Positions 1-39,866 of a stretch of DNA of 39,866 nt are shown here, in pieces (the stretch's first letter is position 1; the number at the start of each line of letters is the position of its first letter). The stretch comes from an uncultured Candidatus Saccharibacteria bacterium (lineage in GTDB: Bacteria > Patescibacteriota > Minisyncoccia > Phycocordibacterales > Phycocordibacteraceae): NCBI GenBank assembly GCA_964457265.1, contig CAYWEI010000003.1, positions 3,732 to 43,597 of the forward strand, in the 5' to 3' direction. Below the pieces are notes generated by a model. The model made no database searches and had not been told where the DNA came from. It saw only the letters and a program-made list of their open reading frames with translations. The position numbers and the translations under genes were made by a program.

Positions 1-266
1 TTCAGCTTCTCCGCTTTCGCGTGGAAGGCTGCTGCCTGTTCCTCTGAAAGGAGACCCTCTTTCTCGAGCGAGAGAAGGCAGTCGTACGCGACACCCAGGA
101 GATACTTGATACGGCCTCGCTTCTCAGTCAGGTCAGCGTTATCGAGCGCCGCGAACTGCTCTTCGAGGTCTCTCGTCGCGAGAGCGGCGTGCTCTTCTCG
201 GCTAGGGTGAGCTTTCTGTTCGTGCCTTCCAGGCGTCGAATGCGAGAAGACTGATTCGGGGTTCAT
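1..266 (-). CDS. hypothetical protein, N-terminal fragment (gene runs off the window start)
   Basis: My own reverse-strand translation from the ATG (revcomp of cat at 264-266) gives MNPESVFSHSTPGRHEQKAHPSREEHAALATRDLEEQFAALDNADLTEKRGRIKYLL... and stays open to position 1. It is absent from the ORF track because it has no stop in the window. No family recognised. Confidence 0.35.
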   Translation of the reverse strand, partial: MNPESVFSHSTPGRHEQKAHPSREEHAALATRDLEEQFAALDNADLTEKRGRIKYLLGVAYDCLLSLEKEGLLSEEQAAAFHAKAEKL

Positions 267-330
267 AGGAAGAGTATACAGAGACGAGAAAGTGTGATTT
301 CACCTTATCCCCGTACTTTTTCAAGCCCTA

Positions 331-358
331 TTGCACAATATGGCTCATTTCCTATACT
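331..358 (+). promoter_or_regulatory. candidate sigma70-type promoter for hup (TTGCAC - 16 nt - TATACT)
   Basis: TTGCAC at 331-336 and TATACT at 353-358 with 16-nt spacing, in the divergent intergenic region upstream of hup. Confidence 0.3.
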
Positions 359-467
359 TTCTCCCGTAGCCCTCGTATTTTCAGGGCTATCGCGCTCGGG
401 CGCGTTTCTGATGGAAATGCACCGAACGCGGCAGCCCTGTGAGGAATTAGACCCCTAACGAAACACT

Positions 468-740
468 ATGAACAAAGCAGATATCGCATCGAAGGTGCAG
501 GACGTTCTCGGAGGCACGAAGGCTGACGCAGACCGCGCAGTCGAGTCCGTCATCGAGAGCATCGTCTCCGGCCTCAAGGGCGGGGACGAGGTTTCTATCG
601 CTGGCCTCGGTATCTTCAGCGCGAAGGCTCGCCCGGCTCGCACCGGACGTAACCCTCGCACCGGCGAGACCATCAAGATCGCCGCTACGCGCACTCCTAA
701 GTTCCGCGCAGCTAAGGCGCTCAAGGACGCAGTTAAGTAG
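468..740 (+). CDS. hup: DNA-binding protein HU (HU/IHF family)
   Basis: 90 aa. Matches the HU pattern throughout, including GLGIFSAKARPARTGRNPRTGETIKIAATRTPKFRAAKALKDAV (beta-arm RNPxTGE motif). Confidence 0.93.
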   Translation: MNKADIASKVQDVLGGTKADADRAVESVIESIVSGLKGGDEVSIAGLGIFSAKARPARTGRNPRTGETIKIAATRTPKFRAAKALKDAVK

Positions 741-758
741 TCAGCAGACTGTTTGAGG

Positions 759-786
759 AAAAACCGCCCAGCTGGGCGGTTTTTCT
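759..786. terminator. bidirectional rho-independent terminator between hup and the PDT-domain gene
   Basis: aaaaaccgccca/tgggcggttttt inverted repeat flanked by A-run and T-run, between convergent genes. Confidence 0.7.
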
Positions 787-791
787 TTTAT

Positions 792-1355
792 CTAGGCGAT
801 GCGTTCAGCGACGATGAAACTCGTGTAATTGAACTTCAGGTCCTGGATGCTCTCTTCGAGGATATCGAGGCCGTATATCTCTGCCGCGCGACGAGACGCG
901 ATGACAGCCGTCGTGTCCGGAAGTGTCCCATGGGCGAGATCAGCGGCAGCTTTTGCAGTGTCTTCGTATTCCTCGATATCTGCGCCAGGCCACGTACGCT
1001 TCAGATACATGCGGCACTGCTTCAGTGCCTGATCGTGAGAAGTAACGGCTGTTATCTGCTTAGGGTCAGCCCCCTTCCTCATAAGCAGATTCTGGTGCAC
1101 GTCTATCTCGAACATCTTCTGTATCTGGAACCGATGCTTAGCCATGGCATGCACCGCCTCGATCACTATTCCTCCGTTGCTGTTCTCTATCGGGAAGATG
1201 CCCAGATCGATGTCTCCAGCCTCGAGCGAAGACAGGACGCGTTCAGCTGAGATGAGAAACAGGATCTCCGCATCGCGGACTTCCTCTTTCTCCATGTATT
1301 TTCGCGCGGCCTCTTCAGAGAAGCTGCCTTCAGCGCCCATGATGCCGATTTTCAT
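792..1355 (-). CDS. prephenate dehydratase (PDT) domain protein, no ACT domain
   Basis: Start moved to the internal ATG at 1355 (MKIGIMGAEGSFSEEAA...). PDT-like motifs: GxxGSFSE, FPIENSNGGIV, TSHDQALKQC. 187 aa, with no C-terminal regulatory domain. Confidence 0.72.
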   Translation of the reverse strand: MKIGIMGAEGSFSEEAARKYMEKEEVRDAEILFLISAERVLSSLEAGDIDLGIFPIENSNGGIVIEAVHAMAKHRFQIQKMFEIDVHQNLLMRKGADPKQITAVTSHDQALKQCRMYLKRTWPGADIEEYEDTAKAAADLAHGTLPDTTAVIASRRAAEIYGLDILEESIQDLKFNYTSFIVAERIA

Positions 1356-1438
1356 AGTTCGCAGCCTAGCATATCGGCTGGCGTTCGCCTCGTCACCCGC
1401 CAGTCGCGTGCTAGCATACTCGTGCAAACCCCTACGTT

Positions 1439-2245
1439 ATGCTGACCAACGACGCTGACGCCATCCGCAAGGAAGCCGCTCATGACGATGAGATTTTCCG
1501 CGCAAGGAAGGAGGCCGAGCGCGAAGCGCAGGAGCTGCGCAAGGAACAGGCAGCGAAGGACAAGATAGCGAGGCTCGAACGGGATCTTGCTCCGAAACGG
1601 CAGGAACTTCGTGCCATAGAGACGGAAACGGAACGGCTGGAACAGCGTTCAGTCGGAGCCGCGCGCGCCCTGCGCACTGCTTCTCCAGCACACGCGAGCG
1701 ACGAAGAGCGCGCCATAGCGGACCTCACCGGGCAGCTCGACCGCCTCCGGCATGATGAGCACGGCCTGAGACAGAAACTCACGGCCCACGAGCAGACGAT
1801 TGCTAGGGAAAGACTCTCGATGGAGAGGCAGGGCGCGGATCAGCATGCACAGGCTTCCCGGCTTGAACGGGAGCTGCACGAGAAAGAGGCCGCGATCGCG
1901 ACTCTCAAGAGAGACATGCTGAGCATCGAGGCGAAACTTACGGCCCTGCGGCAAGGCCGCTCGGGTTCCCTGACTTTCCGTGAAGACAACGAAGAACGGA
2001 CCCTCGCAAGGACCCTCGAGGAGACGCAGAGAGACGAGCAGCGCATCGAGACAGAGATCAAGCGGCATGGCAGGCTCCTGGCGGAAGAGACGCGGCGTGC
2101 GCGGCAGGAGCATGAGGCTGCCGAAGAAAGATCGCGCAGCGTATCGGGCCGATTGAAGGAGCGCGAACGGCATGCCGGTCTCTTGAAAGACGAGATCCGT
2201 CGCATCGAGAGCGAAATCGCCGCGCTCAGGCTGAACGGGCGGTAA
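1439..2245 (+). CDS. Glu/Arg/Ala-rich coiled-coil protein, unknown function
   Basis: 268-aa ORF with a long heptad-like charged sequence (EAEREAQELRKEQAAKDKIARLERDL...). It fills the gap between two convergent and divergent neighbours. The long antisense ORF 1649-2368 is judged a shadow. Confidence 0.5.
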   Translation: MLTNDADAIRKEAAHDDEIFRARKEAEREAQELRKEQAAKDKIARLERDLAPKRQELRAIETETERLEQRSVGAARALRTASPAHASDEERAIADLTGQLDRLRHDEHGLRQKLTAHEQTIARERLSMERQGADQHAQASRLERELHEKEAAIATLKRDMLSIEAKLTALRQGRSGSLTFREDNEERTLARTLEETQRDEQRIETEIKRHGRLLAEETRRARQEHEAAEERSRSVSGRLKERERHAGLLKDEIRRIESEIAALRLNGR

Positions 2246-2282
2246 TGGACGAGCTCGCGCTTGGCGCGCGTTGCTTCTTATC

Positions 2283-3431
2283 TTATTTCTCTTCCGTAAA
2301 ATACTTCCTTTTCTTGAGCTTATCGGGCATGTAGCTCCCCGTGTCGTAGCGCTCATAACCCTTTCCATACTCGAGATCTCTCATCAGCTTCGTGGGAGCG
2401 TTGCGTATGTGCTTAGGGATCGGCAGGTTGCCGAACTTCTTGATATCCGCTTGCGCCTCGCGAAGCGCTTCATACGCTGACTTGGTCTTCTTGCAGTTTG
2501 CGAGATACGCGACGCCATGAGCGAGGTTTATCGCGCATTCGGGATAGCCGATCACCTCGCAGGCCCTGAAAACGGCGTTGGCGACAACGAGCGCCGTGGG
2601 CTGAGCGAGCCCGATATCCTCTGACGCGAATATGACCATGCGGCGAGCGATGAAGAGCGGATCCTCTCCCGCTTCTACCATGCGCGCCAGATAATAGACG
2701 GCAGCATCCGGCTGCGACGCGCGCATGCTCTTTATGAACGCGCTGATAGTGTCGTAATGCTCGTCGCCCTTCTTGTCATAGCGGAGGTGCGAGGACTCGA
2801 GGGACCGGTTCAGGGTCTCTACCGTCACTTTTCCATAGAGCGTCTTCGCGCCTTCGAGCATCGTGAGCGCCTTGCGGGCGTCGCCGTTGGCGTATCCCAG
2901 GAGCCATTCGAAGGCATCCTTCCCGAGCTTCACCTTGGTGCGCGCGACGATCGCACGCAGTGATTCCTCGTCGAGCGGCTCGAGCACGAACACCCGCGAC
3001 CGCGACAGGAGCGCGGGAATGACCTCGAAGCTCGGGTTCTCAGTCGTCGCTCCTATGAGCGTGAGCTGGCCCCTCTCCACGTACGGCAGCAAAAAATCCT
3101 GCTGGGCCTTGTTAAAACGATGGATCTCATCGAGGAACAGCACCTTCGGACGGAGGTCCAGGGTCGGGCCTTGCCCGCTGCCCACGATCTTCCGGATATC
3201 CTCCTTGCCCGCAGACACCGCTGAGAGCTCGTACAGGTCCGCATCAAGGGCTCGAGCGTATATGCGCGCGATAGTGGTCTTCCCGGTCCCAGGAGGGCCC
3301 CACAGCACGAACGAGAACCTATGCTTCTTCTCGATAGCGACCCGAAGGGGCTTGCCCTCTCCCACGAGGTGTTCCTGCCCAACGAACTCATCGAGCGAGG
3401 TCGGGCGGATGCGGTTCGCGAGCGGTTCCAT
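2283..3431 (-). CDS. rarA: replication-associated recombination protein A (AAA+ ATPase RarA/MgsA)
   Basis: N-terminus MEPLANRIRPTSLDEFVGQEHL, Walker [11 protein letters not shown], Walker B LFLDEIHRFNK, C-terminal MgsA-like region YLARM...GEDP. Confidence 0.93.
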   Translation of the reverse strand: MEPLANRIRPTSLDEFVGQEHLVGEGKPLRVAIEKKHRFSFVLWGPPGTGKTTIARIYARALDADLYELSAVSAGKEDIRKIVGSGQGPTLDLRPKVLFLDEIHRFNKAQQDFLLPYVERGQLTLIGATTENPSFEVIPALLSRSRVFVLEPLDEESLRAIVARTKVKLGKDAFEWLLGYANGDARKALTMLEGAKTLYGKVTVETLNRSLESSHLRYDKKGDEHYDTISAFIKSMRASQPDAAVYYLARMVEAGEDPLFIARRMVIFASEDIGLAQPTALVVANAVFRACEVIGYPECAINLAHGVAYLANCKKTKSAYEALREAQADIKKFGNLPIPKHIRNAPTKLMRDLEYGKGYERYDTGSYMPDKLKKRKYFTEEK

Positions 3432-3462
3432 GGGCTCATTCTACGCTTCCTCTATTAAAAGC

Positions 3463-3488
3463 GAATGAGGCCCGCAAGGGCCTCATTC
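3463..3488 (-). terminator. rho-independent terminator of the 3514-4410 gene
   Basis: gaatgaggccc-gcaa-gggcctcattc hairpin, followed on the minus strand by TTTTAAT. Confidence 0.6.
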
Positions 3489-3513
3489 GGAGCACGGATA
3501 CGGGTTACCGCTT

Positions 3514-4410
3514 CTAGAGCTCGTCTATCGCATCGTCCGCGAGGTCTTCTGCCTCTTCCGCGTAGTCTATCGCGTCGTCATAATCTCCGTCATCGTAAGC
3601 ATCCTCAGCATCCTCGAGCGCATCCTCGGCATCGTTAAGGAGGTCTTCAGCATCATCGACGTCGTAGCCATCGTCGTCAGCATCGTTTATCTCGTCACGA
3701 GCGTTGTCGATGGCGTCCTCGGCATCCGCTATCGCGTCCTCGGCGTCATCTCTATCGTCCCCGTTGTTATTACTGCTTCTGTGGCCATCGACCTCGTCGA
3801 TAGCGTCTTCCGCAGTATCCTGCGCGTCTTCCGCGTAATCTATGGCATCGTCATAATCGCGATCGAGCAGCTCATATACGGCATCCCACATCTGGTCTTC
3901 GGCCTCGTTTATGAGGTTGGCCGCGTTGCCCGTCGAACGGCCATCGCCCCGCGCATCGTCATATTCGTCCAGAGCATCCTCGTAAGCGTCCCGGGCATCA
4001 GAGAGCGCGTCGAGCGCATTCTCGAAATCCGAATCATTGTTCCGGGATGAAGAAGACGAAGAGGACGAGCTGCTTCCTGAAGAAGCCCGCGCAGGAACGA
4101 ATGCTCCGTTAACGCTCAGTCCGTATGCCGCTTGCCACCGCATGACCGCCAGCTGAGTGCGCTGGCCGAAATAATTGGATTCATACCCTGGAGCGCCGGC
4201 TCCGGCGTTCGTGATGATGAACCCGGTCGAGTTCAGGTATCGCTGCAAGCAGCGGACATCTTCTCCTGCAGCTCCCATGGAAAGAGTCCGAGCTATGGTG
4301 CACGGTACGGTCTGAGCGTGAGCGAACGAAGGCGCGAGGCTTGCGAGAGAGAGAATCGCAGCCAATCCGATAAGGAAGCCGCTCGTTCTGTAAGTAAGGG
4401 TACGGATCAT
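3514..4410 (-). CDS. secreted protein: signal peptide, PG_binding_1-like domain, poly-Ser linker, highly acidic Asp/Ala/Glu helical repeat domain
   Basis: N-terminal hydrophobic leader ending AHAQ. PG-binding pattern GEDVRCLQRYLNSTGF...YFGQRTQLAVMRWQAAYGL. SSSSSSSSSS linker. C-terminal repeats of DAxDxxDDAxD ending EDALEDAEDAYDDGDYDDAIDYAEEAEDLADDAIDEL. Confidence 0.8.
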   Translation of the reverse strand: MIRTLTYRTSGFLIGLAAILSLASLAPSFAHAQTVPCTIARTLSMGAAGEDVRCLQRYLNSTGFIITNAGAGAPGYESNYFGQRTQLAVMRWQAAYGLSVNGAFVPARASSGSSSSSSSSSSRNNDSDFENALDALSDARDAYEDALDEYDDARGDGRSTGNAANLINEAEDQMWDAVYELLDRDYDDAIDYAEDAQDTAEDAIDEVDGHRSSNNNGDDRDDAEDAIADAEDAIDNARDEINDADDDGYDVDDAEDLLNDAEDALEDAEDAYDDGDYDDAIDYAEEAEDLADDAIDEL

Positions 4411-4468
4411 GATGGCTATGCTGATTAGGTAATGCCATCACTATACATGGATTTGATGCAGAACGGAT

Positions 4469-4505
4469 GAAGAAAAGGCGGCCGATATACGGCCGCCTTT
4501 TCTTC
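4469..4505 (-). terminator. rho-independent terminator of the 4525-5475 gene
   Basis: 16-bp stem gaagaaaaggcggccg / cggccgccttttcttc with an atata loop, 20 nt after the stop codon. Confidence 0.7.
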
Positions 4506-4524
4506 TCGATCCTCCTAGAGCCGA

Positions 4525-5475
4525 TTAGAGCTCGTCTATCGCGTCATCCGCGAGGTCTTGGGCATCCTCGGCGTAATCGATAGCATCCTCATAATCGCCG
4601 TCATCATACGCGTCTTCGGCGTCTTCGAGCGCATCCTCCGCCTCATCGAGAATATCTTCTGCCTTGCTGATCCTCGAAGAAGAGCTCTTCGAGCTGTCTA
4701 TCTCATCCTGGGCATCATCGATAGCATCCTTCGCGTCGCTGATAGCATCCTTGGCGTCAGACTTATCGCCGCCGCTTCCGGAGTCCATCTCATCCTGAGC
4801 GTCATCGATGGAATCGAGCGCGTCTTCCGCGGCTTCGATCGCGTCCTGATAGTCCCCCTCCACGAAGGAATAGGCTGCCTTGAGGACACTCTTCTCTGCC
4901 TTGTCGAGATATTTCTTCATATCTCCCACCTCCTCTCCGTCATCAGTCGCATCTTCGTAATCGTTGAAAGCGTCCTCATACTCATCACGCGCATCGAGCA
5001 CCTTCTCTCGGGCATCCTCCATCTCCCGGTTCACTGCAGGCACCGGGACGGGAACAGGCGTCGGCGCAGGAGAAGGTACCGGAGCCGGAGTCGGGACAGG
5101 TGCCGGCGTCTGAGTGGAGCCGGTGAGCACCATCAGCTGGTACTTCGCGCGCGATAGCGGACCGAACGTGCCGGTCGCAGGACTGATGCCGTTAGCTGCC
5201 TGCCACTTCATGAGTGCAGCACGGGTCTTTTCCTTGAACTGCGGAGTCTCGAATCCCTTCGAGCCTACCCCCGTGTCAGAGACCGTGAAGCCTGTCTCGT
5301 TCAGATACCTCTGAAGGCAGCGGACCTGCTCATTCTCAGTGCCGAGCGTGAGATCGGTCGTGAACGTGCAGCTGGCTGCGCGCGCGGTCATCGGCAGTAC
5401 GGCTGCGCCTGCGAGTATAAGGCTTGCCATGGCGACGAGCGCGATGGCAGTTCGTTCCTGTAGTGAAATGTTCAT
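4525..5475 (-). CDS. paralog of 3514-4410: signal peptide, PG_binding_1-like domain, Pro/Ala/Val linker, acidic repeat domain
   Basis: Same architecture as its neighbour: NEQVRCLQRYLNETGF...KTRAALMKWQAANGI, PAPVPTPAPVPSPAPTPVPVPVP linker, and a C-terminus EDALEDAEDAYDDGDYEDAIDYAEDAQDLADDAIDEL that is nearly identical. Confidence 0.8.
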   Translation of the reverse strand: MNISLQERTAIALVAMASLILAGAAVLPMTARAASCTFTTDLTLGTENEQVRCLQRYLNETGFTVSDTGVGSKGFETPQFKEKTRAALMKWQAANGISPATGTFGPLSRAKYQLMVLTGSTQTPAPVPTPAPVPSPAPTPVPVPVPAVNREMEDAREKVLDARDEYEDAFNDYEDATDDGEEVGDMKKYLDKAEKSVLKAAYSFVEGDYQDAIEAAEDALDSIDDAQDEMDSGSGGDKSDAKDAISDAKDAIDDAQDEIDSSKSSSSRISKAEDILDEAEDALEDAEDAYDDGDYEDAIDYAEDAQDLADDAIDEL

Positions 5476-5693
5476 ACGTAATAAGGTGCTAACGAATATT
5501 CTTTCGAGCCGTACGCGTATCGTACGAGTCTGTATGCATATAAAGATAGCATGCGACCCTACATGAAGAGATGGAGATGCGTTTTAAAAACGCTGAACCC
5601 GGCACTATCTCTGACACGCAGACTCTTGCGTTTGGTGCGGGATAGCCGTTACTTGCACGACTGCCCCGTCATTCTCGCTCGGAAATAAAAATA

Positions 5694-5708
5694 CGCCTCT
5701 GCAGGCGC
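5694..5708 (-). terminator. weak hairpin plus T-run downstream of the tRNA-Gly(TCC) locus
   Basis: cgcct-ctgc-aggcg stem, followed on the minus strand by TATTTTTATTT. Confidence 0.35.
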
Positions 5709-5729
5709 ATTTTCATTTCACTCGCTCGA

Positions 5730-5926
5730 GTGCGGGATAGGAGAAGTTCCCCGTTTCTAATTCGCTTTGCTCATAAGAAACGTAGGTCACGCATCGGTCA
5801 CCGATACCGCCTCGTCGACACTCGTCGGTTCCGCGACCCCGGCTCGCGGTTTCGCTTGCTAGCGAAACATTGCTCCGCCTTCCGATTCTCCACAGAAAGC
5901 GCGCAGGCGCTTTCTTTATCCCGCAC
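5730..5926 (-). repeat. ~197-nt hairpin-rich segment bounded by inverted copies of the tRNA-Gly(TCC) 3' end
   Basis: Left end is gtgcgggataggagaa (5730-5745). Right end is ttctcc[25-nt hairpin]tatcccgcac (5886-5926). The interior holds at least five perfect small hairpins, e.g. gtttcgc..gcgaaac, ccgcga..tcgcgg, atcggt.accgat. Confidence 0.4.
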
Positions 5927-5947
5927 TCTTTCTCACTTCGTTCTAAA

Positions 5948-6021
5948 TGGTGCGGGATAGGAGAATCGGACTCCTGCTCTCAGTTTGGAAAACTGATGTT
6001 CTACCATTAAACTAATCCCGC
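5948..6021 (-). tRNA. tRNA-Gly (anticodon TCC), CCA encoded
   Basis: Reverse complement is GCGGGAT TA GTTT AATGGTA GAAC A TCAGT TTTCCAA ACTGA GAGC AGGAG TCCGATT CTCCT ATCCCGC A CCA. Clean cloverleaf, 74 nt. The T-loop has C where U55 is expected. Confidence 0.85.
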
Positions 6022-6110
6022 GTAGCTACGAGGATAGCATATCTCATGCACAGCCGCCTATATCAGGGACTGTGCCTTTATTTTTGACAAAAGTGGTGTA
6101 TCGTAGCGGT

Positions 6111-7196
6111 ATGAAACGCCAGGATCTCGCGGCCTTAGGCGGCGCGCTCGTACTCGTCATATTCGTAGCGGTCTTCTCGAGCAACGGACTCCTCTATGAG
6201 TACTCTGAGAGGAGCATCGAAAGCACCACTTCTCCTGCCGACAGCGGCCATGCTTCAGGGGCTCGGAGCATACTCGCTTCGCTAGCCGCAAAGGCTCGCC
6301 AGCATAAGGCGTCGACCGCTTCGAGCACTCGCTCGACCCCGGCTGACAAGAAGGACAAGCCCGCTCGCTCCTCGGAAGACCTGACCCTCTCGCTCAGCAA
6401 GCTCAATAAGGCTCTGGTAAACGTTATCTGCGACATACACACGCCTGCAGGCGAATTCCTGACCTCAGGCAGCGGGGTCATCATAGATCCGCGCGGGATC
6501 ATCCTTACCAACGCTCATGTAGCCCAGTTCCTTCTCCTTACGAAGGGACCGGCGACCACCCGCTGTTCCATCCGGACCGGGAGCCCGGCGAGCGCGAGCT
6601 ACGATGCCCAGCTCATATACATCTCGGACCCCTGGATACGGGCTCATCCGGGAACCGCGCTCTCAGGGAGCCCGAGCGGCACTGGCGAGAATGATTTCGC
6701 CCTGCTCATGATAAGCGGCAGTCGCACGGACACTCCCCTGCCCCCTTCATTCCCTTTCATGCCCCTAACGGAAACCACGCTCGCGATCGGCCGCGAAGCG
6801 GTACTGGCGTCCTATGGTGCCCAGGGGCTCAATGCGGAGCAGGTGAGGCGCTCGCTCTACCCTACGCTCGCCTTCGCCAGCATCAAGGACGTGTTCGCGT
6901 TCCGCCAGACATTCGACCTGACCGCGATCGATCTCATCGCCCTGGGAGCCAATAGCGCGGCACAGGCAGGCTCTTCAGGCGGCGGAGTAGCCGATGGCAA
7001 AGGCCAGCTCGCGGGACTGATAACCACGAGCAAGCCGGGCAGCAACGTCAGCGCCATTACGGCAGGCCATATCAAGCGCAGCTTCCGGGCAGATACCGGC
7101 ACTGAGCTCGCACGCTATCTTTCAGATCGGACAGGGACCGAACTGATCCAGGACTTCAGAGGCCGGGCAGCCGAGCTTACCGACGTACTCCAATAA
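6111..7196 (+). CDS. secreted/anchored trypsin-like serine protease
   Basis: Start moved to the ATG at 6111 (MKRQDLAALGGALVLVIFVAVF anchor). Catalytic-triad contexts GSGVIIDPRGIILTNAHV (His), NDFALL (Asp) and AQAGSSGGGV (Ser). Confidence 0.8.
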   Translation: MKRQDLAALGGALVLVIFVAVFSSNGLLYEYSERSIESTTSPADSGHASGARSILASLAAKARQHKASTASSTRSTPADKKDKPARSSEDLTLSLSKLNKALVNVICDIHTPAGEFLTSGSGVIIDPRGIILTNAHVAQFLLLTKGPATTRCSIRTGSPASASYDAQLIYISDPWIRAHPGTALSGSPSGTGENDFALLMISGSRTDTPLPPSFPFMPLTETTLAIGREAVLASYGAQGLNAEQVRRSLYPTLAFASIKDVFAFRQTFDLTAIDLIALGANSAAQAGSSGGGVADGKGQLAGLITTSKPGSNVSAITAGHIKRSFRADTGTELARYLSDRTGTELIQDFRGRAAELTDVLQ

Positions 7197-7208
7197 TCGG
7201 AGAATAGG

Positions 7209-7230
7209 GCGAGCAAAGCAGTTTGCTCGC
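7209..7230 (+). terminator. terminator hairpin after the protease gene
   Basis: gcgagcaaa-gcag-tttgctcgc, 13 nt after the stop. Confidence 0.55.
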
Positions 7231-7264
7231 TCACCCCGTCTCCCTATTTCGCTGCGCTCAATGT

Positions 7265-7298
7265 AGTCGGGGTGCGGAGAATTGAACTCCGTCTACTT
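7265..7298 (-). pseudogene. orphan copy of the 3' 30+ nt of tRNA-Pro (T-arm plus acceptor 3' strand)
   Basis: 34-nt perfect direct repeat of 7344-7377 (agtcggggtgcggagaattgaactccgtctactt). The upstream sequence cannot form an anticodon or D arm. Confidence 0.7.
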
Positions 7299-7345
7299 CC
7301 CTAACGGGCCACGGATGCGTCCCACGCATCCGGTCAAAAATAAAG

Positions 7346-7416
7346 TCGGGGTGCGGAGAATTGAACTCCGTCTACTTGTTCCCAAAACAAGCGTACTACC
7401 GGTATACGACACCCCG
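7346..7416 (-). tRNA. tRNA-Pro (anticodon TGG), CCA not encoded
   Basis: Reverse complement is CGGGGTG...CTTGT TTTGGGA ACAAG TAGA CGGAG TTCAATT CTCCG CACCCCG A. G37 is typical of tRNA-Pro. Confidence 0.87.
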
Positions 7417-7418
7417 AG

Positions 7419-7587
7419 TGGAGAAGAAACAGATACGTCCTCGTATATGATTTCTTCGGAACGATGGGGTGCTTCAGTGCAAGCAACTGATACACCCCGA
7501 GCGGAGGAAACGTAACGCAAGTCTTCTTGTGATTACGTTTTCCGTAGCGATGGGATGCGCCGGTGCAAGCAACCGGCACACCCCGAG
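7419..7587. repeat. two tandem 83/86-nt two-hairpin units, each starting (minus strand) with the first 10 nt of tRNA-Pro
   Basis: acaccccgag occurs at 7409, 7492 and 7578. The conserved loop gtgcaagcaac is at 7477-7487 and 7563-7573. The stems differ between units but stay complementary. Confidence 0.5.
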
Positions 7588-7629
7588 GAATCTCCTAGAG
7601 GAGTCTTCCGTTCCCGCATACTACCAGAT

Positions 7630-8100
7630 TCAAAGGATTTGCGGGAGGTATGCCACCTGCACGGCCCCATCCCCTGCCCGGAGCCATACTAGGGCCGCGT
7701 CTACTTGTGCCGCGCCATTCCATCTCTTCTCGGCCATATACCACTCGCTGGTCCGGGTCACTTTCCGTATCTTGGCAGCATGCAGATTCGCCGAGGGGTC
7801 GTATCGATCCCGCAGACCCCCATCCTGAGGGAAATCGCGGCAGAGGATGGTCTTTACCTCTACGAAGTGGAGCGTCCCGCCTTTTCGGGTGATAACGTCT
7901 ATCTCTCCGGTCTTCCTCGCGACGTTCATGGCGACTATGCGGTGACCCCGATCCTTCAGATATCGCGCGACCAGCGCTTCCCCATACGCGCCGATTTCTT
8001 TGCGAGACATGCCCTTTATATCCATCTCGTACATCGTACGGATATCAGATAAGGCTTTTATAAAATCCTTATAAAATATAGATATAGTAGCGACATTCAT
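7630..8100 (-). CDS. yraN: YraN-family (UPF0102) endonuclease-like protein
   Basis: GAYGEALVARYLKDRGHRIVAMNVARKTGEIDVITRKGGTLHFVEVKT matches the YraN core. The true start may be an internal Met (e.g. MSRKEIG at 8010). Confidence 0.78.
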   Translation of the reverse strand: MNVATISIFYKDFIKALSDIRTMYEMDIKGMSRKEIGAYGEALVARYLKDRGHRIVAMNVARKTGEIDVITRKGGTLHFVEVKTILCRDFPQDGGLRDRYDPSANLHAAKIRKVTRTSEWYMAEKRWNGAAQVDAALVWLRAGDGAVQVAYLPQIL

Positions 8101-8302
8101 CTCATGCTCATAAAAGTCAGCTGTCTCTTATCCCCACTGTTAACAGACTTATCCCCTGTTATTCACAGGTGTCCGTAACGCGAAAGGCCCGCTGCAAGGC
8201 TTTATTCGTGACGATAGAGCCACGGATGGTCGTTTCGAACGTGTTCCGGCCTCAGCTTCTCCACAAGAAGTGTGACGGCTCTTATCATTCGCACCTTCAT
8301 AC

Positions 8303-8324
8303 GACAAAACGCCCTTACGGGCGT
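8303..8324 (-). terminator. terminator after tRNA-Gly(GCC)
   Basis: Minus strand reads acgccc-gtaa-gggcgt followed by TTTTG. Confidence 0.5.
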
Positions 8325-8337
8325 CTGTCTCCTTCGG

Positions 8338-8408
8338 TGCGGATAGGGAGAATCGAACTCCCGACTCGTCCTTGGCAAGGACGCGTTTTACCACTAAACC
8401 ATATCCGC
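8338..8408 (-). tRNA. tRNA-Gly (anticodon GCC)
   Basis: Reverse complement is GCGGATA..CGTCC TTGCCAA GGACG..GGGAG TTCGATT CTCCC TATCCGC A. The 3' flank is CCG, so CCA is not fully encoded. Confidence 0.9.
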
Positions 8409-8511
8409 GCTGGAGGCCAGCATAGCATATGAGCCTGCTGGTTCGCCAGCGATAGGGTAAAACGTATCTCCCCAGAATTACATAACGACCCCGCGGACGT
8501 TTTCTCAGATG

Positions 8512-8584
8512 TGCGCCCAGAGGGATTCGAACCCCCAACCTCTTGTTCCGAAGACAAGCGCTCTATCCATTGAGCTATGGGCGC
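8512..8584 (-). tRNA. tRNA-Arg (anticodon TCG), CCA not encoded
   Basis: Reverse complement is GCGCCCA TAGCTCAATGGATAGAGC G CTTGT CTTCGGA ACAAG AGGTT GGGGG TTCGAAT CCCTC TGGGCGC A. Confidence 0.9.
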
Positions 8585-8648
8585 AAGACGCTTATTGATA
8601 GTACTAGCCAGCTAGGAGAATGGCCATACGCATACTAGTATTTTCCTG

Positions 8649-10112
8649 ATGAACTTCCCTATTCCCTTCGAGGTCCGGACTGTCACCGACGGCCTCAGGT
8701 CAGCCGGATTCGAAGCCTATCTGGTCGGCGGCTGCGTGCGGGATCTTCTCATAGGCCGCCCGCCCAAAGATTGGGACATTACCACGAACGCCAAGCCTGA
8801 AGATATCCAGCGCATCTTCCCTGAGTCCTTCTATGAGAACGACTTCGGAACCGTCGGAGTGAAGACTGAAAGCCCCGACCCCAAGCTTGCCGTGATAGAA
8901 GTGACTCCCTATCGCACCGAATCAGGCTATTCGGATAACCGCCGACCCGACGCCGTGACCTTTGGGGATAACCTCGAGGACGACCTGGCTCGCCGGGATT
9001 TCACAATCAATGCGATCGCGCTCGACGACTCTAAAGGACAAATAGTCGATCCTTATAAAGGACAAAAGGACATAGAAGCTAAGGTCCTGCGCACGGTCGG
9101 CGTCGCAGAAGATCGTTTCGAAGAGGATGCCTTACGGCTTATGCGTGCAGTACGTCTTATGGCTGAGCTGGAATTCGCTCTTGATACCGATACGGCAGCT
9201 GCCATAAAGGCTAAGGGTCCTAATCTTCGGAACATTTCACGTGAAAGGGTCAGAGATGAGTTCGTCCGCATCCTTAATTCAAAACAGCCTATGATGGCCC
9301 TGGTCGTTTCTCAACAGCTCGGAATCCTGGAATATATCGCCCCTGACCTCACTCGCGGTATCGGTATTGATCAGAATCAAGCTCATAGCTATGACGTATT
9401 CGGTCACCTCATGCGAGCCCTTCAGCACGCTGCGGACAAGGACTGGGACTTCGATACCAGGCTCGCTGCCCTTTTCCATGACGTATCCAAACCTGAGACG
9501 CGCCGATGGTCGGACGAGAAGAAGGACTGGACCTTCCACGGACATGAGGTGGTCGGTTCACGTGTAACACGAAAGGCGTTGGAAGAACTCAAGTTTTCAC
9601 GTGAAACTATAGAAAAAGTGAGCAAAATGGTGCGTTGGCACATGTTTTTCTCGGATCCTGAGCAGATTACCCTGTCCGCAGTCAGACGCATGATTAATAA
9701 TGTCGGTCCGGAGCACATAGACGATCTGCTCAACCTCCGCATATGTGACCGTATCGGAACCGGACGCCCGAAGGAACAGCCCTTCCGCTTCCGCAAGTAC
9801 AAGGCAATGGTAGACGAGGCATTACGAGATCCCATTTCGGTGGCCATGCTCAGAACGGATGGGAGGAAGATCATGGAGAAGTTCCACGTGCAACCCGGGC
9901 CCCGCATCGGGTATACGCTCCATGCCCTGCTAGAGGAGGTTCTAGAGAATCCTAGCCTTAATACCGAGGAATACCTCGATTCTCGCACAGAAGCTCTTCT
10001 CGGACTTTCAGACGTTGATCTTAAGCAATTGGGTGAGGCGGGTAAGAAACGACAGGAAATCGAAGAAGATAAGGAAATAAAGGAGATTCTTGACCGGCAT
10101 CATGTAAATTAG
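8649..10112 (+). CDS. cca: CCA-adding tRNA nucleotidyltransferase with HD domain
   Basis: AYLVGGCVRDLLIGRPPKDWDITT nucleotidyltransferase head, RDFTINA, and HD-type FHDVSKP / HGHEVVG. Confidence 0.9.
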   Translation: MNFPIPFEVRTVTDGLRSAGFEAYLVGGCVRDLLIGRPPKDWDITTNAKPEDIQRIFPESFYENDFGTVGVKTESPDPKLAVIEVTPYRTESGYSDNRRPDAVTFGDNLEDDLARRDFTINAIALDDSKGQIVDPYKGQKDIEAKVLRTVGVAEDRFEEDALRLMRAVRLMAELEFALDTDTAAAIKAKGPNLRNISRERVRDEFVRILNSKQPMMALVVSQQLGILEYIAPDLTRGIGIDQNQAHSYDVFGHLMRALQHAADKDWDFDTRLAALFHDVSKPETRRWSDEKKDWTFHGHEVVGSRVTRKALEELKFSRETIEKVSKMVRWHMFFSDPEQITLSAVRRMINNVGPEHIDDLLNLRICDRIGTGRPKEQPFRFRKYKAMVDEALRDPISVAMLRTDGRKIMEKFHVQPGPRIGYTLHALLEEVLENPSLNTEEYLDSRTEALLGLSDVDLKQLGEAGKKRQEIEEDKEIKEILDRHHVN

Positions 10113-10163
10113 TCGTTCCACGTGAAAACGGGCATATAGGCCTCTTTTCACATGAAACAAGAT

Positions 10164-10189
10164 AAAAGCCCGTATATGCGGGCTTTTTT
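10164..10189 (+). terminator. rho-independent terminator of cca
   Basis: aaaagcccg-tatat-cgggctttttt. Confidence 0.7.
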
Positions 10190-10221
10190 CTATCCCGGGC
10201 ATAGTTCCACGTGAAATACAA

Positions 10222-10274
10222 AAGAGGCCAGAAATAAAGGTCATCGTGGGCATGGTCCTTATTTCTGGCCTCTT
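10222..10274. other. 16-bp perfect hairpin with a ~21-nt loop in a gene-free gap
   Basis: aagaggccagaaataa (10222-10237) pairs with ttatttctggcctctt (10259-10274). Confidence 0.5.
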
Positions 10275-10589
10275 ACTTTTGAGTGCCGTTCGAGGTGAGG
10301 GTCGGGGATATGGGGTTGGGGCTGTTTTGGTGACCCTCGGGAGATGCTGAACGACATCACTGAACGGATAGTGCTTTCACGTGGAACCTGTTCTGCCGGA
10401 CCCACTCTTGTAGTAGCGAAGTCGCTTCGCGGCGTTGGACGAGGCTGAGGCAGTTGCACGGATCGCACTGATGATAGAAGGAGCTCGCAAAGAACATTCG
10501 GCAATCCCGCAAAGGGACGGCAAATGCTCGCTATGAGCGCTTTCCGACCCCCGGGTCCTTACGAATCATAGCTTTCTATAGGACAGAGT

Positions 10590-10630
10590 AAAAGGACAAC
10601 CCTGGGGATAGCGGGGATAACTGTCCTTTA
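10590..10630 (-). terminator. terminator hairpin overlapping the xth stop codon
   Basis: Minus strand reads AAAGGACA-loop-TGTCCTTTT. The loop carries GGGGATA twice. Confidence 0.5.
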
Positions 10631-11428
10631 AAGCGTAATGGACACCGGACAATGGTCTGATCCGAATATGTCCATATGGATTTCCGCGGCCTTGATCTTG
10701 GGTGCCAGGGTCTTCGATACGAAAATGTAGTCGATGCGCCAACCGATATTGCGATCCCGAGCATTAGACCAATGGCTCCACCAGGAATAGTGCCCGGGTC
10801 CTTGAGTGAAGAGGCGGAAAGTATCCGCGAAGCCAGCCTGCTTGATCTGTTCGATGCCTTCGCGCTCTTCTGCGGTATATCCGTGCTTCCCCTCATTTGC
10901 CTTGGGATTGGCCAGGTCTTCCGGAGCGTAAGCGACGTTCAGGTCCCCGCAGAATATGACCGGCTTCTCCTCTTCGAGCCGTTTCATGTAGGTAAGGAAC
11001 GCAGGATCCCACTTGGCGTGACGGAGGGAGAGGCGGGAGAGGTCGTCCTTCGAATTGGGCGTGTAGACTGAAACGACGTAGAACGAGCCCATATCGGCCG
11101 CTATTACGCGTCCTTCCTCGTTGGGATTCCCATAATCGTCAGCAGCCAGGCCGTATTCTTCGACGATATCCGTCGGCATCCCGAACAGTACGTCTTCCGG
11201 GACCTGCTTAGTGAAGATAGCAGTGCCGCTATAGCCCTTCTTCTTGGCCGAATGCCAGTATTCCTCATAGCCCATGAGATCGAGCTCGGACTGATGCTCT
11301 TCAGCCTTAGTCTCCTGGAGACAGATGATATCGGGCTTGAGCTGCTTTATGAAGGGCATGAACAGTTCCTTCCGGTGTACCGCGCGGATGCCGTTCACGT
11401 TCCATGAGACGATTCGCATATCCAGCAT
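10628..11428 (-). CDS. xth: exodeoxyribonuclease III (AP endonuclease)
   Basis: MRIVSWNVNGIRA, CLQETK, and C-terminal SDHCPV. Confidence 0.92.
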   Translation of the reverse strand: MLDMRIVSWNVNGIRAVHRKELFMPFIKQLKPDIICLQETKAEEHQSELDLMGYEEYWHSAKKKGYSGTAIFTKQVPEDVLFGMPTDIVEEYGLAADDYGNPNEEGRVIAADMGSFYVVSVYTPNSKDDLSRLSLRHAKWDPAFLTYMKRLEEEKPVIFCGDLNVAYAPEDLANPKANEGKHGYTAEEREGIEQIKQAGFADTFRLFTQGPGHYSWWSHWSNARDRNIGWRIDYIFVSKTLAPKIKAAEIHMDIFGSDHCPVSITL

Positions 11429-11453
11429 TCTATACCCTCGAAAGGGCAGGGGA

Positions 11454-12371
11454 CTACTCCCGGCCCTTCGAATGGAACTTCTTATGCACCTCGCGGAGGT
11501 GAGCGTCGGTCACATGCGTATAGATCTGAGTGGTCGTGATGCTGGCATGACCGAGCAGCTGCTGCACTGAACGTATGTCTGCGCCGTTAGAGAGCAGATC
11601 CGTAGCGAATACGTGACGGAGAGTATGCGGGGTCACCTTATTAGTAATGCCCGCACGGGTCGCATATGCCTTTATATGACGCTGGATGTCGCGCGGCGTG
11701 ATGCGGTGGAGCGCGTCCGGCCTTCCGTCGACGAAGAGGGCAGGGTCCATGTCGCGACGGACCTTCTGATACGCGCGGACAGCCTGCTTGCTCGCTTCAG
11801 ATAGGAATACGACGCGCACCTTGTCGCCCTTGCCGCGGACGGAGACCTCATCGCGCGTGAGATCGATATCATTATTCAGCGCGCAGAGCTCTGAGATACG
11901 GAGTCCGGTCGAGAAAAGCAGCTCGAGGATGGCTGCGTCGCGCAGATACCGCTGCGCCTTGTCAGGATTCTTCTCTTTGACCAACGCTTCCTGCGGCGCA
12001 TCCATGAGGCGCTTGAGCTCGGCTGCGGTGATGAGATCTATCTGGCGCTCAGGGACCTTCGCGAGCTCGATGTATTCAGGAGCCAAGCCCTGTATGCCTC
12101 GTTTCCTCAGGAATTTGAGGAAAGCGCGCAATGCGATGAGGTAATAGTTCTGCGTCTTGCGCTTCATCGAGCCGTTCGTACCGGCCTGCCGGTTCAGCCA
12201 GAGACGGAACTCGCGCACGCTGCTCTCCGTGATGTCTCGTACCTCGCGTATCTGCATCTGCTCGAAGAAACGGGAGAGATAGTGGTCATAATTCTCTATG
12301 GTCTTCACGGCTCGCCCGCGCTCTATCTCGATATACTCGAGGAACTCCCGTTTCATCTGGGCGGCATCCAT
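11454..12371 (-). CDS. tyrosine site-specific recombinase, XerC/XerD family
   Basis: N-terminal SAM-like FLEYIEIERGRAVKTIENYDHYLSRF. Catalytic region TPHTLRHVFATDLLSNGADIRSVQQLLGHASITTTQIYTHV. Start set at MDAAQMK (12371); the ORF is open to 12413. Confidence 0.88.
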   Translation of the reverse strand: MDAAQMKREFLEYIEIERGRAVKTIENYDHYLSRFFEQMQIREVRDITESSVREFRLWLNRQAGTNGSMKRKTQNYYLIALRAFLKFLRKRGIQGLAPEYIELAKVPERQIDLITAAELKRLMDAPQEALVKEKNPDKAQRYLRDAAILELLFSTGLRISELCALNNDIDLTRDEVSVRGKGDKVRVVFLSEASKQAVRAYQKVRRDMDPALFVDGRPDALHRITPRDIQRHIKAYATRAGITNKVTPHTLRHVFATDLLSNGADIRSVQQLLGHASITTTQIYTHVTDAHLREVHKKFHSKGRE

Positions 12372-12443
12372 AGAAAAAGTGTAGCACCCGGGCTGTATAC
12401 GGCATTCATGCATTCATAATGCGAAGAGGTATACTTTCGGCAT

Positions 12444-13199
12444 ATGGATACCTTCTTCTTTCTCACTGTCTTCGTGCCGATCGCGTTCGTGCTGCTCGTC
12501 GCCGTCATCAAGCAGATCAATCAGTACGAGCGAGGCGTCAGATTCACCATGGGACGCTTTTCCGGAATCATGGATCCGGGATGGCGGATCATCATCCCCG
12601 TCTTCCAGACATATCAGAAGGTAGACATGCGCACCAAGGCGGTCGACGTGCCGGACCAGAACGCCATAACGCGCGATAACGTATCGGTTCGCGTGAATGC
12701 GGTCATCTATTACAAGGTTTCAGATGCCCAGAAAGCCATTATCGAGGTCGAAGACTTCCGTTCGGCCATTTCCCAGTATGCTCAGACGACGATGCGCAAT
12801 ATCGTCGGCGAAGTGACCCTCGACGAGCTCCTCTCGAGCCGGGACAAGATAGCGGACCGCATCCGGGAAATCGTGGACAAGGAGACAGACGCATGGGGAC
12901 TCAAGGTGCAGAATGTGGAATTGAAAGACGTAAGCCTTCCGCCGGACATGGAACGCACGATAGGGAAGCAGGCGGAAGCTGAGCGGGAGAAGCGGGCAGT
13001 GATCATCACCTCTGAAGGGGAAGTGGCAGCTGCGCAGAACATGGCGACTGCCGCGAAGATGCTCTCTGCCGTTCCGGGAGCGCTTCACCTGCGTACGCTG
13101 CAGTCCATCAACGACATATCCTCGGATAAATCGAATACGGTGGTATTCGCCATGCCGCTTGAGATACTGAAGGCCCTGGAAGGCTTCTCGAAGCCCTGA
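12444..13199 (+). CDS. SPFH/band-7 (stomatin/prohibitin-like) membrane protein
   Basis: N-terminal TM segment, then QYERGVRFTMGRF...ITRDNVSVRVNAVIYYKV... and a coiled EAEREKRA region. Confidence 0.9.
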   Translation: MDTFFFLTVFVPIAFVLLVAVIKQINQYERGVRFTMGRFSGIMDPGWRIIIPVFQTYQKVDMRTKAVDVPDQNAITRDNVSVRVNAVIYYKVSDAQKAIIEVEDFRSAISQYAQTTMRNIVGEVTLDELLSSRDKIADRIREIVDKETDAWGLKVQNVELKDVSLPPDMERTIGKQAEAEREKRAVIITSEGEVAAAQNMATAAKMLSAVPGALHLRTLQSINDISSDKSNTVVFAMPLEILKALEGFSKP

Positions 13200-13289
13200 C
13201 TGCAAGCAAGTAGGCCGTCCCATCCCTGAGACAGGCGCCTCACCAGGAAACACTTGCTCTTTTAATCAAGGTGTGGTAAGGTGTGCTCA

Positions 13290-13556
13290 ATGCTTACGAA
13301 ACGCGTAAAGACGGCCGTCATAAAAGAGGCCGCCCACCACGAGACTGACAACGGGTCAGCGAGCGTACAGGTGGCCATCCTTAGCCGAAAGATCGAAGAG
13401 CTCACTGCTCATCTCAAGCGCAATAAGAAGGACTTCCACTCACGTCGCGGTCTCCTTCAGATGGTCGCTGACCGCAGGAGCCATCTTCGCTACCTCGAGA
13501 AGAACGACAAGCGCCGCTACTCGACCATCGTCAAGAAGCTCGGCCTCAAGAAGTAA
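13290..13556 (+). CDS. rpsO: 30S ribosomal protein S15
   Basis: GSASVQVAILSRKIEELTAHLKRNKKDFHSRRGLLQMVADRRSHLRYL. ATG at 13290 preferred over GTG at 13281. Confidence 0.95.
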   Translation: MLTKRVKTAVIKEAAHHETDNGSASVQVAILSRKIEELTAHLKRNKKDFHSRRGLLQMVADRRSHLRYLEKNDKRRYSTIVKKLGLKK

Positions 13557-13583
13557 GAATCCGCGGGCATAGCCCGCGATTCT
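13557..13583 (+). terminator. rho-independent terminator of rpsO
   Basis: agaatccgcgggc-ata-gcccgcgattct immediately after the stop. Confidence 0.7.
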
Positions 13584-13690
13584 CGTTTCTAAGCAGTGTA
13601 GAATGGATACGTGCGACATTACCTGTCGCCTATTTTAATAAAAACCCGCTTGCGCTGAACTCCAGCCGCAAGCCATAAGCCAATATTCAT

Positions 13691-14206
13691 ATGCCAGTCA
13701 TAAAGCATCCGGCACAGCGAGTAGGGGTCTTCATCGATACCCAGAACCTCTACCACAGCGCCAAGCATCTCTACAAGTCACGCGTCAATTTCGCCAAGGT
13801 CCTCGAAGAGGCAGTAGGGGACCGGGTCCTCGTGCGCGCCATCGCCTATGTCATCTCTACCGAGGGAGGGGAAGAGGGCGCGTTCTTCGATGCGCTCACC
13901 AAGATAGGTATCGAGACTAAAGTGAAGGGCCTTCAGATATTCTCGGACGGCGCGAAGAAAGCCGATTGGGACGTAGGCCTCGCGATCGACGCGGTGAAGC
14001 TCGCGCCGAAGCTCGATACCATCATCCTAGCGACCGGGGACGGCGACTTCGTTCCGCTCATCGAATATCTCGATATGAACGAAGGCTGCCAGGTAGAAGT
14101 CATCTCATTCGGGAAATCCTCTTCGCAGAAGCTCAAGGAAGCGGCGCATGCGTTCACTGACATGTGCGACGATCCGAAGAAATACATCATCGGGCACCGC
14201 GGATAA
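13691..14206 (+). CDS. NYN-domain (LabA/DUF88-like) putative RNase
   Basis: RVGVFIDTQNLYHSAK...ILATGDGDFVPLIEYL pattern of NYN/LabA proteins. Confidence 0.82.
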   Translation: MPVIKHPAQRVGVFIDTQNLYHSAKHLYKSRVNFAKVLEEAVGDRVLVRAIAYVISTEGGEEGAFFDALTKIGIETKVKGLQIFSDGAKKADWDVGLAIDAVKLAPKLDTIILATGDGDFVPLIEYLDMNEGCQVEVISFGKSSSQKLKEAAHAFTDMCDDPKKYIIGHRG

Positions 14207-14224
14207 GCAGCAGGAAAAGAAGAA

Positions 14225-14253
14225 GAGGCGCGACCCTGGGGTCGCGTCTCTTT
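14225..14253 (+). terminator. terminator hairpin after the NYN gene
   Basis: gaggcgcgacc-ctgg-ggtcgcgtctc followed by tttcc. Confidence 0.55.
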
Positions 14254-14310
14254 CCTATGCACGCTCGGGAATAATTCATCAGCGCAGGGAAGGTATAATC
14301 AAAGTACGAT

Positions 14311-15990
14311 ATGCCATCAGCAGCACCAGATCCGAAAGCGGGAGCTCCGAGCGGGAACTCGACCGCAGGAACCATACCCGCGGCAGCCGTCGAGGATCGT
14401 TCCCAGTACATCCGCACCATGGCGAAGGACATGGCCGCCATAACCGGAGGAGGGAAGGCCGCGGCAGCACCGGCTCAAGCCGTAGTGCCGACGAAAAAAG
14501 AAGAGATGGTGGGAGGGGTGGGCCTTCCCGTAAGCGAACAGCCGTTCTTCGATCGCGCCCAGCTTAAGAAGGAGGATCGCCCGCAGGAGACTATTGCGCT
14601 TCCTTCCGTTACGGAGGCGACCGAGATAGTCTCGCAGGCGGCTCCTGTGCCAGCCGCACAACCGGTTCCGCAAGCGCAGCCTTCGCCTACCGTAGCCGAT
14701 AAGGATGGTGAACGGGCCGCGATACTCGAGCGTCTGCGCCAGAAGGTAGAGAGCAGCGCCCCGCCTATCCAGAGTTCGACTGCTCCCGTCGCTCCGCCAG
14801 TTCCGGTTCCTCCCGCGCCTGCGCCTGTCTCTGTTCCGCAGCAGCCTATTCCTACGCCTCCGCCAGCTCCAATTTCGCCGCCGCCTGTCGCTCCGCCAGT
14901 TCCGGCTCCTCCCGCGCCTGCGCCTGTACGGCCGCCGCTTCCTAAGAACGAATGGCCGGACATACCCGTACCCGCTCCCGCGTTCCAGCCCCCCTTGGAA
15001 GAGACTGCTCCCGTGCCGCGCATGCCGCAGGTCACTCGCACGCCTGTCGCGCCGGCGACTCCCGCGCCTTATGCCGGCCTCAATACCTATGCCGCTGACT
15101 TCGCTGACCGTCTTGATTCCCGGGGCGCGACCGCATTCTCGGTGCTTGCAGCGGAGCAGGACGCGAAAGGCGCTACGCGGCCGCAAGCCCTTACGCAGAG
15201 GAAGGATCGCATGCGTCCGGTACTCATCGTGGGTTCCGGCATCCTGCTCCTCGTGCTCGCAGGAGGCGGCATCTTCGCGACGTATCAGTTCGTCATGAAC
15301 AAGGACACAGCTCCGGTGGCGCCCCTCAGCGTCCCTTCCATCGTGTTCGCTGATGAATACAAGGAACTCGAAGGCTCCGGTACTGAACTCATGAGCGCGC
15401 TCGCCGCTGCGGCTGCGAGCACGCTGGTTCCCGGAAACGTGCTCGTGACGTATGTCACCGAGCCGATTTCCGACACTAAGGGCATAACCATCCAGAAGCC
15501 GGCGGCCGGCGGAGCGCTGATACGCGCGCTCGAGCTTCCGGCACCGGATATCCTGCTCCGCAATATCGCGGACGAGAGCACGGTCGGCATCGTTCGCGCA
15601 GGAGATGAGACGCGTCCGTTCCTAGCGCTTCGCGTGGATTCCTATGAACGGACCTATGCCGGCATGCTCACCTGGGAGCCGCTCATGGAACGCGATCTCG
15701 CCACGCTGTACCCGCTCTATCCCGCCCGGGTCGTTCCCGTTCCGGTATCCGCTGCTATCTCTACTACGACAGCCACTAGTACGCAGGCTCAGCCGCCTGA
15801 GCCCATCCAGGCGCCGGCGCTCACGCGATTCGCGGATGCGATCGTCTCGAATCATGACGTGCGCGTCCTTCGCGATTCATCTGGGGCGTCCCTCATCCTT
15901 TACGGCTACGTCGACAAGCAGACGCTCATCATCGTGCGCGATGAGGCCGCTTTCGACATCATCCTTGCTCGTCTTGAGCAGAAAAAATAG
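14311..15990 (+). CDS. Pro/Ala-rich single-pass membrane protein, unknown function
   Basis: 559 aa. Long PxP low-complexity N-terminal half with a 33-aa internal repeat, a TM segment RPVLIVGSGILLLVLAGGGIFATYQFV, and a ~240-aa C-terminal domain with no recognised motif. Confidence 0.6.
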   Translation: MPSAAPDPKAGAPSGNSTAGTIPAAAVEDRSQYIRTMAKDMAAITGGGKAAAAPAQAVVPTKKEEMVGGVGLPVSEQPFFDRAQLKKEDRPQETIALPSVTEATEIVSQAAPVPAAQPVPQAQPSPTVADKDGERAAILERLRQKVESSAPPIQSSTAPVAPPVPVPPAPAPVSVPQQPIPTPPPAPISPPPVAPPVPAPPAPAPVRPPLPKNEWPDIPVPAPAFQPPLEETAPVPRMPQVTRTPVAPATPAPYAGLNTYAADFADRLDSRGATAFSVLAAEQDAKGATRPQALTQRKDRMRPVLIVGSGILLLVLAGGGIFATYQFVMNKDTAPVAPLSVPSIVFADEYKELEGSGTELMSALAAAAASTLVPGNVLVTYVTEPISDTKGITIQKPAAGGALIRALELPAPDILLRNIADESTVGIVRAGDETRPFLALRVDSYERTYAGMLTWEPLMERDLATLYPLYPARVVPVPVSAAISTTTATSTQAQPPEPIQAPALTRFADAIVSNHDVRVLRDSSGASLILYGYVDKQTLIIVRDEAAFDIILARLEQKK

Positions 15991-16040
15991 GCGGCTCCGG
16001 AGCTTTTAAGGCCGCGGCCGCGTGTGGTACAGTACGCGGA

Positions 16041-16394
16041 ATGAATACCGAACAGTACCGTGCACGCCTCGAAGAAGAGCAGAGCAGCCTTGAAGCCGAG
16101 CTGATGACGATCGGACGCCGTAATCCGGAGAATCCTAATGACTGGGAAGCGCTTCCGCAGGAAACCGGACAGGAGTCCGACCCTAACGATGCTGCAGACC
16201 TCATATCGCATTACGAAGACAACACCGCGATCCTTAAGGATCTCGAGATACGCTTCAATGAAGTAGGCGCAGCCTTGCTTCGACTAGAGGAAGGGACGTA
16301 TGGCATCTGCTCCGTCGGAGGAGAGCCCATCGAAGAGGAGCGCTTGAATGCTGACCCCGCAGCCGGCACCTGCAAGGCGCACATGGGCGCGTAA
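16041..16394 (+). CDS. DksA/TraR-family protein with a degenerate (2-Cys) zinc finger
   Basis: Coiled N-terminus plus C-terminal GTYGICSVGGEPIEEERLNADPAAGTC, which resembles the DksA C4 finger but lacks two Cys. Confidence 0.68.
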   Translation: MNTEQYRARLEEEQSSLEAELMTIGRRNPENPNDWEALPQETGQESDPNDAADLISHYEDNTAILKDLEIRFNEVGAALLRLEEGTYGICSVGGEPIEEERLNADPAAGTCKAHMGA

Positions 16395-16406
16395 TCATCC
16401 GCACGC

Positions 16407-16442
16407 ATGAAAAGCGCTCCGCATGACGGGGCGCTTTTCATA
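16407..16442 (+). terminator. rho-independent terminator
   Basis: atgaaaagcgc...gcgcttttcat followed by attt. Confidence 0.7.
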
Positions 16443-16474
16443 TTTACCTTATCTCCCTGTAGTACCGTGCGCAC

Positions 16475-18007
16475 ATGGAAGAAACACAAGCCAAGGAGGA
16501 AGAGGTGAGCGGATACGCATCGATCATCGCGGCCCAGCCAGTGGGAGCGAACGCGGAGCTCGTGATTATCGAAGCTGACCTCACGCGCGGATTGCACGCA
16601 TTCTCGGTGGTAGGCCTCGCCGATAAGGCCGTCGACGAGTCGAGAGACCGGGTCTCGGCCGCGATACGGCATAGCGGATTCAAGCCGCCCAAATCGGAGA
16701 ATCTGAAGATCGTGCTTTCGCTTTCCCCCGCCGACCTGAAGAAAGAGGGCTCGCACTACGACCTGCCGCTCGCGCTCTGCTACCTGGCGGCGACGAAGAT
16801 ACTGGTGCTTCCGGAAGAGCCTGCACTCTTCGCGGGAGAACTATCGCTGGACGGAAGACTCCGCACCGTGCGGGGGATACTTCCGCAGGCGGTAGCCGCG
16901 AAGAAGGCCGGCATACGCACTCTGTTCGTACCGCCCGGAAATGCGCAGGAAGCGTTGCTCGCCAACGGCATGACGATATTCGCGCCCGACACGCTCCGGG
17001 ATCTCGTACTGCATCTGACCGGAGAGAAGGCTCTCGATGAAGCGGTTGCGGACGAGCGGACGCACCGCACGCCGCCCACTATCGACCTCGCCGATATACG
17101 GGGACAGGAGAGCGCGAAGCGCGCGCTCGTGATAGCCGCCGCAGGCCGCCACAACCTCGTGCTCTATGGGCCGCCCGGAACAGGGAAGACCATGCTTGCC
17201 CGGGCGCTCCCGGGAATCCTTCCCGAACTCTCGGGCGATGATGTGCTCGAAGTGACCGCGATACACTCGACGGCCGGCACCCTGCGGGAAGGAGAGGCGC
17301 TCTTCTGGCCGCCTTTCCGCACGCCGCATCACAGCATCTCGCATACGGCGATGGTCGGCGGCGGCGCATTCCCGCGAGCCGGGGAAGTCACGCTCGCGCA
17401 CAAGGGAGTGCTCTTCCTCGACGAGCTCGTAGAGTTCAGCGCGCAGACGCTCGAAGCGCTCCGTCAGCCGCTCGAGGATCGGGTGGTCACGGTCTCCCGA
17501 GCAAAGGCGAGCGTGACGTTCCCGGCGGATTGCATGATAGTGGCTGCCATGAATCCGGCGGACACGCTCTCGAACGATGCGGAAGTAGCCGTACGGCAAG
17601 CTCTCAAGCAGTCCCGGAAGCTCTCGAGACCGATAGCCGATCGCCTGGACCTATGGACCGAAGTACCGCACATCTCTCATGATGCTCTCGCCGGACTCCC
17701 GGGAGGGGAGCCGTCCGAATCAGTGCGGGTACAGGTCGCGAAGGCACGAGCCCGATCCGACAGCAGAGGCGTGGCGAATGCCCGGCTCTCTTCGCGCGAT
17801 CTCGATGCGAAAGGGAATTTCACTGAAGAAGCGAAATCGGCGCTGCTCACTGCCGCCACCAAGCTCGACCTCTCTCCCCGCTCCTATCACCGCATGATGC
17901 GCGTAGCACGCACGATCGCTGACCTGGCGGAATCGGATACGGTAGAAGCGGCCCACATACTCGAGGCGCTCCAGTATCGCCCGAAGGGGCTGCTCGGTTT
18001 CGAATAG
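16475..18007 (+). CDS. comM: Mg-chelatase-like AAA+ ATPase YifB/ComM
   Basis: N-terminal Lon-like [26 protein letters not shown], Walker [12 protein letters not shown], Walker [12 protein letters not shown]-terminal ChlI-like tail. Confidence 0.92.
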
Positions 18008-18033
18008 GGAGACAGTGATTGAGGCGTACGACG

Positions 18034-18055
18034 AAGGGCCCCTTTCGGGGCCCTT
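18034..18055. terminator. bidirectional terminator between comM and the LysM-M23 gene
   Basis: aagggcccc-tttc-ggggccctt. Confidence 0.7.
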
Positions 18056-18081
18056 AACGACACGGCTGACTTCTTTGCGTG

Positions 18082-19272
18082 CTAGCTACCGAAAGGGTTC
18101 TTCGCGCCGCGCACCTCGAAGTGGAGGTGATAGCCCGTAGCTTCGCCGGTCTTTCCGACAGAACCGATCTGCTCGCCCTTCGCGACCGATTGCCCGACGG
18201 AGACCATGTCCGTCGTCATGTGGGCGTAGAGCGTCTGCACGCCGTTGCCATGATCGATCACTACGTAGTTGCCGTACCCTCCGTTCCAGCCGCCGACGCG
18301 GGAAACGATGACGGTGCCTCCGGCCGCAGCGAAGATAGGGCTTCCCATAGGCGCCGCGATGTCGACACTGTTCCATCCGTGGATGCCTTGAGAGAGACGT
18401 CCTGCCGGTACGGGATTGGTGAACCCGCTCGATGCCGTGCTGCTCGTGTCGCCCGTAGGGAGGATGGAGCCCATGCCGCCGCCCATCTTGATCTTCGGCT
18501 TCGAGACGGTCGCGGCCTTCCCCTTAGCCGAGGCCGATGCGACCTTCGCCTTCGCGACGGCCTTCGCAGGAGCCGCAGCGACTTCGCCGCCCGGAATGAT
18601 GATATTGCTTCCCGCTGTCAGGCCCGCATCCGTATCGAGACCGTTGTAGGAGGCGATCTCGTCCGCATCAGAACCGTAATCCTTAGCCAAGGAAGCGAGC
18701 GTCTCGCCCTTCCCTATAGTGTGACGGAGACCCGATACCGGAAGGATAACGAGCGTAGAGCCAGGAGTGATGGCGCTCTTCGTCGTCAGATTATTCGCCC
18801 AGAGAATCGTGTTCACGGAAACGTCGAACATGTCTGCGATATCCGAGAGGGAGTCGCCTTCTCGTACGGTATAGCTCGAGATGCGGCCGCCGGTCACGCT
18901 GCGATCGACATCGACGATGGTGCCGTCAGGTCCCGCATAGGCGATAAGAGCGGACCCGCCAGCTAGCGAAACGCCGCCCCGGCCCTTGGCCGGGTTAGGG
19001 TCTGGGTTAATGGCAGCCTCGAGGAGGTCGATGCTGCTGTCGTGAAGGAGAGGGGAGGCGGCTCCGGAAGCGTTAGTTACGGAAAATGGCCAGAACGCGC
19101 CTGCGGTGTGCGGCATCAGGATGATTCCTATCCCCAAAAGGAGGCTTGCGGCGATTAAAGCGCCAGGAATCCAGTATGCATGCCGACTCGCATCTAGCAC
19201 TCGAGAGTCTGCAGGGTTCTTAGGGTCAAAGATAGTGGAAACAGGGGACTTCAGCCGTTCTTCAGAATACAA
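18082..19272 (-). CDS. membrane-anchored LysM (x2) + M23 metallopeptidase (cell-wall hydrolase)
   Basis: Two LysM motifs (YTVREGDSLSDIADMFDVSVNTILWANNL and HTIGKGETLASLAKDYGSDADEIASYNGL). M23 motifs VDIAAP, YGNYVVIDHGNG, TGYHLHFEV. The start is TTG, and an in-frame TAA lies 3 codons upstream. Confidence 0.9.
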   Translation of the reverse strand: MYSEERLKSPVSTIFDPKNPADSRVLDASRHAYWIPGALIAASLLLGIGIILMPHTAGAFWPFSVTNASGAASPLLHDSSIDLLEAAINPDPNPAKGRGGVSLAGGSALIAYAGPDGTIVDVDRSVTGGRISSYTVREGDSLSDIADMFDVSVNTILWANNLTTKSAITPGSTLVILPVSGLRHTIGKGETLASLAKDYGSDADEIASYNGLDTDAGLTAGSNIIIPGGEVAAAPAKAVAKAKVASASAKGKAATVSKPKIKMGGGMGSILPTGDTSSTASSGFTNPVPAGRLSQGIHGWNSVDIAAPMGSPIFAAAGGTVIVSRVGGWNGGYGNYVVIDHGNGVQTLYAHMTTDMVSVGQSVAKGEQIGSVGKTGEATGYHLHFEVRGAKNPFGS

Positions 19273-19323
19273 AATGGCTTAGGTAAGCCATCCTTGCGTG
19301 TCAGATAATCGTTCGATGAAGGT

Positions 19324-19351
19324 AGTATAAACGCTGTGAGACAAGGGTCAA
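19324..19351 (-). promoter_or_regulatory. candidate promoter of the LysM-M23 gene (TTGACC - 16 nt - TATACT on the minus strand)
   Basis: ggtcaa at 19346-19351 and agtata at 19324-19329 on the plus strand. Confidence 0.35.
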
Positions 19352-19437
19352 CCTTGCCAGAATGAAGAAAAGTGGAGAGCGGACAGAGAGACAATTTGTC
19401 AAAAGCATGTCATTAAATGGATATTTCCGGCGCTTCA

Positions 19438-19546
19438 CCGAGGTATTTTTCACCCGCTCGATGGGTCCCGCGTTCAGTTTCTTAGCACCTCCGCAAGTCG
19501 GCTGAAACTGAACGGATCGTCCGCGCTTCTGAAAAAAATACCTCGG
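19438..19546. ncRNA. structured RNA element, copy 1 (family unassigned; strand ambiguous, plus slightly favoured)
   Basis: Outer stem ccgaggtattttt/aaaaatacctcgg. Inner stem cgttcagtttc/gaaactgaacg. Apical loop acctccgcaagtcggct shared with 39628-39740, where both stems differ but remain paired. Confidence 0.5.
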
Positions 19547-19607
19547 GTTCGCTTCCGTTCGAATCTTTGACCCGCTGTTAGCGAGGGATGCATGCTCCGA
19601 GGTATAG

Positions 19608-22244
19608 TTGTGCGATATGCAGTACCTTGATGGCCTTAACGATGCGCAGCGGGAAGCAGTCCTTACCACGAACGGGCCCGTCTCCGTACTGGCGGGCGCA
19701 GGGTCGGGGAAGACCCGCGTGCTCACTACCCGTATCTACCACCTTATCCGTGAAGGCGTGCCGGCTGACCGCATCCTCGCGGTGACCTTCACTAACAAGG
19801 CCGCTCGGGAGATGAAAGAACGCCTCCGGGAACGGCTGGGAGACAGTCCGCTGCCTTTCGTCGCCACGTTCCACGGGCTCGGGAGGGAGATCCTGGAGCG
19901 CTACGGCACGCGTATCGGCATCCCTCGCTATTTCACGATCTTCGATCGCGACGATTCCAAGAGCGCCATCAAGCAGGTCCTCAAAGAGATGGATATCGAC
20001 TCGAAGGAAATATCGCCAGGGTTCGTGCTATCACGCATATCGAAAGAGAAGGGGGAGGGGAATACTCCGGAGGCATTCCGCGAGAAGTACGGACGCCAGA
20101 GCTTCAACTCGAGAGTAGTGGCCGAGGTATGGCCGCGTTATGAGGCTATCGTACGCAAGGAAAAGGCACTCGACTTCGATGATCTCATATGCCTGCCCGT
20201 AAGGCTCCTGCGCGACCACGAGGACGTGCGAGCGCTCGCCGAGCAGCTATTCACGCATGTGCACGTCGACGAATACCAGGATACGAACGGCCTGCAAGGA
20301 ACCCTGGCCGGCTATCTTTCTTCCGTACACAAGAACCTTTTCGTGGTAGGTGACATCGATCAGTGCCTTATAGCAGGTACTGACGTGCATATGTCTGACG
20401 GCACGAAGAAGCCCATCGAACTGGTTAAGGAAGGTGATTCAATCTTGTCGAATTATGGGAGCGGTGACATGCGCGCGGCCCAAGTTACGAAAGCAATGGA
20501 AAGAACATTCACGGGCGACCTCATCCGTATCGTGACTACGTCTGGCCGCAGTATCACGAGTACGCCAGAGCATGTGCATTTCGCCGGATATCCGCACCAT
20601 CAGGAACAAGCGAGTCAAGACAATATTGTTATCTCCCTTTGTGGAGATCGTCGAGGAAAGACACCCATGCATCGCATATCGATGATAGGAAGCGACTCGG
20701 TAGGGAAGGGAATCCTCAGAGAGGCCGGATTCTCTGTACGTGACGCGAAGATAGGATCGAAGAGCTGGAGATTCGAGACATCAAGGGCAGACTATGGAGA
20801 AGTCCGCGCACTGGCCCAGAAGCTTCAGGGATTATTCCCCGAGGCTCAGATTGTCGAGACCGCTCGCTTAGGAGGAGCGAAAGCGAATCCGAAGGATGGG
20901 AATTCCTTGTCATTCCTTCCTGCAGGCTCAGTCCTACCGGGCATGGCGATGTTCGATCAGGAAGGAGGATGGGAAATAGTCGATACCGTCGAACGCGTTC
21001 CAGCGAGGGATGTGCCGGTATATGACCTCAATATCGAGAACACGCATAATTTCATCGCGAACGGACTCTCGACTCACAACTGCATCTATACCTGGAGAGG
21101 GGCCACGATAGAGAATCTCCTCGGCTTCGATGAACGATATCCGAATGCAAAAAATATCGTGCTTGCCCACAACTACCGATCGACCAAGACCATCGTCGCG
21201 GCAGGCAACCAGATCATCGAGAAGAACCGGAACCGGAAGGAGAAGCATGCGGTCACCGACAACCCTGACGGGGAACCTATACGGCTCTACCAGGCTGCCA
21301 ATGCTGAGCAAGAAGCGACGTGGATCGCCCGCCAGATCCGAGCGGCCATGCGCGAAGGAGTCGCGCCTGAAGAGATAGCTATCCTATTCCGCACCAACTT
21401 CCAATCCCGCGCGCTTGAAGAAGCGGTGCTTGCAGCCGGTATCCCGTACAAGGTGCTCGGAACGAAATTCCTCGACCGGAAGGAAGTGAAAGACGTGCTC
21501 TCGTGGGTCAGGCTCGCGCTTGAGCCCTCGCGAGAGGCGGATCGCATGCGAGCGGTCCAGTCGCCTCCGCGCGGCATCGGCAAGGTGACGCTCGGCAAGA
21601 TGGCGGAAGGGAAGCGCGATACCCTCAAGCCCGCAGAACGGACGAAGGTGGCTGCATTCGAGAATCTCGTGAACGAGCTCTCGGAACTCGCGAAAATCGC
21701 GATCCCTTCCTCATTCGTGAAGATAGTGATCGAGAAATCAGGCATGGCCGCGAGCCTGCTCAAGGAAGGCGAGGAAGGGCAGGAGCGGCTGGAGAACGTG
21801 AAGGAGCTCGCGACGCTCGCGAGCCGGTTCGACGGTCTCCCTGGAGAAGAGGGGCTGGCAGCATTCCTTGCCGATGCGTCGCTCGCAGGAGACCAGGATG
21901 AGATAGATCGCGATCCCACTAAGACCGGAGTCACGCTCATGACGGTACATGCCGCGAAAGGACTCGAATTCGATACCGTCTTCGTGACCGGTCTCGAGGA
22001 AGGCCTGTTCCCGCACGGCGGCCATGACGACGAGAAGCGGGACGAGGAAGAGGAGCGCCGGCTTTTCTATGTCGCCGTAACCCGCGCCAAGCGCAGGCTC
22101 CACCTCACGTTCGCCCAGGTTCGCCGCATCTATGGCACCGATTTCTTCTCCGAGCCCTCGTCTTTCATCCGGGATATCGATGACAGCCTCGTGTCGTATT
22201 CAGAAGGGAACGACCCGTACGCCGAACACGTGATACATATATAG
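19608..22244 (+). CDS. uvrD: UvrD/PcrA-type DNA helicase, interrupted by an intein
   Basis: LNDAQREAV, Walker A AGAGSGKT, TFTNKAAREM, VDEYQDTN, then VVGDIDQ|intein|CIYTWRGAT (motif III), and C-terminal VHAAKGLEF / LFYVAVTRAK. TTG at 19608 sits 5 nt after GAGG. The alternative start is ATG at 19617. Confidence 0.93.
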   Translation: MCDMQYLDGLNDAQREAVLTTNGPVSVLAGAGSGKTRVLTTRIYHLIREGVPADRILAVTFTNKAAREMKERLRERLGDSPLPFVATFHGLGREILERYGTRIGIPRYFTIFDRDDSKSAIKQVLKEMDIDSKEISPGFVLSRISKEKGEGNTPEAFREKYGRQSFNSRVVAEVWPRYEAIVRKEKALDFDDLICLPVRLLRDHEDVRALAEQLFTHVHVDEYQDTNGLQGTLAGYLSSVHKNLFVVGDIDQCLIAGTDVHMSDGTKKPIELVKEGDSILSNYGSGDMRAAQVTKAMERTFTGDLIRIVTTSGRSITSTPEHVHFAGYPHHQEQASQDNIVISLCGDRRGKTPMHRISMIGSDSVGKGILREAGFSVRDAKIGSKSWRFETSRADYGEVRALAQKLQGLFPEAQIVETARLGGAKANPKDGNSLSFLPAGSVLPGMAMFDQEGGWEIVDTVERVPARDVPVYDLNIENTHNFIANGLSTHNCIYTWRGATIENLLGFDERYPNAKNIVLAHNYRSTKTIVAAGNQIIEKNRNRKEKHAVTDNPDGEPIRLYQAANAEQEATWIARQIRAAMREGVAPEEIAILFRTNFQSRALEEAVLAAGIPYKVLGTKFLDRKEVKDVLSWVRLALEPSREADRMRAVQSPPRGIGKVTLGKMAEGKRDTLKPAERTKVAAFENLVNELSELAKIAIPSSFVKIVIEKSGMAASLLKEGEEGQERLENVKELATLASRFDGLPGEEGLAAFLADASLAGDQDEIDRDPTKTGVTLMTVHAAKGLEFDTVFVTGLEEGLFPHGGHDDEKRDEEEERRLFYVAVTRAKRRLHLTFAQVRRIYGTDFFSEPSSFIRDIDDSLVSYSEGNDPYAEHVIHI
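20364..21080 (+). mobile_element. intein (239 aa) inserted in helicase motif III of uvrD/pcrA
   Basis: Begins CLIAGTDVHMSDG (block A) and has TSTPEHVHF (block B TxxH). Ends VYDLNIENTHNFIANGLSTHN, followed by +1 Cys (CIYTWRGA). Removing it restores VGDIDQ-C/S-IYTWRGA. Confidence 0.88.
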
Positions 22245-22245
22245 G

Positions 22246-23019
22246 ATGTTCGCCAAGAAATCCCTCGGTCAGAATTTCCTCATGCACGCGCAGACCGCGG
22301 AGCGTATCGTGAACGCTGCAGGCATAGCCTCGAGCGATACCGTGCTCGAAGTGGGCCCTGGTACCGGCATGCTTACGCGCGTACTGCTTGCTCGCGCTGC
22401 CCGAGTAGTGGCGGTCGAGGCCGATCACGCCCTCGTCGAGACCCTTGAAGAGACCTTCGCCGCAGAGATCGAGGAGGGGAGACTCCTCCTCGTCCATGAG
22501 GACATCCGGAATTTCGATGCAAGAACGATCTCCGGCGAGTATTCGCTGGTCGCGAATATACCGTATTACATAACCGGCGAGATCATCCGCCAATTCCTGA
22601 CGAGCGAGCACCAGCCCCGGTCCATGACCCTTCTCGTACAGAAAGAAGTGGCCGAACGCATAGCCCGTTCCAAGAAGGAAAGCCTGCTATCGCTCTCCGT
22701 AAAGGCGTACGGCACGCCTAAATACGTGTTTACCGTGCCGCGCGGCGCATTCCGGCCCGCACCGAACGTCGATTCTGCAGTACTCCATATAAAGGACATA
22801 ACCCGGAGCCTTTTCGCCAGCCTGGCTCATGAGACCCGTTTCTTCGAGGTCCTTCATGCAGGATTCGCTCATAAGCGTAAGCAGCTGGGGAATAATCTCG
22901 AGCCATTGGGCGATAAGGAGCGGGTGCTCGCGGCACTCGCGGTCGCTGCGACGAAACCCACCGCACGCGCTGAAGACCTATCCCTCGCGTCCTGGCTGAC
23001 ACTCAGCAAGGAACTCTGA
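22246..23019 (+). CDS. rsmA: 16S rRNA (adenine1518/1519-N6)-dimethyltransferase
   Basis: KSLGQNFL, SAM motif VLEVGPGTGMLT, NIPYYIT. Confidence 0.93.
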   Translation: MFAKKSLGQNFLMHAQTAERIVNAAGIASSDTVLEVGPGTGMLTRVLLARAARVVAVEADHALVETLEETFAAEIEEGRLLLVHEDIRNFDARTISGEYSLVANIPYYITGEIIRQFLTSEHQPRSMTLLVQKEVAERIARSKKESLLSLSVKAYGTPKYVFTVPRGAFRPAPNVDSAVLHIKDITRSLFASLAHETRFFEVLHAGFAHKRKQLGNNLEPLGDKERVLAALAVAATKPTARAEDLSLASWLTLSKEL

Positions 23020-23087
23020 TTTCGTCGCGACGATTAATGCACAGCAGACGTACCTTATAGGTGAAGGGTGCGTGAGTCGCGCGTGCT

Positions 23088-24122
23088 ATGATTTTCTCAA
23101 GGACTATGGATCATTCTACTCACACGCTCCGCATCGTCATCGCTTCGGTCCTCGCGGTCCTGATGATCGGCGGCTCCTACGCGCTCTCGGGGCCGATACC
23201 GTTCTTCGGCGATATCCGCATCGCGAACGCGGAGAATTCCGCCGTGCTCCTGCGCGAGTACGCAGTGAAGGATTCTGATTCGGACGGCCTCTTCGATTGG
23301 CAGGAGTCGCTCTACGCTACCGACCCCCATGACGCAGAATCATTCAGGGCAGGGATAAAGGATGGCGATGCCGTGACACAGGGACTCATCCAGCCGAAAG
23401 TCAAGGTAGCTCCCGAGCCGTCCCTCGGAGACATATCGACCGTGCCCGGAAAGGATGTCGCGCCAGACACCATCACCGACCAGTTCGCCCAGGCGCTCTT
23501 CAAGCAGTACATGCTCACCCGAGGAGACACGCAGCCTACGGCGGAAGAGATCGCTACCTTCGTCGAGGAAGGAGTGCAGGGCATTTCCGAATCGAACGCT
23601 TCCCGGAATACTTTCTCGCTGTCTGACATGAAGAGTTCGGGAGCGACGGGGCCCGCGGCCATGCGTGCCTATATCCCCGTCGCTCAGCGCGCATTCGACG
23701 ATAACGACATAACGATGGCCAAGGACGAGCTTTCCTACTTCTCAGATGCGATGAAGGGAGATGCTGCGTCGTACCCGAAACTGAAAGAGATCAGCGCGGC
23801 ATACGCGCGCATAGCGCGGGCGTTCATCAAGGTGTCCGTGCCCGAAGAAGCTCGCGTCTCGCACCTCGCTATAGCGAATTCGCTCATGCACATGAGCAAG
23901 GTGAGCGCTGACATGGCTGCGATGGAATCCGATCCGTTGCGCGCGCTCATCGGCGTAGCCGAATATCAGCAGCGCCAGATAGAGATGCTTACCGGATTCT
24001 CCGGCCTGAGCGCGCTATTCGTGGCCCAGCAGATCGTGCTCACGCCCGACGAGCCCGGCTATGATTTCTATTCGACCAGTCTCAAGGCATCGCAGACTCT
24101 CATAGACCTGCGCGCACGATAA
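23088..24122 (+). CDS. N-terminally anchored extracytoplasmic protein, unknown function (first gene of the T4SS-like block)
   Basis: TM anchor LRIVIASVLAVLMIGGSYAL. Calcium-binding-like DSDSDGLFDWQESLYATDP motif. The rest is helical and unassigned. The true start could be MDHST at 23106. Confidence 0.6.
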   Translation: MIFSRTMDHSTHTLRIVIASVLAVLMIGGSYALSGPIPFFGDIRIANAENSAVLLREYAVKDSDSDGLFDWQESLYATDPHDAESFRAGIKDGDAVTQGLIQPKVKVAPEPSLGDISTVPGKDVAPDTITDQFAQALFKQYMLTRGDTQPTAEEIATFVEEGVQGISESNASRNTFSLSDMKSSGATGPAAMRAYIPVAQRAFDDNDITMAKDELSYFSDAMKGDAASYPKLKEISAAYARIARAFIKVSVPEEARVSHLAIANSLMHMSKVSADMAAMESDPLRALIGVAEYQQRQIEMLTGFSGLSALFVAQQIVLTPDEPGYDFYSTSLKASQTLIDLRAR

Positions 24123-24128
24123 TCCATT

Positions 24129-25544
24129 ATGGCCACTCTCTTACCGAAAAAGATCCTGAAAGGCGCGCTTACGCTGGTTCTTGTCGTCTCTCTTTCTGTT
24201 ACGGCAGTGCCTCGTCCTGCCCACGCGCTCTTCGGAGTTGGCGATACCATAGACGCTCTCTACTTCACTAAGGAATACTTAGTTGATCTCGTCGGGTGGC
24301 AGCTTGCAGAGGTGGCACGTGCCACTATCGTTAAGAGCATCATCAACTGGATAAACGGAGGATTCCAGGGTTCTCCTGCATTCGTCACCGACCTCAAGCA
24401 GAACCTGCGGGGCGTAGAGGACGCGGTCGCATCCCGCCTCTTCGCGGACCTCACCAATAACCTTGAAGCGGCGACGCCTTTCCAGAACAAAGTGATAGAC
24501 AGCGTGCGGCTCGGCTACTACCTCTCCACGAGCCCCGAATCGTTCTATACGAAGAATCCGTATACTCTCGATCAGGTGAGTCCCGACGATGAGGCGTTCC
24601 GTAACGGAGACTTCTCGCAGGGCGGATGGAACGCGTGGTTCGCCACGGTAATGAATCCCCAGAATAACCAGTTCGGGGCTGAAGCCACTCTCGATCGCGT
24701 GCTTACGAATTCCGTGAGCAGCGCGAGCGGACAGCGGCTTGAAGAGCTCTCGTGGGGCAAGGGCTTCATGTCGTGGCGTGGCGATTGCATCGCTACCAAG
24801 AGCCAGGGATCCGCGGCGGATGCCGTAGACCTCAGCGGGGAAGACCCCTGCATCGATTACGCGATACGCACGCCGGGAGGATGGATCTATGACCAAGGGA
24901 ACGGAGCAGTAGGGTCGAGCCTGGAGAAGCTCATCTCCGCCGACGAGCTCGATGAGATCATAGGCGCGCTCATGAATCAGCTGGTAAGCCGAGTGCTCGG
25001 GTCAGGAGGGGGAGGGGGAGGCCTGAGCGGCGTGTCGCGCCCCGCATCAGGAGGGGGAGCCGCCTACATCGATCAAGCCACTGCTTCCTCGGAGGCAGGC
25101 AGCGGCACGCCTTCCGCGAACGCTCCGGCGACTGGCGGGACATCTCTCGGAGATCAATTCAAGACGACTCTAGGAGAGCAGAAGAGCAATATGCTCGCCT
25201 ATAGCGCGGCCTGGGAGAAGATCCGGACGGAAGCACAGGCTGCCAAGCAGCGATGTGCAGCTGCATGGCCGCCCGCCGGTGTCATAAGCGAGGCGACCGC
25301 TGCCCTGACCAAGGCTGCGAACGCTCTCACCGCGATCGATACCATAAATGCGAAGATCCAGAGCGCGACTGCCGCAGGAGGAGACCAGACTCGCGTATAC
25401 GCTGAAGTAGCATCCGATTTCAATGCGATCGAATTCCCGAGCGCTAGCGAGTTCGCGCGAGGGATAGAGCAATCAGGAAACGAGGGGACGACGCTTTACA
25501 CCCAGATGACGAACATCACCTCCGCCACGTGCGTGGGAGGCTAG
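24129..25544 (+). CDS. secreted protein with a Gly-rich segment, unknown function
   Basis: Signal peptide ...VTAVPRPAHALFG and an internal GSGGGGGGLSGVSRPASGGG segment. It starts 6 nt after the upstream stop. Confidence 0.6.
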   Translation: MATLLPKKILKGALTLVLVVSLSVTAVPRPAHALFGVGDTIDALYFTKEYLVDLVGWQLAEVARATIVKSIINWINGGFQGSPAFVTDLKQNLRGVEDAVASRLFADLTNNLEAATPFQNKVIDSVRLGYYLSTSPESFYTKNPYTLDQVSPDDEAFRNGDFSQGGWNAWFATVMNPQNNQFGAEATLDRVLTNSVSSASGQRLEELSWGKGFMSWRGDCIATKSQGSAADAVDLSGEDPCIDYAIRTPGGWIYDQGNGAVGSSLEKLISADELDEIIGALMNQLVSRVLGSGGGGGGLSGVSRPASGGGAAYIDQATASSEAGSGTPSANAPATGGTSLGDQFKTTLGEQKSNMLAYSAAWEKIRTEAQAAKQRCAAAWPPAGVISEATAALTKAANALTAIDTINAKIQSATAAGGDQTRVYAEVASDFNAIEFPSASEFARGIEQSGNEGTTLYTQMTNITSATCVGG

Positions 25545-25557
25545 GTATCAATACCTT

Positions 25558-28110
25558 ATGATGTTTCGCTTCGTAAGACCGTTATTTAAAGGAAGCAACG
25601 TATCTTCTTGTCTATTCGTCGCGTTAGTTCTTTTGTCAGGAACATCTGCTCTCGTGCCTATTCCTGCATTGGCACAGACCTCGACAGATGAAGCGACAGC
25701 ACTCAGGCATTCGACGATCGATCATGCAATCTGCAGCGGCGCGGCGTGCCCGAGAACTAACATAGACGGGAGCGTAACGACCTGCGGGGGAGATTTAGGG
25801 TCAAACGGTACCTGCAAGGTCACGTTCAAGGATGGAACTTCGACCAAGATCGTTCCGGGCGGCGCCTTAGGGCAAGTAATAACGCATTACGCAAAGGATG
25901 GGATAACACCCATAGGAGAGAGAGACGAGACTAAGATCATTGCCGTTACCACAGGGGAGCAGAGCAAATCGAATGTGACCGCGGATGGAAGCGAGGTGGC
26001 GGAATGCGGCCTAAAGAATCCAGCGGCCTGCATCATGAACCTTCCGGGCATGCTTCTCTCGGCCATCGCCCTGTTCATGCTAGGGCTTGCAGGAGGCATT
26101 CTCGCGATTGCAGGAACGGTCTTCAACTGGGTGGTCATACGTACGGTCTACCAGTTCGGTACCTACTTCGGCACTTCGGAAGGAATGCTCACCGCCTGGG
26201 GCATCATGCGTGATATCGCCAACATCGGCCTCCTGTTCGGTTTCATACTCATGGGTGTGCTCCTCATCCTGAATGTCGAGGGCGGGGGACACGGCCACGG
26301 AGGGGGCATGAGCGCGAAGAAAGCGATACCTCGGCTCATCCTTTTCGCGGTTCTCCTTAATTTCAGCTTGTTCGCGTCCCAGGCCATCATTGATGTCGCC
26401 AATGCGTTCAGCTCCACCTTCGCCACGCTCGCGGGACAGCAGTGCGATGACGCGGCGACCGATGGCAAGAATGACGAGGGCAAGCAATCGGAAGAGACTT
26501 GCGCGAATGTGGGCATCTCGGGGCAGATAATCGAAGTGACGGGAATGTCGAAGATCTTCCAATCTATCGAGGAGAAGAACAATATCGGGCACTCGATAGC
26601 GACCAAGGCGTATTCCACCCCGATCATGCTTATCATGCTCACTATCTTCGTGCTGATAACGGCGATGGTCCTCCTTGCGGGAGCGATCATGCTCATTATC
26701 CGCGTCGTCATACTTTCTCTCCTGATGGTTACCGCGCCGATAGGGTTCGCGGGAATGGCGATCCCTAAGCTCTCGGGCCTCGCAAGCCAGTGGTGGAGCA
26801 AGCTTCTCTCCCAATCCTTCTTCGCTCCGGTCTATCTGCTCCTTATCTTCATCAGCATAAAGCTTTCAGAAGGTCTCATGCAGGGAGACGCCACCATCGC
26901 GGATGCTCTTATGGGTAACCAAGGCGCGAACGCTGCAGGTAACATGCAGGTCATCATGGTCTACATGATCGTCACGGGCTTCATGATCGCGTCTCTGGTC
27001 GCCGCTTCCAAGATGGGGGCGATGGGTGCGAAATTCGCCACCTCTACCGCAGCAGGCCTGACCGTCGGAGCGGTGGGATTTGCCGGACGTCGCACCGTCG
27101 GCGTTGCCTCCGGCAAGGTCGCTAACAGGATCGCCTCCTCGCAATGGGCGCGCAGCAACGGCTTCGGGAGCCAGCTTGCCCTGAAAACCTTCAATAAAGG
27201 GGCTTCTTCCAGCATGAGCGCGCGCACTGCGATTAATAGCGCGATGAAAGGCGCGGGCGTAGACATCGGCATGGGGAACGCGAGCAAGAATGTAGCGCAC
27301 GGCATCCATGGTATCGAAGAGGCAGAGATCAAGAAGCGTGTCGACTTCTCTGAGAAGGGACTGCGAAGGACTGAGGAAGAGATCAAGAAGGAGGAGGCCT
27401 TGAAAAACGAGAAGATTAAGCTTCAGAATTCTAAGGCTTACGAACAAACTCAGAGAAAGCGTATAGAAGCAGAGGAAGAGGCCGCGATGAGGAAAGCTCA
27501 GAGCGAAAACGAGCAGAATATGAAGCTCCGGCTCGCACAAATCGAAGTCCAGAAGGGAAGGGTCGCGGGCGCAGAATTTACTAAGGATACGGACCCTGAG
27601 GCGTTATTGAGCGAGAAACGCGATCTTGACCAGCTGCTACGAGACCACGAGACGGAAAGCAAGGCCGCTGCACAAGACATCGAAAGTCGGAAGGCCGCAG
27701 CTGAGAATACTAAGGCAGCTCATCAAGAGAACATGTCCCGGTTCGATACGAGGACCAGGGAAATAGATAGGGAAATCAAAGGCGGAAGCTACTTCAATGC
27801 AGAGACAGGCACGACAGATAAGTATGCTGGAGTATCAGCCGACGCTGTTAAGCGCCAATATGCCGAGAATATGGCACATCAGAAAGTCCCTATACCGTTC
27901 TCGGTGGGCACTCACATAAATCACGAAGCGTCTGAAAAGATCCTTAAGAAGCTGAACCGCTCTCAGAATGAGAAGCTCATTGATGCCATCAAGGAGACAG
28001 CGAAAGAGGAGAAGGATGCCAGCGACGACCACGATAAGAAAGATGACCATGGCGGAGGTGGCGACAGCCATGCACCGAAGGCGGGCGGGCATGGAGCGGA
28101 TCATCATTAA
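25558..28110 (+). CDS. VirB6/TrbL-like polytopic membrane protein with a Cys-rich ectodomain and a long cytoplasmic coiled-coil/His-rich tail
   Basis: 850 aa. Signal peptide, ~130-aa Cys-containing N-domain, at least six hydrophobic helices (residues ~165-500), ~250-aa Lys/Glu coiled-coil region, and a terminal KDDHGGGGDSHAPKAGGHGADHH. Confidence 0.68.
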   Translation: MMFRFVRPLFKGSNVSSCLFVALVLLSGTSALVPIPALAQTSTDEATALRHSTIDHAICSGAACPRTNIDGSVTTCGGDLGSNGTCKVTFKDGTSTKIVPGGALGQVITHYAKDGITPIGERDETKIIAVTTGEQSKSNVTADGSEVAECGLKNPAACIMNLPGMLLSAIALFMLGLAGGILAIAGTVFNWVVIRTVYQFGTYFGTSEGMLTAWGIMRDIANIGLLFGFILMGVLLILNVEGGGHGHGGGMSAKKAIPRLILFAVLLNFSLFASQAIIDVANAFSSTFATLAGQQCDDAATDGKNDEGKQSEETCANVGISGQIIEVTGMSKIFQSIEEKNNIGHSIATKAYSTPIMLIMLTIFVLITAMVLLAGAIMLIIRVVILSLLMVTAPIGFAGMAIPKLSGLASQWWSKLLSQSFFAPVYLLLIFISIKLSEGLMQGDATIADALMGNQGANAAGNMQVIMVYMIVTGFMIASLVAASKMGAMGAKFATSTAAGLTVGAVGFAGRRTVGVASGKVANRIASSQWARSNGFGSQLALKTFNKGASSSMSARTAINSAMKGAGVDIGMGNASKNVAHGIHGIEEAEIKKRVDFSEKGLRRTEEEIKKEEALKNEKIKLQNSKAYEQTQRKRIEAEEEAAMRKAQSENEQNMKLRLAQIEVQKGRVAGAEFTKDTDPEALLSEKRDLDQLLRDHETESKAAAQDIESRKAAAENTKAAHQENMSRFDTRTREIDREIKGGSYFNAETGTTDKYAGVSADAVKRQYAENMAHQKVPIPFSVGTHINHEASEKILKKLNRSQNEKLIDAIKETAKEEKDASDDHDKKDDHGGGGDSHAPKAGGHGADHH

Positions 28111-28122
28111 TACATTGCAAGC

Positions 28123-28938
28123 ATGAATCCGGAAGAAGATCTCACCGAATTAAATATCAATTCAGCGGTCAGCACCTTGATGAAGGAGCTCCCTAAGCCT
28201 GTGCAGGATTTCCTTGCAGGACCTGAGCGGGACCGCATATCGAACGAGCTTTCTCAGAAGCACCGCCTTCACGTAGATCAGGCAGGGGAGTTCGAGCGCG
28301 CATATTTATTCATGCTGCTCGGCATCATGTCGCCCAATGAGTTCGTCTCGACGCTTACGGAGGCAGGCATTGCGCCTGAAGCAGTGAGCGCCCTCGCTGC
28401 TGATGTGAACGAAATGGTCTTCATTCCGCTGCGGAAGAAGGAAAGGGACCCGAGATCAGCGATGCCCGCAGCTGCGATTCCGCAGAAACCAGCGCCCTTG
28501 CCGCCTCCTGCGATCGAGTACAAGCCTGCTCCAGTGACTCTCCCTGGTTCTGACGTTCCGGCACCCATGCCAGCAATGAGTCAAACACCGCAGCACCTTG
28601 CCGCGCAGCCGGTCGTCGCGCCTGCGCCTATCGTGCCAGAGCAGCACTTCGTCCAGTCCATGCCCGGAGCCGGAGTTCACCAGCCCGGCTGGCACCCTGC
28701 TGCAGCGGTGCATATATATGTACCGGCCCACGCTGCGCCCCAGCAGCAGGCTGCCTACGTGCCGAGCGCACCTATGCCTGAACCGGCTGCCGCACCTCTA
28801 CCTGCACCTGCTCCGGTCTATATTCCCCCGGCACCGCCTGCACCTGCGCCGCAACCCGTAACTATCATGCCTTCGGCGGTGAGCATCCCTATAAAGAAGG
28901 AATTCGGTGCGGATCCCTATCGAGAACCGATCGCATAG
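28123..28938 (+). CDS. protein with a small helical N-domain and a Pro/Ala-rich C-terminal half, unknown function
   Basis: 271 aa. The C-terminal ~160 aa are PAP/PxP low complexity. It starts 12 nt after the upstream stop. Confidence 0.55.
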   Translation: MNPEEDLTELNINSAVSTLMKELPKPVQDFLAGPERDRISNELSQKHRLHVDQAGEFERAYLFMLLGIMSPNEFVSTLTEAGIAPEAVSALAADVNEMVFIPLRKKERDPRSAMPAAAIPQKPAPLPPPAIEYKPAPVTLPGSDVPAPMPAMSQTPQHLAAQPVVAPAPIVPEQHFVQSMPGAGVHQPGWHPAAAVHIYVPAHAAPQQQAAYVPSAPMPEPAAAPLPAPAPVYIPPAPPAPAPQPVTIMPSAVSIPIKKEFGADPYREPIA

Positions 28939-28958
28939 AGGATATTTCCCCGCATTCC

Positions 28959-28995
28959 ATAACCGCCCGCTAAGGAATTCCTTAGCGGGCGGTTA
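28959..28995 (+). promoter_or_regulatory. perfect 37-nt palindrome (17-bp stem) inside the block; possible intra-operon attenuator or processing site
   Basis: ataaccgcccgctaagg-aat-tccttagcgggcggttat... It overlaps the TATACT at 28994-28999, which lies 7 nt before the next ATG. Confidence 0.45.
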
Positions 28996-29006
28996 TACTT
29001 ATACCG

Positions 29007-29429
29007 ATGGAGTACCAAGTACCGCAGTTCATCGAGGTCGAGGATAAGATCTTCGGACCCTTCACGCTCAAGCAGTTCATCTATGTAGCCGGCGGCATCG
29101 GCCTCTGCGCGATCCTTCTCCTCTACCTCCCGCTGATATTCGGCATCATACTCGCGATCCCGGTCGCGGCGCTCACGGGCGCGCTCGCGTTCTACCGCGT
29201 GAACAACAAGCCGTTCGTGGAGATAATGGAAGCCGCGTTCAATTATTATCTGAAGGATCATCTCTACCTCTGGAAGAAGGAGAAGCCGCAGGTACAGGCT
29301 CCCGTAGCAGGCCCCATCGCGGCGAACGCTTCCGAGGACCGCGCGAAGATTGGCATGTCCCAGAGCCGTCTTCAGGAACTCGCGTGGTCGCTCGATATAA
29401 AGGACCGTGACCCGGACGCTAAAGCATAG
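29007..29429 (+). CDS. PrgI/VirB3-like small two-helix membrane protein
   Basis: 140 aa. QFIEVEDKIFGPFTLKQFIYVAGGIGLCAILLLYLPLIFGIILAIPVAALTGALAF is the PrgI-family hairpin pattern. The gene lies upstream of the VirB4-type ATPase. Confidence 0.65.
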   Translation: MEYQVPQFIEVEDKIFGPFTLKQFIYVAGGIGLCAILLLYLPLIFGIILAIPVAALTGALAFYRVNNKPFVEIMEAAFNYYLKDHLYLWKKEKPQVQAPVAGPIAANASEDRAKIGMSQSRLQELAWSLDIKDRDPDAKA

Positions 29430-29434
29430 ATCTC

Positions 29435-30076
29435 ATGGCAACCCCTAAAGCTACCCAGTCCTTCGTTCCCGTAAAGGAAGTCCGTAACGGCGTCGTCATT
29501 CTCAAGAACGACGGGTACCGCGGCATCCTCATGTGCTCCTCCATAAACTTCGCCCTCAAGGGAGAGGACGAGCAGCGGGGCATCATCGGCGGATTCCAGA
29601 GCTTCCTCAATACGCTCGATTTCACCGTCGAGATCGTCGTCCATTCCCGGAAGATGGATGTACGCCCGTATCTGGCGCTCCTTGAGAGCCGCGTGGTCGC
29701 GCAGACGACAGAGCTCATGCGTCTCCAGCTCCGCGAGTACGAGCAGTTCATCCGCAGCTTCATCGACACGAACGACATCATGACCAAGATGTTCTATGTC
29801 GTGGTGCCGTATTCGCCATCCGGTCGCGGGGAAGTGGCGAACGCGATCTCGTTCCTCGGGAAGGGAGGCGCGCGCCGTACCGGGAATTCAGGGCCCGACA
29901 GCTCGTTCGAGGAGAATCGAGTGCAGCTCGAGCAGCGCATGGCGCTCGTAGTCTCAGGACTTGCCGCGAGCGGGGTGCGTGCAGTGCCGCTCGGTACCGA
30001 GGAAGTGATAGAGCTCCTCTATCGGTCATTCAACCTGAGCGAGCTCGAGAGCCCTATACGCCTCACGAACGCGTAA
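29435..30076 (+). CDS. soluble 213-aa protein, unknown function (possible VirB4 N-domain-like module)
   Basis: SFVPVKEVRNGVVILKNDGYRGILMCSSINFALKGEDEQRGIIGGFQSFLNTLDFTVEIVV resembles, from memory, the N-terminal pattern of Gram-positive VirB4/TcpF-type ATPases. It has no Walker motifs. Confidence 0.5.
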   Translation: MATPKATQSFVPVKEVRNGVVILKNDGYRGILMCSSINFALKGEDEQRGIIGGFQSFLNTLDFTVEIVVHSRKMDVRPYLALLESRVVAQTTELMRLQLREYEQFIRSFIDTNDIMTKMFYVVVPYSPSGRGEVANAISFLGKGGARRTGNSGPDSSFEENRVQLEQRMALVVSGLAASGVRAVPLGTEEVIELLYRSFNLSELESPIRLTNA

Positions 30077-30131
30077 CGCATGACAGCCTCGCAGCCTCGC
30101 CCCGAACTACCAATCACTACTCTTTCCTGAT

Positions 30132-31949
30132 ATGGCCCTCCTCGATTTCCTCGGCAAGAATAAGAAGGACGACACCCCGGCGATAACCGCGGTGCTCCCG
30201 AAAGACATCTACGCTGAGGGCGAGCTGCAGCTGGCGGACGCCATCGCGCCTGCGGCGCTCAAGGTGGGCGCGCGCGAGATCGAGCTCGGCGAGAAGTTCT
30301 CCCGCTCTTTCTACACCATCTCCTATCCGCGCTTCCTCGTGGATAGCTGGTTCAGCCCTATCATCAACATGGATAAGGTGATGGATATCGGGCTTTTCAT
30401 ACACCCTCTCGAGACCGGCACCGCGCTTCGCGGCTTCCAGAAGAAGGTTGCCGAGATAGAGAGCCAGATCTCAGACAGGGAAGAGAAGGGTCTCGTGCGC
30501 GACCCGATGCTCGATACCGCCTATCGCGACCTCGAGCAGCTCCGCGATCAGCTCCAGCAGGCAGAAGAGCACATCTTCGAAGTGGGTCTCTATCTCACTA
30601 TCTATGGCAATTCGAAGGAAGAGCTCGATAAGGTGGAGGCCGAGGTGCGCGGCATCCTCGACGCGAAGCTGGTCTACACGAAGCCGGCGCTCTTCCAGCA
30701 GGAGCAGGGATTCCGCTCGACCTTGCCGCTCGCGCTCGACGAGCTCGAAGTGACCAGCAAGCTCAACTCAGCACCCCTTTCTTCGCTCTTCCCGTTCGTC
30801 TCCTTCGACCTCACGAGCGATCGCGGCATCCTGTACGGGATCAATCGCCACAACTCCTCGCTCATACTTTTCGACCGTTTCTCGCTCGAGAACTACAATT
30901 CGGTCGTCTTCGCGAAGTCGGGTTCCGGAAAGTCATACGCGGTCAAGCTCGAGATCCTGCGCTCGCTCATGTTCGGGACGGATGTCATCGTCATAGACCC
31001 TGAGCGCGAGTATGAGAACCTGGCGAGCGCCACGGGCGGAAGGACATTCAACATATCCCTCTCATCCGAGCATCACATCAACCCTTTCGATCTTCCTCCC
31101 GTGAAAGAGGACGAGGAGCCGGCGGATATCCTGCGCAGCAACATCATCAACCTCGTGGGCCTCTTCCGTATCATGCTCGGCGGACTCTCTCCGGAAGAGG
31201 ACGCGATCATCGACCGCGCCATCACCGAGACCTATGCGCTCAAGGACATCACGGGCGATGCGGACTTCACGGGAGTCGAGCCGCCGCTCCTTTCGGATTT
31301 CGAGAACGTGCTTTCGGGCATGGAAGGCTCCGAATCGCTCGTCACGAGGCTCTCGAAGTACACGCACGGCACCTGGTCAGGGTTCCTGAACCAGCCGACC
31401 AATATAGATATAAACAAGCAGTTCATCGTGTTCTCTGTCCGGGACATGGAGGACGAGCTGAAGCCGGTGGCGATGTACATCATCACGCACTTCATCTGGA
31501 ATGCGATCCGCCATGAGCTGAAGCAGCGCCTGCTCGTGATCGACGAGGCATGGTGGATGATGAAATCGGAAGATACGGCATCGTTCCTCTTCAGCATCGC
31601 CAAGCGCGGCCGCAAGTACTTCCTCGGCCTCGCGACTATCACCCAGGACGTGGAGGACTTCCTCCGTTCGCCCTACGGCCGGCCGATCCTTACGAACTCC
31701 TCGATGCAGCTGCTGCTCAAGCAGTCGCCGACCACCATCAACGTGCTCCAAGAGACATTCAACCTGACTGACCAGGAGAAGTTCCTGCTGCTCGAGTCAG
31801 GAGTGGGGGAGGGGCTCTTCTTCGCAGGCCTCAAGCACGTAGCCATAAAGGTCGTGGCTTCCTACACCGAAGACCAGATCATCACGTCGGACCCGTCACA
31901 GCTTCTCCAGATACGGCAAGAGAAATCCCGCAACGAAGCGGGCGGATAG
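30132..31949 (+). CDS. VirB4/TrbE/TraC-family type IV secretion ATPase
   Basis: Walker A VVFAKSGSGKSY, Walker B LLVIDEAWWMM (IDEAW hallmark), and an N-domain with YPRFLVDSWF. 605 aa. Confidence 0.9.
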   Translation: MALLDFLGKNKKDDTPAITAVLPKDIYAEGELQLADAIAPAALKVGAREIELGEKFSRSFYTISYPRFLVDSWFSPIINMDKVMDIGLFIHPLETGTALRGFQKKVAEIESQISDREEKGLVRDPMLDTAYRDLEQLRDQLQQAEEHIFEVGLYLTIYGNSKEELDKVEAEVRGILDAKLVYTKPALFQQEQGFRSTLPLALDELEVTSKLNSAPLSSLFPFVSFDLTSDRGILYGINRHNSSLILFDRFSLENYNSVVFAKSGSGKSYAVKLEILRSLMFGTDVIVIDPEREYENLASATGGRTFNISLSSEHHINPFDLPPVKEDEEPADILRSNIINLVGLFRIMLGGLSPEEDAIIDRAITETYALKDITGDADFTGVEPPLLSDFENVLSGMEGSESLVTRLSKYTHGTWSGFLNQPTNIDINKQFIVFSVRDMEDELKPVAMYIITHFIWNAIRHELKQRLLVIDEAWWMMKSEDTASFLFSIAKRGRKYFLGLATITQDVEDFLRSPYGRPILTNSSMQLLLKQSPTTINVLQETFNLTDQEKFLLLESGVGEGLFFAGLKHVAIKVVASYTEDQIITSDPSQLLQIRQEKSRNEAGG

Positions 31950-31952
31950 CGC

Positions 31953-32453
31953 ATGGCAGCGCCGCACAAGATCGGGAACGTCACTGCGGGATTCATGATC
32001 GCCCTTGCAGCGAGCGTCGATGTCTTGCAGGCCCTCCTTACGTTCTCCGTAGTGCTTCTTCCTTTCTCGCTATTCCTCTCATTCCTCAGCTTCATCGTAT
32101 TCGGCCTATGGTTCCTGCTTCTCGGCGCCTATTCAGGCCAAGGGAGCTCGAAACGGCTCATGACCTCGGCAGGAGCCATGGTAATCGAGATCGTGCCGTT
32201 CCTGAGCATGCTGCCGGCGACTACGGCAGGCGTCCTCAGCACTATCGTACAGACCCGCGTAGCGGATTCGCTCGCGTCCCGCGTAGGCACTGACCCCCGG
32301 AAACTGCAGGCGGTCGAGCGCCTGCAGCGTCAGAAAGCGGCCCAGAGGCAGCGAGCAGATTCGATGCGGTCGGATCGCGAGCAAGCTCAGGAGGAGAAGC
32401 ATTCTCCGGCTAACGACAACGAGGAGGGAGGCTCCTTGCGCGAAGCGGCATAG
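31953..32453 (+). CDS. small multi-pass membrane protein with a charged C-terminal tail
   Basis: Three or four hydrophobic helices, followed by a QRQKAAQRQRADSMRSDREQAQEEK tail. It starts 3 nt after the ATPase stop. Confidence 0.55.
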   Translation: MAAPHKIGNVTAGFMIALAASVDVLQALLTFSVVLLPFSLFLSFLSFIVFGLWFLLLGAYSGQGSSKRLMTSAGAMVIEIVPFLSMLPATTAGVLSTIVQTRVADSLASRVGTDPRKLQAVERLQRQKAAQRQRADSMRSDREQAQEEKHSPANDNEEGGSLREAA

Positions 32454-32506
32454 GCTACCCACGGCGGCTTCGGTCCCTGCCGCCATCGGCGGTATATACT
32501 ACGGAC

Positions 32507-33496
32507 ATGCGTTTCTTCATCGTGTTTCTCGCTCTTGCCGCTCTCTTTTCATATACGACGCCCGTCGTCGCGCAGGGAATCCCGGGCGCAGAGACGATCA
32601 CCGTCGCGCTCACTCCCGATTATCCGCGACCCTACCAGGTAGTGCACCTCACCCCGGGCAGCACGGTGCTCAATCTTTCCGCGGTCACCGTCACTATCAC
32701 CGTGAACGGCACCAAGATATACGAAGGAAGCGGTACGGGTGGCGCTGATTTCCAGGTGGGCGCAGCAGGAGAGAAGACGACCGTCGTAACCTCAGTCAGG
32801 GATGCATCCGGGGGAGTGACTAGCGTCACGAACGTCATACGGCCGGCCGAAGTCTCGCTCATCGTCGAGCCGGTCTCGACTACGCATCCGTTCTACAAGG
32901 GCGCGAGCCTGGTGGCCTCGGAAGGCACGGTGCGCCTGGTCGCTATCGCCGATATGCGTTCATCGACGGGGGCCCGCATCCCATCCTCGAGCCTCGTATA
33001 TACCTGGCGTCTGGGCGAGCGTGTCCTTACCGACGTATCCGGTATCGGGAAATCAGTGATAACGACTACCGCTCCCGTCCGGTACCGGAACGCGCCTATC
33101 ACCGTCACCGTGACGAACGCGGACAGTTCGCTCGTAGGGGAGGCGAGCGCTCTCGTGTCTGCTACCGATCCGGCGGTCCGCATCTATCGGAACGATCCGT
33201 TGCTCGGACCCGACTACGACACGGCGATCAGCGGGAAATTCTCTATGCCCGACACAGAAGCTACGTTCCGTTCGGTAGGCTACTTCTTCGCCGTACCGCC
33301 TATATTCGCGTGGAGCGTGAACGGTTCGGCGAGCGGTAACGACAAGGACATCACTGTACGCGCGACGGGGAGCGGGAAGGGCGTAGCCCAGCTCCGGCTC
33401 GCCGCTGATGAGCGGGCGCATTATCAGTCTGCAGAGCAGAGAGTCTCCGTGGAGTTCGGGGCAGGGAAGGGAGCGCTCGGCATATTCGGCCTATAA
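32507..33496 (+). CDS. secreted beta-rich protein, unknown function
   Basis: Signal peptide MRFFIVFLALAALFSYTTPVVAQG, then a Thr/Val/Ser-rich sequence suggesting Ig-like beta domains. Confidence 0.55.
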   Translation: MRFFIVFLALAALFSYTTPVVAQGIPGAETITVALTPDYPRPYQVVHLTPGSTVLNLSAVTVTITVNGTKIYEGSGTGGADFQVGAAGEKTTVVTSVRDASGGVTSVTNVIRPAEVSLIVEPVSTTHPFYKGASLVASEGTVRLVAIADMRSSTGARIPSSSLVYTWRLGERVLTDVSGIGKSVITTTAPVRYRNAPITVTVTNADSSLVGEASALVSATDPAVRIYRNDPLLGPDYDTAISGKFSMPDTEATFRSVGYFFAVPPIFAWSVNGSASGNDKDITVRATGSGKGVAQLRLAADERAHYQSAEQRVSVEFGAGKGALGIFGL

Positions 33497-33499
33497 TCT

Positions 33500-34243
33500 A
33501 TGAAATACCTACGATACGTTCCGTTCCTGCTCCTGCTCCTGGTGCCCATGGCGACGCTCGCTGCGGCTGACACCTCCTTCGTTCCTCTTACGAACGTACC
33601 GTTCCTCGAAAAGGCAGGCGATGCTCAGAATCTCCCTGAGTTCCTCAACCAGCTCTATCGCATCTGCATCGGGCTCGCAGCCGTGCTCGCCGTGCTGCAG
33701 ATCATGCGTGCGGGCGTCATGTATATGGGAAGCGACAGCGGCTTCGCGGAGAAGAAAGAGGCGAAGAACCTCATCGGGCTCGCGATCGGCGGACTGATCC
33801 TGGTCCTTTCCCCCGTCGTCGTATTTTCAATCATCAATCCCGACATACTGAGCCTCAAGATAGAAGGGATCGAAGACTTGAGACCGAAGAATGACGTCGG
33901 AGCGACCTCGGGCGATGGTCTGAGCACTGAGATATCGGACGGAGACACTACCACCGCATGCAAAGCGAAGGGAGGAAAAGCTGCTCTGTTCTGCGGAAGC
34001 ACTGCGAACGGCACCCAGGATGTACTGGCAGGGAACACCTGTCCGACCGGAAGCTCCCTCAAGACGAGTTGCGGCGTCTCTACAACCGTCCCTACCCAGT
34101 GCTCGCTCTATGATCCGAGCTCCGCAGAATTCAGTCTCGCCGAGGGCATGCAATCATGTTCCGCAGACAAGGAGAGCGTGAATGCCGAGTGCTGCCAGCA
34201 GAACGTCCGGCCAGGATACGTATGCTGCATGAAGAAGAAATAA
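33500..34243 (+). CDS. VirB2/TrbC-like pilin candidate with a 10-Cys C-terminal extension
   Basis: Signal peptide (…ATLAAAD). Two hydrophobic helices (ICIGLAAVLAVLQIM and LIGLAIGGLILVLSPVVVFSII) separated by a short charged loop. A ~120-aa tail then carries 10 Cys and ends CCMKKK. Confidence 0.55.
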   Translation: MKYLRYVPFLLLLLVPMATLAAADTSFVPLTNVPFLEKAGDAQNLPEFLNQLYRICIGLAAVLAVLQIMRAGVMYMGSDSGFAEKKEAKNLIGLAIGGLILVLSPVVVFSIINPDILSLKIEGIEDLRPKNDVGATSGDGLSTEISDGDTTTACKAKGGKAALFCGSTANGTQDVLAGNTCPTGSSLKTSCGVSTTVPTQCSLYDPSSAEFSLAEGMQSCSADKESVNAECCQQNVRPGYVCCMKKK

Positions 34244-34244
34244 T

Positions 34245-35477
34245 ATGAACCGCCGTATCCTCATCATCGTAGCGGGTGCAATCGTCGTCCTCGGCATCAT
34301 CGCGGCGCTCTATTTCTTCGTGTTCGCGCCGGGAGCGAAGCTGGACGTCGATACGACAGGCTCATTCGGCAGCAGCGGCGACCGCGAGCCGGGGGAAATC
34401 TCCGACGGGGGACCGATACAAGGGGCGGGAGTCGTGGTCGCGCCGCGCCTGATGCGTATCACGGACGGCCCGGTCGCCAAGGGAGCCGTCGCTATCTATA
34501 TCCCGCCCGCTGTCATCTCTTCGTCCACTACCACCGCGACCTCGACGCAGCAGACCGCGCCTGCTGACGTGGAGGTGCGCTACATCGAGCGAGAGAGCGG
34601 TAACGTGTTCTCGTTCCTCGTGCATGACCGGCTCCAGACCCGCATAAGCAACCGGACGCTCCCGGGCGTACAGGAAGCCTCGTGGACGAGCGACGGGAAG
34701 CGCGCCTTCGCTCAGTTCCTCACGCGAGCGAGCGGCGGCGCCGAGCATGTCGACACCTATTCGCTCTCTGCCAACGGAGACGACGACGGCTACTTCATGG
34801 AACAGGGCCTGGAACAGGTGATAGTGAACGGGACGAGCACCGTCTTCTCGCTCCTGCCGTCGAGCACCGGCTCTACCGGTACGCTCTCGGCGCCTGACGG
34901 CACAGGAAGCCGGACGGTGTTCACCTCAGCGCTCACTCAGATGCGCGCCGCGTTCTCGGGCGCGGATCTCGTAATGACCACCAAAGCGTCCGCGACGGCT
35001 GATGGGTATGCATTCCTCGTAAACCGCACGAGCGGCTCCTTCTCGCGCCTCTTGGGGCCGTTCAAGGGCCTCACGTCGCTCGCAGACCCTACCGGCCGGT
35101 CGGTCCTGTTCAGCTATATGGATAAAGGGAAGCTCTATACGCAGGTACTGAACATCGCGGCGCACACCGTGACGCCTCTTCCGCTCGCGACCCTTTCCGA
35201 GAAGTGCGCATGGAGCGCTGACGGGCGCGCAGTCTATTGCGCCGTGCCGACTTCGCTCGGGAAGAATCTTCCGGACGACTGGTATCAGGGAGTCTCCGCT
35301 TTCACTGACCGCATATGGCGCATCGATCTCGACACCCGTCTCGCGACCTTGCTAGTCGATCCGAGCCAGGTAGCGGAAGTCACCATAGACGCCGTCTCGC
35401 TCACGCTCGATAGCCAGAGCGACGTGCTCATATTCACGAATCGCCGTGACGGATCTCTCTGGAGCTACGACCTTTAG
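34245..35477 (+). CDS. N-terminally anchored extracytoplasmic protein, possibly beta-propeller-like, unknown function
   Basis: Anchor ILIIVAGAIVVLGIIAALYFFVF, then a ~370-aa beta-rich domain. It starts 1 nt after the upstream stop. Confidence 0.55.
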   Translation: MNRRILIIVAGAIVVLGIIAALYFFVFAPGAKLDVDTTGSFGSSGDREPGEISDGGPIQGAGVVVAPRLMRITDGPVAKGAVAIYIPPAVISSSTTTATSTQQTAPADVEVRYIERESGNVFSFLVHDRLQTRISNRTLPGVQEASWTSDGKRAFAQFLTRASGGAEHVDTYSLSANGDDDGYFMEQGLEQVIVNGTSTVFSLLPSSTGSTGTLSAPDGTGSRTVFTSALTQMRAAFSGADLVMTTKASATADGYAFLVNRTSGSFSRLLGPFKGLTSLADPTGRSVLFSYMDKGKLYTQVLNIAAHTVTPLPLATLSEKCAWSADGRAVYCAVPTSLGKNLPDDWYQGVSAFTDRIWRIDLDTRLATLLVDPSQVAEVTIDAVSLTLDSQSDVLIFTNRRDGSLWSYDL

Positions 35478-35494
35478 CACGGAGCTGAAGATAT

Positions 35495-35522
35495 GAAAAA
35501 CGCCGCATATGCGGCGTTTTTC
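35495..35522. terminator. bidirectional rho-independent terminator closing the block and yidC
   Basis: gaaaaacgccgc-atat-gcggcgtttttc. Confidence 0.75.
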
Positions 35523-35526
35523 ATAT

Positions 35527-36273
35527 CTAGATAGGAGCCGAGGTGCTGTCCGGGGGAGAGAACTTCTGCCGACGCACGATGAATTCCTGCACGATGCCCA
35601 CGACAGCGCCCGTTATGAAATAGAGAGCGATAGCGCTCGAGGTATAGAACGCCGCGATTCCGATGAATATCGGCAGGAGGAACCGCATCTGGAGCGCCAT
35701 GACGCGAGCGAAGTCCTCCTGCATATCCGTTCCCGGCTTATCTGATTTAGGCGGCACGGGAATCGAGTACCAGATCTGGATGCACTGGAATGCGGCGGCG
35801 AGGGCGGCGAGCAAGAGGCTCGTTCCTGCGACAGCGAAGATGCCGAGGAAGAGCGGGGAAACCTGGCTCGGTACGCTGACGAACGAGTAGAGGAGGGAAG
35901 TATCTACGGTCGAGAGCGTGTGGCTCTGGAATACCAGGTAGAGGCCGATCAGGATAGGGAACTGCAGGAGCGCCGTAAGGATGCCCGCGAAAGGATTGAT
36001 GCCGTATTTCTTATACAGCGCCAGCGTCTCCCTTCCTCTCTTTTCCGGATCCTCCTTATACAGAGCCTGGATCTTCTTCATCTCGGGCTGAAGGGCACGC
36101 GATGCGCGGGCGGTCCGGAGCTGGGAGAACGTGAGCGGAAGGATCGCGAGGCGCACTATTATCGTGGCGCAGATGACCGCGATACCGATATCTCCTCCCG
36201 GAACGATATCGACCAGGAAGATGAGGAGGTTATAGATCGGAACGTAGACGATCGAATGGAAGAGGGACATCAT
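35527..36273 (-). CDS. yidC: membrane protein insertase YidC (short, monoderm-type)
   Basis: LQPEMKKIQALYKEDPEKRGRETLALYKKYGINPFAGILTALLQFPILIGLY. Confidence 0.9.
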   Translation of the reverse strand: MMSLFHSIVYVPIYNLLIFLVDIVPGGDIGIAVICATIIVRLAILPLTFSQLRTARASRALQPEMKKIQALYKEDPEKRGRETLALYKKYGINPFAGILTALLQFPILIGLYLVFQSHTLSTVDTSLLYSFVSVPSQVSPLFLGIFAVAGTSLLLAALAAAFQCIQIWYSIPVPPKSDKPGTDMQEDFARVMALQMRFLLPIFIGIAAFYTSSAIALYFITGAVVGIVQEFIVRRQKFSPPDSTSAPI

Positions 36274-36286
36274 AGATGCCTACAGT

Positions 36287-36613
36287 CTACCGTATGGGGC
36301 CGAGAGTGCGAATCAGGAGCGCCTCCAGCTCCTCCTTAAGCGCAGGGAAGGGGAGCGCCGCGCTTCCCGGACGGGCATAGATCACCAGGGCGCGAGTCTC
36401 GCTGCACCAGGGCAGGGCTGCTGCCACTATCCTGCGCTTCAGCGTGTGACGATCGACGGAAAGCTTCGCCACTTTCTTCGAGATAACCACCGCGCATCCT
36501 CCTTGATCCTCCGTCGGACGGATCGAGAGCGAGAAATGGGGGCTTACGACCCGTCTGAGAGGGCCCAGGAGCGCAAAATGCGCCCGAGTGAGGCGCAGAT
36601 TACGAGGAAGCAT
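36287..36613 (-). CDS. rnpA: ribonuclease P protein component
   Basis: AVVISKKVAKLSVDRHTLKRRI motif. Its position between rpmH and yidC fits the call. The ATG overlaps the rpmH stop by 1 nt. Confidence 0.87.
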   Translation of the reverse strand: MLPRNLRLTRAHFALLGPLRRVVSPHFSLSIRPTEDQGGCAVVISKKVAKLSVDRHTLKRRIVAAALPWCSETRALVIYARPGSAALPFPALKEELEALLIRTLGPIR

Positions 36614-36750
36614 TAGACAGTGAGCTTAGCGCGGCCCTTGCGGCGGCGGCGTAGCAGCACGTTGCGGCCAGTCGAGGTGGCTGTACGGGCACGGAAACCG
36701 TGGGTCCGGGCGCGCTTGCGCTTCTTCGGCTGATAGGTGCGCTTAGGCAT
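36613..36750 (-). CDS. rpmH: 50S ribosomal protein L34
   Basis: Not in the ORF track because it is under 60 aa. My translation of the reverse strand gives [45 protein letters not shown]. Confidence 0.93.
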
Positions 36751-36759
36751 ATGCACAGG

Positions 36760-36765
36760 ATACTA
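36760..36765 (-). promoter_or_regulatory. -10-like TAGTAT 9 nt upstream of the rpmH ATG (possible leaderless promoter)
   Basis: atacta on the plus strand. No Shine-Dalgarno sequence between it and the ATG. Confidence 0.3.
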
Positions 36766-36836
36766 ACAGGTCGCAGCCTTGCCCGCAAGGAAATGCCTCG
36801 CCCGCCGCGGCGTTCGCTCTTTCCGGAACCCAGCCG

Positions 36837-36842
36837 TATAAT
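36837..36842 (+). promoter_or_regulatory. -10 consensus TATAAT 9 nt upstream of the dnaA ATG (possible leaderless promoter)
   Basis: cagccgTATAATacgtccacgATG. There is no SD sequence and no good -35. Confidence 0.3.
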
Positions 36843-36851
36843 ACGTCCACG

Positions 36852-38201
36852 ATGAATCGTTTGGATCCACGCGAGCTCTGGGAATACGTCCTCACGCAGG
36901 TAGAACTCTCGGTTTCTCCAGCGAACTTCAATACCTGGTTCCGCGACAGCTCCATCGTGAAGATCGAAGACGGCATCGTCTTCGTCGGCGTCCCCAGCCA
37001 GTTCTTCCGCGACTGGTATCTGAAGAAATTCAACGCCCTCCTGCTTAAGATCATACGTTCGGTTTCCTACGAATACAGGAACATCGAGTACATGATCGTG
37101 AAGGACGATCGCCGCAAACCCAAGGAAATACGCCGTATTCCGCAGCAGACCACCGAGATGCCGCTCGATGAGTTCTATATAAACAAGAGCGATAATCTCA
37201 ATCCGCGCTACACGTTCGATTCGTTCGTGATCGGCGCATTCAATGAGCTCGCCTACACGGCTGCTGAGGCGGCGATAAAGCGTCCGGGCATCCTCTACAA
37301 CCCTCTCTTCATCTACGGAGACACCGGGAGAGGGAAGACGCACCTTATCCAGGCTATCGGGAACAATTTCAAGAAGATGTACCCGAACCGGAAAGTCTTC
37401 TACCTCACGAGCGAGAAATTCGGCACCGATTACACGGATTCGCTCCAGGCGGGCACCGCGAACCGCTTCAAGGAGAAATATCGCCAGTTCGACTTGCTGA
37501 TCATGGACGATGTCCAGTTCCTCTCGAAGAAGGAGAAGATGCAGGAGGAGCTCTTCCACCTGTTCAATGCCTTCCACGACAACAACAAGCAGGTGATCTT
37601 CTCCTCCGACCGGGCTCCTTCCTCGATTCCTGACATAGCCGAGCGCCTGCGCGGCCGTTTCGCGAGCGGCATGTCGGTGGATATCGGAGAACCTGATACC
37701 GAGAGCCGTATGGCAATAGTGAGGAAGAAGGCCGCGCTGCACGGCGTGACCCTCTCTGATGAGGTCATCGAATACATCGCCACCTCTATTTCCGGCTCTA
37801 TCCGAGAGCTCGAAGGCGTCATAAACAGCGTGGTCTGCCACACGCAGGTGAAAGGGGTGCCGCCTGATCTCGCGGAGGTCCGTCAATCTCTCCGATCGTT
37901 CGCGCGGCCCCAGAAGACCGTGTCGGTTAAGCATGTGGTATCGAAAGTCGCCGAATATTACGGCATCGATGAGGAAAGCATCTATGAGAAGACCCGCAGG
38001 AGGGAAGTGGTCCGTCCGCGCCAGGTCATCATGTATCTGCTCCGAGAAGACTTCAGCGTCTCGTATCCGACGATAGGATCGAAGCTCGGAGGGCGCGACC
38101 ACACTACCGTGATTCACTCTTGCGAGAAGGTGAAGCGAGAGGTCATGGTCGATCCTGACCTCGCGAAAGAGATCCAGGACATCCGCGGCCTGTTGGTATA
38201 G
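36852..38201 (+). CDS. dnaA: chromosomal replication initiator protein DnaA
   Basis: N-terminus [21 protein letters not shown], Walker [13 protein letters not shown], Walker [11 protein letters not shown], and a domain IV with [10 protein letters not shown]...[10 protein letters not shown]. Confidence 0.96.
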
Positions 38202-38202
38202 T

Positions 38203-38417
38203 TGGGGATAACCTATGTATAACGGCGGGGAGAGAGCAGGGGCTTATGGGGAGAACAGAAGGACAGCTTTCAGCCTTATCCACGTTATCCCCGGATCCGG
38301 AGGGGAAATCAGCCAGTATTCAACAGCTTATCTCGGATGGACGAGCTTTTACGGCCCGAAGATACGCCTTACGATCGCTTGTCCCCGGTATCAACACCCC
38401 TAATAATAGTAGTGAGT
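38203..38417. other. candidate oriC / DnaA-box region in the dnaA-dnaN spacer
   Basis: tggggataa (38203-38211, revcomp TTATCCCCA). Tandem TTATCCACG (38276-38284) and TTATCCCCG (38285-38293). TTATCTCGG at 38328. A modestly AT-rich taataatagtagtgag sits just before dnaN. Confidence 0.45.
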
Positions 38418-39518
38418 ATGGTCATAACTTTAGAAAAGAAGAAATTCTCAGAAATAGTGCAGAGCGTCGCACGATTCGCTGAGCGCAGGAGCGGAACGCT
38501 CCCGGTTCTCGCAGGTATCGCGATCATCGCAGGGGATGACGGCATCAAGTTCCGAGCGACCAATCTCGAGACGGGTGTCGACATGAAAGCAGAAGGGACC
38601 ATCAAAGAGACCGGGGTGGTGGCCTTGCCTGCATCGACTCTCCGCGATATCGCCGCATCTCTCTCAGGGAGCGGGACGCTTACGCTCGAGCACTCCGGAG
38701 ATACGGTAGTAGTGTCGGGAGGAAACGGCCGCAGTACCCTCAAAACGCTTCCCTACGAGGATTTCCCCATACTTCCGCTCCCTGAGTCCCCGACAGCCAC
38801 CTTCACGCTGCCTGGCAGCCTTCTGCGCGCCTTGGTGACGTCCGTGATGGCTTACGCATCTACCTCGAGCGTCCGTCCTGAGCTCGCGAGCGTGCTCATC
38901 AGCGCTGAAGGCGGGGTACTGAAAGCGGTCGCGACCGATTCCTTCCGTCTCGCTGAGAAGAAGATATCCCTTCAAGGGACTATCGCTCCATTCTCGATGC
39001 TCATCCCCGCTAAGAATGCGGTAGATATCATGCAGACGCTTCCGGATGAGGACATCAAGGTCACGGTCGACGATCATCAATGCGCATTCTTCTGGAAGGA
39101 CGGCGTCCTTACTACGCGCCTGGTCTCTGCGAATTATCCGGACTATGCCCAGATCATCCCGAAGACCTTCATCGCGGAAGCGACCCTCCTCAAGAAAGAC
39201 TTAGAGGCGTCTCTCAAGCGCACGGCGATATTCTCCGATGCGTTCCAGAAGGTGAAGCTCGGGTTCGATCCGGCGCAGAAGCGGATAGGCCTTTCGGCAC
39301 AGAATGCGGACGTAGGCGATTCATCGGAAGGAGTTCTCGGTGCGGTCTCAGGCGATCCGGTCGAGCTCTCATTCAATCATCGGTATCTCTCGGCTCCGCT
39401 TTCCTCGATCGCGGCTGAGAGCGTCACTCTCTCCGCAAGCGGGATCGGCCGGGCGATGGTGCTTCGCGGTACGGGAGATAATTCCTTCCTGTATCTCGTG
39501 ATGCCGATGAATCAGTAG
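38418..39518 (+). CDS. dnaN: DNA polymerase III beta sliding clamp
   Basis: Start moved to MVITLEKKKFSEIVQSV (38418). Typical clamp features: RATNLETG, SFRLAEK, YPDYAQIIP, LVMPMN C-terminus. Confidence 0.93.
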   Translation: MVITLEKKKFSEIVQSVARFAERRSGTLPVLAGIAIIAGDDGIKFRATNLETGVDMKAEGTIKETGVVALPASTLRDIAASLSGSGTLTLEHSGDTVVVSGGNGRSTLKTLPYEDFPILPLPESPTATFTLPGSLLRALVTSVMAYASTSSVRPELASVLISAEGGVLKAVATDSFRLAEKKISLQGTIAPFSMLIPAKNAVDIMQTLPDEDIKVTVDDHQCAFFWKDGVLTTRLVSANYPDYAQIIPKTFIAEATLLKKDLEASLKRTAIFSDAFQKVKLGFDPAQKRIGLSAQNADVGDSSEGVLGAVSGDPVELSFNHRYLSAPLSSIAAESVTLSASGIGRAMVLRGTGDNSFLYLVMPMNQ

Positions 39519-39537
39519 CCCGCTTCACTTGCGACAA

Positions 39538-39568
39538 CAGAAAGCGCCCCCCCAGGGCGCGCTTTCTG
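39538..39568 (+). terminator. rho-independent terminator of dnaN
   Basis: cagaaagcgc-loop-gcgctttctg followed by tttatt. Confidence 0.75.
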
Positions 39569-39627
39569 TTTATTCAATCTCTAAAGTTTAGGAACGGCTG
39601 CAGTACGCAGTCGCGTAGAGTCACTTC

Positions 39628-39740
39628 GGAATGTATCTTTTTGCATCCGCTCCACGGGTCCCCGTATAGTTTCCTAACGCCTCCCGCAAGTCGGCTGAAA
39701 CCATACGTCCCGTGTTCGCTCCTGAAAAAGTATACATTCC
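39628..39740. ncRNA. structured RNA element, copy 2 (same family as 19438-19546)
   Basis: Outer stem ggaatgtatcttttt/aaaaagtatacattcc. Inner stem cgtatagtttc/gaaaccatacg. Apical loop gcctcccgcaagtcggct. Confidence 0.5.
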
Positions 39741-39866
39741 TACGTTTCTCTAGCGACCGCGGCGGACCCTGTATGTTACTAGTATTCCCTGGGTGCGACG
39801 CGGTTTACTGGCCTCCGATATCGCTCCCATCGATCCCTATCCCGGGCGTCGAAGTCGCCGTAGTCG

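Follow-up and report, generated by a model that had tools for sequence, protein, structure and literature searches.

A two-copy palindromic repeat in a Paceibacterota genome that may be a mobile foldback element

Classical MITEs have conserved termini, and the ERIC and Correia elements have been reported to alter the stability or processing of mRNA. As a class, MITEs are small and intergenic, with terminal inverted repeats, direct repeats that erode over time, and transcripts with stable stem-loops (PMC10969869). We examined a stretch of 39,866 nucleotides (the window) from an uncultured Paceibacterota bacterium that holds two copies of a palindromic element, and at 109 and 113 nt both copies are within the size range of MITEs (< ~500 bp, no transposase gene). 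The reading that we favor, with moderate confidence, is that the element is a non-autonomous palindromic foldback repeat of the MITE / ERIC / Rickettsia-palindromic-element kind, within one lineage of the Paceibacterota (Parcubacteria, CPR). A sequence-only reading of the window had described two homologous copies that share one hairpin architecture, and this was confirmed by end-to-end alignment, by RNAalifold and by fold z-scores; the stem and loop strings that it quoted were all recovered in place. The features of the two copies and their surroundings are collected in Table 1.

Table 1. Coordinates of the palindromic element, its stems, and the neighboring sequence features within the window.
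Feature	Coordinates	Strand	Length or pairing	Remarks
Palindromic element, copy 1	19438..19546		109 nt	between LysM-M23 gene (minus) and uvrD (plus)
Palindromic element, copy 2	39628..39740		113 nt	between stop codons of convergent dnaN and PBP genes
Copy 1 outer stem, left arm CCGAGGTATTTTT	19438..19450			pairs with 19534-19546
Copy 1 outer stem, right arm AAAAATACCTCGG	19534..19546		13/13 Watson-Crick pairs	pairs with left arm
Copy 2 outer stem, left arm GGAATGTATCTTTTT	39628..39642			pairs with 39725-39740
Copy 2 outer stem, right arm AAAAAGTATACATTCC	39725..39740		15 pairs, one-base bulge	pairs with left arm
Copy 1 inner stem	19471-19481 / 19504-19514		11/11 pairs	encloses 22-nt apical loop 19482-19503
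Copy 2 inner stem	39663-39673 / 39697-39707		10/11 pairs	encloses 23-nt apical loop 39674-39696
Extra outer helix, copy 2 only, GTCGCGTAGAG with CTCTAGCGAC	39610..39620 with 39748-39757		10 bp	from DNA fold of 39561-39805
Terminator-like hairpin after dnaN	39544..39560	bidirectional		outside element; sole structure that relatives share in this spacer
9-mer CCGAGGTAT, direct repeat of copy 1 left arm	19597..19605	+		overlaps uvrD GGTATAGT box
CGCTTC hexamer, copy 1	19431..19436	+		one base left of hairpin; also at 19524-19529 and 19550-19555
One-mismatch CGCTTC variants, copy 2	CACTTC 39622-39627; CGCTCC 39717-39722; CGTTTC 39743-39748			at matching places of copy 2

The two copies lie 20 kb apart in the same orientation and their contexts are unrelated, copy 1 being between divergent genes and copy 2 between convergent genes. 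The whole hairpin could be aligned end to end between the copies at ~74% identity: the 108 aligned columns contain 28 substitutions, besides which there are indels. A covariance model made from both copies (R1) scored copy 1 at 131.6 bits and copy 2 at 139.8 bits. An 18-mer, CCGCAAGTCGGCTGAAAC, is common to both copies and was found at no other site in the window (0.03 expected); an exact run of 18 bases would not be very surprising between copies of ~74% identity. The apical loop had been reported as near-identical and conserved; its string is present in both copies, but the inner stem plus loop were not clearly better conserved than the rest (~82% identity, versus ~69% for the remainder, as counted on alignment A4). 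The sequence of copy 1 was reproduced base for base in an independent Logan assembly of SRR12762291 (L033), and thus it is not an assembly artefact. Besides SRR12762291, run SRR12712864 also contains the species. Neither copy includes a conserved ORF led by a start codon; open reading frames traverse the element in both orientations.

Homology between the copies starts within ~6 nt of the left foot of the hairpin and fades within ~10–20 nt of the right foot. The flanks outside the hairpin were no more alike than shuffled sequences (410/500 shuffles scored as well on the right, and 412/500 on the left), which shows that the duplicated unit is the palindrome itself, ~110–125 bp. The sole exception to unrelated flanks is a set of CGCTTC-like hexamers at three matching positions per copy, a pattern noticed post hoc; in copy 1 the second of these is just 5' of the right arm and the third is 3 nt right of the hairpin. 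They may represent a 6-bp target-site duplication, or they may be part of the element. The flanking repeats are not directly at the hairpin (in copy 1, gaps of 1 and 3 nt separate them from it), and the pair flanking copy 2, CACTTC/CGTTTC, matches at 4/6 positions. The 9-mer CCGAGGTAT, occurring at 19438 and again at 19597, was considered as another target-site duplication and rejected: the region 19576-19616 is homologous to the uvrD promoter region of the relatives, and GGTAT is a common promoter (-10) word in the window, making this repeat weakly significant.

Folding energies were -42.2 kcal/mol (plus strand) and -43.6 (minus strand) for copy 1, and -36.3 (plus) and -48.0 (minus) for copy 2; all four single-strand folds were far better than those of shuffles (z -3.8 to -7.9, with 0/200 shuffles as good). 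The RNAalifold consensus was one 34-pair hairpin, identical on both strands, in which 7 pairs were changed on both sides between the copies and none was broken, in agreement with the compensatory stem changes proposed from the sequence. When an equal number of substitutions was placed at random, at least 7 double-changed pairs were obtained in 14/200,000 trials (~7e-5), although this test is partly circular because the consensus structure was itself predicted from both copies. Four of the seven compensated pairs fall within the outermost 5 bp of the arms, where the ends are copy-specific yet complementary; the inner part of the arms was kept between the copies as GTAT(C)TTTTT / AAAAA(G)(T)ATAC. 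The inner stem of copy 2 contains two compensated pairs relative to copy 1, and a 7x7 internal loop lies between the main hairpin and the extra outer helix seen with copy 2. The internal 5' and 3' segments of the element are not inverted copies of one another and are joined by just 2+2+5 pairs. A local 5' hairpin and 3' mini-hairpins (3–4 bp) had been drawn within these segments; their strings can pair as quoted, but they were absent from the minimum-energy and consensus folds, where these segments pair across the hairpin.

The strand evidence is mixed, as had been observed previously. The small 5' hairpins have G.U pairs on the plus strand, which become A.C on the minus strand; the odd position of the copy 2 inner stem behaves the other way round (A.C on plus, G.U on minus) and so pairs better on minus. 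The wobble pairs are therefore split by strand, plus in the 5' part and minus in the inner stem. With wobble pairs on both strands, a DNA palindrome fits better than an RNA made from one strand.

Rfam (4227 families) was searched with cmscan, at the gathering score for the whole window and at E<=10 for both copies on both strands. The whole window gave four tRNAs and nothing else, and the sole match for the two copies on either strand was a meaningless snoRNA; neither ydaO nor 6S RNA (RF00013) was matched at E<=10. Searches with nhmmer and with model R1 of the window and of loci L020–L024 and L033–L037 (~180 kb of related loci) returned only the two known copies. Exact-pattern scans demand exact words and consequently miss diverged copies. 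With such scans, the 18-mer core gave 0 matches in viral contigs and 18 matches in GTDB genome contigs, the latter to the 18-mer alone, in unrelated phyla, and at about the number expected by chance; the pattern AGTTTC-N7-13-core gave 0 matches in JGI metagenomes; and the 5'-half pattern CCGCTCNANGGGTCCC-N3-8-AGTTTC gave 8 matches, all in unrelated high-GC sequence. There was no blastn match (word 11) to the element among plasmids and phages, and a terminator scan found no intrinsic terminator at either copy, its one site being 39544-39560, outside the element. Neither a transposase gene nor a RAYT gene is encoded within the 40-kb window, and literature searches on CPR bacteria found no report of such palindromic mobile repeats.

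Repeats of other kinds were seen elsewhere in the window. A 39-nt repeat (7260-7298 / 7339-7377; 95% identity, 79 nt apart) overlaps the 3' part of a tRNA gene (7346-7416, minus), and a second repeat pair of 50 nt (7452-7501 / 7538-7587) adjoins it; these repeats of the tRNA cluster could be an att-site-like remnant or could represent duplication of a tRNA fragment. Two tandem paralogous genes (3514-4410 and 4525-5475, minus; PG_binding_1 + DUF4398) are made up of 21-nt-periodic internal repeats.

We examined if relatives carry the element at the orthologous sites. DnaN and UvrD of the window were 89% and 83% identical, respectively, to those of Parcubacteria bacterium C7867-004, and the remaining close matches to these proteins were Patescibacteria MAGs or metagenome contigs. 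On the uvrD side, neither L022 (UvrD 94% identical) nor L023 (C7867-004, 83%) has the element in its spacer. Both keep a conserved block up to TTGTCAAAAGCATGT and a TTAG...GTTATAGT...ATG block before uvrD, and the ~150 nt holding copy 1 is missing between these blocks. The dnaN-PBP spacer is 286 nt in the window versus 27–96 nt in L020, L034, L035 and L037, and in L036 (DnaN 82% identical) it holds an unrelated 83-codon ORF (8061-8312); this spacer looks like a hot spot for insertions. Copy 2 is situated beyond the dnaN terminator and before the stop codon (39805-39807) of the class-A PBP gene, which is convergent to dnaN. The element was accordingly absent from two orthologous spacers on the uvrD side and from five on the dnaN side, all in distant relatives. 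The fourfold-degenerate sites of uvrD were ~40% identical between the window and L022, the closest available relative, i.e., neutral sites are saturated. Because of this saturation, absence in the relatives indicates a lineage-specific gain or loss and not a recent insertion; by the same measure, copies that still share ~74% identity must either have arisen long after that split or be constrained, and the two copies may themselves be under constraint. Insertion of the element into a pre-existing 10-bp palindrome (CCGAG/CTCGG, GGAAT/ATTCC) was considered as the origin of its copy-specific outer 5 bp; there is none at the empty sites of the relatives, but their spacers are too diverged for this to count against it. 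The uvrD/pcrA gene (19617-22244) was seen to contain an intein (Pfam Intein_splicing, residues ~264-491 of the ORF translated from 19608); neither the closest relative (P0125, 636 aa, 94% identical) nor C7867-004 has it, but it occurs in many more distant Patescibacteria homologues.

The gene starts of the window were examined for signals of transcription and translation. SD-like tetramers were found at 4/29 gene starts (4.7 expected at random), whereas a TAnnnT box was present at -20..-4 of 13/29 starts (2.2 expected; never reached in 1000 random samples), with 8 of the 13 boxes being TATAAT-like. The GGTATAAT-like -10 boxes lie ~6–11 nt before the ATG (e.g., at 12444, 14311, 29007, 32507, 36852 for dnaA, 19617 for uvrD, and 11428 on the minus strand). 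Since SD words were no commoner than random and the -10 boxes are so close to the ATG, the pattern suggests that leaderless mRNAs dominate in the source genome. The GGTATAGT box of uvrD (19601-19608) ends 8 nt before the ATG (19617), there is no conserved SD, and the box is conserved as GTTATAGT in relatives without the element. Transcription of uvrD therefore probably starts downstream of copy 1, and the anti-SD-like CCUCC of the loop would have no target.

On the minus strand, copy 1 is upstream of the M23 promoter-like sequence TTGACC-16-TATACT (19351-19324), not between promoter and gene; this site had been pointed out in the sequence-only reading, and we find that it exists and is conserved in the relatives. 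It is included within an unannotated non-coding block (19200-19416, minus) which precedes the LysM-M23 gene and is ~90% conserved in relatives with saturated synonymous sites, and which also holds a perfectly conserved hairpin ATGGCTTAnnTAAGCCAT, then TTTTGTATT, and a possible 9-codon ORF (MAYLSHFVF). This block gave no Rfam match at E<=10; it is a better candidate for the regulatory leader of a cell-wall gene than is the palindromic element. The spacer of the divergent M23 and uvrD genes also has a palindrome, GACAATTTGTC (19390-19400), that overlaps with a -35-like hexamer, TTGTCA; the conserved forms in the relatives are GACAAATTGTC and GACAAAATGTC. The palindrome has the appearance of an operator, and an SOS-type site comes to mind given its place upstream of uvrD.

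These results bear on several other explanations of the element. That it is a cis-regulatory leader, either a ydaO-like c-di-AMP riboswitch for cell-wall genes (minus strand) or an anti-SD leader of uvrD (plus strand), as had been suggested, we find scarcely credible. Genes for cell-wall proteins (the LysM-M23 peptidase and the PBP) do adjoin both copies on the minus strand, and the loop has CACCUCC / CGCCUCC; however, neither ydaO nor any other relevant family was matched by either copy on either strand among the 4227 Rfam families at E<=10, on the minus strand copy 1 precedes the conserved M23 promoter-like site, and the relatives have kept these genes but not the element. Copy 2 follows the 3' ends of both neighboring genes, and was rejected as a 5' leader from its position between convergent stop codons. 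The uvrD leader is countered by the conserved -10-like box 8 nt before the ATG and the lack of an SD target, uvrD and most genes of the window being without an SD and apparently leaderless. The CACCUCC of the loop is identical to the usual anti-SD word at the 3' end of 16S rRNA, and GCAAGUCG, directly after it, is a word conserved near the 16S rRNA 5' end; we presume that both are coincidence. A DNA-level site for protein binding or cruciform formation, operator-like or a replication/recombination element near dnaA-dnaN, which was duplicated once by chance recombination, seems very unlikely. It would agree with a palindrome that is symmetric as DNA and favors neither strand, with the location of copy 2 in the dnaA-dnaN region, and with the CGCTTC-like hexamers at fixed positions in both copies. 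Conversely, the relatives have the same gene order without the element, so that it serves no conserved chromosomal function; the asymmetric internal regions of 20 nt and the loop of 22–23 nt exceed typical operator palindromes, and no DnaA-box-like repeats were seen in the sequence of either copy.

It is somewhat unlikely that the element is a lineage-specific structured ncRNA, with selection acting on the RNA fold, either as two paralogous plus-strand sRNA genes whose transcripts begin at the hairpin foot, or as an RNA module used repeatedly to stabilise, process or insulate neighboring transcripts. The compensated stem changes, the very stable folds, the shared orientation of the copies, and the G.U pairs of the 5' part that function on the plus strand only are all in keeping with such an RNA, as are the -10-like hexamers on the plus strand before each copy (GATATT at 19420-19425, 12 nt before copy 1; TAGAGT at 39616-39621, 6 nt before copy 2), whose spacing of 6–12 nt resembles the -10-to-ATG spacing of leaderless genes here. 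But TAnnnT hexamers are common, so that these -10-like boxes are weak evidence; the copies share no promoter or terminator, their flanks are unrelated, and there is no terminator-like site on the plus strand after either. The A.C of the copy 2 inner stem favors the minus strand and makes the strand evidence conflicting, no homologue was present in the relatives examined or in Rfam, and covariation in two sequences cannot tell selection on RNA from maintenance of a DNA palindrome. We think it quite improbable that the element represents an undescribed structured RNA family of one Paceibacterota lineage, transcribed on the plus strand from the hairpin foot, with stems preserved because selection acts on the RNA and with the CCUCC-GCAAGUCGG loop as its functional face; an RNA of this family would be, for example, a protein-sponging or RNA-polymerase-binding sRNA in a cell whose translated mRNAs are mostly leaderless.

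The mobile palindromic repeat is the explanation that we prefer. It is favored by the presence of homologous copies, each of which is one long hairpin on both strands with compensated changes in its arms, and by their differing contexts, their absence from the orthologous spacers of relatives, and the lack of an Rfam family. Against it are that two copies are known, with no third found in the window, in the ~180 kb of related loci, or by the exact-pattern scans; that the terminal 5 bp of the arms are not the same in the two copies; that no clean target-site duplication abuts the hairpin; that the window encodes no transposase and no parent IS is known; and that the relatives are distant. The statement in the sequence-only reading that the element is not a MITE was nevertheless too strong, since the inner arms are conserved, homology ends at the foot of the hairpin, and the orthologous spacers of the relatives examined are without the element.

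If it is a mobile repeat, the element would move, or would have moved in the past, in the form of DNA and by means of an enzyme whose gene lies elsewhere in the genome, and this enzyme may recognise the folded hairpin or cruciform along with the conserved inner arms GTAT(C)T5 / A5(G)(T)ATAC. Pairing may have been kept because mobilisation needs the hairpin, or it could result from quasi-palindrome template switching, whereby the change in one arm is copied to the other. Template-switch mutagenesis of quasi-palindromes is a route for mirrored changes in arms. A copy within a transcribed stretch would form a stable RNA hairpin, and an altered stability or processing of the mRNA would then be a side effect and not the raison d'être of the element.

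If this reading is true, it would place a hairpin-shaped mobile repeat within the CPR (Patescibacteria), whose genomes are very small and streamlined, and some enzyme in these cells would be able to mobilise folded DNA. The covariation of two copies in a DNA palindrome is no evidence for a riboswitch, as the compensation is explained equally by preservation of the palindrome as DNA. The signs of leaderless expression and the conserved region upstream of LysM-M23 are possibly more useful than the element itself, which is of modest interest unless its transcript is a discrete RNA.

We compared the element with several known systems. Its likeness to ydaO-yuaA (RF00379) includes the cell-wall hydrolase and synthase genes nearby and a rough two-fold symmetry; in contrast to ydaO-yuaA, the element has no covariance-model match, its copy 2 is upstream of no gene, and it is absent from relatives which keep the same genes. 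6S RNA (RF00013), a hairpin of ~150–200 nt with a central bubble, was rejected, the element being ~110 nt and resembling it solely as a hairpin with an asymmetric internal region. Three further systems were provisionally set aside: integron attC sites, as the element has neither R''/R' GTTRRRY boxes nor a cassette context; IS200/IS605 ends or PATE, as it has no left and right hairpins that resemble each other; and CRISPR repeats, which the minus strand resembles (GTTTCAG...AAGAAAC), as there is no array. REP/REPIN sequences (RAYT / TnpA-REP) are likewise extragenic palindromes, are recognised as a hairpin rather than as an exact sequence, and are often between convergent genes; REPs differ in being 20–40 nt with a conserved GTAG head, and a REPIN in consisting of two inverted REPs. 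A REP/REPIN assignment was rejected, as the internal segments of the element are not inverted copies and the window has no RAYT gene. ERIC/IRU of enterobacteria and Correia/CREE of Neisseria are, like the element, ~100–150 bp, non-coding and intergenic, with the whole element being one long hairpin, and they share with it presence or absence at orthologous sites and transcripts with stable stem-loops (class features, PMC10969869). The element differs from them in its host, a CPR bacterium, in its copy-specific outermost 5 bp, in having no clear abutting target-site duplication and two known copies, and in the lack of sequence similarity in plasmid and phage records or in Rfam. The Rickettsia palindromic elements are often in frame inside protein genes, whereas both copies here are intergenic, and no kinship in sequence is expected; in common with the element they are palindromic repeats of ~100–150 bp within a reduced genome, with reading frames open through the element in both orientations, and with strongly diverged copies that keep the hairpin.

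What the first reader, a model, noticed from the sequence alone, without database searches (positions are those of the whole stretch)
23088..35477. Eleven-gene T4SS-derived envelope machine in core chromosome, with no relaxase, coupling protein, VirB11 or outer-membrane core, and seven unassignable components
Seen directly:
- All 11 ORFs are on the plus strand with gaps of 1-70 nt (24122/24129, 25544/25558, 28110/28123, 29429/29435, 31949/31953, 33496/33500, 34243/34245).
- The block ends at a strong bidirectional terminator (35495-35522).

Recognisable parts:
- A VirB4-type ATPase (30132-31949; Walker A GSGKS, Walker B IDEAW).
- A VirB6/TrbL-style polytopic protein (25558-28110).
- A PrgI/VirB3-style two-helix protein (29007-29429).
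- A VirB2/TrbC-style pilin candidate (33500-34243).

The other seven products (23088, 24129, 28123, 29435, 31953, 32507, 34245) are signal-peptide, anchored, multi-pass or Pro/Ala-rich proteins that match no family I recognise.

Absent from the whole window: relaxase, VirD4/TcpA-type coupling ATPase, VirB11, VirB7/9/10, an integrase adjacent to the block, and flanking direct repeats.

The block lies between rsmA and the yidC-rnpA-rpmH-dnaA origin genes, so it does not look like ICE or plasmid cargo.

Inference: a minimised monoderm T4SS-like pilus, secretion or DNA-uptake apparatus of the kind expected in reduced-genome episymbionts. Most of its subunits are uncharacterised.
Basis: partly seen in the sequence, partly recalled or inferred. 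Interest (0 to 1): 0.82.

Follow-up and report, generated by a model that had tools for sequence, protein, structure and literature searches.

The report
Known chromosomal secretion machine of Patescibacteria
The eleven-gene block is real, but it is the chromosomal type IV secretion system of ultra-small Patescibacteria (here a Paceibacteria genome), already described in 2023-2025 papers, so it is a good example of a known system rather than a discovery.

Summary
Eleven co-directional, tightly packed ORFs (23088-35477) end at a strong hairpin terminator. They lie between uvrD-rsmA and yidC-rnpA-rpmH-dnaA-dnaN.

Profile searches confirm these parts:
- a PrgI/VirB3 protein (ORF5);
- a VirB4 ATPase of the CD1110 (monoderm) type (ORF7);
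- a VirB6/TrbL protein (ORF3, through its orthologues);
- a VirB2-type pilin (ORF10; 26 of 30 orthologues hit T4SS_pilin).

ORF9 is a secreted protein with tandem Ig-like domains. ORF1 carries a bacterial TSP3 repeat. ORF2, ORF4, ORF8 and ORF11 remain unassigned.

The closest VirB4 relatives are all Parcubacteria/Paceibacteria. The whole block, with its origin-proximal neighbours, is collinear in dozens of species-level genomes. VirB4 is more conserved than DnaA in 48 of 51 loci. No relaxase, coupling protein, adjacent integrase or att repeats are present.

This matches the Patescibacteria T4SS described by Wang et al. 2023 and Quinonero-Coronel et al. 2025. Small additions from this work:
- an invariant C-terminal DPYRE(P) peptide on ORF4;
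- a large unnamed ORF2 family;
- a clade in which the block is split in two.

The parts
23088..24122 (+). ORF1 (344 aa). N-terminal membrane anchor, one bacterial thrombospondin-type-3 (calcium-binding) repeat (DSDSDGLFDWQE), then an all-helical extracytoplasmic domain. Function unassigned.
   Evidence: The TM segment at residues 16-34 was found. Orthologues hit PF18884 TSP3_bac and one source names the protein a TSP3-repeat protein. The AF2 model has pLDDT 82 and is all-alpha. No significant PDB fold match was found; R388 VirB5/VirB6 stalk chains appear only at E 0.7-1. Present in 32 of 43 loci with enough upstream flank, outside the split clade.
24129..25544 (+). ORF2 (471 aa). Hydrophobic N-terminal segment consistent with a signal peptide, so probably secreted. 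All-helical, with a confident C-terminal helical bundle (residues 340-465). It belongs to a large unnamed family. Function unassigned.
   Evidence: No Pfam, NCBIfam or PDB sequence hit. The AF2 model has pLDDT 65 overall and above 90 for residues 340-465. No significant fold match. A profile of the family finds 5413 50%-cluster representatives, 2379 of them at E<=1e-30. One orthologue passes the Pfam threshold for PF13605 DUF4141 at its N-terminus (33.7 bits against 30, E 2.4e-8) and two score just below it. DUF4141 proteins lie between traG (VirB4) and traJ in Bacteroides conjugative transposons.
25558..28110 (+). ORF3 (850 aa). Extended VirB6/TrbL-type polytopic membrane protein: a hydrophobic N-terminal segment (signal-peptide-like), a Cys-containing outer domain, about 6 TM helices, and a long charged coiled-coil C-terminal tail.
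   Evidence: TM segments were found. Its own best hit is only NCBIfam Mbov_0396 ICE TM protein, E 7.6e-4, below the cut-off. Six of 30 syntenic orthologues hit PF04610 TrbL/VirB6 (best 1.9e-7). The tail gives only coiled-coil-type PDB hits. Present in 43 of 43 loci outside the split clade.
28123..28938 (+). ORF4 (271 aa). No signal peptide or TM segment. A small conserved N-terminal domain, a variable Pro/Ala-rich linker, and an invariant C-terminal DPYRE(P) peptide. Candidate cytoplasmic adaptor or substrate.
   Evidence: Alignment A8 shows D264, P265, Y266 and E268 invariant. The motif DP[YF]RE occurs 53 times in the six-frame ORFs of 80 loci, and 51 of these lie within the last 15 residues of an ORF. 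All 51 listed C-terminal hits sit in the slot between the VirB6 and PrgI genes. No Pfam or meaningful PDB hit.
29007..29429 (+). ORF5 (140 aa). PrgI/VirB3-type small membrane protein.
   Evidence: Pfam PF12666 PrgI, E 2.1e-10, 41.5 bits, above the cut-off of 27. Present in 49 of 49 loci.
29435..30076 (+). ORF6 (213 aa). TrsD/TraC-like protein that matches the N-terminal part of VirB4-family models, encoded as a separate gene.
   Evidence: NCBIfam matches to the N-terminal part of VirB4 models: VirB4_plasma positions 102-233 (7.9e-7), CD1110 positions 2-118 (3.6e-4), TrsD (5.7e-3). ORF7 covers CD1110 positions 183-733 only. The orthologue in L081 carries precomputed PF26593 TraC-like. It is a separate ORF in 76 loci, with 42 invariant columns. 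No PDB sequence hit.
30132..31949 (+). ORF7 (605 aa). VirB4-family ATPase of the monoderm (CD1110/MPF-FATA-like) type, the motor of the machine.
   Evidence: NCBIfam conju_CD1110, 2.1e-111, 373.5 bits, above the cut-off of 325. Pfam TraG P-loop 1.5e-25, AAA_10, DUF87. PDB 4ag5 VirB4 1.6e-45 and TrwK 8.6e-8. Walker A and B motifs present. Identity to relatives in 80 species-level loci is 71-91%.
31953..32453 (+). ORF8 (166 aa). Small protein with about three predicted TM helices and a charged tail. Fast-evolving and unassigned.
   Evidence: TM segments were found. Only chance-level family or PDB hits. Detectable in 15 of 51 loci by BLAST, always directly after virB4. Not related to the pilin profile.
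32507..33496 (+). ORF9 (329 aa). Hydrophobic N-terminal segment consistent with a signal peptide, so probably secreted, followed by tandem Ig-like beta-sandwich domains. Likely a surface or cell-wall-spanning part.
   Evidence: The family profile hits the Ig-like T4 Hoc protein (3shs, 1.5e-5). A few orthologues hit Ig_3, BiPBP_C, PKD_6 and Cadherin-like. Present in 51 of 51 loci.
33500..34243 (+). ORF10 (247 aa). VirB2-type T4SS pilin core (N-terminal signal-peptide-like segment, TM1, Lys loop, TM2 ending in INP) with a variable Cys-rich C-terminal extension.
   Evidence: Its own Pfam hits are TrbC 4.1e-4 and T4SS_pilin 4.3e-4, both below the cut-offs. Of 30 orthologues, 26 hit PF18895 T4SS_pilin (best 3e-11) and 4 hit TrbC. 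Alignment A7 shows a conserved core and a variable tail.
34245..35477 (+). ORF11 (410 aa). N-terminal membrane anchor plus a large extracytoplasmic domain that may be a beta-propeller. It has invariant Cys321 and Cys332. Unassigned.
   Evidence: The TM segment at residues 5-23 was found. Only 1 of 30 orthologues hits PD40 and 1 of 30 hits DUF5050. No PDB sequence hit. Present in 51 of 51 loci.
35489..35528 (.). Bidirectional intrinsic terminator shared by the block and the convergent yidC gene.
   Evidence: An 18-bp perfect palindrome flanked by an A-run and a T-run; dG -29.9 kcal/mol, z -8.96.

Best explanation
[quoted passage not shown] It derives from monoderm (MPF-FATA-type) conjugation machinery but has been uncoupled from DNA-transfer functions.

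Shown here:
- A PrgI/VirB3 protein, a VirB4 ATPase whose model-matching region is divided between two genes (a TrsD/TraC-like N-terminal piece and the ATPase), an extended VirB6, and one VirB2-type pilin.
- Six further conserved envelope or cytoplasmic proteins.
- All of these are kept in one order next to the replication-origin genes across the class.

Inferred mechanism:
- VirB3 and VirB6 form the membrane platform.
- The VirB4 hexamer, with the TrsD-like piece, powers extraction of the pilin from the membrane and its assembly into a filament or conduit.
- The secreted or anchored proteins ORF1, ORF2, ORF9 (Ig-like) and ORF11 build the part that crosses the wall and touches the host cell. 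They would stand in for the missing VirB7/9/10 and VirB8.
- The apparatus serves contact with the host bacterium, most likely pilus-dependent export of proteins, rather than conjugation.

The functional importance is taken from the homologous cluster of Southlakia epibionticum, which is essential for epibiotic growth.
For: Component identities:
- PrgI scores above the Pfam cut-off.
- VirB4 scores above the NCBIfam CD1110 cut-off. The ranking of models is CD1110 373 bits, Mycoplasma ICE VirB4 248, F-type TraC 196, VirB4_CagE 131. PDB VirB4 4ag5 gives 1.6e-45.
- ORF6 matches the model region that ORF7 lacks.
- VirB6 is assigned through 6 of 30 orthologues.
- The pilin is assigned through 26 of 30 orthologues.

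Taxon: the best VirB4 relatives (85-94% identity) are named Parcubacteria, Paceibacterota or Patescibacteria. At least 595 species-level genomes carry a relative.

Core and vertical inheritance:
- The order uvrD-rsmA-[11 genes]-yidC-rnpA-dnaA-dnaN is collinear in the loci with enough flank.
- ORF5, 6, 7, 9 and 11 are present in 49/49 or 51/51 loci. VirB6 is present in 43/43 loci outside one clade.
- Median VirB4 identity is 74% against 54% for DnaA and 37% for DnaN. VirB4 is more conserved than DnaA in 48 of 51 loci.

Not a mobile element: no relaxase, T4CP or adjacent integrase, no flanking repeats, and no GC anomaly.

Literature:
- The same system and context are described in PMC12102498.
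- The Southlakia cluster SEML1_0006-0019 is essential, has the same PrgI-hypothetical-VirB4 order plus VirB6 and PF18895 pilins, and lacks a coupling protein and relaxase.
- A review covers the system in PMC12857230.
Against: - No experiment exists for any Paceibacteria T4SS. Essentiality and host-contact function are extrapolated from a different class (Saccharimonadia).
- No substrate is known.
- ORF3's own sequence does not reach any VirB6 threshold, and ORF10's does not reach the pilin thresholds. Both rest on orthologues.
- The proposed wall-spanning role of ORF1, 2, 9 and 11 is inference from localisation signals and synteny only. The AF2 models of ORF1 and ORF2 gave no significant fold match, and ORF9 and ORF11 were not modelled.
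- A coupling protein or relaxase elsewhere in the genome cannot be excluded from a 40-kb window. PMC12102498 reports VirD4 homologues in many Patescibacteria, far from virB4.
- In one clade (L010-L018) the first four genes, including VirB6, are not next to the rest.
Confidence: 0.85

Rival explanations
1. The machine imports DNA or other host macromolecules, as the archaeal Ced system or the Helicobacter ComB system do. It would feed a cell that cannot make nucleotides.
For: - No relaxase or coupling protein lies in the window.
- ORF7 has weak partial similarity to the CedB DNA-import ATPase (4.6e-10, 38.7 bits).
- comM lies 5 kb upstream in the window, and comEC lies directly upstream of the PrgI-VirB4 half in the L010 clade.
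- PMC12102498 notes that competence and recombination genes lie near T4SS loci in class ABY1.
Against: - The CedB score is far below its cut-off of 700, and CD1110-type conjugative VirB4 scores ten times higher.
- In Southlakia, competence depends on type IV pili and ComEC. Deleting comEC abolishes transformation without loss of viability, whereas the T4SS is essential. The T4SS therefore does something other than ComEC-dependent uptake (PMC12857230 citing Wang 2023).
- No CedA-like or ComB-specific parts were detected.
Confidence: 0.1
2. The block is a decaying or domesticated remnant of an integrated conjugative element that has lost its relaxase, coupling protein and integrase. It would have no current cellular role.
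For: - VirB4 is closest to conjugative monoderm families (CD1110, Mycoplasma ICE).
- Weak hits of ORF3 and ORF10 are to Mycoplasma ICE proteins Mbov_0396 and Mbov_0395.
Against: - All 11 ORFs are intact.
- The block sits at the same chromosomal site, in the same order, in dozens of species-level genomes.
- VirB4 is more conserved than DnaA.
- There are no att repeats, no adjacent integrase and no GC deviation.
- The homologous cluster is essential in Southlakia.
Confidence: 0.02
3. The machine only builds an adhesive VirB2-type pilus for attachment to the host and translocates nothing beyond its own pilin.
For: - A VirB2-type pilin with a variable, Cys-rich outer extension sits in the block.
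- VirB4 is the pilus-assembly ATPase in known systems (established knowledge).
- No coupling protein lies nearby.
- Pilin genes are essential in Southlakia.
Against: - Patescibacteria already use type IV pili for adhesion (PMC12206443, listed).
- The block keeps an extended VirB6 and six extra conserved proteins, more than pilus assembly is known to need.
- ORF4 looks like a cytoplasmic adaptor or substrate with a docking peptide.
Confidence: 0.15

Closest known systems
Patescibacteria-clade chromosomal T4SS as surveyed by Quinonero-Coronel et al. 2025 (PMC12102498), Paceibacteria class
   Same: - VirB4 with monoderm (MPF-FATA) affinity.
- A TrsD-like gene and a PrgI/VirB3 gene directly upstream of virB4.
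- VirB6 and a VirB2-like pilin nearby.
- No relaxase and no coupling protein near virB4.
- Location beside dnaA, dnaN, rnpA, rpmH and ksgA/rsmA.

   Different: Nothing essential. This window is one more genome of that kind. It has a single pilin gene rather than an array. The six conserved accessory genes (ORF1, 2, 4, 8, 9, 11) are not among the named T4SS components in the sections of that paper read here.
Southlakia epibionticum ML1 T4SS, SEML1_0006-0019 (Wang et al. 2023, PMC10633639)
   Same: - The order PrgI - hypothetical (TrsD-like) - VirB4.
- Large VirB6/TrbL-like proteins.
- PF18895 pilins.
- No recognisable coupling protein or relaxase in the cluster.
- It is the only member with genetic evidence, being essential for epibiotic growth.

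   Different: - It belongs to a different class (Saccharimonadia).
- It has six tandem pilin genes against one here.
- It has an NTF2-like (VirB8-like) protein, SEML1_0012; none was detected here.
- Peptidase and lysozyme genes lie downstream of its virB4. Here, a TM protein, an Ig-like protein, the pilin and an anchored protein occupy that position.
Monoderm conjugative T4SS of the MPF-FATA class (pCF10 Prg, pGO1 Trs, CTn2 CD1110, Mycoplasma ICE)
   Same: - VirB4 passes the CD1110 family threshold.
- PrgI passes its family threshold.
- A TrsD-like protein is present, as in pGO1.
- There is no outer-membrane core (VirB7/9/10).

   Different: - No relaxase, coupling protein, oriT-type context, integrase or mobility.
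- It has a VirB2-type pilin, which Gram-positive systems normally lack.
- It sits at a fixed chromosomal site.
T4SSs that work without a coupling protein (Bordetella Ptl, Brucella VirB) and DNA-uptake T4SSs (ComB, archaeal Ced)
   Same: They work like this block may work: a VirB4-driven envelope machine with no dedicated VirD4 in the cluster.
   Different: Those are diderm or archaeal systems with other core parts. ORF7 scores only 38.7 bits against CedB, whose cut-off is 700.

Membership tests
Type IV secretion system (defined by VirB4) | VirB4-family ATPase with intact Walker A and B motifs | tested here: met
   NCBIfam CD1110 VirB4-like, 373.5 bits, above the cut-off of 325. PDB 4ag5, 1.6e-45. 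Motifs GSGKS and IDEAW present.
Type IV secretion system (defined by VirB4) | VirB3-type small membrane partner | tested here: met
   PF12666 PrgI, 41.5 bits, above the cut-off of 27.
Type IV secretion system (defined by VirB4) | VirB6/TrbL polytopic channel protein | tested here: inconclusive
   ORF3 itself has only a sub-threshold hit (Mbov_0396, 7.6e-4, 19 bits against a cut-off of 70). Six of 30 syntenic orthologues hit PF04610 TrbL (best 1.9e-7). The topology fits.
Type IV secretion system (defined by VirB4) | VirB2-type pilin | tested here: met
   ORF10 itself is below threshold (4e-4). However, 26 of 30 orthologues hit PF18895 (best 3e-11), and the two-TM core is conserved.
Patescibacteria-clade chromosomal T4SS (PMC12102498) | The host genome is a patescibacterium | tested here: met
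   The closest VirB4 relatives (85-94% identity) and the 80 syntenic loci carry titles such as Parcubacteria, Paceibacterota, Kaiserbacteria, Patescibacteria or, for many, uncultured Candidatus Saccharibacteria; a few are only called bacterium.
Patescibacteria-clade chromosomal T4SS (PMC12102498) | VirB4 falls in the monophyletic Patescibacteria clade nested in MPF-FATA | not tested
   No tree with reference VirB4 sequences was built. The only proxies are that the best-scoring family is CD1110, a monoderm type, and that nearly all named top hits among those scored are Patescibacteria (one of the 120 listed is labelled Bacillota).
Patescibacteria-clade chromosomal T4SS (PMC12102498) | TrsD-like gene associated with virB4 | tested here: met
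   ORF6 matches the N-terminal part of VirB4 models and TrsD. Its orthologue carries PF26593 TraC-like. It is adjacent to virB4 in 76 loci.
Patescibacteria-clade chromosomal T4SS (PMC12102498) | No relaxase or coupling protein near virB4 | tested here: met
   None found among the window ORFs scanned. The rest of the genome is not available.
Patescibacteria-clade chromosomal T4SS (PMC12102498) | Location next to dnaA, dnaN, rnpA, rpmH and ksgA | tested here: met
   for the window. The same neighbours are present in 50 of 51 loci for dnaA.
Integrative conjugative element or conjugative plasmid | Relaxase plus coupling protein | tested here: not met
   Absent from the 40-kb window.
Integrative conjugative element or conjugative plasmid | Integrase and att repeats at the borders; variable presence among relatives | tested here: not met
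   No adjacent integrase and no flanking repeats. The block is fixed at one site in dozens of species-level genomes.
Archaeal Ced DNA-import system | CedB-type ATPase and CedA membrane proteins | tested here: not met
   CedB equivalog scores 38.7 bits against a cut-off of 700. No CedA-like hit.
VirB8/PrgL/TcpC (NTF2-like) component of monoderm T4SS | N-terminal TM segment plus an NTF2-like domain | tested here: inconclusive
   ORF1 is all-helical in the AF2 model, so it is not NTF2-like. No sequence hit.

The most novel reading that the evidence does not exclude
The conserved accessory genes are not filler. They would be a lineage-specific module that replaces the missing parts of a canonical T4SS.
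- ORF1, ORF2, ORF9 and ORF11 would form a new wall-spanning or host-contact structure.
- ORF4 is a signal-less protein with a disordered Pro-rich linker and an invariant C-terminal DPYRE(P) peptide. It would be a tethered adaptor that docks on VirB4 or on the VirB6 tail and substitutes for a coupling protein. Alternatively, it is the first recognisable substrate of the machine.
- The ORF2 family (over 5000 50%-cluster representatives) would then be a widespread T4SS component that has not been named.
Probability: 0.25. Interest if true: 0.6.

Novelty: already known. Interest (0 to 1): 0.3.

Why it matters
The Patescibacteria T4SS is of real current interest. It is the first T4SS shown to be essential for its owner, it carries pilins in a monoderm, and its substrate is unknown. 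This window is a clean Paceibacteria example, but it adds no new kind of system.

Three by-products of this check could help those working on the mechanism:
- A list of six accessory proteins strictly conserved with the core.
- A conserved C-terminal DPYRE(P) peptide on ORF4, which gives a concrete binding hypothesis to test.
- A quantitative measure of constraint: VirB4 is more conserved than DnaA.

Tried and rejected
- **Structure of two orphans.** AF2 models of ORF2 (pLDDT 65) and ORF1 (pLDDT 82) were searched against the PDB with Foldseek. There was no hit at E<=0.001, only generic helical bundles. R388 VirB5/VirB6 stalk chains appeared for ORF1 at E 0.7-1 with probability 0.06-0.15, which was rejected as not significant.
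- **Profile searches against PDB sequences.** Profiles for ORF2, 3, 4, 6, 8 and 11 gave nothing meaningful. The ORF3 hits are coiled-coil noise from the tail. The ORF4 hit to \"CAM1\" (E 0.042) looks like a low-complexity helical match and was rejected.
- **Profile-profile comparisons among orphans.** ORF8 against the pilin, ORF1 against ORF2, and ORF9 against ORF11 showed no relationship.
- **Promoter and terminator scan of the block.** Counts were no higher than in shuffled sequence, and the scan missed the real terminator.
- **Rfam.** Only the four tRNAs were found.
- **Direct repeats flanking the block.** Only short chance matches inside genes.
- **ORF2 as a VirB5/TrbJ-like or TraI-like protein.** Considered on the basis of the DUF4141 hits in orthologues. 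The match covers only about 35 N-terminal residues overlapping the signal-peptide region, so it is kept as a hint only.
- **LysM-M23 peptidase (18082-19272) as part of the machine (VirB1 analogue).** Not included, because it lies on the other strand beyond uvrD-rsmA and could be a housekeeping enzyme.

Full report
**Observation**

The gaps between them are 1-68 nt.

The block ends 12 nt before a perfect 18-bp palindrome, GATATGAAAAACGCCGC-ATAT-GCGGCGTTTTTCATATC (35489-35528). An A-run precedes it and a T-run follows. It folds at -29.9 kcal/mol with z = -8.96 against shuffles. It can therefore terminate both the block and the convergent yidC gene.

The flanking genes are as stated:
- upstream, a UvrD-type helicase (with an intein) and rsmA/ksgA;
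- downstream, yidC, rnpA, rpmH (36613-36756, minus strand), dnaA and dnaN.

The GC content of the block (0.54-0.63) is the same as in the rest of the window. No direct repeats bracket it.

**Recognisable parts**

- **ORF5** passes the Pfam threshold for PrgI, the VirB3 equivalent of monoderm systems (E 2.1e-10, 41.5 bits against a cut-off of 27).
- **ORF7** passes the NCBIfam threshold for the CD1110 family of VirB4-like conjugal ATPases (E 2.1e-111, 373.5 bits against 325). Scores fall for the Mycoplasma ICE VirB4 (248), F-type TraC (196), VirB4/CagE (131) and Bacteroidetes TraG (63). It matches the solved VirB4 C-terminal domain 4ag5 at 1.6e-45. It has the GSGKS and IDEAW motifs.
- **ORF3** has a signal-peptide-like N-terminus, a Cys-containing outer domain, about six TM helices and a roughly 350-residue charged coiled-coil tail. 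It does not itself reach any VirB6 threshold: there is no Pfam hit, and the NCBIfam Mbov_0396 ICE TM protein scores 7.6e-4. Six of 30 syntenic orthologues hit PF04610 TrbL/VirB6, best 1.9e-7. I therefore accept it as an extended VirB6.
- **ORF10** is just below the Pfam thresholds for TrbC/VirB2 and T4SS_pilin (4e-4 each). Of 30 orthologues, 26 hit PF18895 T4SS_pilin, best 3e-11. The alignment shows a conserved core (signal peptide, TM1, Lys loop, TM2 ending in INP) followed by a variable, often Cys-rich, extension.

**The seven "orphans"**

- **ORF6 is not an orphan.** It matches the N-terminal part of VirB4 models: VirB4_plasma positions 102-233 at 7.9e-7, CD1110 positions 2-118 at 3.6e-4, and TrsD at 5.7e-3. 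ORF7 covers only positions 183-733 of the CD1110 model. Its orthologue in a close relative carries the precomputed Pfam family PF26593 "TraC-like". It is a separate, highly conserved ORF in 76 loci, with 42 invariant columns. This is the TrsD-like protein that PMC12102498 reports as the most abundant T4SS component in Patescibacteria.
- **ORF9** is probably secreted and has tandem Ig-like domains. The family profile hits T4 Hoc at 1.5e-5, and there are scattered Ig_3, BiPBP_C, PKD and Cadherin-like hits in orthologues.
- **ORF1** has a membrane anchor and one bacterial TSP3 calcium-binding repeat. The rest is an all-helical domain modelled at pLDDT 82, with no significant fold match.
- **ORF2** is probably secreted and all-helical. 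It has a confident C-terminal bundle but no significant fold match. Its family is large: 5413 50%-cluster representatives, 2379 of them at E<=1e-30. One orthologue passes the threshold for DUF4141 at its N-terminus and two score just below it. DUF4141 proteins are encoded between traG (VirB4) and traJ in Bacteroides conjugative transposons. This is a hint only.
- **ORF11** has a membrane anchor and a large outer domain that may be a beta-propeller, with one PD40 and one DUF5050 hit among 30 orthologues.
- **ORF8** is a small, fast-evolving protein with about three predicted TM helices and no assignment.
- **ORF4** has no signal peptide or TM segment. It consists of a small conserved N-terminal domain, a variable Pro/Ala-rich linker and an invariant C-terminal DPYRE(P) peptide. 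The motif DP[YF]RE occurs 53 times in the six-frame ORFs of 80 related loci. Of these, 51 lie within the last 15 residues of an ORF, and all 51 sit in the slot between the VirB6 and PrgI genes.

**Origin and conservation**

The closest VirB4 relatives (85-94% identity) are annotated Parcubacteria, Paceibacterota or Patescibacteria. A scan of one genome per species found at least 595 genomes with a relative. The best 80 carry titles such as Paceibacterota, Parcubacteria, Kaiser-, Taylor-, Adler- or Zambryskibacteria, or uncultured Candidatus Saccharibacteria.

In those loci the order uvrD-rsmA-[ORF1…ORF11]-yidC-rnpA-dnaA-dnaN is collinear. A close relative (GCA_002398375.1) shows the same gene calls plus one extra small gene.

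Among loci with enough flank:
- ORF5, 6, 7, 9 and 11 are present in 49/49 or 51/51;
- the pilin is present in 46/51;
- VirB6 is present in 43/43 outside one clade;
- dnaA follows in 50/51.

Median identity to the window is 74% for VirB4, against 54% for DnaA and 37% for DnaN. VirB4 is the more conserved of the two in 48 of 51 loci. This is the signature of a core, strongly constrained, vertically inherited gene set, not of cargo.

There is one exception. In the clade L010-L018 the PrgI-to-ORF11 half stays next to yidC-dnaA, but ORF1-ORF4 are not within 10 kb, even by HMM search. The upstream genes there are pgk, recJ, a CYTH-domain gene, comEC, sod and an M50 peptidase. The block thus behaves as two modules.

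**Absences**

All window ORFs of 300 aa or more, and several smaller ones, were scanned. They include MgsA, two peptidoglycan-binding proteins, a trypsin-like protease, the CCA-adding enzyme, Xth, a XerC/D-type recombinase 10.7 kb upstream, a Band-7 protein, ComM and a LysM-M23 peptidase. None is a relaxase, VirD4/TcpA, VirB11 or VirB7/9/10. The rest of the genome cannot be checked from this window.

**Comparison with what is known**

This is the system described in three papers.
- Wang et al. 2023 (PMC10633639) found an unusual T4SS cluster in Southlakia epibionticum. It has a Gram-positive-like composition, essential pilins, and no recognisable coupling protein or relaxase, and it is essential for epibiotic growth. 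Their tables show the same PrgI - hypothetical - VirB4 order, large VirB6-like proteins and PF18895 pilins.
- Quinonero-Coronel et al. 2025 (PMC12102498) surveyed 3,035 genomes. They report a monophyletic Patescibacteria VirB4 clade nested in MPF-FATA; TrsD, PrgI/VirB3, VirB6 and VirB2-like pilins near virB4; almost no relaxases; and, in Paceibacteria and Microgenomatia, proximity to dnaA, dnaN, rnpA, ksgA and rpmH.
- The 2025 FEMS review repeats this.

**Mechanism**

Shown: the parts list, their order, their conservation and the lack of DNA-processing genes nearby.

Inferred:
- VirB3 and VirB6 form the membrane platform.
- The VirB4 hexamer, with its TrsD-like partner, energises pilin extraction and assembly.
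- ORF1, 2, 9 and 11 form the wall-crossing and host-contact part.
- ORF4 acts as a cytoplasmic adaptor or as a substrate.

I commit to a host-contact, pilus-dependent export function rather than conjugation. My confidence in that functional statement is about 0.5, against about 0.9 for the identity of the system.

DNA or nutrient import remains possible. The Southlakia result counts against it: loss of ComEC abolishes competence but not viability, whereas the T4SS is essential. A decaying ICE remnant is excluded by the synteny and conservation data.

**Verdict**

The system is already known, so interest is low to moderate. The residual value lies in:
- the conserved accessory proteins;
- the DPYRE(P) C-terminal peptide;
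- the size of the ORF2 family;
- the two-module split in one clade;
- the degree of constraint on VirB4.

Noticed in passing
window 28123-28938 (ORF4); L001-L080, slot between the VirB6 and PrgI genes: ORF4 ends in an invariant DPYRE(P) peptide after a variable Pro-rich linker. In the related loci, 51 of 53 occurrences of DP[YF]RE lie within the last 15 residues of an ORF, and all 51 sit in this one syntenic slot. It looks like a tethered docking motif. No partner is known.
   Followed up: partly
window 19608-22244 (+): The UvrD/PcrA-type helicase (878 aa) carries an intein (Intein_splicing and Hint hits at residues ~251-491) between its helicase domains. The orthologue in the close relative L081 is 641 aa and shows no intein family, so the intein is a variable insertion.
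   Followed up: partly
L010-L018 (for example L010 1-9000): In one Paceibacteria clade (VirB4 80-83% identical), ORF1-ORF4, including VirB6, are not within 10 kb upstream of PrgI. The genes there are pgk, recJ, a CYTH-domain gene, comEC, sod and an M50 peptidase. The block therefore splits into two modules. The location of the first module in those genomes is unknown.
   Followed up: partly
window 30132-31949 compared with 36852-38201, across L001-L080: VirB4 is more conserved than DnaA in 48 of 51 loci (median identity 74% against 54%; DnaN 37%). This is unusually strong constraint for a secretion ATPase.
   Followed up: yes
window 18082-19272 (-): A LysM + M23 peptidase gene lies just upstream of uvrD. 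Homologues occupy the same position in L004, L051 and L056. PMC12102498 notes that some VirB1 homologues in Patescibacteria carry LysM or M23 as additional domains, so this could be the wall-opening enzyme of the machine or a housekeeping enzyme.
   Followed up: partly
window 3514-4410 (-) and 4525-5475 (-): Two paralogous proteins with PG_binding_1 and DUF4398 domains. Homologues sit between rsmA and ORF1 in L019, L068, L075 and L079, so in some lineages they lie inside the T4SS neighbourhood.
   Followed up: no
window 14311-15990 (+): A 559-aa protein with a long Pro/Ala-rich N-terminal half, one TM segment and a C-terminal domain. It has no Pfam hit, and the local GC content is 0.61-0.63.
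   Followed up: no
window 11454-12413 (-): A tyrosine recombinase with an N-terminal SAM-like domain (XerC/D type) lies 10.7 kb upstream of the block. It is most likely the chromosome-dimer resolvase and not an element integrase.
   Followed up: no
L081 8447-8872 (+): The close relative GCA_002398375.1 has an extra 141-aa gene between the ORF4 and PrgI orthologues. This gene has no counterpart in the window, where the gap is only 68 nt.
   Followed up: no
window 33500-34243 (ORF10), residues ~115-247: The VirB2-type pilin carries a C-terminal extension of about 130 residues with ten cysteines. In orthologues this extension varies greatly in length and sequence (total lengths 106-555 aa). That is unusual for VirB2 pilins and suggests a variable exposed surface.
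   Followed up: partly
window 5948-8584 (-): Four tRNA genes on the minus strand (Gly-TCC, Pro-TGG, Gly-GCC, Arg-TCG). No other Rfam family is found in the window.
   Followed up: yes
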